The notes under the pieces: model-generated
Told to the model about the DNA's origin: nothing
Seen by the model: only the letters and a program-made list of their open reading frames with translations
Databases searched by the model: none
Part shown: piece after piece, positions 1-28,538 of the stretch
How the letters are laid out: the number at the start of each line of letters is the position of its first letter
Position numbering within the stretch: the stretch's first letter is position 1
Source: Escherichia phage Phi06_2974 B
Length of the DNA stretch: 28,538 nt
Sequence record: KM389306.1
Direction: 5' to 3' (one strand)
Translations under genes and position numbers: made by a program

Positions 1-978
1 GGATAACTGACCAAAGCCCACCAGTTCAATTTTGTTGCCTGCTGTCAGTTGAGGTGTCCCCATCAGCGTCAGGGAGCCGTTCTGCTGGTATTCGTTATGT
101 CTGGCCAGCGCCGAATCTGCTTTAATCCGTGCGGTGTCCGGGTCGCTGACGCGGCTGTTGACCTTAAGTGAGTCGGCACTGGTGACCTTACCGCCTTTGG
201 TTTGTTTGTCGCTTTCGCTGGTACCGCCATCAGCTTCATAAACGATCAACTTTTTATCACTGCTCTTCTGGTGTTTTACCTTCGCGGATTTGTAGACGCG
301 GTTGATGGTGTCACGCAGGGAAAAACGGGCCACATCCTGCGGCTTAAGCTGCTTAACTGGCTCCTGACCGCGCAGCGTGGCCAGATGAGAAAAAACCAGC
401 TGGTCGCTGACCACTTTTACGGCATAACCATACTCGCTGGCCAGTCGACGCAGGAAACCCACGTCCGTTTCAGCATACTGGGTCACCCGGTCAATTTTGA
501 TGGACTCAATACTGCCAACCAGCTTCAGTTGATGCTTTTTGGCAATCCGTCCGGCGATGGCCGCCAGCGTGGTGCTCTCGAAACCACGACTGGATTTTGT
601 CCGCAGGGCGTTGTTGACCGACGTGGCCACGCCCCGGATAGCGACAACGGACGCGGGCGAACTCACCTCGATCTCGTCTATAGAGAACGTACCGCAGGAC
701 AGCAGCTTCTCGCCCTGATAACCCATTTTCAGCGTCAGCGTGTCACCCTTGCCCGGATACCACTTATCCAGCCAGCGGCCATCGGTGTCGTCCAGTTCCA
801 CCTCAATGGTATCGGACTCGCTTTTGATGTTATCGCTGTAGGTTACGCGGGTGACATAGGGGGCGATATCGGTGGTGATGTTCTTCTGCAGATACCATAG
901 CGTGAACACCGGACTCAGAACATCGCTGACGCCGGTTAACGCTGATGCGGCTTGTGCAGGGCTGTTTATCTCAGCCAT
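1..978 (-). CDS. baseplate hub / late control gene D-like tail protein (N-terminal part; gene runs off window start)
   Basis: Minus-strand frame hand-translated from ATG 978..976 (SD AAGAGGA upstream) stays open down to at least 541: MAEINSPAQAASALTGVSDVLSPVFTLWYLQKNITTDIAPYVTRVTYSDNIKSESDTIEVELDDTDGRWLDKWYPGKGDTLTLKMGYQGEKLLSCGTFSIDEIEVS...; absent from ORF track because no stop in window; follows gpU/gpX-like genes. Confidence 0.5.
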   Translation of the reverse strand, partial: MAEINSPAQAASALTGVSDVLSPVFTLWYLQKNITTDIAPYVTRVTYSDNIKSESDTIEVELDDTDGRWLDKWYPGKGDTLTLKMGYQGEKLLSCGTFSIDEIEVSSPASVVAIRGVATSVNNALRTKSSRGFESTTLAAIAGRIAKKHQLKLVGSIESIKIDRVTQYAETDVGFLRRLASEYGYAVKVVSDQLVFSHLATLRGQEPVKQLKPQDVARFSLRDTINRVYKSAKVKHQKSSDKKLIVYEADGGTSESDKQTKGGKVTSADSLKVNSRVSDPDTARIKADSALARHNEYQQNGSLTLMGTPQLTAGNKIELVGFGQLS

Positions 979-1178
979 GGGGCAATATCCTCTTCTGTAC
1001 TGGCTTCTTCAGCCTCGATAACCGGAATCAGTAACAACAGCCCGGAGGGCAGCACCGGCGTGATGGCCACGTGTGGATTGGCGGCAATTATCCGGGGATA
1101 GCCCAGCGGGTCGCCGTAGTACTGCCATGCGAGAGAGTCCCAGCGCTCTCCGTCACGGGTGACATGTTCAAGAAACAT
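966..1178 (-). CDS. tail protein X-like (small LysM-like tail protein)
   Basis: ORF track 966..1181 (first codon GTG; ATG at 1178 overlaps upstream stop); 70 aa with YYGDPLGY...AANP...LPSG motif pattern recalled for P2 gpX family; position between gpU-like and gpD-like genes. Confidence 0.45.
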   Translation of the reverse strand: MFLEHVTRDGERWDSLAWQYYGDPLGYPRIIAANPHVAITPVLPSGLLLLIPVIEAEEASTEEDIAPWLR

Positions 1179-2062
1179 CACACACTCCTCGCCAGAATTT
1201 TGGCTGCCATGGTGCTTAACCCCGGCGACATACGGGTGAAGGTGGTGCTGGCGGAGTTAAGCTGCCCGGAAACGGCATCCAGCGCCGCTGCGATATTGCT
1301 GCCGTCCACGCCGCTCAGTGAAGACTGTGCCTGTTGTACATACGTGGCCGCATCACTGGTGGCTCTGGCCAGACTGATGGCATCAGGCATGGATTCAGAA
1401 AGCGCATTAAATGCCGGAACGCTTTGACCCAACGCCCCGGACACGTTGCCCAGCCCGCTCATCAACCCCGGTACGCGGGTCAGTGCAACGGCGGGGTTAT
1501 CCTTCATTTTCTGCGCCACCCGAACGGCACTGATGGTGGTCTGGAGAACAGACTGCGCCTGTTTGGCGTAGTTGACGCCGTCGCGGACGTACTGCGCTAC
1601 CCCGGAAGGTGAAGGAACGGCACCGGAGACCGCCCCGACGCCGGGAACCTGCGTGCGTATTGCGGGTGGCTGTAGCGGGTTTTTCGGGTCGCCGATGTAC
1701 TCCCGGAGAGACGCGGTGGCATTGACGGCCAGCACGTTGCCGGTGCTGTCGGTCTGCTCGCTGGTCGCAGTAACATCGGTAATCACGAACCAGCCGCGAT
1801 AGTCACCGTTGCCGAAGACCAGCGCCAGCGCTTGATGGGCCTTCATGGCCGTTCGCAGTCTCGCCAGCTCCACGTCGGGCACACAATAGTGCTGATGGAA
1901 GACCAGGCTTATCTGGATTTCGTCCAGCTTATCGCCAACGAACTGCAGGCCGGGCTTACCCTCGATACGGGGATGCTCCGCATAATCGACGCCGAACGTG
2001 ACCTCGAAGCCGTCCCAGTAGGTAATCAGTTCAAACTCAATATCACCCAATACTGCAAACAT
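1178..2062 (-). CDS. tail protein U-like (N-terminal domain) with low-complexity Ser/Ala-rich C-terminal extension
   Basis: ORF track 294 aa; ATG at 2062 overlaps tape-measure stop; N-terminus MFAVLGDIEFELITYWDG...GWFVITDV resembles the gpU tail family as I recall it; gene order after tape measure. Confidence 0.45.
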   Translation of the reverse strand: MFAVLGDIEFELITYWDGFEVTFGVDYAEHPRIEGKPGLQFVGDKLDEIQISLVFHQHYCVPDVELARLRTAMKAHQALALVFGNGDYRGWFVITDVTATSEQTDSTGNVLAVNATASLREYIGDPKNPLQPPAIRTQVPGVGAVSGAVPSPSGVAQYVRDGVNYAKQAQSVLQTTISAVRVAQKMKDNPAVALTRVPGLMSGLGNVSGALGQSVPAFNALSESMPDAISLARATSDAATYVQQAQSSLSGVDGSNIAAALDAVSGQLNSASTTFTRMSPGLSTMAAKILARSV

Positions 2063-4527
2063 CAGCTGTACCTCCTGCGTTGTTGCTGAGCCAGCAGACG
2101 CTCCAGCATTTTCTCCAGCTCATGCAGGCTCATATTCAGTACGCCGGTCAACCCGTCAGGCGCTGCGGTTTCTTTGCCATTGAGGAAAAACTGAGGATTA
2201 AAGCTGACCTGGATACCGCCAGATGTTCCGCTGCCAGTTGCAGCTGCGCCACGACCTGAATATCCCGCCGCCATGATTTCCGGCGACGGGATACGGGGAA
2301 CATCCGGTGTCATTTCAGTGGCCAGACGCTGCCCGGCCAGTGCAGCAAGTGGTGTGGTGCGCTGCAGGCCGATAGCTGCTCCCTGCGCGATGTTGTCACC
2401 AAAGCCTATAAACACGCGGCTCGGCGAATGAATGCCCAGCTTTTCCTTGAACCAACCGCCGACGCTGTCGCCCATATCTGTGACGGTGGTTTTGAGCGAC
2501 TCCCATTTGTTTTTGATGCCGTTAATCAGGCCGTCGATAAGATGGCCACCGAAGTCGGTGAACTTCGCTGGCAGATCAACACCGAGGTATTTCAGCGCAG
2601 CCGCAAAGGCTTTATAGAGCAGACCAACCGGCGACCAGTTAATCAGCAGCTTACCAATCCCCACGACACCGCCATTAAACGCCTCTTTAATGTCAGCCCA
2701 GCGCTGTTTAAACCAGCTACTGACTGCGCCCCAGTTGCGATAAATAAGGTAAGCTGCTGCCGCGACGGCGGTGATGGCGAGACCAATGGGATTCATCAGC
2801 AGCGCCCGGCCAATCCAGAGAACGGCCCGCCCGGCGATCATAATGCCGCGAACCAGCCCACCTGACAGCACACCACCCAGTGTTCTGGCTCCTCTGGCGA
2901 CGGCGCTGAAGCCGGTCACCAGCCAGCGGAGCTTACCGCCTTCACCGAGTGCAAGCGACAGTCGAAGCCAGTTGGCCCGCAGTAAAACGGCATTTTTCCA
3001 GACGTTAACAAAGGGGGAAATAAGGAGATTCAGCCCCAGCTTGAGACCGATAGTGGCCATCTTGAAAGCGAGTAATGCTCCTACAACCTTTATGGTGCCG
3101 CTGACGATTTGCGGGTTTGCCGCTATCCATTTGCCGACACTGTCCATTAAAGGAATAAAAGTCTCACCCAGTTGGATCAAGGCCGGGCGTAGTGACTCAC
3201 CAATGCTGATGGCTGCCTCGTTAAAACCAATCTGAGTTCTGCGCCAACGACCTTCGAGCGTATTATTTTGTTTTGCAGCATCCTTATCCAGCGTAGACAT
3301 TGCTGACGGGGTATTCATTTCCTGCTTGCTGGAAAGGTATTTATCCCAGCCCTGACGCATTGACAGTAAATGGTTAACGGTCTGAATATCAGTGAAGACT
3401 TCTGCCAGACCAAATGACTCCATTAGCTTCTGCTGGCCTTCCTGATCGCCTCTTGAGCCTGCTGCTTTCCATTGCTGTAAAAACGCCTTACCTTTACCGT
3501 CGATAAAACGGTTGGCAATCATCAGTGAGGCTTCATACTGTGAGAAGCCCTGAGCGACGTAATTCTGCATTGACCCCTGGTAATCCACCCCGGCTTTAGC
3601 ATATTTCTGGATGGTATCTCCGCGCCCCATCGCCGCCAGCCAGTTTGACATATTGGTGACGGCCTCTTCCGCTGAGCCGCTGCCTTTACCAACTTCCAGA
3701 CTGGCGACGATCTGGGTAATCGCATCTTTTCCATAAATACCACGAGCAGCGAAGGCTTTAGCCATACCGGGTAATGCTTTTGCCATATCCTTCAGCTCAA
3801 ATGACCCAAGTTTGGCTCCTGTTGCCGCAATACCAAATGCCTGTTCAAGTTCTTTCGCATCAGTGATTCTGAGTGCATCGCTGAAGGCATAAGTCATTTT
3901 GGCAAGGTCGGTCATATCGGCTTTGGTTGCTGTAGCGGTCTTTCCAAGCATCTCTGCAAACGTTGCTGCCCGTTCGGGGGCCATACCATCAGCAACTAAT
4001 TGTCCGACTCCCCCTAACAGAGACTCCTGCAGTTGGTTAACCTTCAGCGAGGCCTGTCTGATAGCCAGGCCAATTGCACGTTCCTGCCTTGAATCCAGAT
4101 CACCAGTGACACTGATATCCCGCAACTGCGATTCAAACGAGGCATATTGTTTGACTGAGGCCATGACCGGTGCACCCAGTGTTCTGACGATGGCATAGGT
4201 TTCTGCTCCCTGGCCATAGAGCGCCATGCGGTTAGCTTTCAGCGCGTCACTGGTGGTTGATACTGCTGACAAACGGCGCTGCTGGCGCTCAATTTGCTCC
4301 ATTGTGCGGCTTACCCGCAGCAGGTCGCTGTTGAGGCGCTGCATCCGGGAAGAACCCAACTGACCATAGCGTTCTGTTGCACGGGTTAAGGCGTTTTGGC
4401 GTTCCTGCAGGCGGCGCGATGTATCGCCCAGGGAATCAAGGGCGCGTCGGGTACCGCTGACGGCTGAGCGGAAGCTACTCCCGACAATGCCGCCAATAAT
4501 GACGCCGACTGAAAATTCACTGGCCAC
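2062..4527 (-). CDS. tail tape measure protein
   Basis: ORF track 821 aa; GTG start with SD AGAGGA 8 nt upstream; coiled-coil-rich N-terminus, hydrophobic Gly/Ala-rich central segments, position downstream of chaperone pair. Confidence 0.8.
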   Translation of the reverse strand: MASEFSVGVIIGGIVGSSFRSAVSGTRRALDSLGDTSRRLQERQNALTRATERYGQLGSSRMQRLNSDLLRVSRTMEQIERQQRRLSAVSTTSDALKANRMALYGQGAETYAIVRTLGAPVMASVKQYASFESQLRDISVTGDLDSRQERAIGLAIRQASLKVNQLQESLLGGVGQLVADGMAPERAATFAEMLGKTATATKADMTDLAKMTYAFSDALRITDAKELEQAFGIAATGAKLGSFELKDMAKALPGMAKAFAARGIYGKDAITQIVASLEVGKGSGSAEEAVTNMSNWLAAMGRGDTIQKYAKAGVDYQGSMQNYVAQGFSQYEASLMIANRFIDGKGKAFLQQWKAAGSRGDQEGQQKLMESFGLAEVFTDIQTVNHLLSMRQGWDKYLSSKQEMNTPSAMSTLDKDAAKQNNTLEGRWRRTQIGFNEAAISIGESLRPALIQLGETFIPLMDSVGKWIAANPQIVSGTIKVVGALLAFKMATIGLKLGLNLLISPFVNVWKNAVLLRANWLRLSLALGEGGKLRWLVTGFSAVARGARTLGGVLSGGLVRGIMIAGRAVLWIGRALLMNPIGLAITAVAAAAYLIYRNWGAVSSWFKQRWADIKEAFNGGVVGIGKLLINWSPVGLLYKAFAAALKYLGVDLPAKFTDFGGHLIDGLINGIKNKWESLKTTVTDMGDSVGGWFKEKLGIHSPSRVFIGFGDNIAQGAAIGLQRTTPLAALAGQRLATEMTPDVPRIPSPEIMAAGYSGRGAAATGSGTSGGIQVSFNPQFFLNGKETAAPDGLTGVLNMSLHELEKMLERLLAQQQRRRYS

Positions 4528-4619
4528 GGTGGTTATCCTCTGAAAGCGGAAAAACGGAAGGAAAATGTCTGAGAGCCATGCAGAACAGCCGCGAGTAGCG
4601 GCTGTTAAGTGATGAGGAG

Positions 4620-4725
4620 TTAATGATTATCGCCGAACTCGCTTCTGATTTGCACTTCAGCCTGCTCCAGCCACATCTCCAGATCGTCAGTATCGAGGGC
4701 ATCAATCTCCCCCGGCTGAAATCTA
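4620..4725 (-). CDS. putative frameshift extension of tail assembly chaperone (+1/-2 frame relative to upstream chaperone ORF)
   Basis: ORF track 4620..4877 overlaps 4723..5037 in the +1 frame; distal part RFQPGEIDALDTDDLEMWLEQAEVQIRSEFGDNH looks protein-like and lacks its own SD-preceded start. Confidence 0.4.
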
Positions 4726-5037
4726 AACCACCTCGCCAGCAGCCCCTGCGCCTGCATCAGCGTTTTCGTCGCTCTTGCCCAGCCCAGTGACTTGCTGAAA
4801 TCGTTTCTGCAGCTCCATGTAGTCGGCAAGATCCATATTATCGAGGTCTTCCGGAAGAATACCGGTGCTACGGGCAATCAGCGGCTCGTCCCAGTCAGCC
4901 GGGTCTTTACTGATTTTGCGCACCTGCTTCAGGTCTTTGACCGTCAGGCGTTTCAGTTCAACCTGCTCAACTCTGGTGCCAGCAGCGGTGGTGAAGGGGT
5001 AAGACAGCTTAAAAGTATCGGATTGGGTTTGTGACAT
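4723..5037 (-). CDS. tail assembly chaperone (G/E-like)
   Basis: ORF track 104 aa; ATG at 5037 with SD AGGAG; immediately upstream of tape measure; acidic low-complexity C-terminus. Confidence 0.6.
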   Translation of the reverse strand: MSQTQSDTFKLSYPFTTAAGTRVEQVELKRLTVKDLKQVRKISKDPADWDEPLIARSTGILPEDLDNMDLADYMELQKRFQQVTGLGKSDENADAGAGAAGEVV

Positions 5038-5104
5038 GATCGTGCTCCTGTGTAAGTTCAGAGCAGTATGTCTGGTGGTGGGACTGGCAGATATTAAAGG
5101 GGAT

Positions 5105-5129
5105 TAAGAAGAAAGGGGCCGAAGCCCCT
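5105..5129 (-). terminator. putative intrinsic terminator (stem AGGGGC / GCCCCT, UUCG loop, then UUCUUCUU on minus strand)
   Basis: Hairpin at 5114..5129 read directly; U-rich run follows on the minus strand; sits 7 nt after the stop of the 93-aa ORF. Confidence 0.45.
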
Positions 5130-5135
5130 GTGATA

Positions 5136-5417
5136 TCAGTGAGTGCGAAAGCCTTTGCAGTTACGCAGGAAGGCGATAAGAAGTACCTTTCCTTCAGATT
5201 TGCCGATGCCGGTGAACCAGTGGTCAGGTGGCTCCCATGCCTCAATCAGGTCAGCGAGCTTTCGTGCTTTGGAGCGTGTGCAGTCAATCGGGTCATTGGT
5301 TTTCTGGGTATTAAAAAGGTTTTCCACCCCTGAAATATCAAGGATGGTAAACCACGTACCATTCCCCATGCCAATCGAACCACAGTTCCCGCCTTTATCT
5401 TCAATCTCGACGGTCAC
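5136..5417 (-). CDS. hypothetical protein (93 aa) between tail tube and chaperone genes
   Basis: ORF track; GTG start 2 nt after tube stop; followed by hairpin terminator on same strand; antisense plus-strand ORF looks less protein-like; no recognisable motif. Confidence 0.35.
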   Translation of the reverse strand: MTVEIEDKGGNCGSIGMGNGTWFTILDISGVENLFNTQKTNDPIDCTRSKARKLADLIEAWEPPDHWFTGIGKSEGKVLLIAFLRNCKGFRTH

Positions 5418-5419
5418 CG

Positions 5420-5941
5420 TCAGCCCCCGATGTTGATGCGGTAGTCGGTCAACTGGTCAATGCCGCCGACGCGGAAGATGTTGGCCAGATAGTCCAGCTC
5501 CAGCAACTCTTCACCATCCAGTACCTGCTTGATGTACGTGCAGGTGAAGCTACTGGAGAACTCGGCGTTCTCATGCTGTTTGAACGTCCCCAGCGGGTTC
5601 TTCTTAAACATGATCGTCAGGAAAGTGACCAGCGGAATTTCGTCAATCAGCCCCTGCGAGCTGTAGCGCTGAACGCTGGAACGGCACTGCAGCGCCAGCG
5701 ACTTATACGGGTTCGCGGCAGACAGCATCGCGTCGCGGTAAAAGCTGTTCCACTTGATCTCGCCCTCAAGCTTGTCGAAGCCAGCAGGGAGTTCCACCTT
5801 GCCCACCATCCCCAGCGCCTTATGCTCCTGCATGGTCATGGAGACGTCAGGCAGTTTGACCTCCTCGGCCCGGCCCAGCAGGTTAGCGCCATCCAGGTAG
5901 ATGTTGGCATTCGTGATGCGGTTGATCTCAATCTTTGCCAT
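5420..5941 (-). CDS. tail tube protein
   Basis: ORF track 173 aa; ATG overlaps sheath stop; size and position directly after sheath gene typical of contractile-tail tube. Confidence 0.75.
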   Translation of the reverse strand: MAKIEINRITNANIYLDGANLLGRAEEVKLPDVSMTMQEHKALGMVGKVELPAGFDKLEGEIKWNSFYRDAMLSAANPYKSLALQCRSSVQRYSSQGLIDEIPLVTFLTIMFKKNPLGTFKQHENAEFSSSFTCTYIKQVLDGEELLELDYLANIFRVGGIDQLTDYRINIGG

Positions 5942-7368
5942 CAGCTATTCCCCTTCAGGGTTAACAGGTATTCCGAGGTGATCTCGGTCTCAAACGTCAG
6001 TCGCTCCAGCGGCGGTGGCGGCGTGTATTTGTAGCTCAGCAACAGATGACCGGCGGCCAGCTCCATCTCTTCATTACGGGCCGGATCAAACCAGCAACTG
6101 AAGCCCAGCAGTGCACCGTCGCCAATCAGCTTGCGACCGTAGGCGTTGACCGACTCCGTCAGCGCATCAATCAGTGCCTGGGTAATCGGCATGTCGATGT
6201 ACTGCTGGCTGAAATAACGCAGGGACTCGTTGATAACATCACCGGTGCGGCGAACGTTCTCAAAGTTGCGCATATGGGTGACCGTTGGCCATGCTGCCGT
6301 CCGGTTGCCCCACAGACGCAGGCCGCTGCCGTAGCTGCTGAAGACCGTAGTGATGCCCTGTTCGTTGAGCAGGTTCACCTCGCTCTGCGGGTCATCAATC
6401 ATTGCCGACAGCTGGCGCTCCACGCCGGTGATACCCAGAATCTCCTGGTTGGAGGACGACCACCAGTAGCCCTTGTCCAGGTCGACCTTGGCACGCAGAC
6501 CTGCAGCACGCTGGCTCAGCGGCTCCAGCCGTTCGCTGTTGGTGGCCGCGTCGTACACCTTGACGTGCGGATAGCACAGACGGACGCGGTCGGAGCTGGT
6601 ATTGAAGTTAATGGTGCCTTCCGGGCCACGCCCCGCCAGAGCCTGCGCAAAAGTGGTACCAATCGGCGCGTCGATGTAGGTCACCGCGCCCAGCTTCTCA
6701 GCCATGGCGATAAGCTCAACCGAGACGCTGTTCTGGGTGCAGAATACCGGGGCAATCAGAATTTTGGCGAAGTAGCCAAACAGGTTGAAGCTGTCGTTAA
6801 GCAACTTCATGCCGGTACGGTTGCCTGCCGCGTTAACGGTACCGATGATATCAGCCGGGGTGACTTTGGTCGGATCGGCATAGTTATAGCTGGCCTTCAC
6901 CGTTGCATCTGCAGCAATGCTTTTACCAAGATTAGTAATCACCCCGGTCTGCGCATCAAGCGAGTAGTCCTGACCTTCCACATAAGGCTGACCGTCGCTG
7001 TCCGGTTTCAGTACCAGCTGCGCGATCACCGGATTAGCCAGCTGTGCCTTGCCCGTCGCCTTGTCGAATGTTACGTCTTCATCGGCCACAGCGGTTTTAT
7101 GCACAGCCGGATCAAGCACGTTAATGACCAGAACGGTGCCTGCCCCATGGTCGTAGATCGCATCCAGTGCCTGCGGAATGGTAAAGCCAGTGAGCTGGCT
7201 GCCAAACGCCGCTGCATCTTTCTCAGACAGGCACTGCACCAGCGTATTGACGTCTCCCATTGGGGCGGTACCAATCAGGCCAATGACGGCGGATTTCACC
7301 GTTTTAACCGGGCGGGCACCGTTTTCCACCTCAATGGTTTCGACGCCATGCAGATAGTTAGCTGACAT
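5941..7368 (-). CDS. tail sheath protein
   Basis: ORF track 475 aa; ATG at 7368 with SD GGAGG; size and order (sheath-tube-chaperone-tape measure). Confidence 0.8.
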   Translation of the reverse strand: MSANYLHGVETIEVENGARPVKTVKSAVIGLIGTAPMGDVNTLVQCLSEKDAAAFGSQLTGFTIPQALDAIYDHGAGTVLVINVLDPAVHKTAVADEDVTFDKATGKAQLANPVIAQLVLKPDSDGQPYVEGQDYSLDAQTGVITNLGKSIAADATVKASYNYADPTKVTPADIIGTVNAAGNRTGMKLLNDSFNLFGYFAKILIAPVFCTQNSVSVELIAMAEKLGAVTYIDAPIGTTFAQALAGRGPEGTINFNTSSDRVRLCYPHVKVYDAATNSERLEPLSQRAAGLRAKVDLDKGYWWSSSNQEILGITGVERQLSAMIDDPQSEVNLLNEQGITTVFSSYGSGLRLWGNRTAAWPTVTHMRNFENVRRTGDVINESLRYFSQQYIDMPITQALIDALTESVNAYGRKLIGDGALLGFSCWFDPARNEEMELAAGHLLLSYKYTPPPPLERLTFETEITSEYLLTLKGNS

Positions 7369-7609
7369 GGGAGTCCTCCGTTTTCACATCGCTGTCGCCG
7401 CCGTTCCTGCGCTTTGGTGACTGCACAGCCGGTATGCTGGCGGGTTTAGTCTCTTCAGATACCGGCGTCAGATGCTTCAGCGCCACCAGTACCTTCACAT
7501 AGTCATGCTCCTCGGGCAGGGAAACATTCTTCCCCGGCCAGAGCAGGATTTCGGTTCCGTCCGACAGCGTGACGCCGCTGGCCGGGCCGGAATAGCGGTA
7601 TTCTTTCAT
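7358..7609 (-). CDS. hypothetical small structural protein (Mu gp38 position)
   Basis: ORF track 7358..7612 (GTG); ATG at 7609 overlaps upstream stop (TGATG); 83 aa. Confidence 0.4.
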   Translation of the reverse strand: MKEYRYSGPASGVTLSDGTEILLWPGKNVSLPEEHDYVKVLVALKHLTPVSEETKPASIPAVQSPKRRNGGDSDVKTEDSHVS

Positions 7610-8073
7610 CACTCGCTTTCCTCATAGTTCACTTCGGTTAACAGCGGGCCGGACGGTAAATCGCTGTCTTCGATAAAGACGCTTTCGGTTGCGAAGTCGA
7701 GAGCGTACTGCCACAGCCCCTTGGCCTCACCGATAAACACCTCACGGGTCAGCCAGATACGGCGGCGGCAGTTCGGCGGGGTGTAGCCGCCGAGTATGCG
7801 GCGGACTGCATCCAGAACGTCAATCGCACCTCTTTTACCGTTGAGCTGGCGGAAGACCACCGTGACGCAGAGCTGGATAGTCTGAGGCTGGATCACCGCA
7901 CCAATATCATCGGGTTTGTCGAAGCGTGAACCGGCATAGCTCAGCAGCAACGCCCCGACAGGATGATTCAGACGGTATTCGGACGGCTTTTCCGGGAAGT
8001 ACTCCACCTGCAGCTGGGGCAGCTTCTCGCGCAACCGGGCCAGCACAGCATCGAGGACGGGCAGAACGTTCAT
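7609..8073 (-). CDS. Mu gp37-like head-tail joining/structural protein
   Basis: ORF track 154 aa; ATG with SD GGAGA; position between capsid and sheath genes. Confidence 0.45.
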   Translation of the reverse strand: MNVLPVLDAVLARLREKLPQLQVEYFPEKPSEYRLNHPVGALLLSYAGSRFDKPDDIGAVIQPQTIQLCVTVVFRQLNGKRGAIDVLDAVRRILGGYTPPNCRRRIWLTREVFIGEAKGLWQYALDFATESVFIEDSDLPSGPLLTEVNYEESE

Positions 8074-8519
8074 CAGTATTTCTCCAGTAAGCCGTCGCGC
8101 CCGCCAAAGGTGGGGCGACGTGCCCGCGCCCGGATTTCACCGGACTCAGGTACGTCTTTTTGAGTGGACTGCAGCCCCAGCGTCAGCTTCCCGTCGCGGA
8201 TAGCCTCAAGCTGACGCCGGGCCTCTTTGTTGTCGTCTTTGACGGTGTCAGGCAGATCACCTTCAGGACGACGGACATACAGGCGGTAACGCACCAGCGT
8301 GATGGCAATATCCCGCAGAACGGTAGGCACTTCTGCCAGCGGCAGGGTATAGCGGCCACGAAGGTGCGCATCAATCAACTCCCCGGCGTAGCGAACACAG
8401 CTGTCCACAACCGTCACATTCACCGTGGCAGGGGTGTCGAAATCCACGACCTCGTTAGTGAGCTGAATCAGCGTTGACTCAGGCACTTGTTCCTGTAAAT
8501 CCGCCAGGGTGCAGTACAT
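8073..8519 (-). CDS. Mu gp36-like protein
   Basis: ORF track 8073..8648 trimmed to ATG at 8519 (SD GGGGTG), immediately after stop of 8521..8877 gene; 148 aa. Confidence 0.45.
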   Translation of the reverse strand: MYCTLADLQEQVPESTLIQLTNEVVDFDTPATVNVTVVDSCVRYAGELIDAHLRGRYTLPLAEVPTVLRDIAITLVRYRLYVRRPEGDLPDTVKDDNKEARRQLEAIRDGKLTLGLQSTQKDVPESGEIRARARRPTFGGRDGLLEKY

Positions 8520-8520
8520 G

Positions 8521-8877
8521 TCACACCCCGCGCAGGATGCGGATAACATCGCCTTTGGCCAGTGCTTCATCCAGCGCAATCCCGGCTGAAATACCTGCCG
8601 GGGTGTCGCCTGATGCTGCTGTCTGGGGAACGGCGCAGGCATTTGCATCCGACTGAACGTTCAGCCCCCTGGCAATCGCGGCACCGGCCTCGACGGCAAC
8701 AATGCCCAGTACGTTGACCGGGGTTACATCACCGGCTGCGGCATCCACCTCTGCCACGCCGAGCGCGACGGCTCCGGCCTGACAGGGGGCGTTATCGGCA
8801 CCGACAAAGCGCTGTTGCGTCAGCGCCGCACTGGCCGTCACGGTAGTGGTCAGAATGACCTGCTGTGTTGTACCCAT
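8521..8877 (-). CDS. hypothetical Ala/Gly-rich head-associated protein
   Basis: ORF track 118 aa; ATG at 8877 with SD AAGGAG; directly downstream of major capsid gene. Confidence 0.45.
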   Translation of the reverse strand: MGTTQQVILTTTVTASAALTQQRFVGADNAPCQAGAVALGVAEVDAAAGDVTPVNVLGIVAVEAGAAIARGLNVQSDANACAVPQTAASGDTPAGISAGIALDEALAKGDVIRILRGV

Positions 8878-8887
8878 GACCGTCTCC

Positions 8888-9841
8888 TTATTTCACGATG
8901 TTGGTGACGAGATACCCGGCATCGCCACCGACCACGGCGACTTTGTAGATATCGGTATAACGGCAGTACTTCACCTTGCCGCCGACGCCGTCGTATTTAT
9001 CCGCCACCGGCATCCCTTTACGGCGCAGGGTGTAGCCGAAGGACGGCTCGTTTTCGTCGGCGCTGTCGGTGCCCGGCTGGGGTTTGCCGACGTAATGCAG
9101 CATCAGGTTGTCGCCCCAGATATCAGCCGGGACTTTGTCCTTGTTCTGCGCGTCTTTCATGGAGGCCATAGAGACCGGCTCGCCGATCACCACATCTTCC
9201 AACTGGAAAAGGTCTTTCAGAATTTCGATGGTGATACGCTTGCGCTCGTTGGCTCCAATCGCGGCCTGAATCGCCGGGTGGAACTTCAGCAGCGACATGA
9301 CGCTGGCCCCCATGGTCATCAGGTTTGGGCGCAGGCCGGTTTTGTTACGTACCGCCTCAATGCCACCTTCAATGATGCCAATTGGATCACCTTTACCACC
9401 GACCCAGCGTTCAGCAGCTGCCAGTGCTTTAACGGACGATGCCGGGTAAACGTTTTTGTCCTGCGCCAGACGGGCCGCATACAGTTCGCGCTTCAGGTTG
9501 ACGCCACTGGTCACGCGACGAATGGCCTTGGCCTCTTCGTTGAACATCGACTCCGCCTGCTCGCGGTAGTCCACCGGCGCGGCCAGATCGTGCTCGTTAA
9601 GAACCAGATCCAGTTTGCCGGTCTTCTCACGTACCAGGACGTTACTGTCAGCCCCCACGGCACGCTCGGTGTCGTACTCAACAAAGGCGGATTTACCGAA
9701 GGTCGGGACGGTCACACCTTCCTTATCGGTCTGGACAATGGGGAAGATGCGTTCGCCGATAAATGCGGCATTTTTATAACCGCGAGCGATGCTGGTCAGC
9801 ACCGGGTCAACAACGCGCTTACCCTTTAAATAGTCAGACAT
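8888..9841 (-). CDS. major capsid protein (Mu T-like)
   Basis: ORF track 317 aa; ATG with SD AAGGAG; follows protease/scaffold gene as in Mu head module. Confidence 0.75.
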   Translation of the reverse strand: MSDYLKGKRVVDPVLTSIARGYKNAAFIGERIFPIVQTDKEGVTVPTFGKSAFVEYDTERAVGADSNVLVREKTGKLDLVLNEHDLAAPVDYREQAESMFNEEAKAIRRVTSGVNLKRELYAARLAQDKNVYPASSVKALAAAERWVGGKGDPIGIIEGGIEAVRNKTGLRPNLMTMGASVMSLLKFHPAIQAAIGANERKRITIEILKDLFQLEDVVIGEPVSMASMKDAQNKDKVPADIWGDNLMLHYVGKPQPGTDSADENEPSFGYTLRRKGMPVADKYDGVGGKVKYCRYTDIYKVAVVGGDAGYLVTNIVK

Positions 9842-9854
9842 GTTCTCTCCTTAA

Positions 9855-10952
9855 TTACAGGCAGCGGGAGACAGCAGCGTCGTAGCTGATGCCTTCTTTT
9901 TTCGACAGTTCCAGCGCTTTCTGATGCAGCGCCAGACGTTCCGGGTCGGCTTCAGCGAACTCTGCTGACGTCGTTTTGATCTCCGTGTTCACGCGGTCTT
10001 TGGTCGCGTGCTCACTGAAATTCAGTACCGGCTCAGTGCTGTCCAGCAGCGTCTTAAACGCCGTGGCCAGAGGGGTGCGGATATCGCCTTCGGCAAACTC
10101 AACCGGCTTGTCGCCTGCAGAGACCGCGTCCAGAATGGCCACGACAACCGACTTCGCTTTAGGAGCCAGTCGGCCATCGCCAACCAGCTTCTCGGCAAAG
10201 GAGACGTTGTCCGCGTGCAGTTTGTCCTGCTTAGCCTTCGCTTCCTGTTCCGCCCGCTGGGTGGCTTCCGCTTTCAGACGCGTGTTTTCCGCCTGAAGCG
10301 CTTTGATTTCTTCTTCAGTCATGGTGCTGTTCTCTTTTTGAGGGGTGGGATTGTGTTCACTGAAGTCCGGTTCAGACTTCCCGGTGTCGCGGTAAGCCTC
10401 TTCACGCAGGGAGTCCACCTGCCATGAAGGAAGCACCTTGTCGGTCTCGTCCAGCCCGAACTGGGCGATCAGAAAATCGCGCAGACGGCCCCATAAAGAG
10501 GCATTGGTGATATCACTCCAGTCGGCAAACTCCACGACGCCTTCTTCTTTCTCACCAAACGAAACCTGCTTAAGCCCCTTAATGGACGGTGGCTGCGCCC
10601 CCAGAAAGCCGACATGACGCAGGTAAAGCGTGCCGGGCTTCGGGTTGTTCGGTGAGTCCGGGAGATAGAACGAGGCTGAGACCTTCTTGAAGCGCCCGTT
10701 GCCCACCAGTTCGGCAAACTGCGGGTCGAGCTGGTCAGGCTCAGCCAGCAGATCGCCGCCGTTAAGCGACAGGGATTTCACCCAGCCCCACGCCGGGTCT
10801 TCCGTTTTGGGGTGGCCAATAACGAGTGGTGCTTCATGGACGGACGGGTCATAGGCTTTCACGCAGGCGGCAAGATCGCTTTGCGTGAACGGCAGTTTCG
10901 TGCCGTGCATATCGGTATGAGTACCGGCTTTAAAAATGTGAATGGCTGGCAT
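9855..10952 (-). CDS. prohead protease / scaffold protein (Mu I-like)
   Basis: ORF track 365 aa; N-terminal domain plus C-terminal charged coiled-coil region (scaffold-like); order G - I - T. Confidence 0.7.
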   Translation of the reverse strand: MPAIHIFKAGTHTDMHGTKLPFTQSDLAACVKAYDPSVHEAPLVIGHPKTEDPAWGWVKSLSLNGGDLLAEPDQLDPQFAELVGNGRFKKVSASFYLPDSPNNPKPGTLYLRHVGFLGAQPPSIKGLKQVSFGEKEEGVVEFADWSDITNASLWGRLRDFLIAQFGLDETDKVLPSWQVDSLREEAYRDTGKSEPDFSEHNPTPQKENSTMTEEEIKALQAENTRLKAEATQRAEQEAKAKQDKLHADNVSFAEKLVGDGRLAPKAKSVVVAILDAVSAGDKPVEFAEGDIRTPLATAFKTLLDSTEPVLNFSEHATKDRVNTEIKTTSAEFAEADPERLALHQKALELSKKEGISYDAAVSRCL

Positions 10953-10956
10953 TTTG

Positions 10957-10984
10957 CTGTCCCGCGTTACGTTGTCGGGGACAG
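10957..10984 (-). promoter_or_regulatory. stem-loop (CTGTCCC / GGGACAG, 14-nt loop) 5 nt upstream of the I start codon
   Basis: Read directly from sequence; on the mRNA it would cover the weak ribosome-binding region of gene I. Confidence 0.3.
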
Positions 10985-11086
10985 TCTGTGGAAAAAGCGT
11001 CAGCAGCGCTTTTAATCTGCTTTAGAAAAAATCGGGGGTATCAGTACGGGGAATGTCACGCTGCGGGCGAATAGTGGTGCAAAGCG

Positions 11087-11122
11087 GGGGCTGTAAAGCC
11101 TTTATAAAGGTAATACAGCCCC
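11087..11122. promoter_or_regulatory. 36-bp near-perfect palindrome in the G-I intergenic region
   Basis: GGGGCTGTAAAGCCTTTATAAAGGTAATACAGCCCC: outer 9-bp arms perfect, core CCTTTATAAAGG perfect palindrome; 30 of 36 positions symmetric. Confidence 0.5.
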
Positions 11123-11166
11123 TCAGCGGCTGGCAATGATAAATCACCCGCCTGCAGAGACAAAAC

Positions 11167-11625
11167 TCAGCGACGGGCCGCTGCTTCAAGATGGCGGACA
11201 ATCGTATCGAGGATAGGGACAACCACTTCAGGCTGCAGCTCACCGTCCCCCGTCAGCGGCAGGAACGGACGGGCAGGAAGTTCAACGGACTCATTACGCC
11301 CCGTTTTACCCCCAAACTGGTGAATCGGCCCATAAACGACATTAGTGCCAACCGCTGCCTGCCGGTCGTCATGGTCGGTTGATACCGACCCCATCAGACG
11401 CCCGGTATCCTGCAGCGTTTGCCCGTCGCGCTCCTGCGCTGCCAGCGAGGGAGTCCACCCCGGACGCCCCTCATCGAGAAAGTTAAACTGCGTTTCCGCC
11501 AGCAGGGTTCCGGCGATTTTGCGCATCGCGGGTTCCAGGTCTGTGGCAGCAAGATCCAGCGCACGGAGGCTCCGGCGCAGGGATTCATCGTTAATGGTGA
11601 CATTGACCAGGTTATCGGAAGCCAT
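11167..11625 (-). CDS. virion morphogenesis protein (Mu G-like)
   Basis: ORF track 11167..11892 trimmed to ATG 11625 (SD GAGAGGA) just after F-like stop at 11628; 152 aa. Confidence 0.6.
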   Translation of the reverse strand: MASDNLVNVTINDESLRRSLRALDLAATDLEPAMRKIAGTLLAETQFNFLDEGRPGWTPSLAAQERDGQTLQDTGRLMGSVSTDHDDRQAAVGTNVVYGPIHQFGGKTGRNESVELPARPFLPLTGDGELQPEVVVPILDTIVRHLEAAARR

Positions 11626-11627
11626 CG

Positions 11628-12449
11628 TTATCCTCTCAGTTCCTGCTGTGCCAGCGGTTGAAGCGTCCCCTGATAGCGGGCAAGGTCGGGACGGTATGCT
11701 GCCCCCGGCGCATAAGACCAGCCGACGTCGGTAGCCACCTTCGTGGTGCCGGTATTGAAGGTGGCGACGTTCTGCATCTCGCCGGTTTTCTCTGAGACCA
11801 GCTTCAGCTCCCATCCCAGAGCTGCGCCAGAACCTGACACCTTCAGGCCACGGGCACGCACATCCGCCGCGCTCAGGGCAATCACGCCACAACGGCAGCG
11901 CCAGCCGTTCGGCGGATAGAACGCCTGCCAGAACGGGTCATCATAGCGCAGCACCAGACCATGCAGCGCCAGATGGCTCTTGCGGGTATGGCTGTCGTTG
12001 ATGCCGGTATACATCCAGTACGGCCTGTCGTCGACGTTCTCCATCTGCTCAGCCCAGCGACCGGCGCTGTAGAGTACGGACATATTTGTGCGAAAGATGG
12101 TGTCGAGACGCCATGGGCTGCCCTGCTGGATGGTGACCGGCTCGCCCGTTACCGGGTCGGTGGTGTCACGTGACCCCCACCATCCCTTGCGCTGCAGCTC
12201 CGGCTCCAGCTCCTGCCGGAACCAGCGGCCTGTTTTTCCTTCATCGACAGCCTGCTGCAGTGCCCCGCGAATATCTTCCAGGATATCAAGGCGGGTCACT
12301 TTGGCGACGGTAAAGGCGCGGGCATGGGCATCCTGCCACATCTCCTCCCAGTCCCACGTGAAGCTATACCCTTTGGACTTCAGGTAACTGATAGCCCGTT
12401 TGGGGGGCAACGTCATGCAGTACGCCAGTTCAGCCGTTGTCACGCTCAT
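11628..12449 (-). CDS. head morphogenesis protein (Mu F-like)
   Basis: ORF track 11628..12476 (TTG) trimmed to ATG 12449 with GGGGG SD; follows portal gene; start uncertain (alternative ATG 12416). Confidence 0.65.
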   Translation of the reverse strand: MSVTTAELAYCMTLPPKRAISYLKSKGYSFTWDWEEMWQDAHARAFTVAKVTRLDILEDIRGALQQAVDEGKTGRWFRQELEPELQRKGWWGSRDTTDPVTGEPVTIQQGSPWRLDTIFRTNMSVLYSAGRWAEQMENVDDRPYWMYTGINDSHTRKSHLALHGLVLRYDDPFWQAFYPPNGWRCRCGVIALSAADVRARGLKVSGSGAALGWELKLVSEKTGEMQNVATFNTGTTKVATDVGWSYAPGAAYRPDLARYQGTLQPLAQQELRG

Positions 12450-13926
12450 GCAGACGCCCCCAGACAGTTGCAACAAACATAATCCGTGCCAGCCGTTCCT
12501 GCAGGTCTTCAGCGTTCATCTGCGGGTACAGCTCGGCCAGTTCGCCCAGCAGCTCAGACGGATTGACGCCATCTTCAACCCGCTTAAACAAAGGAGCCAG
12601 TACGGGTTCCAGCGTGCCATTTAACGCGCCTCCGTTCATCAGAATATCCAGCGCGTCGTCCAGGGCCTGCTGTGCCTGAATATCGGCATCAATAGCTTCG
12701 GCAAATGACAGCGGCAGCATGTTCTTCTGGCGTTCTGACGGTGGTGTCTCGTCAATATCACCGTCCTGCAGCTGGTACTCACGCTTGAAGTATTGCGGGG
12801 TGAAGACCACACCGGCGCGGCTGAGTTTCTCGTCGCGGGTTGCCTGGGTATCGTCGACCGTTCCCTGTTCCCACATCTTCCAGACGGGGCTGGCCACGTC
12901 GCCAAAGTTCATTGATACCGCCATCCTGATGGCCTGATTCACCGCGCTTTCCACGATATCAGCGTCAGCGTCACGGATATCATCAGTAACCTCCAGTCCG
13001 GCCTGCGCGGAGGCGCGGTTACTGTTGGCCTCGGTGGTCTGGTTCTGCCCCAGCAGGGCGATGGAGATTTCACTGCGGGCAAGCGTTATCAGGTTCTGAT
13101 AAATATCGCTGCTGTCGGCCTTGCCTGCGGCCTCCTTAATTTCAATGGAGGAATCGTCGGGGATAGCGGCCACCGCGTCTTCCACCATTGCCTCCATGGA
13201 ATCCAGCAGCAGGTCAATCTCACCCTGAGCGGTACCGCGCGGATGCTTGCCGATAACCCACGGTGAGCCATATTTCTCGGCAAAGCGCACCCAGAACTTC
13301 ATGCCGCCTTTTTTGAAGGTCACGGGCCAGAAGCACATCGACAGGTCAGGGAAGCCATACGGGTTATCGTAGGTCGCGTCCTGACGCGGTACCACAAACT
13401 TGTTCAGCGGTACCGGCTCGCCTTCCAGCCCGGCGTCCTTGGCGCGAAAGCGCAGCAGGTTGTCGTTGTCGAACTGGAACCACTCAGGGGGTTTACCTAC
13501 GATATCGGCAATGGCCCAGGATTTAACAGAGCGTCCCCACATGATCTCACAGGGCTGATACCCGTAGAGAACGGCGTCGGTCATCTCGCCGATGATGCGG
13601 GACAGATCCAGATCGTCGAGCATATCCCGGATGAAGCTGAATACCCGCGCCGGGGCATGACCACGTTCAAGACCGCGCTCCAGCGATTTGACCGCCGCCT
13701 TACGCCTGCGGATGCAGCCACCGACCAGCGGGTCGGTACGCAGCTCGCGATAGATGCGGATATCCCGGCCCTGAGATTTCAGAATGGGGTCAGGGTTAGG
13801 CAGGTACATCCCCAGCCCGAAGAAGTCGATGGAACGGCTGCGCGAGGCGATCTGCTCCGTCAGTGTTTTATTAGGTTCGGCAAATTTGACGAACTCACTG
13901 GGTGAAACCCAGAGTCCACGGGCCAT
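12430..13926 (-). CDS. portal protein (Mu gp29-like)
   Basis: ORF track 498 aa; ATG overlaps terminase stop (TGATG); size/position after large terminase. Confidence 0.75.
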   Translation of the reverse strand: MARGLWVSPSEFVKFAEPNKTLTEQIASRSRSIDFFGLGMYLPNPDPILKSQGRDIRIYRELRTDPLVGGCIRRRKAAVKSLERGLERGHAPARVFSFIRDMLDDLDLSRIIGEMTDAVLYGYQPCEIMWGRSVKSWAIADIVGKPPEWFQFDNDNLLRFRAKDAGLEGEPVPLNKFVVPRQDATYDNPYGFPDLSMCFWPVTFKKGGMKFWVRFAEKYGSPWVIGKHPRGTAQGEIDLLLDSMEAMVEDAVAAIPDDSSIEIKEAAGKADSSDIYQNLITLARSEISIALLGQNQTTEANSNRASAQAGLEVTDDIRDADADIVESAVNQAIRMAVSMNFGDVASPVWKMWEQGTVDDTQATRDEKLSRAGVVFTPQYFKREYQLQDGDIDETPPSERQKNMLPLSFAEAIDADIQAQQALDDALDILMNGGALNGTLEPVLAPLFKRVEDGVNPSELLGELAELYPQMNAEDLQERLARIMFVATVWGRLHERDNG

Positions 13927-15449
13927 CAGTAATCCTCCAGCATACGGGCCGCCTGACGACGACGGCGTGAGCTTGCCTTCACCGGCCCTTTGTTAATTTC
14001 ACGACTGGCGAAGTACGCCAGCGCCAGTGCGATGGCTGAATCCCCGTGACGCTTGCCACTGTCAGACTTCGCTTTTGAGCGCTGTTCCGGCACGCGGGGA
14101 ACGCCGTTTACCACCTGAACGGCCCGCAGGTCATCCAGCGTATCTTCATCCTTCGGTAAATCCACCAGGTTGCCATCTTCCAGCGCAGCCTTGACCGGCG
14201 GCATATGCTCGCGATACCAGTTTTCAGTTGGCATCACCTGCTTAACCCGGCTGGAGCCGTAGCGCTGCATGGCGTATTCGGCGAGGTAAGAGCCGTTACC
14301 ACGGGCATCAAACGCTGCACCCAGCAGACCGGGCAGGCCATCCATCAGGTACCAGGCGATTTGCTCCTGCTGTTTGAACGGCACGTTGCGCAGCTCCAGC
14401 ACGAACGGCACGCGGCGAACCAGGTTCTTCTCCTGCAGCAGGGGATAGTCCACCGACAGGTCACCGCTGCGGCCAAAGTCGCGACCCAGGAAAGAACGTG
14501 CGTCAGCGGGGAGCGCCTCCAGCAACGGTTTCAGATGTGTATCAAGCCACTCCTGCGTCTCGCTCCAGCGGACATCATCGGGCTTCAGCTCGTAACCCTC
14601 CGGGCAGGTCAGACGCAACACCGGCGTGCCAGCCGACATACGGGACTCAATCAGGGCGCGGGACAGCCAGGCTCCGCCACCGTTGGCCGGAACACAGTCA
14701 AGCTCCTCCGATGCACCGGCACCGTAGAATTTGTACACCGATGCCATCCACGCCTGCTCGGATGCTTCCGACCATTCTTTCCCGGTACGCAGGCAGACGC
14801 GGTGGAACAGCCCTTGGGACACAGCCTCCTGAAAAGTAATGCGATGTACGCTGCCCCCCTGACGCCCGGCCCGGATATCACCGATAAGCGTATTGAACGG
14901 GTTATCGTCACCGTCATGGGTGGAGATAACGCGCACTTTACCGCCCCAGATAAGCATCGCCAGCGCCGCCTTCAGCAGTTCGTCCAGTTGCTCATGGAAC
15001 GCCGCTTCGTCGATAACGATGATGCCCTGACGGCCACGCAGGTTAGACGGACGGCTGGAGAGCGCGACAACGCGGAAGCCGGAGTCAGGGAATTTGATGG
15101 TGTAGGTCTTGATATGCTTGTCGTCTTCGTCCTCTTCCCAGAAACCCTCTTCGATTTCACTGGCGGCATAGTTGAATGCCCGCGCCCACATCGCACACGC
15201 CTGGATATATTCGACGGTCATGTCCTGGTTATAGGCGATGTAATACACGTTCATCCCACCCGCAGGGGCTGAAGAGGCTGCGGTCAGCACGTCATCGGAC
15301 GCCTCAGCCCAGGTGATACCGGTTCGGCGGCTCTTCTCAATCACCTTGAGCGGAGACGTGTCAGCCACCCAGCGCTGCTGGTAGGGCATCAGAACGGCGG
15401 GGATATCCAGCGCCGAGGTGTCAGGCAAAACAGGAGCAAGCTGGCTCAT
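13926..15449 (-). CDS. terminase large subunit (Mu gp28-like)
   Basis: ORF track 507 aa; ATG at 15449; acidic segment EEDEDD, nuclease-like C-terminal half; position before portal. Confidence 0.8.
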   Translation of the reverse strand: MSQLAPVLPDTSALDIPAVLMPYQQRWVADTSPLKVIEKSRRTGITWAEASDDVLTAASSAPAGGMNVYYIAYNQDMTVEYIQACAMWARAFNYAASEIEEGFWEEDEDDKHIKTYTIKFPDSGFRVVALSSRPSNLRGRQGIIVIDEAAFHEQLDELLKAALAMLIWGGKVRVISTHDGDDNPFNTLIGDIRAGRQGGSVHRITFQEAVSQGLFHRVCLRTGKEWSEASEQAWMASVYKFYGAGASEELDCVPANGGGAWLSRALIESRMSAGTPVLRLTCPEGYELKPDDVRWSETQEWLDTHLKPLLEALPADARSFLGRDFGRSGDLSVDYPLLQEKNLVRRVPFVLELRNVPFKQQEQIAWYLMDGLPGLLGAAFDARGNGSYLAEYAMQRYGSSRVKQVMPTENWYREHMPPVKAALEDGNLVDLPKDEDTLDDLRAVQVVNGVPRVPEQRSKAKSDSGKRHGDSAIALALAYFASREINKGPVKASSRRRRQAARMLEDY

Positions 15450-15994
15450 GAGGCAATCCCCAGAATTTCACGACGCAGCGCCTGTACCGCATCGGTTGAC
15501 AGTCCACCCTTACGGGCAATTTTCTCGGCGTTGCTGGCCGCCTGCTGCGCTCTGGCCCGGACTTCAGACTGGAACTTCTTGAGGTTGACGGAAGCGCGGG
15601 ACAGCGTGGCCACGTTCTTTGCCACCTTCGACAACAGCGCCACGCGCTCTTTGGGGTCGACTTCGCCTTCTTCCGCTTCCTGCAGCTGGACGATGCTCTC
15701 GAACAGCTCGGTCTGAATCAGGGCGATCACCGCCTCCGAACGTGCATCCTGATCGTCAGCCGCACCTTCGGTCAGCATCCGGGCCGCTTCAGTGGCTGCA
15801 CGGATAGCGCCATAGCGGCGCTCAATCTTCTGGCCATAGCGATGGATAGCCGATTTGCTGATGACATAACCCTGCTCACGCAGCAGGGACTCCAGCTCGT
15901 TATACCCGCTGAAGCCGGATTCAGTCAGCGCCCGCTCAAGCCAGCGACGCACGTCTTCCGGCAGCTTTTCTATCGTGCTGCGTCTGGCCATCAT
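15446..15994 (-). CDS. Mu gp27-like protein (putative small terminase / DNA-binding packaging protein)
   Basis: ORF track 182 aa; ATG at 15994; N-terminal HTH-like segment, immediately upstream of large terminase with ATGA overlap. Confidence 0.5.
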   Translation of the reverse strand: MMARRSTIEKLPEDVRRWLERALTESGFSGYNELESLLREQGYVISKSAIHRYGQKIERRYGAIRAATEAARMLTEGAADDQDARSEAVIALIQTELFESIVQLQEAEEGEVDPKERVALLSKVAKNVATLSRASVNLKKFQSEVRARAQQAASNAEKIARKGGLSTDAVQALRREILGIAS

Positions 15995-16302
15995 TCACTC
16001 CAGTACTTTTCCGGGCGGGCGATACCGGGGCCGCATTCCACGGTATATTCCACCAGGTCAACGCCGAGGCGGGTCAGGTCGGCAAACCAGTCGCCGGAGG
16101 GTTTTTTCTCCAGATCAACCATCTTGCGGTCGGACAGATAATCCAGCTCACGGCGCAGCTCCAGCGGAGTGGTGTCCGGGTAGATGGCGCGGGACACGTC
16201 CAGCAGCAGCGTCTCGCTGGCGGTGTACGGGCGGGTTTTGTTCAGAGCAACCAGCAGACTCCAGCGCAGGGATTCCCGGCGCACGCGGGCGATATCAACC
16301 AT
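15991..16302 (-). CDS. hypothetical protein (103 aa)
   Basis: ORF track 15991..16389 (GTG) trimmed to ATG 16302 with SD AGGAGG at 6-nt spacing. Confidence 0.4.
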   Translation of the reverse strand: MVDIARVRRESLRWSLLVALNKTRPYTASETLLLDVSRAIYPDTTPLELRRELDYLSDRKMVDLEKKPSGDWFADLTRLGVDLVEYTVECGPGIARPEKYWSE

Positions 16303-16627
16303 GGTGACCTCCTGTATGACGATACTGCTGTACCACTTCCAGTTTGTTGTAGAGTGCGTCCAGCTTGGCCTCGATGACCGTCTGCCCACGGATGTAATCC
16401 TCGCGGCGGACGTAGTTCAGCGGTAAATCCGCCTTAAACCGCATAAATTCTTTTTCCAGCTCGCCCCAGTTGGAAGCGGACTGTTGCAGCGACTGCTCAA
16501 GAGAGGCGAACCGCGCCGCCTGACGCTCCTCCGCTTTACTGAACAGCCACTTGGCCATACCGCCGACAAAGCTCATGAAGGTGATGAGAAAGCCCACCAC
16601 CGTCCAGAATTCAACCTGCAACGTCAT
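16295..16627 (-). CDS. membrane protein with N-terminal TMD and coiled-coil tail (lysis-associated; possibly antiholin/releasin-like)
   Basis: ORF track 16295..16687 trimmed to ATG 16627 (ATGA overlap with i-spanin stop, SD AAGGA); hydrophobic segment FWTVVGFLITFMSFVGG. Confidence 0.4.
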   Translation of the reverse strand: MTLQVEFWTVVGFLITFMSFVGGMAKWLFSKAEERQAARFASLEQSLQQSASNWGELEKEFMRFKADLPLNYVRREDYIRGQTVIEAKLDALYNKLEVVQQYRHTGGHHG

Positions 16628-17277
16628 TTCTGTAATCCTTCCCGTTCGTCCAGCAGCCCGTTTATCTGGCTGCGCCAGATGCGGCACTGCTTCGCGTTGT
16701 CGATGATGTTGGCGAGGACATCACGCTGGGAGACGCCTGAGTTGCGTAGCCAGGCGTCAGCGGCTTCAGGTTGCCCGGACGCTGCGCCAGTGCCGGTGCC
16801 AGCGGCGGCAGTTGCGTCTGAATGACCGGTGTCGACGGATGCGTTGTCATATCCGAGCGCGGCGTTGTACTGGCGCACGAAACCGCGAGTAAACACGCAC
16901 TCAATGGGATGGCTCTTACCTTTTTCATCAATCCAGCGCTGTGTGACATCGTTAATTTGCCCCTGTAGTTGTTTGTTCTGGCTCTCCAGTTGAGCAATCT
17001 GCTCAAGGTAACTGGCTTCAGCCTGCTGCCCGGCGGCTACCTGTTCCTGATACCGTTTCGCCCAGGCCCGCAACGCAGCGTTCTCAAGCGTTGCCTGCTC
17101 CGTTTTGTACGTGTCGAATGCTGACTGCAACTCACTGACCGCCTTATCGCCGTCGCGCGTGGCGTTTTCATGCCCGCTTTTGTAGCCCAGGTAATAAAGC
17201 CCAATCAGAAAAGCATTTATGACCACCGCCAGCAGCAGACTGCGCCACGGCAGATTTTTTAGCAGGTTAGTCCACAC
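16624..17277 (-). CDS. i-spanin (Rz-like inner-membrane spanin subunit)
   Basis: ORF track 16624..17379; proposed GTG start at 17277 with SD GGGGAGG 8 nt upstream, just after endolysin stop; N-terminal TMD then long coiled-coil periplasmic domain. Confidence 0.55.
   Translation of the reverse strand: MWTNLLKNLPWRSLLLAVVINAFLIGLYYLGYKSGHENATRDGDKAVSELQSAFDTYKTEQATLENAALRAWAKRYQEQVAAGQQAEASYLEQIAQLESQNKQLQGQINDVTQRWIDEKGKSHPIECVFTRGFVRQYNAALGYDNASVDTGHSDATAAAGTGTGAASGQPEAADAWLRNSGVSQRDVLANIIDNAKQCRIWRSQINGLLDEREGLQK
16662..16928 (-). CDS. o-spanin (Rz1-like outer-membrane lipoprotein), fully embedded in i-spanin gene in +1 frame
   Basis: ORF track 16662..17006 trimmed to ATG 16928; MKKVRAIPLSACLLAVSC signal/lipobox-like N-terminus followed by proline-rich region; embedded architecture as in lambda Rz/Rz1. 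Confidence 0.45.
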   Translation of the reverse strand: MKKVRAIPLSACLLAVSCASTTPRSDMTTHPSTPVIQTQLPPLAPALAQRPGNLKPLTPGYATQASPSVMSSPTSSTTRSSAASGAAR

Positions 17278-18004
17278 AGCTGCCGCCTCCCCAGGTGAGA
17301 TAACGCGGGGCCAGTTCGTGCAGGATGCGCTGCGGATAATGACGGTTCTCCCGCCAGTTGGCAGTGCTGCGTCCGGCATTCACCGTGGCGACATGACCAA
17401 ACCAGCGGGTGCTGTCCAGCCCCTGCTGCGAGGCCAGCCGTTTGTCCCGCTGTACCCAGCCCAGACCACCGTTATAGCCTGACAGCGTCATGGCCATACG
17501 CTCGCAGTCATTGACGGCGCTGACGCGTTGCCACAGCCAGCGGTCATAGCTGACCAGCGCCCGGATGGCCCAAGACGGATTAAACGGTTCACGGCTGTTA
17601 AGCCCCGGCATCAGCTGACTTATCCAGTCAGCGGTGGTGGGCATAAACTGCGCCAGTCCCTGAGCGCCAACCGGCGAGACCGCATCAGGTCGCCAGCCGC
17701 TTTCCTGATGCAGCTGCGCGGCGAAGTCGGCCACCGGCGCAGACATTCCCCATTCAAGCCGGGCATTACGGATCACATCGTCGCGATACTGCAGCGCGGT
17801 CTGCGGTGGCTGGGCAGCGCGGGCCTGACTGAAGAAGCCGCCACACCAGAGCAGCCAGGCTACCGTTACTGAACCAAAGAGCTGCCACCAGAAACTGTGC
17901 TTACCCGTTCGGGCCTGCCCGTGGCGGGCCAGTTCGATGCCCAGCCCCAGCAGTACCAGCACGGCCCAGACAACCTGAGGCCAGTACATATAGAGGGTCA
18001 TCAT
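17267..18004 (-). CDS. endolysin, lytic transglycosylase (SLT) type with hydrophobic N-terminal signal-anchor (SAR-like) region
   Basis: ORF track 245 aa; motifs QESGW...GLAQFMP...SGYNGG consistent with SLT family; residues ~5-60 contain two hydrophobic stretches; ATG overlaps holin stop (TAATG). Confidence 0.65.
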   Translation of the reverse strand: MMTLYMYWPQVVWAVLVLLGLGIELARHGQARTGKHSFWWQLFGSVTVAWLLWCGGFFSQARAAQPPQTALQYRDDVIRNARLEWGMSAPVADFAAQLHQESGWRPDAVSPVGAQGLAQFMPTTADWISQLMPGLNSREPFNPSWAIRALVSYDRWLWQRVSAVNDCERMAMTLSGYNGGLGWVQRDKRLASQQGLDSTRWFGHVATVNAGRSTANWRENRHYPQRILHELAPRYLTWGGGSCVD

Positions 18005-18354
18005 TAAAGCCCCATCGCTACGGCCAGACAGACTGCAGCAACAATCAGCGCACGGCGGATTAGCGCAGCAGAAAAGACCAGGTGAAGGCCAGTCTGGACA
18101 GGGAAGCGACCATCAGCCATCAGCCTGTCATCATGCTTCAGGTACTGACCGGGACGGGCTTTGGGGAAAAGCGAACGGTCAAGCCAGTAGCCCAATACTG
18201 CCGCCAGCGTGATGAGTGATAGCTTGTAGACAACCACCGGCAGCTGCTGGGGCGATACCAGACCGATGGTGCCGAGCAGCAGCACAGCGGTCAGCAGCCA
18301 GCCGCTGAGACGTGGCTTTTTAACAGGGGGAATGAATTTTTTCAGGTTTTTCAT
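18004..18354 (-). CDS. putative holin (three predicted TMDs)
   Basis: ORF track 18004..18387 (GTG) trimmed to ATG 18354 with SD AAGGAG at 6 nt; 116 aa with three hydrophobic segments; first gene of lysis cassette. Confidence 0.5.
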   Translation of the reverse strand: MKNLKKFIPPVKKPRLSGWLLTAVLLLGTIGLVSPQQLPVVVYKLSLITLAAVLGYWLDRSLFPKARPGQYLKHDDRLMADGRFPVQTGLHLVFSAALIRRALIVAAVCLAVAMGL

Positions 18355-18466
18355 GAGCGTCTCCTTGTGTAGTGGAGACAGCATCACAAATGGTCGGGGA
18401 AAGGGATTTTAAACAGCGTTAATAGTGAGGATGCAGACGTGAACCGCATGATGGCTTTGAAAGAAC

Positions 18467-18498
18467 GACCAGCCCGGTGCGGTAACACCAGGCTGGTC
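18467..18498. promoter_or_regulatory. stem-loop (GACCAGCC...GGCTGGTC, ~12 bp stem) in the region between late operon and methyltransferase gene
   Basis: Inverted repeat read directly; no U-tract on the plus strand, short UUCUUUC on the minus strand. Confidence 0.3.
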
Positions 18499-18601
18499 AT
18501 CAACCCACAGGTATGCACTGTGAGCCGACCAGGGTTCAGTCAGTCTCGCGAGACCAGACTAGCCTGCCATATTTTCATTGATTGCAAAAGGCTTACGGAT
18601 A

Positions 18602-19372
18602 ATGAAAGAACAATCTTTACCCATCGTCCCATGGATTGGCGGTAAACGTCGTCTGGCGAAGCATATTTTACCATTGTTTCCGGCCCATACCTGCTATGTG
18701 GAGCCGTTCTGCGGGGCAGCTGCGCTCTATTTCCTAAAGACTCCCAGCAAGACCGAAGTCATTAACGATATCAACGGGGAACTGGTGAACCTCTATCGGG
18801 TGGTCAAGCATCATCTGGAAGAATTTATTCGCCAGTTCAAATGGGCGCTGGTCAGCCGTCAGATTTACAAATGGTTGCAGGATACGCCGGAAGAAACGCT
18901 CACCGACATTCAGCGGGCGGCCCGGTTCTACTACCTGCAGAAACAGGCATTTGGCGGCAAGGTCGCCGATCACACATTCGGTACCTCTACAACCAGTGCG
19001 CCGCGCTTCAATTTGCTGCGTATTGAGGAAGAACTGTCGATGGCACACCTGCGCCTGTCGAGAACGCTGATAGAGCATCTGGACTGGCACCAGTGCATAG
19101 AGCGATATGATCGCCCGCATACGCTGTTCTACTGTGACCCACCGTACTGGGGAACGGAAGGCTATGGTGTGGAGTTCGGGCTGGAAAACTATGATCACAT
19201 GGCAGATTTAGCGCGAAGGATCAAAGGGAAGATGATTATATCAGTGAACGATATCCCGGAAATGCGGCAGGTATTCAACGGTCTGAACATGCAGTCGGTT
19301 GATATCAGCTACAACCTTAAGGTAACAGGCAAACCCAGCCCGAAGAAAGAGCTGGTAATTTGTAATTTTTGA
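18602..19372 (+). CDS. DNA N6-adenine methyltransferase (Dam-like, orphan)
   Basis: ORF track 18578..19372 (TTG) trimmed to ATG 18602; motifs WIGGKRR, EPFCGAAAL (AdoMet binding) and DPPY (catalytic); no adjacent restriction endonuclease gene. Confidence 0.8.
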   Translation: MKEQSLPIVPWIGGKRRLAKHILPLFPAHTCYVEPFCGAAALYFLKTPSKTEVINDINGELVNLYRVVKHHLEEFIRQFKWALVSRQIYKWLQDTPEETLTDIQRAARFYYLQKQAFGGKVADHTFGTSTTSAPRFNLLRIEEELSMAHLRLSRTLIEHLDWHQCIERYDRPHTLFYCDPPYWGTEGYGVEFGLENYDHMADLARRIKGKMIISVNDIPEMRQVFNGLNMQSVDISYNLKVTGKPSPKKELVICNF

Positions 19373-19389
19373 AAGAGGTAGTTAAAGGT

Positions 19390-19412
19390 GGTGGTGCATC
19401 TGCAGCACCACC
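19390..19412. terminator. putative terminator hairpin between convergent methyltransferase and lipoprotein genes
   Basis: GGTGGTGC (7-nt loop) GCACCACC perfect 8-bp stem, 18 nt after MTase stop and 8 nt after lipoprotein stop; flanking runs only moderately U-rich. Confidence 0.45.
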
Positions 19413-19419
19413 TAAACAT

Positions 19420-19953
19420 TTAATCCTGCCTTGGACAAGTCCAATAATCATTATCTGGCTCTGGTGAATAAGCTTTCAAACAACCTGCTCGCGGGGTCTT
19501 ACCATCATCTGTCATAGGAACTTTTTCCTTATCAAGTTTCACGGTCAGGTCTCCACCAGGAACATCCGTTTTATCGAAAAAAACAGCCTGACATGCTGAT
19601 TTAGATATTTTCACTTCGTGGGCATTATTTGATATGAACAAATAACAATTATGACCAGAGGCTATGTAGTCACTTGGAATATTATTTTCGTCTTTAATAT
19701 GAAACTGCACCGTTGTCACCGGGCGTTCGCTATCCTCGGATACTTCGACTTTTTCAAAACTGTCCGCGTACTTATCCAGGCCGGGGAGTTGTTGGCGAAT
19801 AAACGGTAATTCGCGATTTACAACCGGATTATCTGTTTCAACGCTAAAAACCGCGTGCTCCTTAGCTGTGGTGGACGTATCAGCAGGATCGGTATTATCT
19901 CCACACCCAGATAAAACAAATATCAACGGTAAAAATAATTTGCGCATAGTCAT
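19420..19953 (-). CDS. lipoprotein of unknown function (moron downstream of repressor)
   Basis: ORF track 177 aa; N-terminus MTMRKLFLPLIFVLSGC = signal peptide + LSGC lipobox; visibly lower G+C than flanking phage genes. Confidence 0.6.
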   Translation of the reverse strand: MTMRKLFLPLIFVLSGCGDNTDPADTSTTAKEHAVFSVETDNPVVNRELPFIRQQLPGLDKYADSFEKVEVSEDSERPVTTVQFHIKDENNIPSDYIASGHNCYLFISNNAHEVKISKSACQAVFFDKTDVPGGDLTVKLDKEKVPMTDDGKTPRAGCLKAYSPEPDNDYWTCPRQD

Positions 19954-19988
19954 GTCCTTATACCTCTAATGTTCTTAATAGGAACAGA

Positions 19989-20399
19989 TTAACCCGTATT
20001 TTTTAATCTTTCGAACGCTGCGGACAGCTCCTTAAGCTGTTTTTCCATATCAATCATTCGCTGTTTTTCCTCAGCGCCTCGCAGCAACTCTTTTCGCACC
20101 TCTGGCTCCAGTTGGTTGAGCAGCTCCAATAACTTCAGATCAGACTGGTTGAAATGCTGCTCCTGATTAGCTGGCTGTGCTTTCTCTACCCCAACAGCTT
20201 CCCCTTTACCAGTAAGTAGCCAATCTATTGATATGTTCAAATGGGTGCTTAGCGCAACAAGAGCCTCTGCATTAGGTTCTCTCTCTCCACGCAGATAGTT
20301 TTGAAGTGAGCGATATGGAATTTTTGACAAGTCTGACAATGCCTTAATTGTCAGACCCTTAGCATCCATCGCTTCGCGCAATCTCTCTTTTATACTCAT
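19989..20399 (-). CDS. prophage repressor, XRE-family HTH with coiled-coil C-terminus
   Basis: ORF track 19989..20495 (TTG) trimmed to ATG 20399; MSIKERLREAMDAKGLTIKALSDLSKIPYRSLQNYLRG... typical Cro/CI-type HTH; divergent from early operon. Confidence 0.65.
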   Translation of the reverse strand: MSIKERLREAMDAKGLTIKALSDLSKIPYRSLQNYLRGEREPNAEALVALSTHLNISIDWLLTGKGEAVGVEKAQPANQEQHFNQSDLKLLELLNQLEPEVRKELLRGAEEKQRMIDMEKQLKELSAAFERLKNTG

Positions 20400-20487
20400 T
20401 TGAACATATCTCAATTTGACATACCCGTTTGGGTGCGTACAATAGACCCAATAGAGTACATCATAACCCAACAGGAACACGGTGCAT
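20400..20487. promoter_or_regulatory. divergent early promoter/operator region
   Basis: Plus strand: -35 TTGACA (20416..20421), 16-bp spacer, -10 TACAAT (20438..20443); direct repeats CAATAGA at 20440..20446 and 20450..20456 overlap the -10. Confidence 0.45.
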
Positions 20488-20712
20488 ATGAACAAACAAC
20501 AAGTTCGGGCACGGCTGGTTGAAAGAGGCAGTAGCTTGCGCCAGTTCGCGCTTAACGCGGGCTATGAGCCACGAACAGTCACCCAGGCTGTCAGCCGCTG
20601 GGCAGGCAAAAGCGAACTTCCACGCGGTCGTTTGACTTATCGGATTTTGCGAGACCTTTCGGTCGCAATAGGCAAAGAAGTTACCCCCGGCATCCTCAAG
20701 GAGGCGTCATGA
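20488..20712 (+). CDS. Ner/Cro-like small DNA-binding protein (first early gene)
   Basis: ORF track 20482..20712 (GTG) with ATG at 20488; 74 aa; segment LRQFALNAGYEPRTVTQAV resembles Ner-family HTH. Confidence 0.5.
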   Translation: MNKQQVRARLVERGSSLRQFALNAGYEPRTVTQAVSRWAGKSELPRGRLTYRILRDLSVAIGKEVTPGILKEAS

Positions 20713-21014
20713 GTAAACCAAATACATCAAGCTCAGGTACCCGTATTTTGCGTGTCCTTAAGGCTTTACGCGGTCACGCTCTGAACGGTGTTTCTAACGG
20801 CGAGCTGGCGTCAGCTCTGGGCGAGTCCCCGGCGAATATCAATCGGGCGCTCAATACCCTTATCGAAGAAGGACTGGCCCTGAAACTGGATAACGGGCGT
20901 TTTGCCCCAGGAGTCCAGCTCTTACAAATCGCCATGGCGCACAGTACCGAAATGGCGCGGGCGCAGGATCGTATCAATGAAATTAACCAGCGTGTTATGG
21001 CTGGTAGTCGCTAA
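20709..21014 (+). CDS. winged-helix DNA-binding protein (IclR/MarR-like N-terminal domain)
   Basis: ORF track 101 aa; ATGA overlap with previous gene, SD AAGGAGG; ILRVLKAL...NGELASALGESPANINRALNTLIEEGLA looks like a wHTH. Confidence 0.45.
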   Translation: MSKPNTSSSGTRILRVLKALRGHALNGVSNGELASALGESPANINRALNTLIEEGLALKLDNGRFAPGVQLLQIAMAHSTEMARAQDRINEINQRVMAGSR

Positions 21015-21023
21015 GGAGTTGAA

Positions 21024-21932
21024 ATGGGACGCACAAAATCACAACCAGTTGAACTAGTGGAAGATGCACCGCTGACCGATGGTCTCAGTGTCAGTCTTAA
21101 TGCTATGTCCGAACATCGCCTCGAAATCATGCAGCAGTTTGGTGATGGCCTGCCGTATGAACGTGATCGTATTGTCCATGAAACACGTTTTTATATGGCT
21201 CAGAGTGCTGAAGCCATGCTGGAGGCGGGTAAACGACTGGTAATTCTCAAAGAAAATGAACCACATGGTGACTTCATCGACATCGTTGAGTCTCAGTTGT
21301 CCCTGTCCAAACGTACCGCGCAGGTGATGATGCAAGCATCCCTCAAATATTTGTCTCCCAAGCTTGAACCAAAAGCGCAAGCGCTTGCGCTTTTGGGTAA
21401 AACAAAGCTGTTTGAGTTGATGACGGAAGATGACGAAGACCTCGTCGAATTAGCCGATGGCGGCACGATTGCTGGTATGAGCCTCGATGATATTGATCGC
21501 ATGACAAGCCGCGAACTGAAAGCGGCCCTACGCGAAGCGCGTGAAACCAACGCAGCACAACAGCGCGTGCTTGCCGACAAAAACGAAAAAATCGACTCGC
21601 TCTCCACAAAACTGGAGAAGAAATCCCGTATCCAGCCGCCCAAGCCTGACGAAGAGGTGAAGAAGCTGCGTGCGGAAGTTACAGCGTTAGCGGTTGAGGC
21701 GGAATCTGCCATCGCCGTTCGACTGTCCAGCGCCTTTGAGACCCTGTGCGCATACTGTGCTGAAAATATGATTGATACCCCCAGAGACTTTATGGCCGGT
21801 CTGGTCTGCCAGTTGGAAAGCACCGCGCGTAGCCTGCGCTCCACATTTGACCTGCCGGACGAGCCGACAGGCAACGCCGCCCCTTCATGGCTGACTGACC
21901 CGACGCCAGAGATTAACGGGCAGGAGGCATAA
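21024..21932 (+). CDS. conserved hypothetical protein (DUF3102-like as recalled), coiled-coil central region
   Basis: ORF track 302 aa; SD AAGGAG; segment EAGKRLVILKENEPHGDFIDIVESQLSLSKRTAQVMM resembles a family I recall as DUF3102 (unverified). Confidence 0.4.
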   Translation: MGRTKSQPVELVEDAPLTDGLSVSLNAMSEHRLEIMQQFGDGLPYERDRIVHETRFYMAQSAEAMLEAGKRLVILKENEPHGDFIDIVESQLSLSKRTAQVMMQASLKYLSPKLEPKAQALALLGKTKLFELMTEDDEDLVELADGGTIAGMSLDDIDRMTSRELKAALREARETNAAQQRVLADKNEKIDSLSTKLEKKSRIQPPKPDEEVKKLRAEVTALAVEAESAIAVRLSSAFETLCAYCAENMIDTPRDFMAGLVCQLESTARSLRSTFDLPDEPTGNAAPSWLTDPTPEINGQEA

Positions 21933-21935
21933 CCC

Positions 21936-23705
21936 ATGAGTGCCGCCCTGACTGAACGACTGGTTTATGTTGCCCGCGCGGCACGTGACGCGGGGCATGG
22001 TAAGCGTGGTGCGATATATGATGCCGCCTGCGCCGAACTGGGCATTTCCCGCGCCACCCTGCTGCGCAAGCTGAAGGAGGTATCAGTGACTGACAAACGT
22101 AAAAAACGCGCCGATGCCGGGCGCAGTGCCCTGAGCCGCGACGAAGCCGCGCTGATATCTGCCACGCTGCGCGAGGCCACCCGTAAGAACGGTAAGCGCC
22201 TGTATTCCATCGCGGATGCGGTGGAGACCCTGCGGTCAAACGGCTTTATCACTGCTGGCAGAACGGACGAGGCCACAGGCGAGTTTTTCCCGCTGTCCGA
22301 GGACACCATCAGCCGCGCCCTGCGGAACTATGGTCTGCACCCGGAACAGCTTGACGCACCGGCCCCGTCGTCCGAGATGGCCAGCCTGCATCCCAATCAC
22401 GTCTGGGAGATTGATGCCTCACTTTGTACGCTTTACTACCTGAGCAACGGCCATAAAGGGTTGCAGGTGATGGACAGCTCGAAGTTCTACAAGAACAAGC
22501 CTGCCAACATCGCCCGCATCGCCAGTGACCGCGTGTGGAGTTACGAGATTACCGACCATACCAGCGGCTGGATTTACGTTGAGTACGTGATGGGTGCGGA
22601 ATCTGGTGAGAACCTCTGTTCTGTGCTTATCAACGCCATGCAGGAGCGCGGCGGCGCGGACGTGCTGCACGGCGTGCCGAAAATACTCTACCTTGATCCC
22701 GGTTCGGCGAACACCGCTGGCATGACGAAAAACATGTGCCGCTCGCTGGGCATCAATCTGATAGCGCACAAGCCGCATAACGCCCGCGCCACCGGGCAGG
22801 TGGAAAAGGCCCGTGACATTATCGAACGTAAACTGGAGCCGGGTCTCAAATTCCAGCCGGTTCATAGCCTGGACGAACTGAACGCGCTGGCGGTGAAATG
22901 GCGCAGCCACTTTAACGCCACGGCGGTCCACAGCCGCCACGGTAAAACCCGCACGGATATCTGGCTGAAGATTACTGCTGACCAGCTGAAAAAAGCGCCA
23001 TCCGTTGAGGTTTGCCGCGAACTGGCGGTGGCCGCACCGGAACTCCGTAAGGTCACACCAAAACTGCGCGTCTCGTTCCGGGGCAATGAGTTTGACGTTT
23101 CGACGGTACCGGGCGTACTGGTCGGCGAAAAACTGATGATTACCCGTAACCCGTGGCGCAGCGATGTGGCGCAGGTGGTGCTGACCGGTGAGGACGGTCA
23201 CGAGACGTTCTTCCTGGTCGAAGAGGTCAGAAAGAACGAGTTCGGCTTTGCCGAAAGCGCGGCGGTATTTGGCGAAAACTACAAAGCCCTGCCGGAGACC
23301 CCGGCGCAGACGGCGGCAAAAGAAATCGAAGAGCTGGTTACGGGCACCGATAACGCCACCGATGCAGCTGCTGCACGCAAGGCGAAGGCGCTGCCGTTCG
23401 GCGGGCGACTTGACCCGTACAAACATATCGACGACACCACGCTTCCGGCCTATATGCCGAAGCGCGGTCAGGCTTCAGACGTGCGCGGGCCGCGTATTGA
23501 GCAGCGTCCGCTGACCCATGTGGAGGCGGCGAAAGCCCTGCGCGAGAAGTTTGGCGCTAACGGCCATATCTGGACGCCGGAACATTACCGCCAGTTAACG
23601 GCGCAGTACCCGGATGGCGTACCTGAAGCCGCGCTGGATGAGGTGATGGTTACCCTGACCACTCCGGCCCGCAACAGCGTTATCAGCATCGTTAACGGTA
23701 ACTGA
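21936..23705 (+). CDS. DDE transposase (Mu-like phage transposase A)
   Basis: ORF track 589 aa; SD AGGAGG; N-terminal HTH; candidate catalytic triad D160 (WEID), D254 (YLDPGS), E290 (GQVEKA) with D-94-D-36-E spacing. Confidence 0.75.
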   Translation: MSAALTERLVYVARAARDAGHGKRGAIYDAACAELGISRATLLRKLKEVSVTDKRKKRADAGRSALSRDEAALISATLREATRKNGKRLYSIADAVETLRSNGFITAGRTDEATGEFFPLSEDTISRALRNYGLHPEQLDAPAPSSEMASLHPNHVWEIDASLCTLYYLSNGHKGLQVMDSSKFYKNKPANIARIASDRVWSYEITDHTSGWIYVEYVMGAESGENLCSVLINAMQERGGADVLHGVPKILYLDPGSANTAGMTKNMCRSLGINLIAHKPHNARATGQVEKARDIIERKLEPGLKFQPVHSLDELNALAVKWRSHFNATAVHSRHGKTRTDIWLKITADQLKKAPSVEVCRELAVAAPELRKVTPKLRVSFRGNEFDVSTVPGVLVGEKLMITRNPWRSDVAQVVLTGEDGHETFFLVEEVRKNEFGFAESAAVFGENYKALPETPAQTAAKEIEELVTGTDNATDAAAARKAKALPFGGRLDPYKHIDDTTLPAYMPKRGQASDVRGPRIEQRPLTHVEAAKALREKFGANGHIWTPEHYRQLTAQYPDGVPEAALDEVMVTLTTPARNSVISIVNGN

Positions 23706-23715
23706 GGAGGAAGGC

Positions 23716-24882
23716 ATGCTGGTACTGAAGCAACAACTGAAAGAGGCCCGCATCCCGCAGGCGGTGGTGGCAAGAGCCGTCGCCGTTTCCGAGGCCACGC
23801 TGGCCCAGATTGTGAACCATAACGAGTGGCCACGCACCAGCCCCGAAGAGGTACGCCAGCGTCTGGCGTTGTATCTGGAAAGTAAGGGGATTGATACAGC
23901 GAAAAGTTTTGATGCTGCACAGGGCGCTGTCACGCCCCGTACAGCGGGTACTACCGATAAAACCAACCTCAGTGAGGAAGAGAACATGTTACTCAAAAAG
24001 CAGGTGTTATTTCCAGCAACCAAAAAAGCGTTTGGCCTTTTCCGTGATCCGTTCGCCGATGAAGCCATGCAGGGCGCGGACGATGTGTTCACCACGCCGG
24101 ATATCCGCTACGTGCGTGAGGCGCTGTTCCAGACCGCCCGCCATGGTGGCTTTCTGGCGGTTATCGGCGAGTCCGGTGCGGGTAAATCCACGCTGCGCCG
24201 CGACCTGATTGAACGCGTCAACCGCGAGAACGCGCCGGTGATTGTAATTGAGCCATACATCATCGCCATGGAAGACAACGACGTGAAGGGCAAAACCCTG
24301 AAGGCGGCAGCTATCGCCGAGGCCATCATCAGCACCATCGCGCCGCTGGAGAGTATCAAACGCAGCCAGGACGCCCGCTTCCGCCAGTTGCACCGCGTCC
24401 TGAAGGACAGCAGTCAGGCGGGTTTCAGCCACGTTCTGGTGATTGAGGAGGCCCACAGCCTTCCCATTCCGACGCTGAAGCACCTTAAACGCTTCTTCGA
24501 ACTGGAGTCCGGCTTCAAAAAACTGCTGTCCATCGTGCTGATTGGCCAGCCTGAACTGGCGGACAAACTGTCCGAACGCAACATGGAAGTCCGTGAGGTC
24601 GTCCAGCGCTGCGAGGTGGTTGAATTGCTGCCGCTGGACAACAGCCTCGAAGAGTTTCTGACGTTCAAACTGCAACGTGCCGGTAAGCAGCTGGCCGACA
24701 TCATGGACGCCAGCGCAGTGGAAGCCATCCGCGCCCGTCTGAGCAATCTGGGTAGTAGCCGTAAAAGCATGGTCAGCCTGCTGTATCCGCTGGCCGTCAG
24801 TAACCTGGTGATAGCCGCCATGAATCTGGCTGCTGAAATCGGGGTTCCGCAGGTCAACGCCGACGTCGTCAAAGGAGTTTAA
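23716..24882 (+). CDS. AAA+ transposition ATPase (MuB/TniB-like)
   Basis: ORF track 388 aa; SD GAGGAGG; Walker A GESGAGKST at 24166..24192, Walker B-like VLVIEEAH; immediately downstream of transposase. Confidence 0.75.
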   Translation: MLVLKQQLKEARIPQAVVARAVAVSEATLAQIVNHNEWPRTSPEEVRQRLALYLESKGIDTAKSFDAAQGAVTPRTAGTTDKTNLSEEENMLLKKQVLFPATKKAFGLFRDPFADEAMQGADDVFTTPDIRYVREALFQTARHGGFLAVIGESGAGKSTLRRDLIERVNRENAPVIVIEPYIIAMEDNDVKGKTLKAAAIAEAIISTIAPLESIKRSQDARFRQLHRVLKDSSQAGFSHVLVIEEAHSLPIPTLKHLKRFFELESGFKKLLSIVLIGQPELADKLSERNMEVREVVQRCEVVELLPLDNSLEEFLTFKLQRAGKQLADIMDASAVEAIRARLSNLGSSRKSMVSLLYPLAVSNLVIAAMNLAAEIGVPQVNADVVKGV

Positions 24883-24884
24883 TC

Positions 24885-25154
24885 ATGAAATCCATCGCCG
24901 ATATCAACCAGCAGATGAACAAGGTGCAGTCCGCCATTATGGCGCTCAACGCCATGAACACTACCGTGCAGAGCGTCATGATTGCTGGCAGTAAGCCGGT
25001 TATCCGTATCGCCCGCAACGGGCACTGTGCCCGCCTGCTGGAGCAGGGCAAAGCGAGTTATACCCATGTTGGCCATGACGGCTCAGGGCGCTTCCGTCAG
25101 GGCGTCTTTGAGTTGCATGGCTGCCGTATTACCTGGTCAGAGTCGTTACATTAA
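24885..25154 (+). CDS. hypothetical protein (89 aa)
   Basis: ORF track; ATG with SD AAAGGAG 3 nt after ATPase stop. Confidence 0.45.
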   Translation: MKSIADINQQMNKVQSAIMALNAMNTTVQSVMIAGSKPVIRIARNGHCARLLEQGKASYTHVGHDGSGRFRQGVFELHGCRITWSESLH

Positions 25155-25171
25155 CCATAAGGTGAACAGAG

Positions 25172-25783
25172 ATGAGCGAAGTAAATAAAGAAAACTACAT
25201 GAAAGACCGCAAGGGGCGTCTGGTGCCGGTTGACCAGGTGTCTGACTATGACCTTGCGATGGACTCTTTCGTTAAAGAACAGGTTGTCGCCGCGAAGGTT
25301 AAACGCGATGAACTCAGTGACTTCAAGCGTCGTGCCTTTGACGAGTGCTATGCCTGGCTTGACCTTGTGGCCGAGAAGTACGGCAGAACGCGTGGCGGTG
25401 CCAAAGGCAACGTGACCTTCAGCAGCTTCGACGGTGCTCAGCAGATCACCATCCGCGTGCAGGAAACCCTGACCTTCGGGCCAGAGCTGCAGATTGCCAA
25501 AGACCTGATAGACGAGTGCGTCACCGAGTGGTCGGAAGGCGCGAACGCCAACCTGCGGGCCATCATCAGCGATGCTTTTCAGGTGGACAAAGAGGGCCAG
25601 CTTAATACCGGACGTATTCTTTCCCTGCGCCGCGTCAAGATTCAGGACGAGCGCTGGAACCGGGCAATGGAGGCCATATCGGAATCACTGCAGGTGGCAA
25701 TGTCCAAAACCTATATTAATTTCCGGGAGAAAGATAAACACGGGAAGCTAATTAATATTCCGTTAGATATCGCTGCCATTTAA
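25172..25783 (+). CDS. Mu-like early-region conserved protein (DUF3164-like as recalled)
   Basis: ORF track 203 aa; ATG with SD AAGGTGA; family assignment from memory only. Confidence 0.45.
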   Translation: MSEVNKENYMKDRKGRLVPVDQVSDYDLAMDSFVKEQVVAAKVKRDELSDFKRRAFDECYAWLDLVAEKYGRTRGGAKGNVTFSSFDGAQQITIRVQETLTFGPELQIAKDLIDECVTEWSEGANANLRAIISDAFQVDKEGQLNTGRILSLRRVKIQDERWNRAMEAISESLQVAMSKTYINFREKDKHGKLINIPLDIAAI

Positions 25784-25861
25784 TTTTAATTCAATTTCTT
25801 TTTATTTCGGCGTCAGTGCCGTGGGCTTCTGCACGCCGAAAACAGCATTAAGGAATAAATC

Positions 25862-26050
25862 ATGTCCATCAAATGTATCAACTGCCAGAAAGGTATCACC
25901 ACCCTGAAGTTCAGCGACGCCAGCGTCATTTCCTCCGGTAAGTACCGCGTACCAGCCGTCCTCATCACGCTGGTATGCCCACACTGTAGCCAGCATTACT
26001 ACACCGAAGTCCCGGCCATGGAATTCATCCCTTGTGAGGCAAAGAAATGA
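25862..26050 (+). CDS. small zinc-ribbon protein (CxxC...CxxC)
   Basis: ORF track 62 aa; ATG with SD AAGGA; Cys pairs CINC and CPHC about 35 residues apart. Confidence 0.5.
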   Translation: MSIKCINCQKGITTLKFSDASVISSGKYRVPAVLITLVCPHCSQHYYTEVPAMEFIPCEAKK

Positions 26051-26319
26051 TTACTGCAAAAGAAGCCGAAAAACGGACCCGTGAAATTGTCGCGGAATAT
26101 ATCAGTGAATGTGGTTGTGAAAATCCCAACCATATCCGGCAGGTATTAATCAAATTAATCAGCATGGCTTCACACGCCATCGTAGCAACAAATGGCCTAG
26201 ATCAGGCTATTTACGTTCTTCACGCCACCAGTGACCACCTGAGAAAAATGCCGCCGCTGTACGAGCTGGAAATTACTGAGGACGGCCACGTGAAAGTTAT
26301 CGGCGTATCACGCCATTGA
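26047..26319 (+). CDS. hypothetical protein (90 aa)
   Basis: ORF track; ATGA overlap with preceding gene; lower G+C. Confidence 0.45.
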   Translation: MITAKEAEKRTREIVAEYISECGCENPNHIRQVLIKLISMASHAIVATNGLDQAIYVLHATSDHLRKMPPLYELEITEDGHVKVIGVSRH

Positions 26320-26334
26320 TTTGGGGAAGATAAG

Positions 26335-26631
26335 ATGAAAGGCATGAAATTATATAACCGTTCGACGATCTACAATCTGGCCCTCAAAACCTTCGGCCCA
26401 GAAGCTCAGGCTCTGAAGCTGATGGAAGAAGCTGCCGAACTGGCCGCTGCTGCTGCCCGCAACATGAACGGACTGGGCAATGAAGTTGATCTGGCAGGCG
26501 AACTGGCTGACGTTGAAATCATGATTGAACAGTTCCTCCTAAACGGGATGGGCCTGATGATTGATTTTCATAAGCAGAAAAAGCTGGAACGCCTTGCCGA
26601 ACGCCTGGGGGTGACTTATGCCGCAGAATAA
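26335..26631 (+). CDS. putative MazG-like nucleotide pyrophosphohydrolase (all-alpha NTP-PPase fold)
   Basis: ORF track 98 aa; SD GGGGAAGA; paired acidic motifs LMEEAAELAAAAARN and LAGELADVEIMIEQ resemble the EExxE / ExxD metal-binding helices of small MazG-like proteins. Confidence 0.35.
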   Translation: MKGMKLYNRSTIYNLALKTFGPEAQALKLMEEAAELAAAAARNMNGLGNEVDLAGELADVEIMIEQFLLNGMGLMIDFHKQKKLERLAERLGVTYAAE

Positions 26632-27307
26632 TGAAAAGCTGCTGGAGAAGTTAAAAAAGCTACTTGCGCTGGCTAAATCCGATAACCCCCATGAAGCGGC
26701 ACTGGCACTGCAACGCGCCCAGAAACTGATGCAGGCCTATAACATCACCCAGGCTGACCTCGCACTCAGTGATATTGATGAAAGCGTCAGTAACTACTGG
26801 GCTGCAGGTAGCGTTAATCCGCCGCGTTATATGCTGGGTCTGCTGGATATTATCCAGGTGGCATTTGGCGTTAAGTCTATTATTCACTCCGGCTTTAAAC
26901 CCGGCGTTGGCTTTTACGGTAATAAAGACCGGGTTGAACTGGCCTCATATACATGGGAGGTACTGGCCAGACAGTTAATCATGGCCCGTAAAAACTATAT
27001 TCGACAGCAGAATAAAAGAATCAAAAACACGACCAAGACCAGCCGTGGTGACAAATTTGCCGAAGGGTGGGTTCTGGCCGTGCGTAGCGAGGTTCATTTA
27101 TTTGCTATGTCCCGCGAAGAACGGGAGCTGGCAAACCTCTGGCTTGAACAAAAATACCCTGATTCAGGAACAACCTCTGGCCGCAAAGCCGGTAAATCCC
27201 GTGACGCGGACATGTCCCGCCACATCGGTTACAGAGAGGGAGAAAACGTCCGTCTACATCAGCCTGTCAGCGGGCAGGAACAGCGGAAGCTGGGGAGTGG
27301 CTTATGA
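26618..27307 (+). CDS. hypothetical phage protein (N-terminal motif resembling DUF2786 family as recalled)
   Basis: ORF track 229 aa; overlaps upstream gene by 14 nt; N-terminus LLEKLKKLLALAKSDNPHEAALALQRAQKLM; basic C-terminal half. Confidence 0.4.
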   Translation: MPQNNEKLLEKLKKLLALAKSDNPHEAALALQRAQKLMQAYNITQADLALSDIDESVSNYWAAGSVNPPRYMLGLLDIIQVAFGVKSIIHSGFKPGVGFYGNKDRVELASYTWEVLARQLIMARKNYIRQQNKRIKNTTKTSRGDKFAEGWVLAVRSEVHLFAMSREERELANLWLEQKYPDSGTTSGRKAGKSRDADMSRHIGYREGENVRLHQPVSGQEQRKLGSGL

Positions 27308-27519
27308 TGGCTGAATCAATTGTATGTGCCTTGTTCTGGTATGGTCTCGTGGGGTGGTGTACTGCTGAACTGCACCGCCGTTCAGGGTTTTACTCACGTT
27401 ACAGCGGTACCGGACACTGGATCAGTTGGGCCGTTATGTTCCTGTGCTGGCCTGTCGCGCTTCCTTTATATGTCGACTATATCGGTGGCGCAGGTAAAAG
27501 GAGTGGCAATGATGACTAA
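27304..27519 (+). CDS. small membrane protein (two predicted TMDs)
   Basis: ORF track 71 aa; ATGA overlap with previous stop; hydrophobic stretches SIVCALFWYGLVGW and WISWAVMFLCWPVALPLYV. Confidence 0.45.
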   Translation: MMAESIVCALFWYGLVGWCTAELHRRSGFYSRYSGTGHWISWAVMFLCWPVALPLYVDYIGGAGKRSGNDD

Positions 27520-27937
27520 GCAGCGTCTTATTCAACTCATTCATATTGCCCGCAGCGACCTCCAGATGGATGAGGACACCTACCGCCAGATGCTACAGGG
27601 GCTGACCGGCAAAGCCTCAACCAAAGGGATGGATACCCCACAGCTAAACCGCGTGCTGGAATCAATGAAAAAGAAAGGCTTTCGCATTAAGCCTGCCGGG
27701 AAAGCCAAGTCCGGCTTACCGCTCGACAGCCATCCGCAGTCAAAGAAAATCCGTGCGCTATGGCTTGAAATGGCTGCCGCAGGCATCGTCCGTGACAGTT
27801 CAGAGCAGGCGCTGGCGCTGTGGGTTAAACGGGAAACCGGCATCAGCGCGTTACGCTGGCTCAGCAATGAGCAGGCAAGTAGCGTGATTGAGAAACTGAA
27901 GAAGTGGCAGCGCAGAGCTGCGGGAGTGAAGCAATGA
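27509..27937 (+). CDS. gemA: GemA-like regulatory protein (Mu gp16 family)
   Basis: ORF track 27320..27937 trimmed to ATG 27509 (SD AAAAGGAG); 142 aa MMTKQRLIQLIHIARSDLQMDEDTYRQML... resembles Mu GemA; directly upstream of Mor homolog as in Mu. Confidence 0.55.
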   Translation: MMTKQRLIQLIHIARSDLQMDEDTYRQMLQGLTGKASTKGMDTPQLNRVLESMKKKGFRIKPAGKAKSGLPLDSHPQSKKIRALWLEMAAAGIVRDSSEQALALWVKRETGISALRWLSNEQASSVIEKLKKWQRRAAGVKQ

Positions 27938-28323
27938 GCGACCTGAATCAGTTTCGTAGTAAAGGGCCGGAACTGTTGGTGGAACTGGCACAGCATACCT
28001 CTGAGACTGTCCGCGAGATTATTGATATCGAACCCGCAGTTGCCGACCAGATTGGTCAGGCCGTCGCGAACCGCATGATGCAGGTCTGGGGTGGGCAAAA
28101 CGTCTATTTTCCGATGGGCATGGTCTGGAAGGTCAGCCAGCGCGACCGGGAAATTTTCCTGGAGTTTGACGGGCGCAACCATCACGAACTGGCCCGCAAA
28201 TTTGGTGTTTCACTACAGTGGGTTTACAGCGTGGTGAAGCGGGTCAGAAAAGAAGAACTGGATCGGATGCAGGGCAAACTGTTTGATGGCGAACCTGATG
28301 CCGATACAGGGAAAAAGGAGTAA
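27934..28323 (+). CDS. mor: Mor/C-family transcriptional activator (middle/late gene activator)
   Basis: ORF track 27904..28323 trimmed to ATG 27934 (overlaps gemA-like stop); 129 aa with C-terminal HTH region YFPMG...ELARKFGVSLQWVYSVVKR typical of Mor/C family. Confidence 0.65.
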   Translation: MSDLNQFRSKGPELLVELAQHTSETVREIIDIEPAVADQIGQAVANRMMQVWGGQNVYFPMGMVWKVSQRDREIFLEFDGRNHHELARKFGVSLQWVYSVVKRVRKEELDRMQGKLFDGEPDADTGKKE

Positions 28324-28352
28324 TATCTGCAATCAGGCTGGTGCGAGTTCTG

Positions 28353-28404
<52 letters not shown>

Positions 28405-28538
28405 ATCCAGTCTCTTCCCATGTTGACCCAGTACTTCCCATAATTATCTCACTTATCCCCTGTCATTTATCTCAAGTCTAATCACATGCCCTGACGCCAG
28501 AGAAGAGAGTACAGCATCATGCCCCGGTAATCACGGGT

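Follow-up and report, generated by a model that had tools for sequence, protein, structure and literature searches.

The longer tail assembly chaperone of Escherichia phage Phi06_2974 B (KM389306.1) is very probably made through a +1 ribosomal frameshift, which would yield a fusion of the E+E' kind; comparison of both reading frames with those of related phages points to this. The shift itself probably takes place at CGA_UUU_C, 24 codons upstream of the frame-0 stop codon at which the original prediction had placed it. Throughout, the window is the whole 28,538-nucleotide stretch of DNA analysed, and coordinates are counted from its first letter.

Two overlapping ORFs lie between the tube and tape measure genes, as in the lambda G/GT type, with one extra 93-aa ORF intervening. 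The ORF list of the window contains a minus-strand ORF of 104 aa (4723..5037) with an ATG start and the stop TAG at 4725-4723, and a second minus-strand ORF of 85 aa (4620..4877) that overlaps it. By three-phase translation, ORF 4877..4620 is displaced one base forward from the chaperone frame, i.e., +1 (= −2), in agreement with the predicted frame relationship. The genes of the region are as follows.

7368..5941, minus strand: tail sheath gene (PF04984/PF17482)
5941..5420, minus strand: tail tube gene (PF04985)
5417..5136, minus strand: 93-aa ORF between the tube gene and the chaperone
4723..5037, minus strand: frame-0 tail assembly chaperone, gpE-like, 104 aa (Pfam PF10109, Phage_TAC_7)
4620..4796, minus strand: portion of the predicted fusion read in the +1 frame, 58 aa and then TAA 4622-4620 (translation, selection and P2 E' homology)
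4527..2062, minus strand: tape measure protein gene, 821 aa, directly downstream of the chaperone pair (PF10145, E = 2.2e-15)

Homologues of P2 gpU, gpX and gpD are found beyond the tape measure gene. The chaperone matched Phage_TAC_7 over residues 8-84 (E = 2.9e-24, 85.3 bits against a cut-off of 25), and this match, together with the gene order, bears out the view that a G/GT-type tail chaperone pair stands upstream of the tape measure gene. T84 (codon 4788-4786) is the last residue of the domain; past about G85 the tail of the chaperone is not conserved as protein, and the frame-0 codons after 4781 vary non-synonymously. Pfam describes Phage_TAC_7 as tail assembly chaperones "E, or 41 or 14", and relatives in PF10109 bear names such as FluMu_gp41 in database sources; an NCBIfam search gave no match for either the chaperone or the extension. 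A tail chaperone pair with a programmed frameshift, of the lambda G/GT type, was reportedly described by Xu, Hendrix & Duda in 2004.

The window matches a prophage of E. coli CFS3292 at 100% identity, and related sequence was detected in 637/5426 complete E. coli genomes with a 561-nt query. Among phage records, the closest matches are those of Klebsiella phage KP12 (95.8%) and Escherichia phage PhiKM (83.2%), of which PhiKM is placed in Bcepmuvirus; in the annotations of both, the head genes are Mu-like and the tail genes P2-like. The best explanation of the locus is an E / E+E' chaperone pair, of the lambda G/GT type, in a BcepMu-like prophage that combines a Mu-like head module with a P2-like contractile tail.

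Both frames were compared in two sets of homologues: a close set of 86 distinct sequences drawn from species-representative genomes and viral contigs, and a wide set of 154 distinct sequences that extends from Enterobacterales to BcepMu, a Ralstonia phage, Undibacterium and GC-rich metagenomic phages. E' lies in the +1 frame in all 154. Codon tables of the 86 close homologues revealed purifying selection on the +1 frame from TGG 4781-4779 downstream. The Trp at this codon is present in 86/86, and from there on the +1 residues read W, (A/V/L/I), ..., L, ..., A, Q, (G/A), L, L, A, R, W, F, R, F, Q, P, with changes that are almost only synonymous. For example, Ala 4751 is written as GCG, GCA, GCC or GCT, and Arg 4724 as AGA (31 of 86), CGG (25), AGG (17) or CGC (12). 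The frame-0 codon at 4725, by comparison, encodes a stop, S, P, Q or A, so that frame 0 changes non-synonymously where the +1 frame is constrained. Between UUU and the invariant Trp, the five +1 codons (S K S L G) show no conservation at the protein level; for this reason the selection patterns alone place the shift "at or before 4782" and not exactly at UUU. The elements of the overlap that bear on its position are listed here.

4797..4803, minus strand: candidate +1 shift site CGA_UUU_C (conservation and stop bounds)
4783..4808, minus strand: stop-bounded interval for the family-wide shift site (stops in both frames)
4722..4734, minus strand: originally predicted site GAG GUG GUU UAG A (by-product of +1 codons R-W-F-R)
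4755..4757, minus strand: ATG in the +1 frame (not conserved)
4709..4713, minus strand: G5 run, CCG GGG GAG in the +1 frame = P-G-E (sequence)

The second ORF lacks a conserved start of its own: between 4808 and 4726, no conserved ATG, GTG or TTG was found in the +1 frame of the 86 homologues. The ATG at 4757 occurs in 43/86, its place being taken elsewhere by ACG, ACA or ACC (21), TGG (11), ATT (9) or AAA (2). If there were no frameshift, E' would be a separate small protein translated from an internal +1 start such as this ATG. In favour of this, RefSeq (PGAP) has in one genome a 45-aa gene that starts at ATG 4757 and is named "GpE family phage tail protein", many such small ORFs are present in databases, and phrog_8286 was built from such calls. 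However, the called ORFs are inconsistent in length (32-86 aa), no SD-like sequence precedes ATG 4757, and conservation of the +1 frame extends upstream of the ATG, including the invariant W 4781 and L 4760. In addition, P2 and Mu produce their homologous proteins in the form of fusions. We consider it very improbable that E' is started internally. Because the +1 ORF has no conserved start, E' must be reached by a change of frame, as it is in P2 and Mu, and the most parsimonious route to expression of the second ORF is a frameshift into +1.

The relationship of the extension to P2 E' was seen in profile comparisons. The match of PF06528 (Phage_P2_GpE) to the +1 ORF stayed under the threshold (13 bits, cut-off 23; E = 0.077), with an alignment that begins at residue 47 of the +1 ORF, five residues upstream of the junction originally predicted. 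When a profile of twelve diverse +1-frame peptides was aligned by hhalign with P2 gpE+E', the E' part matched with a probability of 86.7% (E = 4.4e-6), and the aligned stretch opens at QAQGLLARWF, Q15 of the +1 peptide (codon 4754). The extension also matched phrog_8286 (E = 5e-31), for which the PHROGs annotation is unknown function, and the NCBI pipeline labels such +1 ORFs "GpE family phage tail protein" and places their start differently between genomes. On the basis of hhalign and the NCBI naming, the extension is treated here as a putative divergent relative of E' and not as a member of Pfam PF06528.

Annotated phage genomes were searched for a joined CDS in relatives and none was found; six records match the extension, of which 0/6 are annotated with slippage. 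Several 138-aa database proteins (P0007, P0012, P0030, P0047 and others) resemble natural fusions, and these were set aside as guides to the site. Their frames are joined at differing short homopolymers (G5, A5 or G3) in otherwise near-identical sequences. They look like indel errors or mutations and are uninformative on the ribosomal site.

The original prediction had the ribosome shift at the frame-0 stop itself. There, tRNA-Val would move from GUU to UUU in the P site with UAG in the A site and GAGG just 5', in the manner of prfB, to join 104 aa to 34 aa. The mRNA letters GAG GUG GUU UAG AUU U at 4734..4719 are as written in that prediction, and the 34-aa extension RFQPGEIDALDTDDLEMWLEQAEVQIRSEFGDNH was confirmed by translation; the upstream part, given as 103 aa, in fact has 104 sense codons, and the fusion so formed would be 138 aa. 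An A-site stop codon and an SD-like element placed just 5' are classical stimulators of bacterial +1 shifting (PMC5009743), and the letters of the site are present in the window. Alignment of both frames with related chaperone pairs showed, however, that the UAG is not conserved. The frame-0 codon at 4725 is TAG in only 37/86 close homologues and a sense codon in the other 49 (TCG 21, CCG 15, CAG 11, CCA 1, GCG 1), where stops follow 5-7 codons later. Overall, frame 0 ends at UAG 4725 in 37 close homologues, at UGA 4710 in 25, at UGA 4704 in 23 and at UAG 4767 in one; PhiKM-type phages, for instance, have GTT CCG GTT against GTT TAG ATT in the window.

Every feature of the stop site is moreover dictated by the +1 codons A-R-W-F-R-F, which are spelled GCG AGG TGG TTT AGA TTT. 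The UAG at 4725 appears only where the +1 frame spells Phe-Arg as TTT-AGR (AGA or AGG). GAGGUGG is invariant, and the +1 codons Arg-Trp (AGG/AGA TGG) would account for it fully; the "rare AGA" that was given weight as the first +1 codon is interchangeable with CGG, AGG and CGC. Judged from these aligned codons, the resemblance of the stop to prfB follows from coding in the +1 frame and is no more than chance. The position is also too far downstream: selection on the +1 frame starts at 4781, about 19 codons earlier, so this frame is already being read at least 19 codons upstream of the stop site, and the homology to E' likewise begins before the 104 + 34 junction. In addition, movement of tRNA-Val from GUU to UUU would leave a C.U mismatch at the first position, unlike the G.U of prfB. 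There is very little chance that the stop is where the family changes frame, though in this variant ribosomes that had not shifted earlier could use the site to make a second, minor fusion.

Stops in the two frames define more closely where the change must happen. In the close homologues, the most downstream +1-frame stop is at 4817-4815. In the wide set, Undibacterium L047, L132, Ralstonia phage YO107_2, L214-L226 and others have a +1-frame stop whose end is 8 nt short of UUU, and GC-rich homologues such as L285, L232 and L237 have a frame-0 stop 15-21 nt past UUU. Given stops in both frames, a shift site shared by the family is confined to 4808..4783.

Another mechanism to consider is a Mu-like −2 shift on a run of G residues. 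Mu gp41, which is put in the same Pfam family, uses a verified −2 shift on CGG GGG CGA, and PhiKM-type relatives carry a G5 run inside frame 0 (GCC GGG GGA). The corresponding run in the window, 4713-4709, lies past the frame-0 UAG, however, and is replaced by CCG AGT GAG in 25/86 close homologues. The run sits in a conserved E' motif, QP(G/S)E, and +1 selection starts far upstream of it. A shift of this kind here has next to no likelihood.

Across the interval, frame 0 reads AAA CGA TTT CAG CAA GTC ACT GGG. The candidate site comprises R79 (CGA 4803-4801), F80 (UUU 4800-4798) and C4797, which starts the next codon, CAG. Among the close homologues, CGA was found at R79 in 85/86 and TTT at F80 in 86/86. 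Other conserved Arg codons (R22, R30 and R56) have codon entropies of 0.9-1.7 bits and are mostly CGC or CGT, and the other frame-0 Phe codons of the 154-sequence set are divided between TTC (174) and TTT (141); in GC-rich members, the neighbouring Phe codons are TTC. Synonymous variation is suppressed at CGA_UUU_C. Of the 154 distinct sequences, 153 carry a frame-0 UUU_C in the corresponding position, a count that overstates the number of independent observations because the sequences are related by descent; the exception, L033, has an upstream indel. The contexts in this set are CGA_UUU_C (135), UCC_UUU_CGC (9, BcepMu included) and GCC_UUU_CG(G/C) (4), and the remaining 5 are single or double cases of ACU, CGG, CGC or UGU before UUU.

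UUU_Ynn is known as a +1 shift-prone sequence in bacteria, for example in Yersinia YopN-TyeA (PMC5009743), and in this family a zero-frame UUU followed by the pyrimidine C4797, with an alternative ORF in the +1 frame, is conserved. AAA_C at 4806 was also considered and rejected, as AAA is swapped for ACC, CGT, GAG, GAC or GTA in several members. From the alignments, UUU_C is the only conserved shift-prone sequence in 4808..4783. The elements that assist other shifts were also sought. No SD-like sequence was found upstream of UUU at the spacing of prfB, and the A-site codon after UUU is CAG, CAA or CUG, none of them rare. No conserved RNA structure was detected 3' of either site in an alignment fold of 10 diverse homologues (covariation +0.48, pairs invariant or broken), and the single-sequence fold of 4812..4700 had a z of only −2.1. 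The case for UUU_C is built on the stop bounds, the conservation at the nucleotide level and the known behaviour of UUU_C. The conservation of CGA TTT CA could have another cause, such as pairing with GAGGUGG 4734-4728; all of those columns are invariant.

At the other end of the interval lies GGG_C (4785-4782), where tRNA-Gly would slip from GGG to GGC just before the invariant TGG, so as to join 85 aa to 53 aa and keep the whole Pfam domain. Its position is exactly at the end of the Phage_TAC_7 domain, frame-0 selection lasts up to it, and GGG is used in 80/86 close homologues in spite of the four available Gly codons, while the codon that overlaps it in the +1 frame is GGN, any of the four bases being found in third position, and Gly is thus specified in both frames. 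Nevertheless, Lonsdalea and two Brenneria have GGC, GGT or AGC here and keep the +1 arrangement. In more distant sequences the motif is absent: L130 has TAT GGC CTG, L133 and BcepMu both have AGC ATG G, and L047 and L132 have TAC TTG G and TTC GTG G, respectively. The GC-rich homologues have no GGG before their early frame-0 stop, which lies 15-18 nt past UUU. We regard a shift at GGG_C as unlikely.

With the shift at CGA_UUU_C, expression of the pair would most likely proceed as follows. Most ribosomes would read frame 0 through to its stop and release the 104-aa chaperone. In a minority, the P-site tRNA-Phe on UUU 4800-4798 would slip by +1 and re-pair on UUC 4799-4797, the better-matched codon of tRNA-Phe, after which AGC (4796-4794) would be read next and the +1 frame followed down to TAA 4622-4620. 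The predicted product is a 138-aa fusion of chaperone residues 1-80 with a 58-aa linker and E'-like domain, SKSLGWARATKTLMQAQGLLARWFRFQPGEIDALDTDDLEMWLEQAEVQIRSEFGDNH, and the predicted F80 junction would appear as the Glu-C peptide LQKRFSKSLGWARATK.... The conserved codon 5' of UUU, mostly CGA and in GC-rich relatives UCC or GCC, would, we infer, stimulate the shift from the E site. In influenza PA-X, P-site slippage takes place on UUU_C within UCC_UUU_CGU and the E-site codon has an effect; CGA is rare in E. coli, at 3.8 per 1000 (PMC3498833). The efficiency of the Mu −2 shift is ~2.2% (PMC3498833), which implies that the level of shifting needed here is low. By analogy with lambda gpGT, the fusion would serve to connect tape measure protein and tube subunit.

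A wider reading, which we put forward only tentatively, is that CGA_UUU_C, or UCC_ or GCC_UUU_CGN in GC-rich hosts, could be a compact +1 cassette that needs neither a stop codon nor RNA structure and is used by a large phage family with P2-type tails and Mu-type heads across Gamma- and Betaproteobacteria, the 5' codon acting from the E site (CGA via I.A wobble, or UCC as in PA-X). If this were true, bacteria and a eukaryotic virus would share a three-codon logic that holds the frameshift ratio low and fixed. One chaperone clade would then have swapped the direction of its shift (−1 in P2, −2 in Mu, +1 in this family) and kept the two-product outcome.

The annotation of this chaperone pair is at present inconsistent: it appears either as a lone "phage tail assembly protein" or accompanied by a stray mini-ORF, labelled "GpE family", whose start is arbitrary, and a defined shift site would permit a correct joined CDS. 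The prophage family is common and would offer a natural, deeply conserved example of the proposed +1 slippage on UUU_C without a stop codon. Set beside P2 (−1) and Mu (−2), it allows a three-way comparison of related chaperones that reach the same two-protein outcome. The class of event is well known. Tailed phages use −1, −2 or +1 shifts, depending on the lineage, to obtain two chaperone products (PMC5009743), and hundreds of forward frameshifts are already annotated in the tail chaperones of actinobacteriophages (PMC10885494). What is new here is an unannotated member of this class with an unusually well-conserved shift-site context, which is a refinement and not a surprise.

Among known systems, the closest in gene order is the P2 FETUD operon with its gpE / gpE+E' pair: sheath, tube, chaperone pair and tape measure genes are followed by homologues of gpU, gpX and gpD, and the E in the Pfam description of the first ORF's family is P2 gpE. 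In both phages the shift would come near the end of the chaperone domain and lead into homologous extensions. P2, however, shifts by −1 on G_UUU_UUU_G, whereas the candidate here is a +1 shift on CGA_UUU_C, and P2 E' overlaps the start of gene T, whereas here 93 nt separate the end of the extension from the tape measure start. In Mu, the −2 frameshift of gp41 / Mu_56 is verified (PMID 15469818). The Mu extension is in the same relative frame (+1 = −2), and the head genes of this prophage are Mu-like. The Mu site, however, is the G5 run of CGG GGG CGA, where −2 re-pairing adds one residue; the Phe codon homologous to F80 is TTC in Mu (GAC TTC CAG), and the Mu extension is unrelated and not of the E' type.

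BcepMu, the type phage of Bcepmuvirus, is a true homologue. Its gp42 is an E'-like ORF in the +1 frame of gp41, UCC_UUU_CGC is found where F80 lies here, and the Trp of the +1 frame is kept, although its linker is 20 residues longer than the one here. GenBank puts slippage between gp42 and "gp43" and has no gp41-gp42 +1 shift annotated; this slippage is assigned to the wrong ORF pair. With prfB (RF2) the candidate shares the +1 direction, and the stop site further resembles prfB in its U-rich P-site codon, stop and SD-like element. The two cases differ in that the in-frame UAG of that site is held by a minority of close homologues and the UUU_C site has neither a stop nor an SD-like element. 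The nearest mechanistic parallels would be YopN-TyeA and PA-X. The genes are unrelated and the resemblance is one of proposed mechanism only, and the codon after UUU is mostly not rare in this family. As in those systems, P-site tRNA-Phe would move from UUU to UUC without a stop codon, and a conserved codon precedes UUU; in nine GC-rich homologues the site reads UCC_UUU_CGC, against UCC_UUU_CGU in PA-X.

A 9-nt string occurs twice in the pair formed by the chaperone frame (frame 0) and E', the P2 E'-like part read in the +1 frame:

4802-4794, minus strand: GATTTCAGC, copy 1
4723-4715, minus strand: GATTTCAGC, copy 2

The copies are spaced by 79 nt (3n+1); copy 1 is read as R-F-Q in frame 0 and coincides with the proposed shift site, and copy 2 is read as R-F-Q in the +1 frame, where it lies within the E' motif WFRFQP. 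This pair could be a coincidence or an old duplication. The AGA_UUU_C in copy 2 is met by ribosomes that are already in the +1 frame.

The two frames are fused, or frame 0 is truncated, in several of the database proteins (P0007, P0012, P0030, P0047 and P0110) and homologous loci (L019, L126, L033 and L094/L095). These changes are caused by single-base differences at short homopolymers, located at G5 (4713-4709), an A-run (about 4765) and G3 (about 4765); one variant carries CAG-to-TAG at 4767, and in the copy from Erwinia tracheiphila (L019) the G run is where the frames are joined. Sequencing errors or prophage decay probably account for such variants.

For BcepMu (AY539836, 4859-5364), the slippage annotated in GenBank joins gp42 to a partial "gp43", which lies in a GC-rich stretch and has the same phase as gp41. 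The sequence indicates that the frameshift pair of BcepMu would instead be gp41/gp42, in the +1 direction, with UCC_UUU_CGC as the predicted site. In some relatives, a small gene of 86-99 aa has been inserted at a position matching that of "gp43", separating E' from the tape measure gene, whereas the window has a gap of only 93 nt there:

L128, 1444-1704, opposite strand: small gene between E' and tape measure
L130, 1384-1683, opposite strand: small gene between E' and tape measure

The 93-nt gap, from the E' stop to the tape measure start, contains an inverted repeat, and a hairpin lies midway through the tail operon, with a 93-aa ORF upstream and the chaperone start downstream:

about 4607-4585, minus strand: GC-rich inverted repeat, ACAGCCGC-N-GCGGCTGT
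5129-5114, minus strand: terminator-like hairpin, AGGGGCTTCGGCCCCT then TTCTTCTT
5136-5417, minus strand: 93-aa ORF between tube and chaperone

The arms of the inverted repeat are conserved in the phages KP12 and PhiKM while the flanks are divergent there, and the terminator scan did not call this repeat because it has no T tract.

The 93-aa ORF is kept in KP12, PhiKM and the E. coli prophages, where its annotation is "hypothetical protein". Its PHROGs match is phrog_1239, a family of unknown function (E = 7e-45), and its hit to DUF7739 is only weak. P2 differs from the window in having no gene at this place between tube and chaperone.

Follow-up and report, generated by a model that had tools for sequence, protein, structure and literature searches.

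To our knowledge, demonstrations of strong gyrase sites are confined to bacteriophage Mu and its closest relatives, and sequence searches for them in other transposable phages have been unsuccessful. The Mu site is situated in the middle of the genome, between genes G and I (PMC2628397; PMC10052514), and the KS10 study reported no similar gyrase site (PMC2628397). In the Mu annotation (AF083977), the stop codon of G (17859) is followed by the gyrase cut (17879^17880), a terminator (17908-17953), a late promoter, PI (17977-18043), and then I (18056). Mu encodes both Mor and C; its promoter Pm, which drives the C gene, carries a Mor dyad at -51..-36 (PMC4287176), and its four promoters of late genes (Plys, PI, PP and Pmom) share a 20-nt spacing after the C box. 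The junction after the G-like gene has a further role in the Pseudomonas Mu-like phages of Casadabanvirus, where it holds the anti-CRISPR/aca locus, and in the Pseudomonas phage Ab30 it contains inverted repeats and three small ORFs. A literature search on BcepMu promoters, BcepMu gyrase sites and the motifs described below returned nothing relevant.

The window, i.e. the whole stretch of DNA analysed here, comprises 28,538 nt of Escherichia phage Phi06_2974 B (KM389306.1) and is a BcepMu-type transposable (Mu-like) prophage of E. coli. A prophage with 100% identity to it is inserted in gadC of E. coli CFS3292, and the family is present in approximately 12% of complete E. coli genomes. Pfam and PHROG searches give the gene order portal-F-G, gap, I-major head (Table 1). 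Whereas Mu has Mor plus C, the window encodes a single Mor-family protein, which, when aligned with BcepMu gp01, Mu Mor and Mu C, shows 53% identity to BcepMu gp01, with a near-identical HTH, and 30% to Mu Mor. The G-I gap may represent the BcepMu-family counterpart of the central G-I control region of Mu, with an element-by-element match to its gyrase site, terminator and late promoter PI. This reading draws on sequence anatomy, conservation, covariation and positional parallels to the Mu annotation; the whole explanation, which has four layers, is held tentatively, at just short of an even chance. The two regions have the same flanking genes, similar lengths (196 nt in Mu and 214 nt in the window), elements that follow the G stop codon in the same order, and a near-central genome position. 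Both also have a C-rich, G-poor stretch before I, an activator box 20 nt before a -10 element without a -35, and a hairpin across the promoter/5'-UTR boundary before I. However, they have no alignable sequence beyond an 11-mer, and global alignment of the two gaps found no meaningful similarity.

Table 1. Genes and sequence elements at and around the G-I gap (positions in the window; regulatory roles are predictions).
Feature	Position	Strand	Remarks
G-like virion morphogenesis gene	11167..11625	-	Pfam Phage_tail_S, 1.8e-22; RefSeq 'phage virion morphogenesis protein'; upstream edge of gap, final gene of lysis/head late operon
Terminator-like hairpin CAGCGGCCCGTCGCTG with tail AGTTTTGTCT	11158..11183	-	overlaps G stop codon; terminator scan match in window and L040
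Phased region	11035..11175	strand-neutral	about 140 bp; AT-rich patches every 10-10.5 bp at fixed phase to core
GCGGGTGATTTA	11140..11151	-	first 11 nt, GCGGGTGATTT, identical to the core cleaved in Mu's strong gyrase site (version cloned in pMP1000); weak
Small hairpin CAGCCGCTGAGGGGCTG	11116..11132	-	3' arm shared with 5' arm of palindrome; from scan
36-bp palindrome	11087..11122	strand-neutral	outer arms GGGGCTGTA/TACAGCCCC specific to the window's lineage
Family-wide core CTTTATAAAG	11100..11109	strand-neutral	10 bp; centre of palindrome and of phased region; 49.6% of prophage length
C-rich, G-poor untranslated spacer	11025..11099	-	40% C, 16% G on sense strand; rut-like
Mor box TAAAGCAGATTAAAAG	11009..11024	-	predicted Mor-family activator site, about -48..-33 of PI
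PI -10 hexamer CAGACT	10983..10988	-	exactly 20 nt after box; no -35; predicted start near 10976/10975
Start-proximal hairpin	10957..10984	-	5' arm over -10/discriminator; 3' arm contains SD-like GGGA of I
I-like head maturation protease gene	9855..10952	-	phrog_976, 1.1e-157; downstream edge of gap
Sister promoter Plys before holin gene	18380..18421	-	box TAACGCTGTTTAAAAT (18421..18406), 20 nt, -10 GATGCT (18385..18380)
Mor-family transcription activator gene	27934..28323	+	RefSeq 'Mor transcription activator family protein'

The gap (10953..11166, 214 nt) is bounded by the G-like stop codon (11167..11169) and the I-like ATG (10952), both on the minus strand, in agreement with the coordinates given by the first-pass annotation, which had described it as free of genes and accessory ORFs. 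The latter description also holds. The two mechanical ORFs that touch the gap, of 35 aa (11056..11163) and 73 aa (11022..11243), have no Pfam or PHROG match, and RefSeq annotates no gene in it in any of the E. coli genomes having the gap (0/637). Gap lengths in relatives (214, 213, 215, 211, 205, 204, 203, 195 and 194 nt, among others) differ by non-multiples of three, such that the indels break any reading frame. Comparison of G-I junctions for inserted ORFs, as the first-pass annotation had proposed, revealed an accessory slot: cargo is present at nine of 90 related loci, in inserts of 444-2244 bp that encode EEP nuclease, HEPN/RES or DUF2158 domains, or unknown proteins. The BcepMu family resembles Casadabanvirus in carrying cargo at this junction, though no anti-CRISPR or aca homologue was identified among the inserts of the nine cargo loci. 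Neither the window nor any of the 637 E. coli copies has cargo in the slot, and an anti-CRISPR/aca cassette, in which small ORFs and an HTH aca gene would stand between G and the protease gene, is missing from the window. These comparisons identify a cargo slot of the BcepMu family at the G-I junction.

Between G and I lies the 36-bp palindrome. The symmetry reported for it by the first-pass annotation (30 of 36 positions) was confirmed: its arms, 11087-11104 and 11105-11122, are 18 nt each with zero spacer and pair at 15 of 18 positions (83%). With three mismatches allowed, the outer arms have a single occurrence in the window, where chance would give 0.02, and the palindrome is among only four inverted repeats of its size in 28.5 kb. 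No further copies of the palindrome, the core or spaced variants were found above chance in the window. Only the 10-bp core is kept family-wide, the outer arms being variable or missing between lineages; strong enclosing stems of differing sequence occur in 11 of 37 representatives, while many, the close L011 group among them, have none. The GGCACAnTGTGCC repeats of Ab30 bear no relation to the palindrome. The proposed SGS segment of that phage, where inverted repeats stand beside small ORFs, was rejected as a comparator as it is not comparable.

The first-pass annotation offered several readings of the palindrome, one of which was the remnant of a lost insert. It is very improbable that the element was left behind by a lost accessory cassette, that it is a REP/MITE-like repeat, or that it encodes a small protein. 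The junction does accept cargo in some relatives, and RAST annotation of Klebsiella phage KP12 places a 41-aa ORF in this gap. However, exact TTTATAAAG is found in 79 of 90 related gaps, and seven of nine cargo loci have a TTTATAAAG-type core upstream of the insert (72-74 nt after the G stop in six of the seven), which argues against a remnant. Against a repeat, the element occurs once in the window and the gap sequence has a median of one matching place per E. coli genome. An exact 16-mer scan of IMG/VR gave 80 matches, 36 of which (approximately 45%) adjoin a G or I homologue, in addition to L199 with a Mor box; since the remaining matches lie in unrelated AT-rich DNA, the motif is not a dispersed repeat. 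The frame-breaking indels and the lack of family matches for the ORFs likewise count against a gene. An Rfam search of 10500..11600 (E <= 10) returned no match.

The first proposed layer acts on RNA: hairpins after G would close the upstream lysis/head late transcript, and in the window's lineage the 36-bp palindrome would be the largest of these, serving as an RNA-level terminator or insulator. The insulator reading of the first-pass annotation fits the extended palindrome with its terminator-like outer arms in this lineage. Folded as RNA, a 53-nt segment containing the palindrome has an energy of -24.1 kcal/mol (z = -5.0); the sense-strand hairpin (-24 kcal/mol) is followed by the tail CGCUUUGC. 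This stem is stable enough for an intrinsic terminator, but the tail CGCTTTGC fails the rule of five T in eight, and the terminator scan makes no call. Also counting against this part of the four-layer explanation, the close L011 group has no outer stem and the G stop codon already carries a separate terminator-like hairpin. BcepMu and L040, the major E. coli variant, have equivalent hairpins with T-rich tails; the U-tract rule is satisfied by the BcepMu hairpin and by a sub-hairpin in L040. As in intrinsic terminators, a GC-rich stem follows the final gene of an operon; unlike them, the window copy is U-tract poor, and its interior is conserved and its stems variable. Downstream of the hairpins, the C-rich spacer has a skew, (C-G)/(C+G), of +0.43, with positive values in 51 of 52 unique relatives and values of about 0 in flanking coding sequence; the spacer resembles a Rho loading site.

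These features could also suggest that the palindrome is an RNA element only, i.e. an intrinsic terminator or a 3'-end stabilizer of the upstream late transcript, in which the AU-rich core would form the hairpin apex, a U-rich tract or an RNase E site. Consistent with this, the hairpin is strong, the terminator-like calls in BcepMu and L040 and the predicted Mu terminator fall at equivalent places, and the few arm substitutions seen all give G-U or new A-U pairs, compatible with pairing of the sense-strand RNA. Lineages without outer arms have the core directly after another strong hairpin, where it could serve as a U-rich tract. However, terminators keep structure rather than loop sequence, whereas here the 'loop' is invariant and the stems come and go. 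The poor U-tract of the window further argues against this reading, and the symmetric phasing on both sides of the core (described below) is left unexplained. An exclusive RNA role is for these reasons considered unlikely.

The second proposed layer is the core itself, a DNA-level element at the genome centre that is most likely, within the four-layer explanation, the phage's strong gyrase site; such a site would help join the two prophage ends for replicative transposition, as in Mu. The core lies at 49.6% (34,463 bp; L025 1101..35563), 50.6% (37,566 bp) and 51.0% (36,748 bp) of three complete genomes, compared with 48.7% for the gyrase cut of Mu. The first-pass annotation overlooked this central position and the parallel with the Mu strong gyrase site. 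Conserved gene order alone also gives a central position. The core is flanked by periodic DNA, with a phase coherence of R = 0.86-0.92 (P < 0.001) in 12 lineages whose flanks are only 29% identical, and of 0.72-0.84 after the central +/-22 bp are left out, the phase being locked across 11-12 lineages that cannot be aligned; some control anchors reach 0.67-0.78 where the sequences are homologous. For 10-11-bp periodicity, a 130-bp segment of the window falls in the 99th percentile, as does the right-hand arm of Mu's SGS, and represents the fourth highest peak in the prophage. Periodicity in BcepMu is weak (32nd percentile; 91st within its own genome).

Given that the core is placed both at the genome centre and at the centre of approximately 140 bp of phase-locked periodicity, it is a candidate strong gyrase site, and the phased region is a candidate for protein-wrapped or bent DNA or for such a site. 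Gyrase cleavage has been demonstrated for Mu and is predicted for the site in the window. This site also differs from that of Mu in that the AT-rich centre is a perfect palindrome kept across the BcepMu family. The AT profile of the family correlates weakly with the Topo-Seq consensus (r = 0.22, or 0.35 for flanks only; shift 0/+1). In Mu, the SGS is the top-scoring site under the Topo-Seq matrix (14.3). A crude GC/AT template derived from the published 133-bp gyrase consensus ranked the true Mu SGS 6th (symmetrized) or outside the top 6, and, having failed this positive control, was left out of the evidence. The GCGGGTGATTT 11-mer is inverted relative to Mu and kept in enterobacterial relatives only; its match to the Mu SGS core is weak, with P = 0.028 by shuffling for the pMP1000 version and P = 0.35 for AF083977. 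It is possible, though still short of probable, that the core with its phased flanks of about +/-70 bp represents a second, sequence-unrelated class of strong gyrase site or, more generally, a dedicated genome-centre site that loops the prophage for synapsis of its ends. In that case, a gyrase-site or genome-centre requirement would be common to transposable phages of beta- and gamma-proteobacteria, which would have solved it with a searchable motif. The conserved central motif and its flanks provide a search pattern for such sites and a concrete, cheap test of the generality of gyrase-assisted end synapsis; if the gyrase reading is wrong, the region would still be an ordinary Mu-type terminator-plus-promoter junction.

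The conserved dyad could instead be an operator for a sequence-specific dimeric DNA-binding protein, either the Mor-family activator, for which it would be an auxiliary site, a decoy or a roadblock, or some other regulator of phage or host origin. Such an operator, which is unlikely, would account for a perfect, sequence-conserved dyad of 10-12 bp. The Mor box also contains the half-site TAAAG/CTTTA, which flanks the Mor site in Mu Pm, and many lineages have an extra TAAA(G/C) 10 nt upstream of the core, making the element resemble the box (TAAAs-N5-TAAAG). On the other hand, the core occurs once per genome and is missing from the holin and gpW promoters, and no -10 hexamer lies 20 nt from it on either strand in the sequences, which were read by eye. 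Cargo of up to 2.2 kb separates the core from PI in some relatives, so the core does not work with the promoter at a fixed distance, and an operator leaves the phased flanks to +/-70 bp unexplained. Two further proposals of the first-pass annotation were not supported. The palindrome is not the activator site of the late promoter, for which a separate box lies 80 nt downstream (11024..11009) and is common to the holin and gpW promoters, nor does it resemble a repressor operator: it is unlike the early-operator region, and no related site occurs in 19930..20730 or elsewhere in the window. The core was also rejected as a repressor operator, as the early promoter has no similar site, and as a transposase end-type site, as the end repeats read G(C/A)GATAAAT.

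It has also to be considered whether the core acts as a promoter whose -10 is TATAAA, transcribing cargo (moron) genes in the loci that have them and giving a leader transcript in the others. TATAAA matches five of six positions of the -10 consensus, forward cargo ORFs begin approximately 60 nt downstream of it in three loci (L073, L087 and L093), and a -35-like xTGAAA stands at 16-17 bp in some lineages, with at least four of six matches in 23% against a background of 10%. However, T-7 is absent, the window matches the -35 at one of six positions, and the mean for the family (2.48) equals the background (2.36). The promoter scan makes no call here, and cargo lies on the opposite strand in three other loci (L090, L097 and L108). 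A promoter at the core is accordingly judged quite improbable, and as a sigma-70 promoter the core was rejected, -35 matches not being enriched.

Returning to the four-layer reading, its third layer is a late promoter, PI, 80 nt downstream of the core, which would consist of a 16-bp Mor box, 20 nt and a -10 hexamer without a -35, and which is presumably activated by the phage's own Mor-family protein. Its presence in the gap agrees with the suggestion that I, as in Mu, has its own late promoter here. The box, TAAA(G/C)nnGATTAAAAG, is present in 76 of 90 related gaps and can be followed down to approximately 47% identity of the I protein. It occurs twice in BcepMu, before holin (11486) and before I, and precedes gpW in L025 (6376) and BcepMu (near 30771); in E. 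coli relatives it also precedes holin within otherwise unrelated upstream DNA. At all three promoters (I, holin and gpW) and in every lineage, the box is followed after exactly 20 nt by a hexamer that keeps A-11 and T-7. An alternative in which the box itself provides the -10 (TAAAAG), with the start just after it, was dropped on account of this downstream hexamer and its equivalent in Mu. No sigma-70 consensus promoter was called at PI by the promoter scan. PI has three properties of a Mor/C-type late promoter, i.e. a box with a fixed-distance -10 and no -35, a copy of the box before other late operons, and a Mor/C-family activator encoded by the same phage; these define a late-promoter grammar for the prophage family.

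The family box (TAAAsnnGATTAAAAG) differs from the CCATAAcCCC of Mu, and GTAAAGCCG(G/A)TTAA is common to the BcepMu box and the region of the Mor site in Mu Pm. As in Pm, a predicted imperfect-dyad activator site is situated just upstream of the -35 position, and no -35 is present. Unlike Pm, which drives the C gene, the box in the window would drive the late structural and lysis operons directly, and its right half-site differs.

In the fourth proposed layer, the start-proximal hairpin would control translation of I. Its stem pairs CTGTCCC (10984..10978) with GGGACAG (10963..10957), and RNAfold lengthens it to 9 pairs (-13.1 kcal/mol, z = -3.3). The 7-bp stem noted by the first-pass annotation is hence real, though it ends 4 nt before the ATG and not 5. 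Because the hairpin overlaps the predicted transcription start, it should form only in read-through RNA; in RNA arriving from upstream it would sequester the ribosome-binding site of I, while transcripts started at PI would be free for translation. This points to a possible safety device whereby late genes have their ribosome-binding sites masked in RNA that reads through from upstream. With a transcription start immediately downstream of the box, the hairpins would amount to ordinary structures of the 5'-UTR. The start-proximal hairpin is found in 17 of 18 lineages with stems that differ in sequence, and covariation analysis shows 92% of cells paired, with changes to U-G wobble pairs.

The gap between the G-like and I-like genes is a Mu-type central control region, and literature searches found none of its elements described for this prophage family. 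What stands out most is the central palindrome: it is invariant, its flanks are phased, and it offers a testable candidate for strong gyrase sites of a new sequence class. The first-pass annotation was supported in giving I its own promoter, in seeing a cargo slot at this junction and in reading the palindrome as a terminator-like insulator; its proposals of the palindrome as an activator site (the wrong element) or the remnant of a lost insert did not stand.

Positions 10600..11500 match a prophage in E. coli CFS3292 (record L025; window position = L025 position - 7080) at 100% identity; the prophage, kin of Bcepmuvirus phages, interrupts gadC in that genome. It is 34,463 bp long, with TGAT opening both ends and G(C/A)GATAAAT repeats at each. 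Its right end falls inside the window at about 28483, the final ~55 nt being gadC, hit by transposition. Late genes occupy the minus strand, with portal and F upstream of the gap and the major head gene downstream. The early operon ends with the one Mor-family activator gene. A 38-bp palindrome with 19-nt arms (89% complementary) also occurs within the DUF3102 gene of this operon. A common E. coli variant (L193; E. coli C9, NZ_CP059281.1), present in 614 of 5426 complete E. coli genomes, is 3.1 kb longer and is inserted in a lateral-flagellar FHIPEP gene; between holin and repressor it has Gam and additional genes, and its gap is ~79% identical to that of the window.

Features of the G-I region and of related loci (window positions unless a record is named)
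Feature	Position	Strand	Remarks
I-like head protease gene	9855..10952	-	phrog_976; downstream neighbour of gap
Start-proximal stem	10984..10978 with 10963..10957		
Late promoter of I (PI)	box 11024..11009; -10 10988..10983; start near 10976/10975	-	start predicted
Palindrome arms	11087-11104 and 11105-11122		
Sigma-70-like match	11136..11163	-	TTGTCT-16-TATCAT (9/12)
11-mer of Mu cleavage core	within 11151..11140		inverted
G-like virion morphogenesis gene	11167..11625	-	Pfam Phage_tail_S; upstream neighbour of gap
Holin late promoter	18380..18421, hairpin to about 18358	-	box TAACGCTGTTTAAAAT, 20 nt, GATGCT; grammar as in PI
Hairpin upstream of holin promoter	18459..18498	-	GACCAGCC...GGGCTGGTC then GTTCTTTC
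38-bp palindrome	21364..21401		
Mor-family activator gene	27934..28323		
gpW late promoter	L025 about 6320..6376 (outside window)	-	box, 20 nt, AATACT, 6 nt, ATG
gpW late promoter, BcepMu	L029 about 30771..30825		CAACAT as hexamer
PI, BcepMu	L026/L029 18813..18865		
CFS3292 prophage ends	L025 1101 and 35563		
L193 prophage	1147..38712		
L016 insert	767..2497		
Hairpin after G stop	L017, L016 about 2310..2340		GCGGCAC...GTGCCGC
Ab30 inverted repeats	L192 1155..1200		GGCACAnTGTGCC

The gap measures 214 nt, as originally described. The palindrome arms are complementary at 15/18 positions without a spacer, occur once in the window and fold at -24.1 kcal/mol (z = -5.0); the start-proximal stem is extendable to 9 pairs (z = -3.3) and stops 4 nt short of the ATG. 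The gap contains no credible ORF: its mechanical ORFs lack family matches, RefSeq annotates nothing inside it in the 637 gap-bearing genomes among 5426 complete E. coli, and its length in relatives varies by non-multiples of three. An Rfam search of the gap region returned no match. Sampling of relatives with the I protein or an I-protein alignment as query gave 80 loci in IMG/VR and 21 in species-representative genomes, to which BcepMu, phiE255, phiSHP3, KP12 and PhiKM were added. Among the 90 loci with both genes, the gap is 185-267 nt in 81 and holds inserts in 9. Anchored comparisons resolve six layers from G stop to I ATG: variable hairpins; the invariant palindrome core B1, TTTATAAAG(G/C); a C-rich spacer; the near-invariant predicted Mor box B2, TAAA(G/C)nnGATTAAAAG; a hexamer 20 nt after B2; and a hairpin adjoining the ATG.

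B2, rather than the palindrome, marks the late promoter, and together with its -10 is likely to constitute a Mor-dependent PI. The hexamer stands exactly 20 nt after the box in every lineage, with A retained as its second base and T as its sixth (for example, window PI, CAGACT; holin promoter, GATGCT; elsewhere, CAAGAT, GACCAT, CACGCT and AATACT). On the BcepMu late strand, TAAAGCCGATTAAAAG has exactly two copies: one lies 69 nt ahead of the holin ATG, the other 37 nt ahead of the I ATG as annotated. In the window, the site upstream of holin scores third with a weight matrix made from the I-side sites. Upstream of holin, the box and the sequence downstream of it are the sole conserved DNA, that 5' of the box being unrelated between relatives; both BcepMu and the E. 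coli prophage have a third copy upstream of gpW. Similarly, the four annotated late promoters of Mu have a C box (CCATAAcCCC), then 20 nt and a -10 (TAGACT, CAAACT, TATCCT, TAAGAT). The Mor-dependent middle promoter of Mu, Pm, has a Mor dyad at -51..-36 and no -35 (PMC4287176), and GTAAAGCCG(G/A)TTAA is common to the Pm site region and the BcepMu box. The Mor homologues of the window and BcepMu are 53% identical overall with an almost identical HTH, which would explain the invariance of the box.

The sister promoters show further features. The holin promoter has mosaic DNA upstream of its box among relatives, and its GTCTCC...GGAGAC inverted repeat spans the discriminator to the ribosome-binding site. 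The strong hairpin and a small dyad (CTTTCAAAG) stand ~40 nt upstream of this box; the hairpin could block transcription from the repressor side, the repressor gene being on the same strand. At the gpW promoter a GC-rich inverted repeat holds the -10 in its loop, and the promoter-ATG spacing predicts a leaderless gpW mRNA. Leaderless I mRNA is likewise predicted in Burkholderia-type relatives (BcepMu, L067, L070, L075-L079, L089), where 6 nt (often GGCGGC) separate the PI hexamer from the ATG and a ribosome-binding site is lacking. BcepMu gp32 is annotated to start 12 nt upstream of this ATG, within the hairpin loop, whereas the phiE255 annotation uses the downstream ATG. The sigma-70-like match, which begins in the G stop region and overlaps the 11-mer resembling the Mu strong gyrase site (SGS), is not conserved in the L011 group.

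On folding, 17 of 18 divergent representatives form a hairpin from the last two -10 bases to 2-7 nt before the AUG, with stems wholly different between lineages (CUGUCCCCG/CGGGACAG, CUGCCUCUAUUA/UAAUAGAGGCAG, CUGUGCGC/GCGCACAG). In the enterobacterial clade 92% of compared cells are paired and the majority of changes replace C by U, which leaves a U-G pair in the sense strand; this pattern points to selection on the sense RNA including the 5' arm. Because the predicted start lies inside that arm, the hairpin is expected only in RNA from upstream, and in such read-through RNA would mask the SD-like GGGA of I. Like designs exist at the holin promoter (GUCUCC...GGAGAC over AAGGAG) and Mu PI (CTGCTCA...TGAGCAG). 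The chances are about even that the hairpin is a device tying late-gene translation to initiation at its own promoter.

Only the centre of the palindrome is general. Enterobacterial lineages have CCTTTATAAAGG as this core, BcepMu has GTTTTATAAAGG and other lineages have GCTTTATAAAGC. Of 37 representatives, 11 possess strong enclosing stems, with unrelated outer arms (window lineage, GGGGCTGTA/TACAGCCCC; BcepMu, CCCGTAAAG/CTTTACGGG; L087, GCCATAAAGC/GCTTTATGGC; L058, CAACGCC/GGCGTTG); such stems are missing from many others, including the close L011 group. In all cases seen, arm substitutions give G-U or new A-U on the sense strand (window clade, L005 and L040; Burkholderia clade, phiE255 and L069/L072). 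In BcepMu the hairpin has TTTGGTT after it and is called terminator-like; the tail is CTGTTTTATA in the major E. coli variant (614 genomes) and CGCTTTGC, weaker, in the window, where a second terminator-like hairpin overlaps the G stop codon. The 75-nt spacer after the palindrome contains 40% C and 16% G, and C-over-G skew is positive in the spacer of 51/52 unique relatives and ~0 in coding DNA, the pattern expected of a Rho loading region. Given these hairpins, tails and spacer, the best reading of the extended palindrome is as one among several devices that end or insulate the late transcript coming from upstream; in Mu, a terminator is predicted at the equivalent place.

The core itself appears to act independently of PI, as it stays on the G side despite cargo. 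Seven loci carry cargo between B1 and B2 (L073, L087, L090, L093, L097, L108, L063), and in all but L063 the core lies 72-74 nt after the G stop; in L016 and L019 cargo is upstream of the core. The core thus precedes the insert in 7/9 cargo loci, against its being a relic of one. It lies at 49.6% of the 34,463-bp prophage, 51.0% of BcepMu and 50.6% of the 37,566-bp E. coli variant, both arms of which have grown so that the palindrome remains central; in Mu, gyrase cuts at 48.7%. The Mu SGS, between G and I, needs its central position and relies on the phased bending of the right arm (PMC2628397; PMC10052514; PMC3820752; PMC13284261), and the Topo-Seq gyrase motif is symmetric over 130 bp with flanks of ~10.75-bp periodicity (PMC6379681). 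Across 22 lineages, AT-rich patches fall on average at 0, +/-10, +/-20-21, about +/-31, about +/-42 and +/-52 bp of the core centre. The 10-10.5-bp phases agree in 12 lineages whose flanks are 29% identical in register (R = 0.86-0.92, P < 0.001; 0.72-0.84 with the central +/-22 bp removed); control anchors gave 0.18-0.78, the high values coming from the box and from coding DNA that is homologous. The 130-bp window segment is at the 99th percentile of this periodicity, as is the Mu SGS right arm, and forms the fourth highest peak in the prophage. From the Mu position and Topo-Seq pattern, core and flanks are tentatively proposed as the family's gyrase site, with support confined to position and structure. 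Correlation with the published gyrase consensus is weak, peaking at shift 0/+1; a substitute GC/AT template failed the Mu control, and the inverted 11-mer identical to the Mu cleavage core is only marginally significant. Among other roles considered, a second late promoter lacks a hexamer at the right distance and -35 enrichment, a transposase site does not match the end repeats, and an early operator and a dispersed repeat were ruled out by comparison with the early-operator region and by repeat scans, respectively.

As a cargo slot in relatives, the junction holds an EEP-family nuclease and an unknown 177-aa protein in L016 and L019. L090, L097 and L108 have HEPN/RES-domain proteins (432-479 aa) encoded on the opposite strand, L087 has a DUF2158 protein, L063 and L073 have unknown proteins, and in L093 an IS interrupts the cargo gene. 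These are possible defence or toxin modules; PADLOC models gave no convincing match to the inserts. Pseudomonas phage Ab30 has inverted repeats and three small ORFs at the same junction, the site of anti-CRISPR genes in these phages. The window has no anti-CRISPR/aca cassette, and the slot is empty in 637/637 E. coli copies. Just after the G stop, Pectobacterium and Brenneria relatives carry a hairpin that superficially resembles the Ab30 repeats, probably by coincidence.

Follow-up and report, generated by a model that had tools for sequence, protein, structure and literature searches.

The closest described relatives of the lysis genes considered here are those of Burkholderia phage BcepMu (GenBank AY539836), where gp21–gp25 are annotated as holin, SLT, Rz, embedded Rz1 and 'putative inner membrane protein'. 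Pseudomonas phage B3 carries the same cassette (ORF24–ORF28), differing by an additional small ORF26 between the endolysin and Rz genes. The spanin arrangement is that of lambda Rz/Rz1, in which the gene of a proline-rich o-spanin lipoprotein is nested, in the +1 frame, wholly inside that of the i-spanin, covering ~0.5–0.94 of i-spanin length.

With respect to endolysin export, several systems are relevant: (i) P1 Lyz, R21 of phage 21 and Mu gp22, the pinholin/SAR systems, in which an N-terminal hydrophobic leader places the enzyme in the periplasm in a holin-independent, Sec-dependent manner, with a holin or releasin encoded nearby, and in which, for Mu, release depends on gp25 owing to basic residues that flank the SAR domain on its cytoplasmic face (PMC9239132); (ii) the secreted endolysin Lys44 of Oenococcus phage fOg44, which is exported and then processed by signal peptidase, lysis timing in systems of this type hanging on membrane de-energization rather than on enzyme release from the cytoplasm; and (iii) the endolysin of Xanthomonas phage Xp10, reported to have two N-terminal transmembrane domains (TMDs), with self-export proposed, as cited in PMC8541568. 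T4 RI, once taken for a SAR protein, is now assigned a cleavable signal peptide (PMC8385771).

We analyzed a 28,538-nucleotide stretch of DNA from Escherichia phage Phi06_2974 B (KM389306.1), here called the window. Its lysis cassette is the ordinary gene set of a common Mu-like (BcepMu-type) E. coli prophage, with a single unusual part: a two-helix membrane leader on the endolysin, followed by a signal-peptidase-like cut site.

Gene order and prophage context

Reading from 18354 to 16295 on the minus strand, the window contains five translationally coupled genes, the arrangement proposed in the initial annotation. That annotation named no strand, but all five of its ORFs are present where it placed them. 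The features discussed below are as follows.

18004..18354, minus strand: putative holin, 116 aa, homologue of BcepMu gp21
17267..18004, minus strand: endolysin precursor, 245 aa, two-TMD leader followed by a family-1 lytic transglycosylase (SLT) domain
17816..18004, minus strand: endolysin leader, residues 1–63
17816..17824, minus strand: A61-R62-A63, predicted signal peptidase I (−3,−1) site with the cut at A63/A64 (17816|17815)
17702..17704, minus strand: Glu101 codon, predicted catalytic acid of the HQES motif
17286..17292, minus strand: Shine-Dalgarno (SD) sequence GGGGAGG of the i-spanin gene, within the 3' end of the endolysin gene
16624..17277, minus strand: i-spanin (Rz-like), 217 aa, GTG start
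16662..16928, minus strand: o-spanin (Rz1-like), 88-aa precursor, +1 frame
16295..16627, minus strand: bitopic membrane protein of the BcepMu gp25 family, 110 aa, positional counterpart of the Mu releasin gp25
15991..16302, minus strand: gp26-like winged-helix protein, 103 aa
15446..15994, minus strand: small terminase, Mu gp27-like (DUF3486)

The gene junctions, in order from the holin, are TAATG (1 nt), an 11-nt overlap and ATGA (4 nt), and the coupling continues past the 110-aa TMD gene through overlaps of 8 and 4 nt into the gp26-like gene (phrog_436, to which Mu gp26 also belongs; 57% identical to BcepMu gp26) and the TerS gene (Pfam PF11985, E=3e-56; phrog_426, terminase small subunit). 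Since the coupling extends into these two genes, the cassette is the 5' part of a late operon and not a closed unit. No internal sigma-70 promoter or terminator was found, and late transcription would thus yield one translationally coupled message.

All five cassette proteins, and the product of the gene that follows, have their homologues in BcepMu gp21–gp26 in collinear order, with pairwise BLASTP E-values of 5e-12 to 6e-81 for the six proteins and identities of 54, 60, 29, 38 and 48% for gp21–gp25 (the second counted from endolysin residue 63 on). Gene order, overlaps and embedded Rz1 are all shared with BcepMu, and in both phages gp26, TerS and TerL come next; by tblastn and annotation, the BcepMu-type order of holin, SLT endolysin, Rz, embedded Rz1, gp25, gp26 and TerS is found here. 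Synteny with B3 extends over ORF24–29.

Transposase and Mor genes are also present in the window. E. coli CFS3292 is 100% identical to it over the 3.3 kb compared, and the prophage there adjoins a truncated gadC. The cassette is of a known kind, since the same DNA is present in 638 of 5426 complete E. coli genomes. PGAP calls independently give the same gene boundaries, including the GTG start of the i-spanin gene. The family matches given below put the identification of these genes far beyond chance. In sum, the region probably comprises the lysis genes nearest the promoter in the late operon of a transposable, BcepMu-like prophage, and would act by the mechanism outlined in the following sections.

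Holin and spanins

The 116-aa protein matches Holin_2-3 (PF13272) over the entire profile (positions 1–106 of 106; E=1.1e-41, 141.8 bits against a cut-off of 27) as well as the phrog_1528 holin profile (E=2e-54), in agreement with its initial identification as a holin. Its N-terminus is very basic, the hydrophobic segments at 16–34, 40–58 and 92–110 correspond to 2–3 TMDs, and its gene is preceded by the SD sequence AAGGAGA, 6 nt ahead of the ATG; no dual-start motif with an SD was seen there. We found no experimental proof for the Holin_2-3 holin family, a point we count against the overall explanation. As a family member, the protein would build up in the inner membrane, and its triggering, by analogy with secreted and SAR endolysin systems, would collapse the membrane potential and set the moment of wall destruction.

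The i-spanin assignment is supported by phrog_1403, an Rz-like spanin profile (E=5e-86), and by similarity to BcepMu gp23 Rz (E=4e-15). The protein has an N-terminal TMD (~12–32; ΔG sum 0.35 for the segment 14–32), a helical periplasmic domain and two periplasmic cysteines. Its start at GTG 17277 behind a strong SD (GGGGAGG, 8 nt ahead), also predicted initially, holds: GGAGG and GTG are kept in related viral loci, the start being conserved in 50 distinct related loci, position 1 of the phrog_1403 profile falls on this codon, and PGAP places the start there, one record naming the product 'lysis system spanin subunit'.

The o-spanin ORF, whose best start is ATG 16928, spans 0.53–0.94 of i-spanin length and lies wholly inside 17277–16624. 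Its predicted signal is MKKVRAIPLSACLLAVS|C18, giving a mature form of 71 aa with 11 prolines and Ala at +2 (no Asp). We take MKKVRAIPLSACLLAVS|CA to fit PROSITE PS51257. The Ala at −3 departs from the [LVI] lipobox consensus of a survey of embedded spanins, into which the position of the ORF within the i-spanin gene fits (PMC6139136). All diverged loci inspected keep the ORF intact, and the ORF, both cysteines and the LPPLAPALAQRPGNLKPLTPGYA core are conserved in loci whose i-spanin is only 70–76% identical. Among 50 distinct sequences, nucleotide diversity at third codon positions of the i-spanin gene is 0.255 ahead of the overlap but drops to 0.098 within it. These patterns support selection on both reading frames. 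None of the E. coli, KP12 and PhiKM records examined annotates the o-spanin; the annotated BcepMu gp24 Rz1 is its homologue (E=5e-12), and this homology, the coordinates and the conserved cysteines support the fully embedded, putative lipoprotein reported from the sequence at the outset. Compared with lambda Rz/Rz1, the spanins belong to another sequence family (phrog_1403) with an i-spanin of 217 aa, and the mature o-spanin has no cysteine beyond the lipidated one, whereas the two periplasmic cysteines sit in the i-spanin.

The membrane protein encoded after the spanins

The 110-aa protein, encoded by the second annotated gene after the endolysin (the third, counting the embedded o-spanin), matches phrog_462 (E=6e-35), and 872 homologues were found. 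Its TMD (residues 7–25) is followed by basic residues, and by the positive-inside rule it would be N-out/C-in, with a long helix predicted to be cytoplasmic; the AF2 model is a single helix over residues 2–105 (pLDDT 88). Across the gp25-like family, this cytoplasmic helix carries the invariant motif LPxxYVRREDYxRGQxVIEAKLD.

We tentatively entertain, as one possible reading, that this gene does not serve lysis but encodes the membrane-anchored part of a gp25-like/gp26/TerS/TerL block, for instance as a link between the membrane and packaging or head assembly, and that its membership of the cassette is only apparent, the lysis genes having been inserted upstream of it. The gene is translationally coupled to gp26, its adjacency to gp26-like and TerS genes is invariant in E. 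coli, BcepMu, B3, BalMu-1 and FP_Mushu, whatever the host envelope or endolysin type, and LPxxYVRREDYxRGQ is invariant in Gram-negative and Gram-positive members. That the family persists next to gp26 and TerS in Mu-like phages of Gram-positive hosts speaks against a function restricted to endolysin release. However, a packaging role is without direct evidence, adjacency by itself does not establish function, and the Mu protein of the same slot has a demonstrated role in lysis (PMC9239132).

That Mu protein, the releasin gp25, suggests another reading, which we consider doubtful: that the 110-aa protein is its functional analogue, needed to release or activate the exported endolysin. The two share the slot (3' of the spanins and immediately upstream of gp26/gp27), length, a single N-out/C-in TMD, a helical cytoplasmic domain and an invariant (L/I)P near residues 65–69. 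The same slot is filled by a bona fide DUF2730 protein in Pasteurella phage AFS-2018a, listed under Bcepmuvirus in the source table of PMC9239132, and two 58–59%-identical homologues of the 110-aa protein are labeled 'DUF2730' by UniRef. Yet no sequence or profile homology to Mu gp25 was detectable, the two falling in different PHROGs (736 for Mu gp25, 462 here). The DUF2730 profile PF10805 does not match the 110-aa protein even at E≤10, nor any of 42 gp25-like family members at E≤0.01, nor BcepMu gp25 or B3 ORF28, whereas the positive controls were recovered (Mu gp25, 2.5e-13; AFS-2018a, 2.5e-27). BLASTP found nothing, and hhalign against Mu gp25, AFS-2018a and a 17-sequence DUF2730 profile gave probabilities of 0.1–0.4%, all below 1%. 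None of these homology tests places the protein in DUF2730. Furthermore, the protein is also present beside the signal-peptide endolysin of BcepMu, and in the Gram-positive BalMu-1 and FP_Mushu it directly precedes the gp26-like and TerS genes, BalMu-1 having no adjacent lysis gene.

Of the 'antiholin or releasin-type regulator' originally suggested, the releasin half has weak support from the Mu gp25 slot and a gp25-like topology. The antiholin half, which we consider highly improbable, has in its favor that this is a small membrane protein beside lysis genes, but the protein is neither similar to the holin nor its dual-start product, almost nothing of it lies in the periplasm, phages whose holin is unrelated or not adjacent also conserve it, and it stands in a cassette whose holin gene has no dual-start motif with an SD. 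The fifth gene product belongs to a gp25-like/gp26/TerS/TerL block conserved across Mu-like phages, and it may act like the Mu releasin.

The two-helix leader and the fate of the endolysin precursor

The enzyme domain is that of a lytic transglycosylase, as its motifs had initially indicated: residues 98–194 match SLT (PF01464; E=1.8e-14, 53.7 bits against a cut-off of 21.3), the protein matches the phrog_669 endolysin profile (E=3e-69), and it aligns with the catalytic domain of E. coli Slt70 (1sly/1qsa), where the ES motif is aligned and HQES pairs with RQES. The protein carries HQESGW, GLAQFMP and GYNGG, and the family alignment shows no variation at E101 or S102. P1 Lyz, R21 and Mu gp22, in contrast, are of the GH24 lysozyme class.

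Ahead of this domain, the two hydrophobic stretches noted at first reading within the N-terminal 60 residues prove to be part of a leader that is laid out as helix 1 (~8–26), a cationic loop (RHGQARTGKH, 27–36), helix 2 (~37–58) and a c-region (SQARA). Both helices are marginally hydrophobic, rich in Gly, Ser, Thr and Trp, and their summed Hessa ΔG values (3.4 and 3.6 kcal/mol) lie between those of neighboring true anchors (0.3–2.1) and that of the Mu gp22 SAR domain (7.5). By sequence, residues 6–59 fall into phrog_5479, a large family whose members are two-TMD proteins of ~57 aa that stand alone; they match positions 1–53 of the 53-aa profile (E=1.9e-13) and carry its WPQ, HG and GGFF signature. 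When the leader was searched with phmmer against 1.84 billion representatives, 462 clusters were obtained at E≤1e-3, the best 150 of which are mostly stand-alone proteins of 50–69 aa. A4, P9, Q10, L52, G55, G56 and F57 are invariant in the alignment, and the stand-alone homologues Mica gp63 and FoX5 gp66, whose matches are reciprocal, end at GGFFG*/GGFFSQP*.

Between leader and enzyme lies a strictly conserved junction, A-x-A↓A(Q/E)PP. Among the 120 best homologues, essentially all have, whatever lies upstream, A, V or S at position −3, A (rarely S) at −1 and a variable −2 residue, followed by A(Q/E/G/S)PP; the AxA is thus kept across mosaic leaders. BcepMu gp22 differs in having a 20-residue classical Sec signal peptide (MRVLIAFVVALLGAAAPVAA|Q) in place of the 63-residue leader, and BLASTP homology between the two begins at A63 in E. 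coli and A19 in BcepMu, the end of the BcepMu signal peptide. Brenneria/Pectobacterium variants likewise have plain Sec signal peptides at this junction, and one variant has a lipobox; these replacement leaders are either strongly hydrophobic, Leu-rich classical signal peptides or the lipobox form. The B3 ORF25 leader, although just 28% identical, is of the same design (GIPQ…, a basic loop, …LLLLAGGFF, then SSAKA|DE); in its GenBank record (AF232233), the start codon of the endolysin lies further upstream. For the endolysin studied here, AF2 gave a model of low overall confidence (pLDDT 59; <50 at residues 62–65), which offers no guidance.

Because of the positive-inside rule, we infer an N-out/loop-in/C-out topology for the leader; the precursor would insert via Sec/YidC as a hairpin of this kind, delivering the SLT domain to the periplasm independently of the holin. 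We lean toward Sec export followed by LepB cleavage over a retained anchor, a preference that rests on sequence comparison: signal peptidase I would most likely cut after A61-R62-A63, releasing a soluble 182-aa lytic transglycosylase and leaving in the membrane a 63-aa hairpin peptide that would be a full-length member of the phrog_5479 micro-protein family. Long h-regions tend to act as uncleaved signal anchors, and helix 2 with its flank forms one of up to ~22 residues, which we count against cleavage.

A soluble transglycosylase that is free in the periplasm would also call for some safeguard against premature lysis, and this too is counted against the overall explanation.

In a model that builds on that of the initial annotation, and which we regard as unlikely, though not negligibly so, the endolysin stays uncleaved, tethered by the leader and inactive, until holin depolarization releases it in a SAR-like manner; the gp25-like protein may help to move the cationic loop across the bilayer. 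The marginal, Gly/Ser/Thr/Trp-rich helices, which give a releasable anchor some modest plausibility, the h-region long for a cleavable signal, and the holin kept in the cassette are consistent with this model, as is the combination of a cationic cytoplasmic loop with a following gp25-slot protein, comparable to gp25-dependent release in Mu (PMC9239132). However, with two helices, release must carry a +3-charged loop through the membrane; a (−3,−1) AxA that is strictly conserved around a variable −2 is the mark of a peptidase site, absent from SAR domains; at this junction, close relatives have strongly hydrophobic, Leu-rich signal peptides of the classical type, or a lipobox, instead of the hairpin; and the BcepMu endolysin has a plain signal peptide, yet its phage keeps gp25. 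SAR endolysins are defined by a single weakly hydrophobic N-terminal TMD rich in Gly, Ala and Ser, whereas two helices and a cationic loop are found here. The description SAR-like is not supported as it stands for this leader, a hairpin of intermediate hydrophobicity ending in a conserved AxA, and the cleavable signal peptide that the initial annotation had itself set against its proposal is what comparison now suggests, given relatives such as BcepMu gp22 with ordinary Sec signal peptides at the junction.

Compared with the known exported endolysins, the cleaved precursor would resemble Lys44 in being processed after export. In P1 Lyz, R21 and Mu gp22 the SAR domain is one very weakly hydrophobic helix and lacks a peptidase site, in contrast to the two helices, cationic cytoplasmic loop and AxA described here. 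The leaders of Lys44 and T4 RI are ordinary n-h-c, whereas this one is n1-h1-n2-h2-c, its h1-loop-h2 part being an independent protein family. Xp10 endolysin shares the two predicted N-terminal helices but differs in enzyme family and phage type, and the passages on it in the citing paper quote no peptidase-site or stand-alone-homologue argument.

The leader shares its signature, WPQ…HGxPxTGKHSFW…GGFF, with a large family of phage and prophage membrane proteins that stand alone. More speculatively than cleavage itself, and at rather long odds in our estimation, the endolysin gene may encode a two-in-one precursor, the cut at A63|A64 giving both a soluble transglycosylase and a 63-aa two-TMD micro-protein with a role of its own. 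If so, the freed hairpin could, for instance, help to time lysis, affect membrane energetics or serve in exclusion. A variant of lower probability has the hairpin left uncut as a new, releasable 'double SAR' anchor, its cationic loop being moved across the membrane with the help of the gp25-slot protein.

Organization of the lysis cassette and its prophage setting

The lysis genes lie on the minus strand of the window and are tightly coupled to the gene that follows them.

Genes of the cassette and the gene coupled to it (window positions)
18354→18004, minus strand: holin, 116 aa
18004→17267, minus strand: endolysin, 245 aa
17277→16624, minus strand: i-spanin with a GTG start, 217 aa
16928→16662, minus strand: embedded o-spanin, best start ATG 16928, 88 aa
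16627→16295, minus strand: transmembrane domain (TMD)-plus-helix protein, here the fifth gene, 110 aa
16302→15991, minus strand: gp26-like gene, coupled downstream of the fifth gene

The six proteins from the holin through the gp26-like protein are collinear with BcepMu gp21–gp26 (54, 60, 29, 38, 48 and 57% identity, respectively), and phage B3 has the same gene set; therefore, the cassette as a whole belongs to a described kind. It is the BcepMu/B3 lysis module, which is very common in E. coli, and there is nothing new in the cassette itself. The BcepMu GenBank record labels its genes holin, SLT, Rz, 'Rz1, out of frame, embedded proline-rich protein' and 'putative inner membrane protein'. The junctions within the cassette are TAATG, an 11-nt overlap and ATGA, and overlaps of 8 nt and 4 nt extend the coupling into the gp26-like gene and then the Mu gp27-type small terminase gene. 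A scan for sigma-70 promoters and terminators did not rise above background: the lysis genes contain nothing that resembles a promoter and no convincing terminator. As the coupling continues past the fifth gene and neither kind of signal interrupts it, the 'cassette' is the opening section of a long late operon.

The holin was identified by both Pfam (Holin_2-3, E=1e-41) and PHROGs (phrog_1528, E=2e-54). A dual-start antiholin at this gene was rejected: the in-frame ATG ten codons upstream has no Shine–Dalgarno (SD) sequence, and the PHROG profile begins at ATG 18354. In the endolysin (phrog_669, E=3e-69), residues 98–194 match Pfam SLT, and the catalytic domain lines up with that at the C-terminus of E. 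coli Slt70, HQES being paired with RQES; E101 and S102 are invariant across the endolysin family. All three SLT-type motifs named in the initial annotation (QESGW, GLAQFMP and YNGG) were found in the protein. The literature searched yielded no experimental work on this endolysin group; a 2026 UPEC preprint concerns a different phage, and a 2026 Salmonella prophage paper mentions BcepMu similarity and nothing more.

Outside the lysis genes, the window consists of a BcepMu-like transposable prophage, with genes for a DDE transposase, ExeA, Mor and Mu-type head and tail proteins, and 638 of 5426 complete E. coli genomes (~12%) carry related DNA. Across the 3.3 kb compared, the window is 100% identical to E. 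coli CFS3292, in which PGAP calls the same gene boundaries, including the GTG start, while the embedded o-spanin gene is absent from the annotation. The right end of the prophage (~28323-28463) adjoins gadC (28464-28538), which PGAP reports as incomplete, its N-terminus missing; the Mu-like prophage therefore appears to be inserted into this glutamate-dependent acid-resistance antiporter gene. A Dam-type N6-adenine methyltransferase gene (18602-19372, plus strand) is transcribed divergently from the holin gene, and the record of Klebsiella phage KP12 (94% identical) has an extra 567-nt gene between these two (positions 4819-5385 of locus L002). Between dam and a repressor-like HTH gene, a 'hypothetical protein' (19420-19947, minus strand) has a clear lipoprotein signal, MRKLFLPLIFVLSGC, and is possibly a moron or exclusion lipoprotein.

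An embedded spanin pair

The i-spanin matches phrog_1403 (E=5e-86). Its start had been placed at GTG 17277 from the sequence, and this position is borne out by the start of the PHROG profile, by the PGAP call and by diverged relatives, which keep GTG plus GGAGG. The o-spanin gene, likewise proposed to lie wholly inside the i-spanin gene, does so. From ATG 16928 its product reads MKKVRAIPLSACLLAVS↓C18-ASTTP…, giving a predicted mature lipoprotein of 71 aa with 11 prolines and alanine at +2. The −3 position of its lipobox is alanine, as opposed to the consensus L/V/I; spanin lipoboxes that depart from the consensus have been documented (PMC6139136). In units of the i-spanin length (L), the gene runs from 0.53 to 0.94, so that its start is near, and its end within, the ranges usual for embedded spanins (0.4–0.5 L and 0.9–1 L, respectively; PMC6139136).

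Three lines of sequence evidence support the embedded o-spanin as a real gene. The +1 ORF remains open in loci whose i-spanins are only 70–76% identical, with both cysteines and the core LPPLAPALAQRPGNLKPLTPGYA nearly unchanged. Furthermore, nucleotide diversity at third codon positions of the i-spanin gene drops from 0.255 before the overlap to 0.098 inside it (50 distinct sequences), the signature expected of two frames under selection. Finally, the product is 38% identical to BcepMu Rz1.

The o-spanin is unannotated in every E. coli, KP12 and PhiKM record that we examined (loci L001, L002 and L003 included); the name that PGAP gives the i-spanin is 'lipoprotein' for some genomes and, for one, 'lysis system spanin subunit'. 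In practical terms, annotations examined for this prophage group all miss the o-spanin, and 'lipoprotein' labels sit on the wrong genes.

The fifth gene and the gp25 slot

The fifth protein has an N-terminal TMD (residues 7–25) that is preceded by acidic and followed by basic residues, and is hence predicted to be N-out/C-in. AlphaFold2 (AF2) models it as one long helix (pLDDT 88), with too few features to make a fold search informative. It is 48% identical to BcepMu gp25, and the motif LPxxYVRREDYxRGQxVIEAKLD is invariant in the family alignment. The 'lipoprotein' label of its PHROG family, phrog_462, is wrong, since the protein has no cysteine; the BcepMu and BalMu-1 members also lack cysteine, and those of B3 and FP_Mushu have no lipobox-type signal. 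The same misnomer is found on many RefSeq phage records of the family.

In Mu, the SAR endolysin gene is followed by the spanins, gp24, gp25 (the releasin), gp26, gp27 and gp28, and the fifth protein shares both slot and topology with Mu gp25 (PMC9239132). It is thus a positional and topological analogue of the Mu releasin, and to this extent the releasin-type regulator suggested in the initial annotation is weakly supported; homology to DUF2730, the Mu gp25 family, is not. The fifth protein has no Pfam match to DUF2730 even at E≤10, nor do 42 members of its family at E≤0.01, BcepMu gp25 and B3 ORF28 do not match it either, and BLASTP against Mu gp25 was negative, as were all hhalign comparisons (one of them profile versus profile) with Mu gp25, a Pasteurella phage AFS-2018a protein and a 17-sequence DUF2730 profile. 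The name 'DUF2730' carried by two UniRef homologues of the fifth protein was not reproduced by any of these methods. In our alignments of the two families (A1, gp25 family; A2, DUF2730), an invariant proline within (L/I)P is spaced almost equally from the TMD (P69 versus P65) and is followed by an acidic-aromatic or acidic-aliphatic pair. There are thus hints, which hhalign does not support, that the two families are very distantly related.

In BalMu-1 and FP_Mushu, Mu-like phages of Gram-positive hosts, as elsewhere, members of the fifth protein's family always immediately precede the gp26-like and TerS genes, and this constant position leads us to propose, tentatively, a membrane role linked to packaging or assembly. 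The three genes form a conserved block spanning very different hosts (positions 2396-3519 of the BalMu-1 locus, L079, and 2354-3537 of the FP_Mushu locus, L080). We are more doubtful of a releasin-like role: although slot and topology are those of Mu gp25, and AFS-2018a has a true DUF2730 protein in the same slot, DUF2730 homology failed every test, BcepMu has the family together with an endolysin bearing a plain signal peptide, and in BalMu-1 no lysis gene lies beside the family member. The other function suggested at the outset, that of an antiholin, is very improbable. As two unrelated-looking families occupy the slot, including in phages with Gram-positive hosts or signal-peptide endolysins, the ancestral role of the position before gp26/TerS was probably broader than SAR-endolysin release. 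The comparison with Mu gp25 sharpens a question raised by the releasin paper (PMC9239132).

The endolysin leader

The unusual part of the cassette, within the theme of exported endolysins, is the leader of the endolysin (residues 1–63), in which a hairpin from an independent family of two-TMD micro-proteins meets a peptidase-type junction; we found no description of such a leader in the searchable literature. It comprises helix 1 (~8–26), a cationic loop (RHGQARTGKH), helix 2 (~37–58) and the residues SQARA. The positive-inside rule predicts an N-out, loop-in, C-out topology, which would place the enzyme in the periplasm. The first 70 codons hold only ATG 1, 2 and 6 and GTG 15, and thus no internal start that would give a helix-2-only leader. 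The AF2 model of the whole endolysin (mean pLDDT 59) was too weak to support a fold search or to show whether the leader packs against the enzyme.

Residues 6–59 match the entire 53-residue phrog_5479 profile; Pfam and NCBIfam scans gave no matching family. Searching 1.84 billion representatives with residues 1–66 recovered 462 clusters at E≤1e-3; 108 of the best 150 are proteins 50–69 aa long, and tandem duplicates also occur. P9, Q10, L52, G55, G56 and F57 are invariant in the alignment, and the conserved HGxPxTGKHSFW loop is kept in the window protein. Stand-alone hairpins, such as Burkholderia phage Mica gp63 (ending …GGFFG*) and Xanthomonas phage FoX5 gp66 (ending …GGFFSQP*), stop exactly where the endolysin runs on into its SQARA junction. 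Judging from these comparisons, the leader is a domain of independent origin. Lysis-cassette membership was considered for the stand-alone genes and is not supported; in Mica, FoX5 and a Rhizobium phage they are located among early or replication-region genes. FoX5 gp66, a 56-aa hairpin (locus L007, 2501-2671), is annotated 'lytic murein transglycosylase', likely because its match to SLT endolysins of this type is confined to their leader. Other family members are tandem-duplicated four-TMD proteins of ~103–121 aa (P0244, P0253, P0257, P0259, P0260, P0265, P0267 and P0275), and a few longer proteins have the hairpin at their C-terminus (P0320, P0362).

The most conserved part of the leader is its junction, …GGFFSQ-A-x-A↓A-(Q/E/G/S)-P-P, found in essentially all of the 120 best homologues; −3 is alanine (occasionally V or S), −1 is alanine (rarely S), and −2 is variable (R, N, H, S, D, Q, A, C or Y). 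Upstream of the junction the leader is mosaic: several unrelated central segments are framed by the conserved flanks MxWPQ and LLWCGGFF, and at least one of them is an outright DNA replacement. Two common E. coli variants (L036 and L015) share the conserved MNWPQIT and LLWCGGFF codons, but the ~130 nt that separate these are unrelated, which points to recombination within the leader while its flanks stay fixed. The commonest E. coli variant, type C, was considered as a frameshifted, degenerate hairpin and rejected as such, its central ~130 nt being unrelated DNA between conserved flanks, a mosaic replacement; it retains two hydrophobic segments and a basic loop. Further variants include a single classical Sec signal peptide (e.g., MANRIRHNGSGSGLLFLLLILLLVGTFDSDA↓AQP), short deletion derivatives, one unrelated hairpin and one lipobox, and all except the last keep the AxA junction. 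BcepMu gp22 has a textbook signal peptide (…GAAAPVAA↓QVP) in place of the hairpin, homology beginning at A19 of gp22 and A63 of the window endolysin, whereas in phage B3 ORF25 the sequence SSAKA↓DE comes after a hairpin, a design like that of the window endolysin.

We therefore read the junction as a predicted signal peptidase I site in a leader of n1-h1-n2-h2-c layout, and lean slightly towards cleavage there. Counting against cleavage, the h-region is long (up to ~22 residues), and position-independent Hessa sums give both helices an intermediate hydrophobicity (3.4 and 3.6 kcal/mol, as compared with 0.3–2.1 for the holin, i-spanin and gp25-like TMDs and 7.5 for the Mu gp22 SAR domain). An uncleaved leader, retained as a releasable membrane anchor, therefore stays a candidate, though a rather unlikely one given the conserved AxA and the plain Sec signal peptides that relatives carry at the same junction. 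Of the SAR-like endolysin initially suggested, the two hydrophobic N-terminal stretches stand, while the tether is now the less likely reading. The distinction has been misjudged before: T4 RI was re-assigned from SAR to a cleavable signal peptide (PMC8385771). Two TMDs alone have precedent in the endolysin of Xanthomonas phage Xp10, at least as that report is cited in PMC8541568.

Lysis is proposed to proceed as follows. Late transcription would yield a single coupled mRNA, and holin would build up in the inner membrane while the endolysin would be exported independently of it, probably with LepB processing. Holin triggering would then de-energise the membrane and set the moment of wall destruction, and the spanin complex would disrupt the outer membrane. 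Behind this scheme stand, as observations, the gene structures, the homologies, the dual coding, the family to which the leader belongs and the conserved junction, while topologies, cleavage and every function and its timing are inferred.

The leader and the gp25-slot comparison should interest lysis specialists; they do not overturn the current picture. The leader also advises caution, since a TMD does not make every endolysin SAR or anchored; endolysin candidates having transmembrane regions were dropped from at least one large survey (PMC12596118). It provides a first functional handle on the hairpin micro-protein family, and suggests that an exported phage endolysin can arise when an independent membrane micro-protein of two helices is fused to a junction of the signal-peptidase type.

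Follow-up and report, generated by a model that had tools for sequence, protein, structure and literature searches.

What does a DNA methylase gene without a partner nuclease do in the middle of a transposable prophage, which site does its product modify, and when is it expressed? The window considered here, a stretch of 28,538 nucleotides, is an E. coli BcepMu-like (Mu-like) transposable prophage, a type common in E. coli and its relatives. At positions 18602 to 19372 of the plus strand (ATG at 18602, stop at 19372) it carries a gene of 256 codons for an orphan alpha-class (D12, Dam-family) DNA amino-methyltransferase. The start codon has the same position in the RefSeq and GenBank annotation of identical or near-identical records. 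The identical protein, annotated as 'DNA adenine methylase', is found on at least 1000 public contigs and occurs across Enterobacterales. The gene is already known, intact and annotated, and is ordinary as a finding; its characterisation would be routine, and it leaves the understanding of phage orphan methyltransferases unchanged. To know which site it modifies, and when, would close a gap in the annotation of methylomes and would reveal whether these prophages owe part of their spread between strains to a broad anti-restriction function.

The gene occupies a slot of variable content, with the repressor on one side and the holin on the other. The minus strand carries the late genes, among them the holin, the SLT lysin (17267 to 18004), terminase and portal. 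The holin gene (18004 to 18354, minus strand, with its length taken from the KP12 annotation; the listed open reading frame spans 18004 to 18387) matches PF13272 (E = 1.5e-41) and phrog_1528; it opens the late operon for lysis and morphogenesis and diverges from the methylase gene. On the other side follow two further minus-strand genes, a lipoprotein gene at 19420 to 19953, convergent with the methylase gene, and an HTH_3/CI-type repressor at 19989 to 20399 (start according to the KP12 annotation; the mechanical open reading frame reaches 20495). The early operon runs on the plus strand from 20482 and ends with a Mor-family late transcription activator (27904 to 28323, plus strand; PF08765, E = 1.3e-42). 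This layout is as given in the preliminary description, which had placed the methylase gene between late operon and repressor, on the strand opposite to the late genes.

The same description had noted that a partner restriction gene is missing, and this holds: no cognate restriction endonuclease lies beside the methylase gene, since neither the holin nor the lipoprotein matches a nuclease, defence or PADLOC model. In the other contexts examined, the homologous cassette has no partner nuclease either. The lipoprotein (177 amino acids, lipobox LSGC at residues 14-17) has no Pfam or PADLOC match and is not a nuclease. It is a rare accessory gene, present in 20 of 5426 complete E. coli genomes; it follows the repressor gene on that strand at a distance of 35 nt, and the two are probably co-transcribed. 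In BcepMu itself, the equivalent slot contains no methylase; the gene was therefore acquired within the enterobacterial lineage and is not ancestral.

Local BLAST and alignment delimit a 144-bp leader (18458 to 18601, plus strand) that travels with the methylase gene. Homology begins at 18458 (98% identity in KP12, 81% in PhiKM/ST131), and the DNA between leader and holin varies among the phages. The limit at 18458 is common to KP12, PhiKM and ST131 and recurs in 528 E. coli genomes. Gene and leader move as a cassette among related prophages with differing neighbour genes, in accordance with the earlier view of an independent unit. At 80% DNA identity or more, the cassette is present in 555 of the 5426 complete E. 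coli genomes (602 places), or about one in ten, ST131 included. The prophage transposase is found in 639 E. coli genomes (708 places). Set against these 639 genomes and the 20 of the lipoprotein, the 555 genomes of the cassette indicate that the methylase comes near to being a core gene in this lineage of prophages.

The cassette lies between two strong hairpins. The first (18467 to 18498, minus strand; dG -32.3, z = -5.6, more stable than all 200 shuffles) is followed by GUUCUUUC on the minus strand. In the alignment, its upper stem differs in PhiKM and still pairs through compensatory changes, and it may well act as a terminator for minus-strand transcripts heading into the late operon. The second, a G+C-rich hairpin, occupies 19386 to 19413, where the stop codons of the methylase and lipoprotein genes face each other (dG -23.6 kcal/mol, z = -3.2). 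Of the shared hairpin terminator proposed earlier at this point, the convergence and the hairpin between the stops stand, but the terminator action does not follow: the plus strand has no T-run after this hairpin. The structure is real, but as a terminator of the methylase gene it is only a candidate. A consensus terminator scan called neither of the two hairpins.

Within the leader, sequence and alignment suggest a candidate extended -10 promoter, TGcCATATT, at 18565 to 18573 (plus strand), which is identical in the window, KP12 and PhiKM. If used, it would yield a transcript with about 20 nt ahead of the ATG and an AAGG at a distance of 10 nt from this codon. A two-hexamer consensus promoter scan did not find this candidate and detected nothing relevant in the leader. 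A search of the leader for motifs that recur in the late intergenic gaps compared, or in the early operator region, gave only chance-level matches; thus the timing of expression is not readable from the DNA.

The protein itself is easily placed. Its translation carries the AdoMet-binding motif I, EPFCGAAAL, at residues 34-42 near the N-terminus, followed by a recognition hairpin region at about 117-136 and by motif IV, DPPY, at 179-182, which is the motif order of the alpha class. Pfam PF02086 (D12 class) matches with E = 1e-27 and 97.9 bits against a cutoff of 22, PADLOC MTase_II with 377 bits, and phrog_56 matches as well. The AlphaFold model (pLDDT 92.8, pTM 0.90) retrieves E. coli Dam in a Foldseek search with E = 6e-18 and TM 0.78-0.80, as well as DpnM (TM about 0.8) and M.CbeI (TM 0.80). 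Both motifs had been recognised from the letters alone, and domain matches, motifs, predicted fold and selection all agree with the Dam-like methyltransferase proposed then.

Catalytic substitutions in close homologues, named beforehand as a sign of an inactive gene, were not found: G38, D179, P180, P181 and Y182 are invariant across 56 to 59 representatives of 36-85% identity. Selection on the gene is strongly purifying: dN/dS is 0.075 in the comparison with the ST131 allele, 0.024 with KP12 and 0.083 with B3. An inactive or decaying gene was rejected in view of the invariant motifs and these values of 0.02-0.08. M.EcoGII, which had been considered as a relative, is a beta-class enzyme and was dismissed as such. 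Family matches, motifs, model and selection argue for an active alpha-class (D12, Dam-family) DNA amino-methyltransferase that stands alone and belongs to the B3 ORF48/M.EcoMIV subfamily; this is one part of an overall reading that we favour slightly.

Published data exist for M.EcoMIV (EC958_1101), an orphan D12-class enzyme of prophage Phi2 in the ST131 strain EC958 that shares 84% amino acid identity with the window protein. Its gene, too, lies in a BcepMu-like prophage, where it fills the corresponding holin-repressor slot, is oriented alike and has the conserved 144-bp leader. In contrast to the window, Phi2 has three small genes in place of the direct holin junction and no lipoprotein. 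That M.EcoMIV is the Phi2 gene appears from prophage identity and coordinates rather than from a locus-tag table. Forde et al. 2015 (PMC4659465) found in the EC958 lysogen that transcription of M.EcoMIV was significantly below that of dam, and none of the SMRT motifs could be attributed to the enzyme; these expression and methylome data belong to M.EcoMIV and not to the window allele. The literature that could be reached contains no enzymatic data for homologues of more than 65% identity, as Forde et al. had stated in 2015 (PMC4659465), and reports a recognition site for no close homologue. Later work on M.EcoMIV was not found in the literature after 2015, and an ST101 methylome preprint mentions only Dam-like prophage enzymes, unnamed and without an assigned specificity.

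A second group of relatives is formed by ORF48 of Pseudomonas phage B3 and its counterparts in Bise and TJ1, with 65-67% full-length identity (65% to B3 ORF48). These are likewise orphan genes of transposable phages with the same central repressor-holin layout. They differ in position: there, the putative methylase directly follows a Com-like zinc-finger ORF, as mom follows com in Mu, and lies in the late cluster or at the genome end, whereas the window gene is inverted in the central accessory slot, without Com and with an unmasked start codon. In phiE125, VP882 and B3, the homologues stand at the end of or inside late gene clusters, in late orientation. Gp27 of phiE125 is about 66% identical to the window protein, and Woods and colleagues reportedly detected N6-methyladenine for it in 2002.

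The protein would almost certainly modify adenine at N6. The great majority of enzymes with DPPY act on adenine, and so does every characterised relative except one. The exception, M.CbeI (PDB 7M6B), is an alpha-class protein with DPPY that makes N4-methylcytosine (PMC8616854); its match to the family profile is no weaker than that of the adenine enzymes and, as given above, it resembles the predicted model. An N4-cytosine activity of the window protein would have this one precedent, which is itself described as unique among N4-cytosine enzymes (PMC8616854), and we regard it as very improbable.

The label 'Dam-like' is appropriate for the family and inappropriate for orthology. With E. coli Dam, T4 Dam and DpnM the protein shares the Pfam/TIGRFAM family, the motif order and, for the predicted model, the fold (TM about 0.7-0.8), but only 16-25% identity. 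It passes the cutoff of the Dam family TIGR00571 narrowly (117.2 bits against 114.85) and fails the Dam equivalog NF008152 of NCBIfam by a wide margin (69.8 bits against 441). In E. coli Dam, K9, Y119, N120, L122, R124 and P134 take part in reading GATC, and R124 discriminates the G:C pair of that site (PMC4417163). The aligned residues of the window protein are P10, F117, G118, K120, A122 and S129, so that the GATC-reading hairpin residues and the N-terminal lysine are absent. Moreover, its recognition hairpin is 3 residues shorter than that of Dam, rich in Ser, Thr and small residues, and variable within the family. A hairpin of this kind probably does not read its site as Dam reads GATC. 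That the target cannot be read from the letters was rightly anticipated: the alignment with Dam, DpnM and T4 Dam tells only which GATC-reading residues are missing.

These data bear on the idea that the gene is a phage copy of dam, whose GATC methylation would top up that of Dam on fast-replicating phage DNA, for instance against MutH cutting or DpnII-type restriction. Such a role has been proposed for T4 and P1 Dam. The narrow TIGR00571 match and the fact that the closest solved structures are GATC enzymes speak for it. So does the missing extra SMRT motif in EC958, which is also expected of a GATC enzyme because host Dam would mask its methylation. On the other hand, R124 aligns with Ala, K9, N120, L122 and P134 are changed as well, the hairpin is shortened, and the equivalog model fails. 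M.CbeI, with its GGCC site and N4-cytosine chemistry, matches the family profile about as well as DpnM does (130 against 132 bits), and a match of this strength therefore does not tell the specificity. In REBASE, M.EcoMIV stands as a putative type IIA enzyme, with an asymmetric site (PMC4659465), and GATC is depleted in the prophage, with 56 sites against about 130 expected. On balance, a phage Dam copy seems rather improbable.

In phage Mu, adenines of the phage DNA are modified by Mom, which Com controls. The window gene has in common with this system only its proposed role, i.e. late modification of phage-DNA adenines and evasion of many restriction systems. Mom is an unrelated protein with acetamido-adenine chemistry (PMC3299994), and the window contains neither com nor a Com-type translational control. 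In the window, KP12, PhiKM and EC958, the 450 bp ahead of the methylase gene contain no CxxC...CxxC zinc-finger (Com-like) ORF, in contrast to B3, Bise and TJ1, where one is present. RNA structure does not mask the start codon, as the fold of 18575 to 18660 is no more stable than its shuffles (z = +0.65). Com-type control of the window methylase was rejected on these two results.

Hia5, Hin1523 and Nma1821 are non-specific, Dam-related DPPY enzymes that stand in for Mom in Mu-like prophages of Haemophilus and Neisseria without mom, and an anti-restriction role is presumed for them (Drozdz et al. 2012, PMC3299994). If the window enzyme were a relaxed-specificity adenine methylase like these, it would modify adenines in most contexts and block many restriction enzymes at once. 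Relatives do fill the same niche, in that they take the place of Mom in a Com-controlled setting in a Mu-like phage (PMC3299994), the recognition hairpin is short, variable and rich in small residues, and silence in the lysogen would be expected of a potentially harmful enzyme. The window protein nevertheless appears to belong to a different subfamily, and its gene sits in the central holin-repressor slot instead of the mom-syntenic right end. When Drozdz et al. 2012 (PMC3299994) gathered the 1000 nearest sequences to Hia5, B3 ORF48 was not among them, and the Com-linked methylase in the mom position of Haemophilus phage SuMu, presumably a proxy for the Hia5 family, is a remote homologue only (BLASTP E = 0.027, hhalign probability 95%). 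The methylase sequence gives no positive sign of relaxed specificity, which we hold to be distinctly improbable.

It remains to consider when the enzyme acts. Two roles had been offered, protection of phage DNA and reprogramming of the host, and the first is better supported: homologues are coupled to Com or located in late operons, and the 84%-identical M.EcoMIV is poorly transcribed and without a motif in the lysogen. From this comparison, protection of phage DNA during lytic growth is most likely, and reprogramming of the lysogen is less likely. In the latter case, the resting prophage would express the gene and methylate the host chromosome, with the consequence of altered host expression or a 'vaccination' against incoming restriction-modification systems. 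An independent cassette with its own leader and candidate promoter, placed beside the immunity region and an accessory lipoprotein gene, would suit such a lysogenic conversion. The phi1026b homologue was indeed transcribed in lysogen culture, at 21,563 RPKM or about five times the level of the capsid gene (PMC2920897). Against it stand the low transcription of the EC958 enzyme in the same slot, the assignment of all SMRT m6A motifs of EC958 to other enzymes (PMC4659465), and the B3-type phages, in which the family is linked with a Com-like regulator that keeps expression late and under tight control. We consider lysogenic conversion a lesser possibility.

The vicinity of immunity genes is the usual place of genes that are expressed in the lysogen. 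The methylase gene adjoins such genes and points away from the late operon, and this was counted against a lytic role. Also counted against it were the missing Com, the unmasked start codon, the lack of a motif shared with the late gaps compared, and the phi1026b transcript in the lysogen (PMC2920897).

The overall reading, a functional orphan methylase cassette with non-Dam-type recognition that serves anti-restriction in the lytic phase, has in our judgement a little better than an even chance. According to it, the gene would be nearly silent in the lysogen and expressed after induction. The enzyme would recognise DNA by its shorter, Ser/Thr-rich hairpin, which lacks the GATC-reading residues of Dam, and would flip the target base into the DPPY pocket in a Dam-like manner. 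Replicating phage DNA would thus be modified before packaging, and the progeny could escape restriction in the next host. Without Com, the gene would have to be controlled by a weak promoter of its own, and perhaps also by repressor-lipoprotein transcripts that converge on it. Such a role would parallel that of mom in Mu, and the Com-coupled homologues in B3-type phages appear to act likewise.

A more far-reaching version, which we judge improbable, would regard the B3 ORF48/M.EcoMIV subfamily as a second line of enzymes that came to replace Mom independently in transposable phages and whose specificity is unusual (relaxed or asymmetric). Its members in enterobacterial BcepMu-like prophages would then have lost Com and would owe their silence in the lysogen to convergent repressor-lipoprotein transcription, with the two bracketing hairpins also shielding the late operon from read-through.

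The open reading frame at 18602-19372 (+) starts with MKEQSLPIVPWIGGKRRLAKH and runs uninterrupted over 256 codons. Its product matches PF02086 (D12-class N6-adenine DNA methyltransferase, E=1e-27), PHROG 56 "DNA methyltransferase" and, over its full length, the PADLOC type II methyltransferase model (377 bits), while the TIGR00571 Dam-family model is passed narrowly (117.2 bits vs a cutoff of 114.85). Both motifs named in the preliminary description are present, EPFCGAAAL as residues 34-42 and DPPY as residues 179-182. An alignment of 56-59 representatives of clusters (36-85% identity) shows no variation at G38 and D179-P180-P181-Y182, so the homologues do not show the catalytic substitutions that had been named as a sign of an inactive gene. 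The AlphaFold model built from this alignment is confident (mean pLDDT 92.8, pTM 0.90) and comes closest in structure to E. coli Dam, DpnM and M.CbeI (TM about 0.8). Pairwise dN/dS values of 0.075 (ST131 allele), 0.024 (KP12) and 0.083 (B3) indicate strong purifying selection.

The window is a BcepMu-like (Bcepmuvirus) transposable prophage. Its late operon (-; holin, SLT lysin, terminase, portal, head and tail genes) is transcribed leftward, and its early operon (+; Ner-like gene, DUF3102, DDE transposase, ExeA/MuB-like ATPase, GemA, Mor) rightward from 20482. Between the two lie, in this order, the holin gene (-), a 247-bp gap, the methylase gene (+), a hairpin, a lipoprotein gene (-) and an HTH_3 repressor gene (-), which bears out the described position between late operon and repressor, on the strand opposite to the former and convergent with the lipoprotein gene. 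Over the 2.8 kb around the methylase gene (17800-20600), the E. coli CFS3292 chromosome matches the window at 100% identity; for the gene region, identity to a GenBank record under the name Klebsiella phage KP12 is 97%. Neither methylase neighbour, holin or lipoprotein, resembles a nuclease or defence protein in Pfam, PHROG and PADLOC searches; the enzyme is an orphan, as was proposed. The lipoprotein (19420-19953, -; 177 aa, lipobox LSGC, encoded 3' of the repressor) has no match in Pfam or PADLOC and a weak one to a PHROG of uncharacterised function; it is a candidate for a rare lysogen-expressed accessory gene, e.g., for superinfection exclusion. A near-consensus sigma-70 promoter (20416-20443, +; TTGACA, 16 nt, TACAAT; 11/12 matches) between the repressor and Ner-like genes is presumably the early promoter.

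Homology to KP12 (98%) and to Escherichia phage PhiKM and prophages of ST131 (81%) starts at 18458, 144 bp 5' of the methylase ATG. From there to the holin gene the DNA varies among phages, with one additional gene in KP12 and three in PhiKM/ST131; BcepMu carries unrelated genes and no methylase in this slot, and different genes occupy the repressor-holin slot of B3. By these comparisons, the slot is variable and the methylase a mobile cassette within it. In a set of 5426 complete E. coli genomes, the cassette (at least 80% DNA identity) was found in 555 (602 places), the prophage transposase in 639 (708 places) and the adjacent lipoprotein gene in 20 (20 places). By these counts, the methylase is nearly a core gene of the prophage lineage, and its neighbours are sporadic. 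What the prophage carries is an intact, selected, orphan methyltransferase cassette with a Dam fold.

Across 18458-20600, the window and KP12 differ at 36 nucleotides, all within 18578-19330 (13217-13969 of the KP12 record); 35 of them fall in patches into the methylase coding sequence, with only two amino-acid changes, and the neighbouring 1.2 kb (lipoprotein and repressor) are identical. The pattern suggests that recombination with a second methylase allele took place in patches, under strong purifying selection. The KP12 record itself (GenBank OM835952.1, 'Klebsiella phage KP12 clone KP12_2, partial sequence') bears the taxonomy label Vequintavirinae. With a transposase and Mu-like head genes, the 23 kb examined belong to a transposable phage of the BcepMu type and share 97% identity with the window; the record is probably a piece of host prophage or a wrongly assigned contig, not part of a Vequintavirinae genome.

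Hairpins flank the methylase gene on both sides. The one at 18467-18498, at the start of the conserved leader, is highly stable on the - strand (dG -32.3, z = -5.6) and followed 3' on that strand by the U-rich tail GUUCUUUC; its upper stem is altered in PhiKM, with pairing kept by compensatory changes. It looks like an intrinsic terminator of - strand transcripts reading through from the repressor and lipoprotein genes towards the late operon, and could halt such repressor-operon read-through ahead of it. For the other side, a hairpin terminator shared by the methylase and lipoprotein genes had been described. The hairpin as such is there (19386-19413; dG -23.6, z = -3.2), but the + strand has no T-run at this place, so naming it the methylase terminator exceeds the evidence. 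Downstream of the leader hairpin, a conserved TGcCATATT (18565-18573) fits a candidate extended -10 promoter; a two-hexamer promoter scan of the leader found nothing. Translation starts in an unstructured region (z = +0.65). Since no late-promoter or operator motif tying the leader to the late or early circuit was found, the timing of expression is argued from relatives and not from the window DNA.

Among these relatives, ORF48 of Pseudomonas phage B3 is 65% identical to the methylase and comes after ORF47, which is homologous to Com, the translational regulator of Mu. Phages Bise and TJ1 show this order too, the start of the methylase homologue abutting or overlapping the end of a zinc-finger ORF (CxxC...IKCPRC), and in phiE125, VP882 and B3 the homologue lies within or closes the late gene cluster in late orientation. 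Unlike B3, Bise and TJ1, the window has no Com-like ORF. Its sole CxxC...CxxC ORF (25874-25987, +; CxxC-x30-CxxC, CINCQ...VCPHC) belongs to the early operon, lies apart from the methylase gene and has a spacing unlike that of Mu Com. Dam-like methylases replacing Mom in Mu-like phages have been a theme of the literature since 2004-2012: as shown by Drozdz et al., other Mu-like prophages swap mom for the near-nonspecific Dam-related enzymes Hia5, Hin1523 and Nma1821, to which B3 ORF48 is not close (PMC3299994). With the Com-linked methylase in mom position of Haemophilus phage SuMu as a stand-in for this group, we obtained a remote homologue only (BLASTP E = 0.027, hhalign probability 95%). Both distances place the window enzyme in what appears to be a separate Dam-related lineage, which in some transposable phages lies in a com-mom-like operon. 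Relaxed specificity of the Hia5 type is quite unlikely for it.

For one close homologue there are published data. In E. coli ST131 EC958, a prophage of the window's type lies beside ycaL, with a methylase of 84% identity (WP_000783854.1) in the same slot. By its invertible tail-fibre segment (1,005,540-1,007,607), this prophage is Phi2 (PMC4134206), whose orphan D12-class enzyme was named M.EcoMIV by Forde et al. and is listed in REBASE as a putative type IIA enzyme (PMC4659465). From prophage identity we infer that M.EcoMIV is the product of the WP_000783854.1 gene. In mid-log LB culture its transcript was significantly below that of dam, and SMRT sequencing assigned all five m6A motifs of EC958 to other enzymes and none to M.EcoMIV; homologues more than 65% identical to it had no known site (PMC4659465), and no later determination was found in the literature searched. 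We slightly favour a Mom-like role in which the enzyme would be nearly silent in the lysogen and made upon induction, would methylate replicating phage DNA ahead of headful packaging, and would thus render the progeny resistant to restriction in the next host. Methylation of the host genome in lysogens is rather less probable; the position of the gene speaks for it, as does the phi1026b homologue, which reached 21,563 RPKM in lysogen culture vs 4,743 for the capsid gene (PMC2920897), but the low transcript and missing motif in EC958 speak against it. Accessory genes nearby in phi1026b are at about 10^5 RPKM, far above the methylase homologue (PMC2920897).

We agree with the preliminary description that the target site is unreadable from the sequence. 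The family profile scores M.CbeI (130 bits) and DpnM (132 bits) equally well, so family-level similarity, which extends to a GGCC enzyme, is uninformative in this respect. M.CbeI produces N4-methylcytosine despite its DPPY motif (PMC8616854), which leaves adenine specificity very probable rather than certain and N4-cytosine methylation highly improbable. A GATC-specific copy of Dam would fit the silent EC958 methylome; the recognition residues, however, make it unlikely. The protein falls far short of the E. coli Dam equivalog model (69.8 bits vs a cutoff of 441) and is, on this score, not a Dam orthologue. Dam contacts the G:C pair first and most discriminatingly through R124; Y119 intercalates, N120, L122 and P134 touch inner pairs, and K9 and Y138 participate too (PMC4417163). 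Pairwise and family-profile alignments agree in placing A122 at R124 (V, D or A in close relatives), P10 at K9, G118 at N120, K120 at L122 and S129 at P134. The sole aligned reading position kept is Y119, retained as aromatic F117, and the family-profile alignment requires a 3-residue deletion in the recognition hairpin. It is thus unlikely that the methylase reads GATC in Dam's manner. Also against a Dam copy is the depletion of GATC in the prophage. The whole window holds 56 sites vs about 130 expected under a second-order Markov model (ratio 0.43), with CTAG alone more under-represented. Reports that E. coli prophages and mobile elements are depleted in GATC agree with this shortage.

The finding of the preliminary description is correct, if an ordinary one. 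RefSeq annotates the exact protein, which occurs on at least 1000 public contigs as "MULTISPECIES: DNA adenine methylase [Enterobacterales]", and the 84% homologue has its REBASE name and a published, negative methylome analysis. Six proteins from the homologue search (P0123, P0139, P0146, P0150, P0168 and P0242) are giants of 1000-2500 aa with 2-4 copies of the methyltransferase domain, and resemble polyvalent anti-restriction proteins of phages and conjugative elements.

Follow-up and report, generated by a model that had tools for sequence, protein, structure and literature searches.

A predicted lipoprotein encoded behind the repressor of a BcepMu-like transposable phage carries an unnamed extracytoplasmic domain and may act in superinfection exclusion

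What might a transposable phage do with a lipoprotein whose gene lies directly behind that of its repressor? Prophage genes expressed together with the repressor are a main source of phage-against-phage exclusion, and transposable phages of Gram-negative bacteria are frequent in clinical Enterobacterales and Pseudomonas. To our knowledge, very few repressor-coexpressed exclusion genes have been described for these phages. The locus considered here raises this question in Escherichia phage Phi06_2974 B (KM389306.1), of which a stretch of 28,538 nt is referred to below as the window. An initial annotation had noted in it a 177-aa lipoprotein with an LSGC lipobox, co-oriented with and directly downstream of the repressor, and had proposed it as a candidate for an uncharacterised host-interaction or exclusion function. 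Both the lipoprotein features and the position behind the repressor were borne out, and we tentatively propose that the product is an envelope protein that is synthesised as long as the phage is resident and acts in superinfection exclusion, a reading that we consider plausible while holding it at slightly less than probable.

The window belongs to a BcepMu-like (Bcepmuvirus-type, Mu-type) transposable phage. Its transposase shares 68% identity with the BcepMu enzyme and 57% with the one from Pseudomonas phage B3, and positions 18458-20800 match Klebsiella phage KP12 at 98.5% identity; the KP12 counterpart of the lipoprotein gene (KP12_283) is annotated 'hypothetical protein'. The left part of the window encodes on the minus strand the portal, the terminase subunits, an SLT endolysin and a holin, with large ORFs further to the left. 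The holin gene (Holin_2-3; 18004..18387, minus strand) is the first gene of the lysis/late block and forms the other border of the accessory slot in which the lipoprotein gene lies. Beyond the late block come a D12-class N6-adenine DNA methyltransferase gene (Dam methylase; 18602..19372, plus strand), which is convergent with the lipoprotein gene and closes the repressor-lipoprotein unit at its 3' side, then the lipoprotein gene itself (19420..19953, minus strand) and the repressor gene (19989..20399, minus strand). A divergent early operon follows on the plus strand, made up of a ner-like gene, an IclR-type HTH gene, a DUF3102 gene, the rve transposase and an AAA+ ATPase at the position of Mu B. 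A sigma-70-like promoter (TTGACA-16-TACAAT, 11 of 12 matches; 20416..20443, plus strand) faces this operon and is divergent from the repressor gene. The repressor is a Cro/C1-type protein of 136 aa (HTH_3, 3e-12; Phage_CI_repr, 2e-6) with a C-terminal coiled-coil-like segment. A 168-aa ORF starting at TTG was set aside as the repressor, 136 aa being the length conserved in relatives.

Read from its first ATG, the lipoprotein gene encodes 177 aa, and its product begins MTMRKLFLPLIFVLSGC and continues with GDN. Its signal peptide (19903..19953, minus strand) reads MTMRK-LFLPLIFV-LSGC and combines a basic n-region, a hydrophobic h-region and a lipobox (L-S-G-C, residues 14-17), the motif standing inside the N-terminal stretch of ~40 residues in which it is expected in a bacterial lipoprotein. 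The residue predicted to carry the lipid is Cys17, which is invariant in 22 homologues. The residues at +2 and +3 are Gly and Asp; by the E. coli '+2 rule' such a protein would be sorted to the outer membrane, albeit with some ambiguity because of the Gly at +2. The true start is probably Met3, giving 175 aa, since an AAGGA motif (19955-19959) lies 7 nt ahead of the second ATG (19947) and many homologues begin with MRK. The ORF is a real coding sequence, as judged from homologues down to ~25% identity, from dN/dS values of 0.12-0.17 in divergent pairs and from a pLDDT above 90 over the mature domain of the predicted structure.

Several features of the locus bear on whether this gene is expressed with the repressor. 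The distance between the two genes, first given as 36 bp, is indeed short, the spacer counting 35 nt (19954..19988, minus strand) from the repressor stop (19989) to the first ATG of the lipoprotein gene (19953) and 41 nt to the second ATG (19947). It holds the AAGGA motif, and the corresponding spacing is 27-35 nt in homologous loci. A sequence scan of the 35-nt spacer found no promoter-like or terminator-like site, and no sigma-70-like site that could serve as a promoter of the lipoprotein gene's own was seen in or near it, though a weak or non-sigma-70 promoter could escape a consensus scan. A hairpin of 11 pairs with one mismatch (19386..19413; centroid energy -18.8 kcal/mol, z = -2.9) separates the lipoprotein gene from the Dam methylase gene that converges on it. 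The hairpin starts 6 nt past the lipoprotein stop and is shared with the methylase gene, which ends at 19372. It had been called a terminator; the hairpin is there, but it is not a canonical one, having no U-run on the lipoprotein strand and not being flagged by the terminator scan, and we regard it as a candidate bidirectional terminator. The lower G+C content that had also been pointed out is real (41.8% in the gene against 56% in the window), but it is not peculiar to this gene, the repressor gene being low as well at 44.8%; the low-G+C block is therefore the whole immunity module. The label of 'moron' given to the gene, which implies an autonomous unit of recent arrival, is only partly apt. 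Its atypical G+C and its absence from phage PhiKM fit the term, but no promoter of its own was seen, its composition matches that of the repressor, and its domain has long been settled in this slot, where distantly related transposable phages carry it too.

By this geometry the lipoprotein gene would form the distal part of the repressor transcription unit, so that the lipoprotein would be made in the lysogen along with the repressor. A related phage offers a precedent. In a lysogen of Pseudomonas phage Fc02, RNA-seq placed the repc-e4 mRNA within the only region transcribed before induction, e4 lying directly downstream of repc (PMC9936078). Fc02 has the same genome layout as the window and a transposase that is 57% identical, and its e4 product (gp20) resembles the Phi06_2974 B protein in being a lipoprotein (lipobox SVAGC; it begins MDFKVLLGAVMLVSLSVAGC) encoded in the slot behind the repressor. 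The two are nevertheless not homologous: hhalign gave a probability of 2.8% with only the signal peptide aligned, and e4 is instead related to the C-terminal segment of B3 ORF22. Comparison ruled out homology of the lipoprotein to Fc02 e4 and likewise to B3 ORF22, BcepMu gp18 and B3 ORF20. Since e4 is unrelated yet also a lipoprotein, the arrangement of a repressor followed by a lipoprotein recurs with unrelated lipoproteins. From the geometry of the locus and the Fc02 transcripts we infer that lipoprotein and repressor are co-transcribed in this phage. In Fc02 and Ps56, exclusion has so far been mapped to olg1 and gene 10, not to the gene behind the repressor, and our search of the literature on exclusion by BcepMu-like and B3-like phages found no study of the lipoprotein and no homologue with a tested phenotype.

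The mature part of the protein consists of a disordered tether of ~18 aa, an alpha+beta domain (residues ~43-140) that we refer to as PGLDKY, and a C-terminal tail with a Cys loop (C157...C173). The AlphaFold2 model has a mean pLDDT of 82, rising above 90 over the mature domain, and places two helices against an antiparallel sheet after the disordered tether. Neither Pfam nor NCBIfam holds a model that matches the lipoprotein, none of the defence-protein families of PADLOC-DB v2 matched it at E < 0.1, and a profile search against PDB sequences returned nothing. Fold comparison with Foldseek gave no meaningful match to the model in the PDB (best E 0.38) or in BFVD (best E 0.08), and these fold searches revealed no relative among known exclusion proteins.

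The sole profile match was to phrog_10002 (E 5e-14), in which residues 27-134 align to profile positions 215-321 of 328; the matched part is a domain that is also present in fused forms of 318-329 aa. The residues P57, G58, Y62, P93, G100, C103, K118 and C121 are near-invariant in the family core, and the Phi06_2974 B protein shows the full pattern (P57-G58-L-D/N-K-Y62, P93, G100, C103, K118, C121) within a domain of ~100 aa. By its sequence, the lipoprotein therefore belongs to an unnamed PGLDKY extracytoplasmic domain family of transposable phages, represented by phrog_10002. As a domain family PGLDKY is new, and no relative of its fold was detected; it occupies a position of a known kind, that of an accessory envelope gene in a repressor operon. 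A second pair of cysteines, at positions 56 and 125, is present in ~80% of members and is replaced by L56 and F125 in the Phi06_2974 B allele. Among closer relatives, carriers of C56 also have C125, and this joint loss fits a disulfide pair and thus an oxidising, extracytoplasmic location. A zinc site formed by H101, C103, C121 and D127 was considered and rejected, because H101 is only 70% conserved and the cysteines behave as disulfide pairs, C56 and C125 being lost together.

How widespread is this domain? A word-indexed search returned 37 clusters, in which each named source was one of the Enterobacterales and the annotation was 'hypothetical', while a profile search run exhaustively over 1.84 billion representative proteins recovered 187 clusters at E <= 1e-3; a genome scan with one of our alignments (A1) found 7 species representatives only. 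Members differ in the way in which they are anchored: some by a lipobox or a signal peptide, others by a TM helix at the N-terminus, by a Zn-ribbon followed by a TM segment, or by a cytoplasmic Flk_N-like domain followed by a TM segment. The phrog_10002 profile itself describes a long TM-anchored form, whereas the Phi06_2974 B protein is a lipoprotein-only form. The two kinds have more in common than the core domain, as a C-terminal Pro-rich Cys-loop tail (PPTPDxKPPRxGC...WxCP) is found in the lipoprotein and in many long forms. The long forms include four proteins (P0055, P0087, P0115 and the 324-aa protein of L019) in which a cytoplasmic Flk_N-like domain, a TM helix and the PGLDKY domain follow one another, and which are encoded directly behind the repressor. 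At some other loci the Flk_N-like part and the PGLDKY domain are separate adjoining genes. BcepMu gp18, B3 ORF20 and the Flk_N-like membrane proteins have in common that their genes lie directly behind that of the repressor, gp18 and ORF20 doing so in the type phages, and in some phages such a protein is fused to a PGLDKY member or followed by one. The window has no protein of this kind, and BcepMu gp18 and B3 ORF20 have no PGLDKY domain. In related loci we also observed that the N-terminus of the tail-anchored Flk_N-like protein bears a G/N/Q/V-rich motif that copies the C-terminal tail of the repressor from the gene immediately before it and varies along with that tail.

Where their context could be classified, the members of the family are all found in transposable (Mu-type) phages and in the same slot, as the terminal gene of a regulator's transcription unit, next to or ahead of the lysis cassette; this holds for the window and its relatives. 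Close and mid-distance homologues, from Morganella, Yersinia, Serratia, E. fergusonii and Xenorhabdus, are encoded directly behind the repressor or one membrane-protein gene further on, ahead of a methylase or a holin. In IMG/VR, 40 loci were found, and in all 39 of those with upstream DNA the family gene is co-oriented with a repressor gene and one or two genes downstream of it. The linkage to a repressor is kept in every BcepMu-layout locus that we examined, and it is not tied to one kind of repressor: at least 14 repressor types occur in the linked loci, with HTH_3 in 10 of 14, HTH_19 and HTH_31 in 9 each and Phage_CI_repr in 4. Remote members at 25-39% identity, from a Pseudomonas chlororaphis prophage (P0047) and from metagenomes (P0052, P0055, P0057 and P0087), keep the arrangement as well. 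The slot can also do without the family. PhiKM, a heteroimmune BcepMu-like phage, lacks the lipoprotein gene and has a different repressor, and other membrane or cargo genes occupy the slot elsewhere (gp18 and gp19 in BcepMu, ORF20 and ORF22 in B3, NA37 and a 401-aa protein). The gene is therefore dispensable, as judged from PhiKM, BcepMu and B3.

The most remote members that we examined, P0110 (E 2e-10) and P0150 (E 2e-7), come from phages of true Mu layout, which have GemA, Mor and a transposase of the MuA type. In these the family gene follows an activator of the Mor/C family at 13 nt or with an overlap, no repressor is nearby, and ~200 nt of non-coding DNA precede the lysis genes. Expression behind a Mor/C activator would be lytic (early or middle), and the gene would thus give no lysogen protection in those phages. 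This brings up a role in lytic growth, as an envelope factor made before the late genes that either blocks the adsorption or injection of progeny or competitor phages, as T5 Llp does, or tunes the breakdown of the envelope or the timing of lysis. Besides the Mor/C context, such a role would suit the position that is conserved throughout the family, that of the last gene before the lysis cassette, and the loci without a methylase, where the gene lies upstream of the holin and endolysin genes on the same strand. The spacing speaks against it. The gap to the upstream regulator gene is 8-35 nt or an overlap, whereas the lysis genes are always at least ~130 nt away (about 130-445 nt) or separated by a convergent gene; this tight coupling to the regulator and separation from the lysis cassette indicate that the gene is not part of the late lysis operon. 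The lysis systems beside it also vary (SLT with Holin_2-3, GH108 with GTA_holin, Phage_lysis) without the family co-varying with them, which speaks against its being the dedicated partner of one lysis protein, and the window is already provided with a holin, an SLT endolysin and a nested pair of spanin-like ORFs (16624-17379 and 16662-17006). On balance we consider a lytic role unlikely. The more specific idea that the lipoprotein is itself a spanin or another lysis component was rejected, given the convergent gene between it and the lysis cassette, its folded alpha+beta mature domain and the separate spanin-like pair.

The evolution of the gene sets it apart from its surroundings. Between otherwise similar phages the lipoprotein gene is the most divergent one, with 43-52% identity against 75-100% for the neighbours compared, the exception among these being the repressor of L007 and L008, which is of a different type. 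Accordingly, dN reaches 0.40-0.45 for the lipoprotein and 0.02-0.11 for the neighbours. In two phages with a more distant backbone (L010 and L011), the lipoprotein is 66% identical, like its neighbours. Lipoproteins that are 86% identical to that of the window are found behind repressors with a different DNA-binding domain. This, together with the deep divergence on similar backbones, implies that alleles are reassorted among backbones and immunity types. Recent exchange is indicated by the closest pairs, in which dS is only 0.02-0.11 for the repressor-lipoprotein module and 0.17-0.32 for the DUF3102, IclR-type HTH, transposase and methylase genes; the adjacent ner-like gene, with 0.05-0.07, has a low value like the module. 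The dN/dS ratios of 0.12-0.17 in divergent pairs amount to purifying selection, weaker than that on core genes. Strong positive selection on the lipoprotein was considered but found no support, as ratios of 0.4-0.8 are confined to pairs that are 97% identical and differ by very few substitutions.

Could the lipoprotein serve the bacterium instead? Lysogenic conversion would give the host serum resistance, adhesion, tolerance of envelope stress or altered permeability, in the manner of lambda Bor. The protein is encoded in a low-G+C lysogeny module, and copies that are 97% identical are found in prophages of E. coli, Klebsiella, Pantoea (Pantoea stewartii) and Apirhabdus, with more divergent relatives in Salmonella, all of which would be compatible with such a function. 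The identical module is present in the E. coli strains AW1.7 and CFSAN051542. It shows no similarity to Bor or to other known conversion proteins, however, and its fixed slot in transposable phages, which does not depend on the host genus, argues for a function centred on the phage rather than on the niche of the host. We therefore regard conversion as quite unlikely.

This leads back to superinfection exclusion, for which a sequence of steps can be proposed. After Sec export, lipidation of Cys17 and formation of its disulfides, the protein would fold into the compact alpha+beta domain, which the flexible linker of ~18 residues would tether to a membrane, facing the periplasm, and the tethered domain would then most likely interfere with a superinfecting phage at the envelope. 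The membrane of residence, the exclusion function and the target are all what we infer, and the exclusion reading draws on the operon-like geometry, the linkage to regulators across immunity types, the nature of an extracytoplasmic, disulfide-type protein on a tether, the shuffling of alleles, the fusion of one family member to Ltp repeats, the existence of relatives with a Zn-ribbon and TM segment, the repc-e4 transcript of Fc02 and the other membrane or cargo genes that the slot holds in relatives. The shuffling of alleles onto similar backbones, in particular, is what would be expected of a protein that meets other phages. Against exclusion weigh the missing Pfam, NCBIfam and PADLOC matches, the failure of the fold searches to reveal a relative among known exclusion proteins, the mapping of exclusion in Fc02 and Ps56 to other genes, an Ltp fusion in only 1 of 187 clusters, a hairpin without a U-tract, purifying selection, and the Mor/C context in the Mu-layout phages.

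Known exclusion systems resemble the locus in different respects. Lambda rexAB and P22 sieB are downstream of the immunity repressor, co-oriented with it and expressed in the lysogen. They share their position with the lipoprotein gene, but they encode cytoplasmic or inner-membrane abortive-infection proteins without homology to the lipoprotein, which is predicted to be exported and lipidated. Ltp, from the Streptococcus thermophilus phage TP-J34, is closer in kind, being likewise a lipoprotein of a prophage lysogeny module, located outside the cytoplasmic membrane and causing superinfection exclusion. It binds the tape measure protein and thereby stops the injection of DNA. Ltp differs from the Phi06_2974 B lipoprotein, which has neither an Ltp repeat nor any similarity in fold and belongs to a phage of a Gram-negative host. 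In the family, only one cluster (P0048) contains Ltp repeats, two of them (PF07553, E 5.5e-28), C-terminal to the family domain, and Pfam finds none in the Phi06_2974 B lipoprotein. T5 Llp and the Cor proteins of phi80, N15 and HK022 are also small phage lipoproteins, which exclude at the envelope by blocking FhuA; Llp has been described as a lipoprotein that binds FhuA. Llp is made in lytic infection, as the family members of the Mu-layout phages would be. The Phi06_2974 B lipoprotein, in contrast, is more than twice as large as Llp and Cor and matches them neither in sequence nor in fold.

Two modes of exclusion can be considered. A block to genome entry at the periplasm or inner membrane seems to us preferable to the masking of an outer-membrane receptor, because paralogues are TM-anchored in the inner membrane and the hosts of the family presumably differ in their receptors. 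Indeed, the family occurs in Enterobacterales, in Pseudomonas and in metagenomic lineages, with presumably different receptors, so that a single receptor target is unlikely.

The fused long forms suggest yet another role for the domain, as the periplasmic input of a transmembrane relay to the repressor, with the stand-alone lipoprotein as a reduced or accessory version of that system. The fusions of a Flk_N-like part, a TM helix and PGLDKY directly behind the repressor, split elsewhere into adjoining genes, would fit such a relay, as would the co-varying motif common to the C-terminus of the repressor and the N-terminus of the membrane protein in related loci. Such mimicry of the repressor tail suggests a templated or competitive interaction with the repressor, through which immunity or induction would be controlled from the envelope. 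The relay is read from patterns in the sequences, and the window lacks both the membrane partner and the tail motif of the repressor, which makes it impossible here in that form; as an account of the lipoprotein we hold it to be very unlikely. A variant, to which we give an even slimmer chance, would have PGLDKY as the periplasmic sensing end of an unrecognised envelope-to-repressor relay and the stand-alone lipoprotein as a trimmed member that acts on a component of the host or of the incoming phage.

If the lipoprotein, acting in superinfection exclusion as we propose, does block genome entry, it would represent a new structural class of exclusion protein and provide a handle on how the DNA of Mu-type phages crosses the periplasm. 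It would then also be relevant to the prediction of host range in phage therapy, because the repressor-lipoprotein module is carried in Klebsiella, Pantoea and other Enterobacterales and by 20 of 5,426 complete E. coli genomes, where it lies at varied chromosomal sites under the label 'hypothetical protein'.

The repressor-lipoprotein module of the window (19420-20399) differs from that of four related loci (L017, L018, L044 and L045) by a synonymous divergence of 0.02-0.11. This is well under the value of the flanking genes, as the DUF3102, IclR-type HTH, transposase and methylase genes of the same phage pairs diverge by 0.17-0.32, and this contrast suggests a recent swap of the immunity module between backbones. 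Synonymous divergence in the ner-like gene is likewise low in the comparisons of the window with these loci. Also in the window, an inverted repeat, TTGGGT-N11-ACCCAA, is found at 20429-20451, where it overlaps the -10 hexamer of a strong early-promoter-like site (20416-20443). Together with an additional TTGGGT at about 20466-20471, it provides candidate operators for the repressor.

In a number of related loci, a motif rich in G, N, Q and V recurs in two neighbouring proteins: in the C-terminal ~25 aa of the repressor, and in the N-terminal ~25 aa of a membrane protein whose gene comes immediately after the repressor gene. Such pairs are present in L051/L019, L014, L029, L061, L062, L065, L069, L024, L078, L030 (BcepMu gp17/gp18) and L031 (ORF18/ORF20 of Pseudomonas phage B3); the window is not among them. 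The two motifs co-vary from locus to locus, as in FTVSGDNNRVAGRDY with FNVGGNNNRVAGRDY, QTFHGAVGQAVAGNITN with QDFHGEVGQAAGGDINN and QIFNGDISGQFAGNQIIN with QEFNGTAQGQFSSRDIIN, and local alignment of repressor tails with membrane-protein N-termini gives a mean score of 43 for cognate pairs versus 26 for non-cognate pairs. At the sequence level, the arrangement is reminiscent of short motif pairs used in signalling or oligomerisation, or else of mimicry of the repressor's C-terminus. We know of no description of such a pairing between a repressor tail and a membrane protein.

The content of the slot behind the repressor varies among relatives. In Serratia sp. Ag1 (L019 2376-4531), a single repressor is followed by tandem paralogous copies of the PGLDKY domain: the first is a 324-aa protein in which a Flk_N-like domain, a TM helix and the PGLDKY domain follow one another, and the second is a 175-aa lipoprotein with 75% identity to that of the window. 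L051 and L052 are identical to L019 over this region. Other relatives (L006 6732-8947; L010 and L011 about 6550-8836; L053-L055) extend the repressor-lipoprotein unit on the same strand into two additional cargo genes. One encodes a nucleoid-associated protein of the NA37 family (Pfam 2.9e-81); the product of the other, roughly 401 aa long, has no match in Pfam or PADLOC. The second gene downstream of the BcepMu repressor, gp19 (L030 4664-5200), weakly matches the PADLOC "2TM effector" model (E 6.7e-5), which hints that the slot can house defence-type membrane effectors. Elsewhere in the PGLDKY family, P0048 (2585-3532 on L013, a 4.2-kb metagenome contig) is the sole member fused to Ltp repeats, and adjoins a divergent DUF4258 and HTH_3 pair.

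The interval between holin and methylase is ~970 bp longer in Klebsiella phage KP12 (L001 2960-4144) than in the window (18388-18601). The additional DNA holds the gene KP12_281 on the - strand; its 188-aa product matches DUF2441 (E 1e-6). The interval is a second variable cargo site, adjoining the lipoprotein slot.

Immediately downstream of the SLT endolysin gene, a 114-aa ORF (16662-17006, -) is embedded in another frame within a 251-aa ORF (16624-17379, -). The nested ORF has a sequence resembling a lipobox, LLAVSC, and its tail is rich in proline; the pair looks like an o-spanin embedded in an i-spanin, the same arrangement as that of Rz/Rz1 in BcepMu.

Follow-up and report, generated by a model that had tools for sequence, protein, structure and literature searches.

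Organization of the early region

The 28,538-nt stretch analysed here (the window, to which all coordinates and the window G+C refer) carries seven plus-strand ORFs between the gene of its transposition ATPase and gemA/mor (24885–27519), and these are the seven genes of 62–229 aa, here g1 to g7, that an initial annotation had placed there. They are flanked on the left by the ORF of an ExeA-type ATPase (23716..24882, plus strand), a homologue of BcepMu gp08 and B3 ORF11 and the MuB analogue of BcepMu/B3-type phages, whose PGAP name ("ExeA family protein") was taken from 99.7–99.9% identical E. coli prophages. On the right stand gemA (27509..27937, plus strand; Pfam GemA, E 5e-41) and mor (27934..28323, plus strand; Pfam Mor, E 1.3e-42), both also named by PGAP, and the surroundings further include Mu-type head and tail genes and a DDE transposase. 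From the ATPase to gemA the successive junction spacings are +2, +17, +78, −4, +15, −14, −4, and −11 nt, so short that the cassette is mostly translationally coupled, as had been proposed; apart from the single gap of +78, all fall between +2 and +17 or between −4 and −14. Each of the seven genes matched a PHROG family (7/7; E 8e-15 to 1e-81), and because the differences between the cassette genes and those of a sister lineage lie mostly in codon third positions, the ORFs are real genes. Only for g5 does the best-matching PHROG have an annotated function, the best families of the other six genes being of unknown function, and an NCBIfam scan of the cassette returned nothing informative.

A sigma-70-like early promoter candidate was found by consensus scan at 20416..20443 (plus strand; TTGACA-16-TACAAT, 11/12), and the terminator scan gave no convincing plus-strand terminator from this candidate to mor. 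These pattern scans suggest that the cassette lies in one early operon with the transposase genes, where it would be the promoter-distal part. E. coli chromosomes carry the cassette at 99.9% identity, with at least 80% of it present in 23 of 5426 complete genomes, and E. coli NCTC 13148 and AW1.7 are examples of lysogens; it is an ordinary, already sequenced early region of a Mu-type prophage. More precisely, this E. coli prophage is transposable and of BcepMu-like (Bcepmuvirus) type, and the cassette is its semi-essential early region. The position assigned to it by the initial annotation was thus correct: the order B, cassette, gemA, mor is common to the window and Mu, with g2 in the slot of Gam, and the semi-essential region of Mu (kil, gp6–gp9, gam, gp11–gp14, up to gemA/mor) has the same position, the same strand and similarly tightly packed small genes. 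Possible counterparts of Kil and gp6 follow one another in the Mu order, and Mu has a stem-loop of the same build after its Gam slot. Unlike Mu, however, the window has an ExeA-type ATPase instead of MuB, and DUF3164 in the slot instead of Gam; its DUF3164, MazG-like and DUF2786 genes are absent from Mu, and no counterparts of Mu gp7–gp9 and gp11–gp14 were found in it by hhalign. With the early regions of BcepMu (gp07–gp03) and B3 (ORF10–ORF3) the window shares a divergent genome layout, the ExeA-type ATPase and the terminal gemA/mor. DUF3164 is gp05 in BcepMu and ORF6 in B3, and B3-like phages have a DUF2786-type protein directly after it, but the BcepMu region has HU and SSB genes, unlike the window.

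Proteins encoded by the cassette

The first gene, g1 (24885..25154, plus strand, 89 aa), belongs to the HI_1482/SuMu_7 family (phrog_2041, E 3e-33; PGAP "HI_1482 family") and encodes a basic protein (pI 9.9). It matched SuMu_7 with an hhalign probability of 96% (E 3.5e-9); SuMu_7 adjoins Gam on the upstream side, and the g1 family directly precedes the Gam/DUF3164 slot. Its place directly after the ATPase gene is the one expected of kil. The family used for profile comparison was built with a length filter that excluded ATPase sequences (a B–g1 fusion ORF occurs in locus L031), and its link to Mu Kil is weak, at 48–66% hhalign probability (E 6e-5 to 2e-4), though end to end over 64–70 of 74 residues; the match of g1 to the Kil family phrog_6381 is also weak (E 0.005). 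The third gene, g3 (25862..26050, plus strand, 62 aa; phrog_3401, E 9e-32), encodes a zinc ribbon with a CxxC...CxxC pattern and is similarly weakly linked to Mu gp6 (hhalign 67%, E 5e-5), with both CxxC pairs aligned. The two profile matches agree with the Mu order B–kil–gp6, and g1 and g3 are possible homologues of Mu Kil, a distant one, and of gp6, respectively.

The small stand-alone protein of g4 (26047..26319, plus strand, 90 aa; phrog_3691) belongs to a family of 64 representative clusters of 40–132 aa, most of about 80 aa, for which no Pfam or PDB relation was found. A profile search of 1.84 billion proteins extended it to small stand-alone proteins only, all of phrog_3691 and without a functional clue. 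The closer relatives of g4 come from Enterobacterales and Shewanella. A minimal MazG-like all-alpha NTP pyrophosphohydrolase is encoded by g5 (26335..26631, plus strand, 98 aa; phrog_2245, E 3e-30; PGAP "nucleoside triphosphate pyrophosphohydrolase family protein"). Its EExxE...ExxD motif, as read from the sequence, is intact (E31-E32-A-A-E35 and E56-L-A-D59), and tblastn of the phage collection recovered it in only three phage records, all enterobacterial (Klebsiella and Escherichia). It resembles the phage MazG-like pyrophosphatases Atd1 and cyanophage MazG in its single all-alpha NTP-PPase domain, its motif and its place among early or accessory genes, but differs from them in being just 98 aa long and below the Pfam gathering scores (13.7 vs 22 for PF03819; 19.9 vs 21.3 for PF01503). 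Atd1, of Pectobacterium phage PcCB7V, depletes (p)ppGpp (bioRxiv 10.1101/2022.06.09.495361), and cyanophage MazG is reported to be a pyrophosphohydrolase unable to hydrolyse (p)ppGpp (PMC6850273).

The largest protein, that of g6 (26618..27307, plus strand, 229 aa), exceeds the Pfam gathering scores of both DUF2786 (50.4 vs 23.9) and DUF7168 (86.7 vs 25.5). It is basic (pI 9.7), with a weak KH-like core that lacks the full beta-alpha-alpha-beta-beta-alpha arrangement with GXXG loop of a type I KH domain, and is fused to a SprT-like domain in some relatives; the literature on DUF2786 yielded no functional data. Sequence searches for relatives of solved structure gave nothing meaningful for g6, g5 or g4. 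The last gene, g7 (27304..27519, plus strand, 71 aa; phrog_6436, E 8e-15), overlaps the start of gemA and, from a hydropathy profile with two hydrophobic segments (about residues 1–22 and 37–58), is probably a small membrane protein; its homologue in the Gam lineage is 87% identical. The initial annotation had left all seven proteins to profile searches, and these placed g2 in DUF3164, g5 among MazG-like enzymes and g6 in DUF2786–DUF7168, and made g1 and g3 possible counterparts of Kil and gp6, whereas g4 and g7 obtained no functional match.

Base composition and the intergenic stem-loop

The G+C content of the cassette is 0.511, against 0.560 for the window, and the three central genes (g3 to g5) had been described as a lower-G+C island preceded by an AT-rich structured gap, which was taken to suggest recent acquisition. 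According to this explanation g3, g4 and g5 would be imported anti-defence cargo and the gap an acquisition scar. A modest dip does exist, with its lowest gene in g4 (G+C 0.465, GC3 0.47), but it spans g4 to g7 (0.505, 0.507 and 0.509 in g5, g6 and g7), whereas g3 (G+C 0.519) has a GC3 of 0.70, the value of the transposase genes of the backbone. Moreover, the 770-bp stretch of the three central genes is only at about the 7.5th percentile for G+C among windows of the same size, and the minimum of the whole window lies outside the cassette, at 19–20.5 kb (0.42–0.445). It could be argued that the homologues of g3–g6 in the sister lineage have a higher G+C (0.53–0.59), so that the low G+C of g4–g6 is specific to the present sublineage and could reflect the import of diverged alleles; g4 is also the sole clean indel of the cassette, a precise 281-bp segment (26051–26331) that is missing from the near-identical prophages L002, L003, L004 and KP12. 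Nevertheless, the sister lineage, which is of the Gam type, has homologues of g3, g4 and g5 in the same order, with amino acid identities of 56%, 44%, and 70%, and co-divergence of g3 and g5 with B and gemA looks likely.

The gap itself (25784..25861, plus strand) comprises a T-run, a stem-loop, the motif AAACAG and the Shine-Dalgarno sequence of g3. It was rightly described as AT-rich and structured: its 78 nt have a G+C of 0.397, a 9-bp stem pairs 25805–25813 with 25833–25841, and the minimum free energy of −22.9 kcal/mol compares with −15.1 ± 2.9 for shuffled sequences (z = −2.66). As a sign of acquisition, however, it did not hold, for alignment shows the element to be kept in the sister lineage and 3' of gam in Mu. 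The stem is paired in 89.7% of cells, against 32–53% when it is slid, and includes two compensatory pairs. On these alignments, the stem-loop is best read as an ancestral element, not an acquisition scar, and it may mark a module boundary after g2. An intrinsic terminator was discarded, as no U-tail follows the stem on either strand and the element is absent from the terminator scan, and no known RNA family of Rfam matched at E ≤ 1. Given that the cassette also has no match to a known defence or anti-defence family (no anti-defence PHROG and no PADLOC model, save one chance-level E of 0.028), which agrees with the lack of classical defence motifs noted in the initial annotation, we regard the recent arrival of g3–g5 as cargo as highly doubtful.

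DUF3164 and the Gam slot

Gam is a DNA-end-protection and nuclease-inhibition factor, and no Gam was found in the six frames of the window at E ≤ 10. In its slot lies g2 (25172..25783, plus strand, 203 aa), which scores 267.6 bits on DUF3164 (PF11363), whose cut-off is 23.7, over 193 of the 194 model positions, and has no Pfam match to the Gam family (PF07352). Its sequence includes a conserved loop, G75-G76-x-K78-G79-N80. The Mu Gam/Ku family (PF07352; PDB 2p2u) occupies the same slot with proteins of similar size (174–176 aa) and is never found together with DUF3164. The two families lack sequence similarity (hhalign below 15%), and no Gam/Ku-like fold was found for DUF3164. In PhiKM-type prophages Gam stands exactly at the position of DUF3164 in the window: homology to the Gam lineage is lost at 25127 and returns at 25792, both ends of the swap falling on conserved sequence, on the left the 3' end of g1 and on the right the stem-loop element. 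Similar swaps separate LPB1 (DUF3164, ORF12.1) from JBD30 (Gam and gp14), whose flanks are 97% identical, and B3 (DUF3164) from H72 (Gam), which have the downstream flank in common (96% identical). The swapped unit may take extra genes with it: in JBD30 gp14 goes with Gam, and in B3/H72 the unit has two further ORFs.

Scanning IMG/VR three times with gemA as the anchor yielded 168 distinct Mu-like loci, in which DUF3164 alone was present 131 times and Gam alone 34 times; none had both, and of the three with neither at least two look truncated or minimal (L135 among those inspected). In at least four lineages (Mu, D3112/JBD30, H72, and PhiKM) the slot holds Gam, and at least seven changes of state are required on the gemA tree. 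Where the slot sits with respect to B and gemA varies by lineage, its end lying up to 2855 bp (median 1333 bp) before the gemA ORF, and the exclusivity persists despite this. DUF3164 and DUF2786 are, moreover, kept across very distant Mu-like phages, and are widely conserved Mu-like early genes rather than accessory cargo.

That the two genes exclude each other shows a nearly constant need for one of them, from which it does not follow that they act by the same mechanism. From position and distribution we infer that DUF3164 replaces Gam in function without being homologous to it. There is precedent for unrelated folds solving the RecBCD problem, as lambda Gam, T7 gp5.9, and P22 Abc2 are all phage antagonists of this enzyme. 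Unlike lambda Gam and gp5.9, which mimic DNA and are acidic, g2 has a balanced charge (33 acidic residues, 31 basic ones; pI 5.65); its homology was assessed by PDB and PHROG searches. Alternatively, DUF3164 and Gam could be functionally unrelated, and exclude each other through incompatibility or through competition for a single recombination-prone slot with conserved borders. The coincidence of the swap borders with conserved sequence, the extra genes in some swapped units and the lack of structural or sequence similarity between the two families would fit this explanation. A neutral cargo slot, however, would be expected to be often empty or to hold many alternatives, whereas one or the other gene is present at 165 of the 168 loci, most of the exceptions look truncated or minimal, and exclusivity is retained where the slot has shifted. 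We therefore find it unlikely that the two genes are functionally unrelated.

Discussion

Taken together, the cassette is probably a Mu-type early region of a BcepMu-like E. coli prophage, with a scaffold of fixed slots whose contents are traded between related phages at gene boundaries, and with g2 doing the job of Gam. In this arrangement g1, before the Gam/DUF3164 slot, could be a relative of Kil, i.e., a factor that kills the host or alters its morphology, as Mu kil does in making cells spherical; g2 would shield linear double-stranded DNA ends, or otherwise neutralize a RecBCD-type exonuclease, by means of an unrelated fold; g3 would be a Mu-gp6-like zinc ribbon and g4 an optional protein; g5 would manipulate the nucleotide pool or an alarmone; g6 (DUF2786–DUF7168) would probably bind nucleic acid; and g7 would be a two-helix membrane peptide. 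An anti-defence role, which the initial annotation had expected of this block, is plausible for g2, from its slot, and for g5, as a MazG-like enzyme.

Modular variation is visible even among close relatives, which differ in gene content by exchanges at gene boundaries: extra genes of 71–76 aa are present or absent, and in some of them an unrelated protein of 128–164 aa stands in for g6. Because of these exchanges, the cassette is not invariant, in keeping with the initial annotation, for which invariance would have been a sign against its reading. When the two enterobacterial lineages are compared at the protein level, the flanking genes are 87–94% identical and g7 88%, but g1 and g3–g6 only 41–68%. 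Such figures bear on another explanation, that the cassette mainly assists replicative transposition and the handling of DNA rather than serving anti-defence, with DUF3164 and DUF2786 as DNA-transaction cofactors. The equivalent interval of BcepMu does hold HU (gp04) and SSB (gp03) beside DUF3164, and the basic g6 with its KH-like core and SprT-like fusions, as well as the conservation of both DUFs in very distant Mu-like phages, would be in line with it. Nevertheless, divergence is far faster in the cassette than in the transposition genes, and the strict alternation with Gam would be left unexplained, so that a mainly auxiliary role seems somewhat unlikely to us, although it overlaps with the replacement of Gam, since Gam itself protects ends and inhibits nuclease.

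The alternation of Gam and DUF3164 is the main new result of this work. PF11363 occurs in most of the Mu-like phages sampled, including well-studied phages of Pseudomonas, Burkholderia, and Ralstonia, and the literature mentions that we found for DUF3164/PF11363 gave no function; since DUF3164 always stands in the position of Gam and never with it, this widespread family gains a testable job. If the replacement is true, a new fold would be added to the phage answers to RecBCD. The result may also be connected with recent work in which end binders of the Gam type made phages sensitive to Gabija, whose targeting is licensed by JBD30 Gam and GemA, each on its own (PMC12407980). Tentatively, and with less confidence than in the replacement itself, DUF3164 might be a structurally new end-protection/RecBCD-antagonist family that has repeatedly displaced Gam (at least seven switches) and become the commoner solution in Mu-like phages (131 of 168 loci). 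Host sensing of Gam-bound ends might then drive the alternation, with DUF3164 as a way of handling RecBCD without tripping Gabija-type immunity. JBD68, considered as a Gabija-resistant DUF3164 phage, was dropped, as it is called lambdoid in the same paper and is absent among the DUF3164 matches listed. The locus also advises caution against the common habit of inferring recent acquisition from a dip in base composition together with an AT-rich gap. For comparisons of the two genes, nature provides isogenic pairs in LPB1 and JBD30, B3 and H72, and the window type and the PhiKM type.

Results and Discussion

The window represents a transposable prophage of the Mu type, with late genes on the minus strand running leftward from about 20.5 kb and an early operon running rightward from a promoter-like site at 20416-20443, a candidate promoter from a pattern scan. 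The operon consists, in order, of an HTH gene, a DUF3102 gene, the DDE transposase (21936-23705), an ExeA-type ATPase (23716-24882), seven small genes (g1-g7), gemA and mor. A divergent layout with an ExeA-type ATPase is likewise found in BcepMu and B3, and among isolated phages the nearest are Klebsiella phage KP12 and Escherichia phage PhiKM, of which PhiKM is classified in Bcepmuvirus. All seven open reading frames proposed for the cassette (24885-27519, plus strand) were confirmed: g1 (24885-25154), g2 (DUF3164, PF11363; 25172-25783), g3 (25862-26050), g4 (26047-26319), g5 (26335-26631), g6 (DUF2786 + DUF7168; 26618-27307) and g7 (27304-27519). Each matches a PHROG family, overlaps occur at 4/7 junctions within and after the cassette, and the frames are genes, since their differences from the sister lineage (PhiKM-type prophages) fall mostly at third codon positions. 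What the cassette represents is genuine but unremarkable, namely the semi-essential early region of a prophage of the BcepMu kind, and it is a reasonable place to search for host-takeover and counter-defence functions. It is 99.9% identical to prophage DNA of E. coli chromosomes, and at least 80% of it is present in 23 of 5426 complete genomes; in the same search, the g7 end alone was matched in 181 records at 80-90% identity. In the lineage of the window (28324-28538, and 7440-8059 in locus L001) the prophage ends directly after mor, adjoining a truncated P2-like prophage integrase, and sister prophages carry an additional "Gp27 family" gene past mor.

The concrete lead provided by this region is a strict, repeated alternation between DUF3164 and Gam. 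PhiKM-type prophages carry Gam at the exact place of DUF3164, directly after the g1 homologue, and DNA homology between the two types is lost at 25127 and regained at 25792, at a stem-loop element. The same exchange was found twice in Pseudomonas phages, between LPB1 (DUF3164) and JBD30 (Gam plus a 68-aa gene), whose flanks are 97% identical, and between B3 (DUF3164) and H72 (Gam), with a 96% identical downstream flank. In the phage collection, DUF3164 occurs in 208 records and Gam in 139, with zero shared accessions among the matches listed, and no Gam was found in any frame of the window. Three gemA-anchored scans of IMG/VR with local HMMs yielded 168 distinct loci in which gemA is preceded by 4.5 kb or more, of which 131 had DUF3164 only, 34 Gam only, none both and three neither; on the gemA tree, at least seven state changes are required. 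From these sequences, we read nearly every Mu-like early region as probably requiring one of the two proteins. One of the three loci with neither, on a high-G+C Mu-like contig (L135, 8403-10672), has a single 146-aa open reading frame between the ATPase and gemA and is a naturally minimal early region.

The possibility that DUF3164 is a hidden Gam found no support, the probability in profile-profile comparison being below 15%. Since no sign of a relation to Gam was found, we read DUF3164 as a likely non-homologous replacement, and the most economical inference from the gene displacement is that it would serve the same need. Its AF2 model (pLDDT 83.7, pTM 0.54) begins with two short strands and a 45-residue helix, followed by a hairpin, four helices and a further hairpin, and Foldseek returned no match for it in BFVD at E ≤ 0.001. 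The protein is balanced in charge (pI 5.65), and a G-G-x-K-G-N loop (residues 75-80) stands out as its most conserved feature. Gam is described in a preprint as binding double-stranded ends and blocking the loading of RecBCD, and JBD30 Gam and GemA are reported each to license Gabija targeting (PMC12407980); such targeting might, speculatively, be a selective reason for the alternation. A DUF3164 protein was also detected by mass spectrometry in roseophage preparations (PMC5488378), which is a weak hint.

A stem-loop in the 78-nt gap between g2 and g3 (25784-25861) coincides with the right-hand limit of the swap between DUF3164 and Gam; in it, 25805-25813 pair with 25833-25841 in a 9-bp stem (z = -2.66 against shuffles). 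The element comprises a T-run, a G+C-rich stem, AAACAG and a GAGGAATAAA-type ribosome-binding site, and is also found 3' of the Gam gene in the sister lineage and of gam in Mu (6326-6423 in locus L005); in SuMu a stem-loop follows gam too (5948-6005 in locus L239), unrelated in sequence. In a 13-sequence alignment, 89.7% of the cells are paired, against 32-53% with the partner slid, and two positions are compensatory, changing on both sides: the Gam lineage and Mu each have CG in place of UA. The stem was not among the terminator-scan calls, no U-tail was seen by eye after it on either strand, and the gap had no match in Rfam. This AT-rich gap had initially been taken as a sign of recent acquisition; because the element is conserved after Gam in the sister lineage and in Mu, it is ancestral, probably serving as a boundary or regulatory element, and not the scar of a recent event.

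The initial annotation had also placed a recently acquired, low-G+C island at g3-g5. The cassette does have a lower G+C content than the window (0.511 against 0.560), with a dip over g4 (0.465), g5-g7 (about 0.505-0.51) and the gap (0.397) that ranks at about the 7-8th percentile among stretches of the same size, but g3 has the same GC3 as the transposase genes (0.70) and the true minimum lies outside the cassette, at 19-20.5 kb. The island reading is unsupported apart from g4, a precise 281-bp indel (26051-26331) found in about 6/25 close DUF3164-type loci; g3-g5 have homologues in the same order in the sister lineage, and are long-standing residents. The stretch 18500-20500 (G+C 0.42-0.50, the lowest in the window) makes a better candidate for imported cargo than the proposed island; flanked by the lysis genes and the early promoter, it holds a DNA adenine methylase gene (18578-19372, plus strand) and a pair of genes on the minus strand (19420-19953 and 19989-20495).

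Differences between near-identical prophages involve whole genes. An unrelated protein of 128-164 aa replaces g6 in strain EcPF16 and in KP12, and optional inserts encode a basic protein of 75-76 aa and a hydrophobic one of 71 aa. The sister lineage keeps the gene order of the cassette, with amino-acid identities of 67% (g1), 56% (g3), 44% (g4), 70% (g5), 65% (g6) and 87% (g7); a second protein comparison, with one of its loci (L009), gave 41-68% for g1, g3, g4, g5 and g6, and 88% for g7. The flanking ATPase and GemA are 94% and 87% identical between the two enterobacterial lineages, so most of the cassette diverges much faster than the genes beside it, by more rapid evolution or by recombination. 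Where Mu-like loci are very distant (ATPase about 50% identical), only two parts recur, the slot for DUF3164 or Gam and the protein with DUF2786.

As for the remaining genes, g1 shares the basic character of Mu Kil (pI 9.9 for g1, 10.2 for Kil), and in profile comparison is clearly homologous (96% probability) to SuMu_7, likewise the gene immediately upstream of Gam in the classical Mu-like Haemophilus phage SuMu. Its alignment with Mu Kil runs from end to end, at 48-66% probability, and includes a common C-terminal G-C-x-I-x-W; g1 also matches the Kil family of PHROG (E 0.005). Expression of Mu kil turns E. coli spherical (PMC3961180, citing Waggoner 1989). In an IMG/VR relative (L031, 1998-3440), a 480-aa open reading frame joins the ATPase in frame to a g1 homologue; either a frameshift or a true fusion could account for it. 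Both CxxC pairs of g3 align with those of Mu gp6 (67% probability). The EExxE...ExxD motif of g5 accompanies an NTP-pyrophosphohydrolase PHROG match (E 3e-30), with Pfam scores under thresholds; cyanophage MazG is reported to hydrolyse nucleotides without alarmone activity (PMC6850273), and a phage MazG-like precedent counters TIR-STING toxicity by depleting (p)ppGpp (bioRxiv 10.1101/2022.06.09.495361). The g4 family is small and consists of stand-alone proteins about 80-90 aa long, for which profile searches gave no annotated relative, and a candidate promoter matched by pattern (TTTTCA-16-TATATT with an upstream TG; 26096-26123, minus strand) lies antisense inside the gene. Two 364-aa relatives of g6 (P0197 and P0199) join a SprT-like metalloprotease domain (PF10263) to DUF7168 and DUF2786, and these fusions hint that the g6 module may act on or near DNA-protein complexes. 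By hydropathy, g7 has two hydrophobic segments.

Follow-up and report, generated by a model that had tools for sequence, protein, structure and literature searches.

[quoted passage not shown] We propose, as a likely joint explanation of the data, that the product is a predicted single-domain (d)NTP pyrophosphohydrolase of the MazG/HisE/dUTPase type, of about 100 residues, that is expressed early and whose role most likely concerns the nucleotide pool. The analysis directly supports the existence of a real, selected gene, its membership in the family and the superfamily, the conservation of the ligands, and the operon context; we infer the oligomeric state, the catalysis, the substrate, and the biological role. 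The features of the gene that matter for the argument are the following:

26323-26329, plus strand: Shine-Dalgarno-like GGGGAAG, 5 nt 5' of the ATG, by direct reading of the sequence
26335-26631, plus strand: coding sequence of the 98-aa MazG-like protein, with an ATG start and a single predicted all-alpha NTP pyrophosphohydrolase domain
26425-26439, plus strand: codons 31-35, EEAAE, the first predicted metal-binding motif (EExxE), from conservation in relatives
26500-26511, plus strand: codons 56-59, ELAD, the second predicted metal-binding motif (ExxD), from conservation in relatives
26536-26538, plus strand: codon 68, CTC (Leu), a private R68L allele where homologues mostly have a basic residue, from the comparison of homologues
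26581-26592, plus strand: codons 83-86, with K83 (67/67 relatives) and R86 (66/67), family-conserved basic residues and putative phosphate binders

The open reading frame is a real gene under purifying selection. Its comparison with the copy of Klebsiella phage KP12 reveals 15 synonymous and 2 nonsynonymous differences (dN/dS 0.03), and the ratio is 0.15-0.27 when the comparison is made with copies at 57-67% identity. A preliminary description of this DNA, made from the letters alone, had pointed to this frame, to two acidic motifs within it, and to a spacing between them typical of MazG proteins. The frame is indeed there, on the plus strand, with its ATG and ribosome-binding site, and so are EEAAELA (residues 31-37) and GELADVEIM (residues 55-63), which leave 20 residues between E35 and E56 (E32/E35-x20-E56/D59). 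The Mg2+ ligands of two enzymes of this type have been defined experimentally: E119/E122/E138/D141 in Mycobacterium tuberculosis MazG and E46/E49/E74/D77 in Campylobacter jejuni dUTPase (PMC10014863). The spacing of the ligands in the phage protein is intermediate between these two sets, in agreement with what had been described.

Translating the whole 28.5-kb window in all six frames yields the pattern EE..E-x(12-28)-E..D a single time. Could it nevertheless be a coincidence, produced by an Ala/Glu/Leu-rich helix in a hairpin devoid of enzymatic activity? The composition of the protein, its spurious matches to designed helical proteins, and the fact that two-helix hairpins are a common shape are all compatible with this idea, but three arguments make it very improbable. 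First, when the protein was shuffled with its composition preserved, the pattern arose in only 334 of 100,000 cases (0.33%). Second, E31, E35, E56, D59, K83, Q25, and Q66 are invariant in thousands of clusters, down to about 30% identity, which would be unexpected for a purely structural coiled coil. Third, MazG and HisE structures are consistently on top in three fold searches.

The assignment to a family of pyrophosphohydrolases comes from profile searches. The protein matches PHROG 2245 ("nucleoside triphosphate pyrophosphohydrolase") with E=3e-30 and 106.6 bits, its residues 4-96 aligning with positions 116-210 of the profile. The best match in Pfam, PRA-PH (PF01503), is sub-threshold, with 19.9 bits for a gathering threshold of 21.3, and so is the match to MazG (PF03819), with 13.7 bits (E=0.077) for a threshold of 22. 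At E<=0.01, Pfam MazG is matched by 22/68 relatives and PRA-PH by 6/68. Given these sub-threshold scores and these fractions of the relatives, the PHROG 2245-type family is, at the level of profiles, a distant branch that the Pfam MazG and PRA-PH models do not formally capture. The rank of PRA-PH could also be taken to indicate a phosphoribosyl-ATP pyrophosphatase of the HisE type. We regard this as extremely improbable, because more relatives match MazG than PRA-PH, the HisE model of NCBIfam (TIGR03188) gives 15.9 bits for a cutoff of 42.7, and the gene is phage-borne and part of an early operon that provides no histidine-biosynthesis context. Formal membership thus extends to PHROG 2245 and not to Pfam MazG, PRA-PH, HisE, E. 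coli-type MazG, or Atd1, and the protein is no orthologue of E. coli MazG, HisE, or Atd1. The exhaustive profile search retrieved 15,210 cluster representatives at E<=1e-3, the clusters being defined at 50% identity.

Conservation within the family includes the predicted metal ligands. All of 67 diverse relatives (29-93% identity) have G21, Q25, E31, E35, E56, A58, D59, Q66, K83, and L87, and all but one have E32 and R86 (66/67 in both cases). The superfamily arrangement of ligands, EExx(E/D) and then ExxD at a distance of 12-28 residues, is present as E31/E32/E35 and E56/D59, each of them at least 98% conserved. The family has in addition an invariant signature consisting of [WYF]-G-x3-Q, EQ at positions 65-66, and K83-x2-R86-L87. 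Searches of the PDB sequences with phmmer and with profiles were not discriminating on their own: their top matches were designed helical proteins, a dehydrogenase, Mediator Med22, and a STAS protein, and the MazG structure 5ie9 came up with only E=0.004.

[quoted passage not shown] The AlphaFold2 model, built on an alignment of 39 sequences (pLDDT 92.3), has two long helices spanning residues 9-44 and 50-90, and this modelled all-alpha fold superposes on solved members of the superfamily. Foldseek places 5ie9, 2q5z, DCTPP1, and HisN2 at the top ranks of the PDB, and its search of viral models leads to entries named 'Nucleoside triphosphate pyrophosphohydrolase', with E down to 1.9e-5 and a TM of 0.80. 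The preliminary description had called the protein MazG-like and suggested structure prediction as a check; this has recovered a MazG/HisE-like fold, and with the PHROG 2245 match and the conserved ligands, what was a guess at the level of motifs is now a well-supported superfamily assignment.

These observations lead us to propose how the protein may work. Each chain would be a long helical hairpin, and two hairpins would pair into a four-helix bundle, possibly making a tetramer. Other MazG and HisE proteins are dimers or tetramers. We infer the pairing from natural variants of the family, i.e., the tandem duplications in P0093 and P0145 and the triplication in P0089. In the bundle, E31/E32/E35 of helix 1 and E56/D59 of helix 2 would hold Mg2+ and activate a water molecule, and the alpha-beta phosphoanhydride bond of a (d)NTP would be cleaved to give a monophosphate and pyrophosphate. 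K83, R86, and residue 68, which is usually basic, are candidate phosphate contacts, and the aromatic residue 20 and Y13 are candidate contacts of the base. When domain fusions were searched as clues to function, only the tandem repeats, a weak HAD-like hydrolase N-terminus in P0133 (below cutoff), and unannotated extensions were found; an enterobacterial subgroup (P0022/P0025/P0026) has a C-terminal extension of about 70 aa. The apparent Zn-ribbon fusions of P0018, P0024, P0079, and P0081 were set aside, as they seem to result from gene calls that read through the small ORF upstream.

The phage copy differs from its homologues at one of the candidate phosphate contacts. Position 68 is R in 74 and K in 2 of 81 homologues, and L in none, which makes L68 unique among the 82 sequences. 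The codon is CGC or CGT in KP12, HH107, P0041, and P0066, and of the 23 complete E. coli genomes in which the gene is present, none has an exact match to a 61-nt query spanning it. In about 8 kb of early region compared with the prophage of E. coli HH107, five substitutions fall within genes, four of them synonymous, and R68L is the sole amino-acid difference in the whole region. Some close prophage homologues are altered in the predicted catalytic motif itself: P0001 has E35K, P0052 has E56K and D59G, and P0056 has lost EEAA. This suggests that the gene occasionally decays in resident prophages. One may thus ask whether the copy of Phi06_2974 B is also on this path, R68L weakening the binding of the substrate in a family that is otherwise still enzymatic. 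We think that this is rather unlikely: the five acidic ligands, K83, and R86 are all intact, and a single substitution is indistinguishable from neutral drift. Furthermore, position 68 is basic in 56/67 members of the broad family (R in 39/67, K in 17/67) and non-basic in the other 11/67 (M, A, C, and others), which means that a basic residue is not strictly essential. R68L may have weakened the enzyme or may simply be tolerated.

The genetic context gives information on when the putative enzyme would be made and with which partners. The relevant features of the window are:

about 1-18387, minus strand: late, lysis, and structural genes
18578-19372, plus strand: Dam-like methylase
19989-20495, minus strand: repressor-like HTH gene
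20416-20443, plus strand: candidate early promoter TTGACA-16-TACAAT, near-consensus sigma-70 (consensus scan, 11/12 matches)
about 20709 to 28323, plus strand: early operon (Pfam/PHROG scans, HH107 RefSeq annotation, and gene spacing)
26618-27307, plus strand: DUF2786/DUF7168 gene, the 3' neighbour (Pfam; syntenic in the enterobacterial relatives L006, L010, and L014)

The early operon has 13 plus-strand genes separated by -14 to +78 nt. They encode, in this order, an HTH regulator, DUF3102, an rve transposase, a B-like AAA+ ATPase, phrog_2041, DUF3164, a 62-aa Zn-ribbon, the 90-aa phrog_3691, the MazG-like protein, DUF2786/DUF7168, the 71-aa phrog_6436, GemA, and Mor. The candidate promoter is situated between the divergent repressor-like gene and the operon. 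No convincing internal terminator was found within the operon: a weak hairpin just 5' of the MazG-like gene (26302-26314) was rejected because its stem has 5 bp and its T tract is poor, and the number of terminator-like sites shows no enrichment relative to shuffles (14 vs 9.5 +/- 3.6). The ATG of the DUF2786/DUF7168 gene overlaps the last codons of the MazG-like gene by 14 nt, which suggests that the two are translationally coupled. On the other side, the slot of the phrog_3691 ORF (26047-26319) is variable: KP12 lacks this ORF, and its Zn-ribbon gene directly abuts the MazG-like gene. The RefSeq record of HH107 does not annotate the ORF.

The element that carries this operon is a transposable prophage of the BcepMu/B3 type. 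Its transposase shares 68% identity with the transposase of BcepMu (gp09) and 57% with the one of Pseudomonas phage B3, and the early genes diverge from the late genes and run to one end of the genome, as they do in these two phages. The layout of the whole element (1-28323) is also of the BcepMu/B3 type and unlike that of Mu. The packed plus-strand genes 3' of the promoter, in such a prophage, uphold the view of the preliminary description that the gene is part of the early operon of a temperate phage. E. coli HH107 and about 22 further complete E. coli genomes harbour a 99.9% identical prophage. The match between the window and the HH107 prophage breaks off abruptly past 28484 (28484-28538), some 160 nt beyond the Mor stop codon, and the flank of HH107 at that end is a truncated csgC. 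To judge from this alignment, the break shows the end of the prophage and different insertion sites, as expected of a transposable phage.

The position of the gene is conserved beyond this element. In relatives from E. coli, Serratia, Klebsiella, and Escherichia phage PhiKM, we observed the same slot, comprising B, Gam or DUF3164, small ORFs, the MazG-like family, DUF2786/7168, GemA, and Mor, and the early ORFs of B3 include no detectable member of the family. Since a non-Mu phage has a 40%-identical member (P0078) in its DnaB/Dam early region, upstream of the terminase, the family is a general phage early-region gene and not one specific to Mu-like phages. The phage with P0078 also encodes, about 5 kb upstream, a metallo-beta-lactamase-fold protein with a weak Pfam match to Apyc1 (Anti-Pycsar) (L007, 1-686) and, downstream, a HicAB toxin-antitoxin pair.

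Our leading guess is that the protein cleans or adjusts nucleotide pools, and we favour this role because the gene is expected to be co-transcribed with transposition and replication genes and because relatives are found in replication modules. The early prophage promoter would drive the whole set, and the enzyme would act on the pool during phage replication, e.g., by removing dUTP or damaged or non-canonical dNTPs.

A different hypothesis is that the protein counters the defences of the host, by destroying (p)ppGpp or an immune nucleotide early enough to block abortive infection. There is a precedent for this in Atd1, a MazG-like protein of Pectobacterium phage PcCB7V that was reported to hydrolyse ppGpp and to protect from TIR-STING toxicity (bioRxiv 10.1101/2022.06.09.495361). 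Furthermore, the gene of Phi06_2974 B belongs to the accessory portion of the early operon, with small uncharacterised genes around it, and the weak Apyc1-like gene is located about 5 kb away from a distant relative. Accessory early genes of this sort are typically where host-takeover genes are found. A number of arguments speak against this hypothesis. First, the protein that we took to be Atd1 on the basis of its annotation and position (QQG33500.1, a 'phosphoribosyl-ATP pyrophosphatase' encoded two genes from a nucleotidyltransferase) has no detectable relationship to our family beyond the motif; orthology was rejected, with an hhalign probability of 0.7%, a BLASTP E=0.15, and a different PHROG (6408 instead of 2245). 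Second, a cyanophage MazG neither bound nor hydrolysed (p)ppGpp and preferred dGTP and dCTP (PMC6850273). Third, no known anti-defence gene is found among the neighbours, and PADLOC returned no match for the protein and four of its neighbours (five proteins). Fourth, members of the family also sit in replication modules. We conclude that an anti-defence role of this protein is possible but weakly motivated and without support here, and we hold it to be improbable. We give no more credit, and perhaps a shade less, to the broader idea that the whole, very widespread branch of small phage MazG-like proteins is a counter-defence family hydrolysing stress or immune nucleotides early in infection. 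If it were true, the nucleotides concerned might be (p)ppGpp, a cyclic or base-modified signalling nucleotide, or a toxic nucleotide generated by a defence system, and the pyrophosphatase-annotated genes in BcepMu-type early operons (this family and gp06 of BcepMu) would reflect selection for counter-defence activity.

The cleaning or adjustment of nucleotide pools is the role that we retain as the most likely one, for what is in other respects an ordinary phage gene. Its superfamily assignment is already known in PHROGs, JGI, UniProt, and recent RefSeq, and our finding adds little for this reason. The near-identical E. coli prophage gene in NZ_OZ510750.1 and a Dickeya homologue are called 'nucleoside triphosphate pyrophosphohydrolase family protein' at NCBI, and at JGI the name given to close homologues is 'NTP pyrophosphatase (non-canonical NTP hydrolase)'. 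Most database records of the homologues are still 'hypothetical protein', and the NTP pyrophosphohydrolase name is a computational annotation. In the literature that we searched, no MazG-like gene is described from Mu-like phages, and none of the members of this family is characterised. Biochemistry on any one member would annotate thousands of phage genes (>15,000 clusters of proteins of about 100 residues) and would show whether they clean the pool, bias it, or counter nucleotide-based responses of the host.

How does the protein compare with known systems? The early operon of BcepMu is equivalent and encodes gp06, a 'pyrophosphatase' (PHROG 5658; L012, 2668-3105, minus strand) with a SEVAEAME...ELAD pattern. 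However, gp06 has 145 aa, belongs to another PHROG, and lies on the opposite side of DUF3164. Homology between gp06 and the family was not detected by the family HMM, hhalign, or Pfam, and gp06 may at most be an analogous, non-orthologous gene. The presumed Atd1 is similarly a small phage protein in which the EExxE...ExxD layout is present and whose PRA-PH score is sub-threshold (19.6 bits, vs 19.9 here), but it comes from a large lytic phage, where its gene is near a nucleotidyltransferase, whereas ours comes from a Mu-like early operon. E. coli MazG (3cra) and M. tuberculosis MazG are chromosomal housekeeping proteins, about 260-330 residues long, that contain tandem domains or additional regions at the N-terminus, in contrast to the single phage-encoded domain of 98 residues described here, which lacks the two tandem domains (about 260 aa) of the E. 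coli type. The single-domain (type I) MazG proteins, i.e., Sulfolobus SSO3215 (1vmg), Bacillus MazG (5ie9), B. subtilis YpjD (2gta), and the integron iMazG (2q5z/2q73), share this architecture; similarity to them is marginal, below the PF03819 cutoff, and the phage family has its own invariant signature. The closest correspondence is with the 'nucleoside triphosphate pyrophosphohydrolase (family protein)' of PHROG 2245, UniProt, and RefSeq, of which the protein of Phi06_2974 B is a direct member with no material difference.
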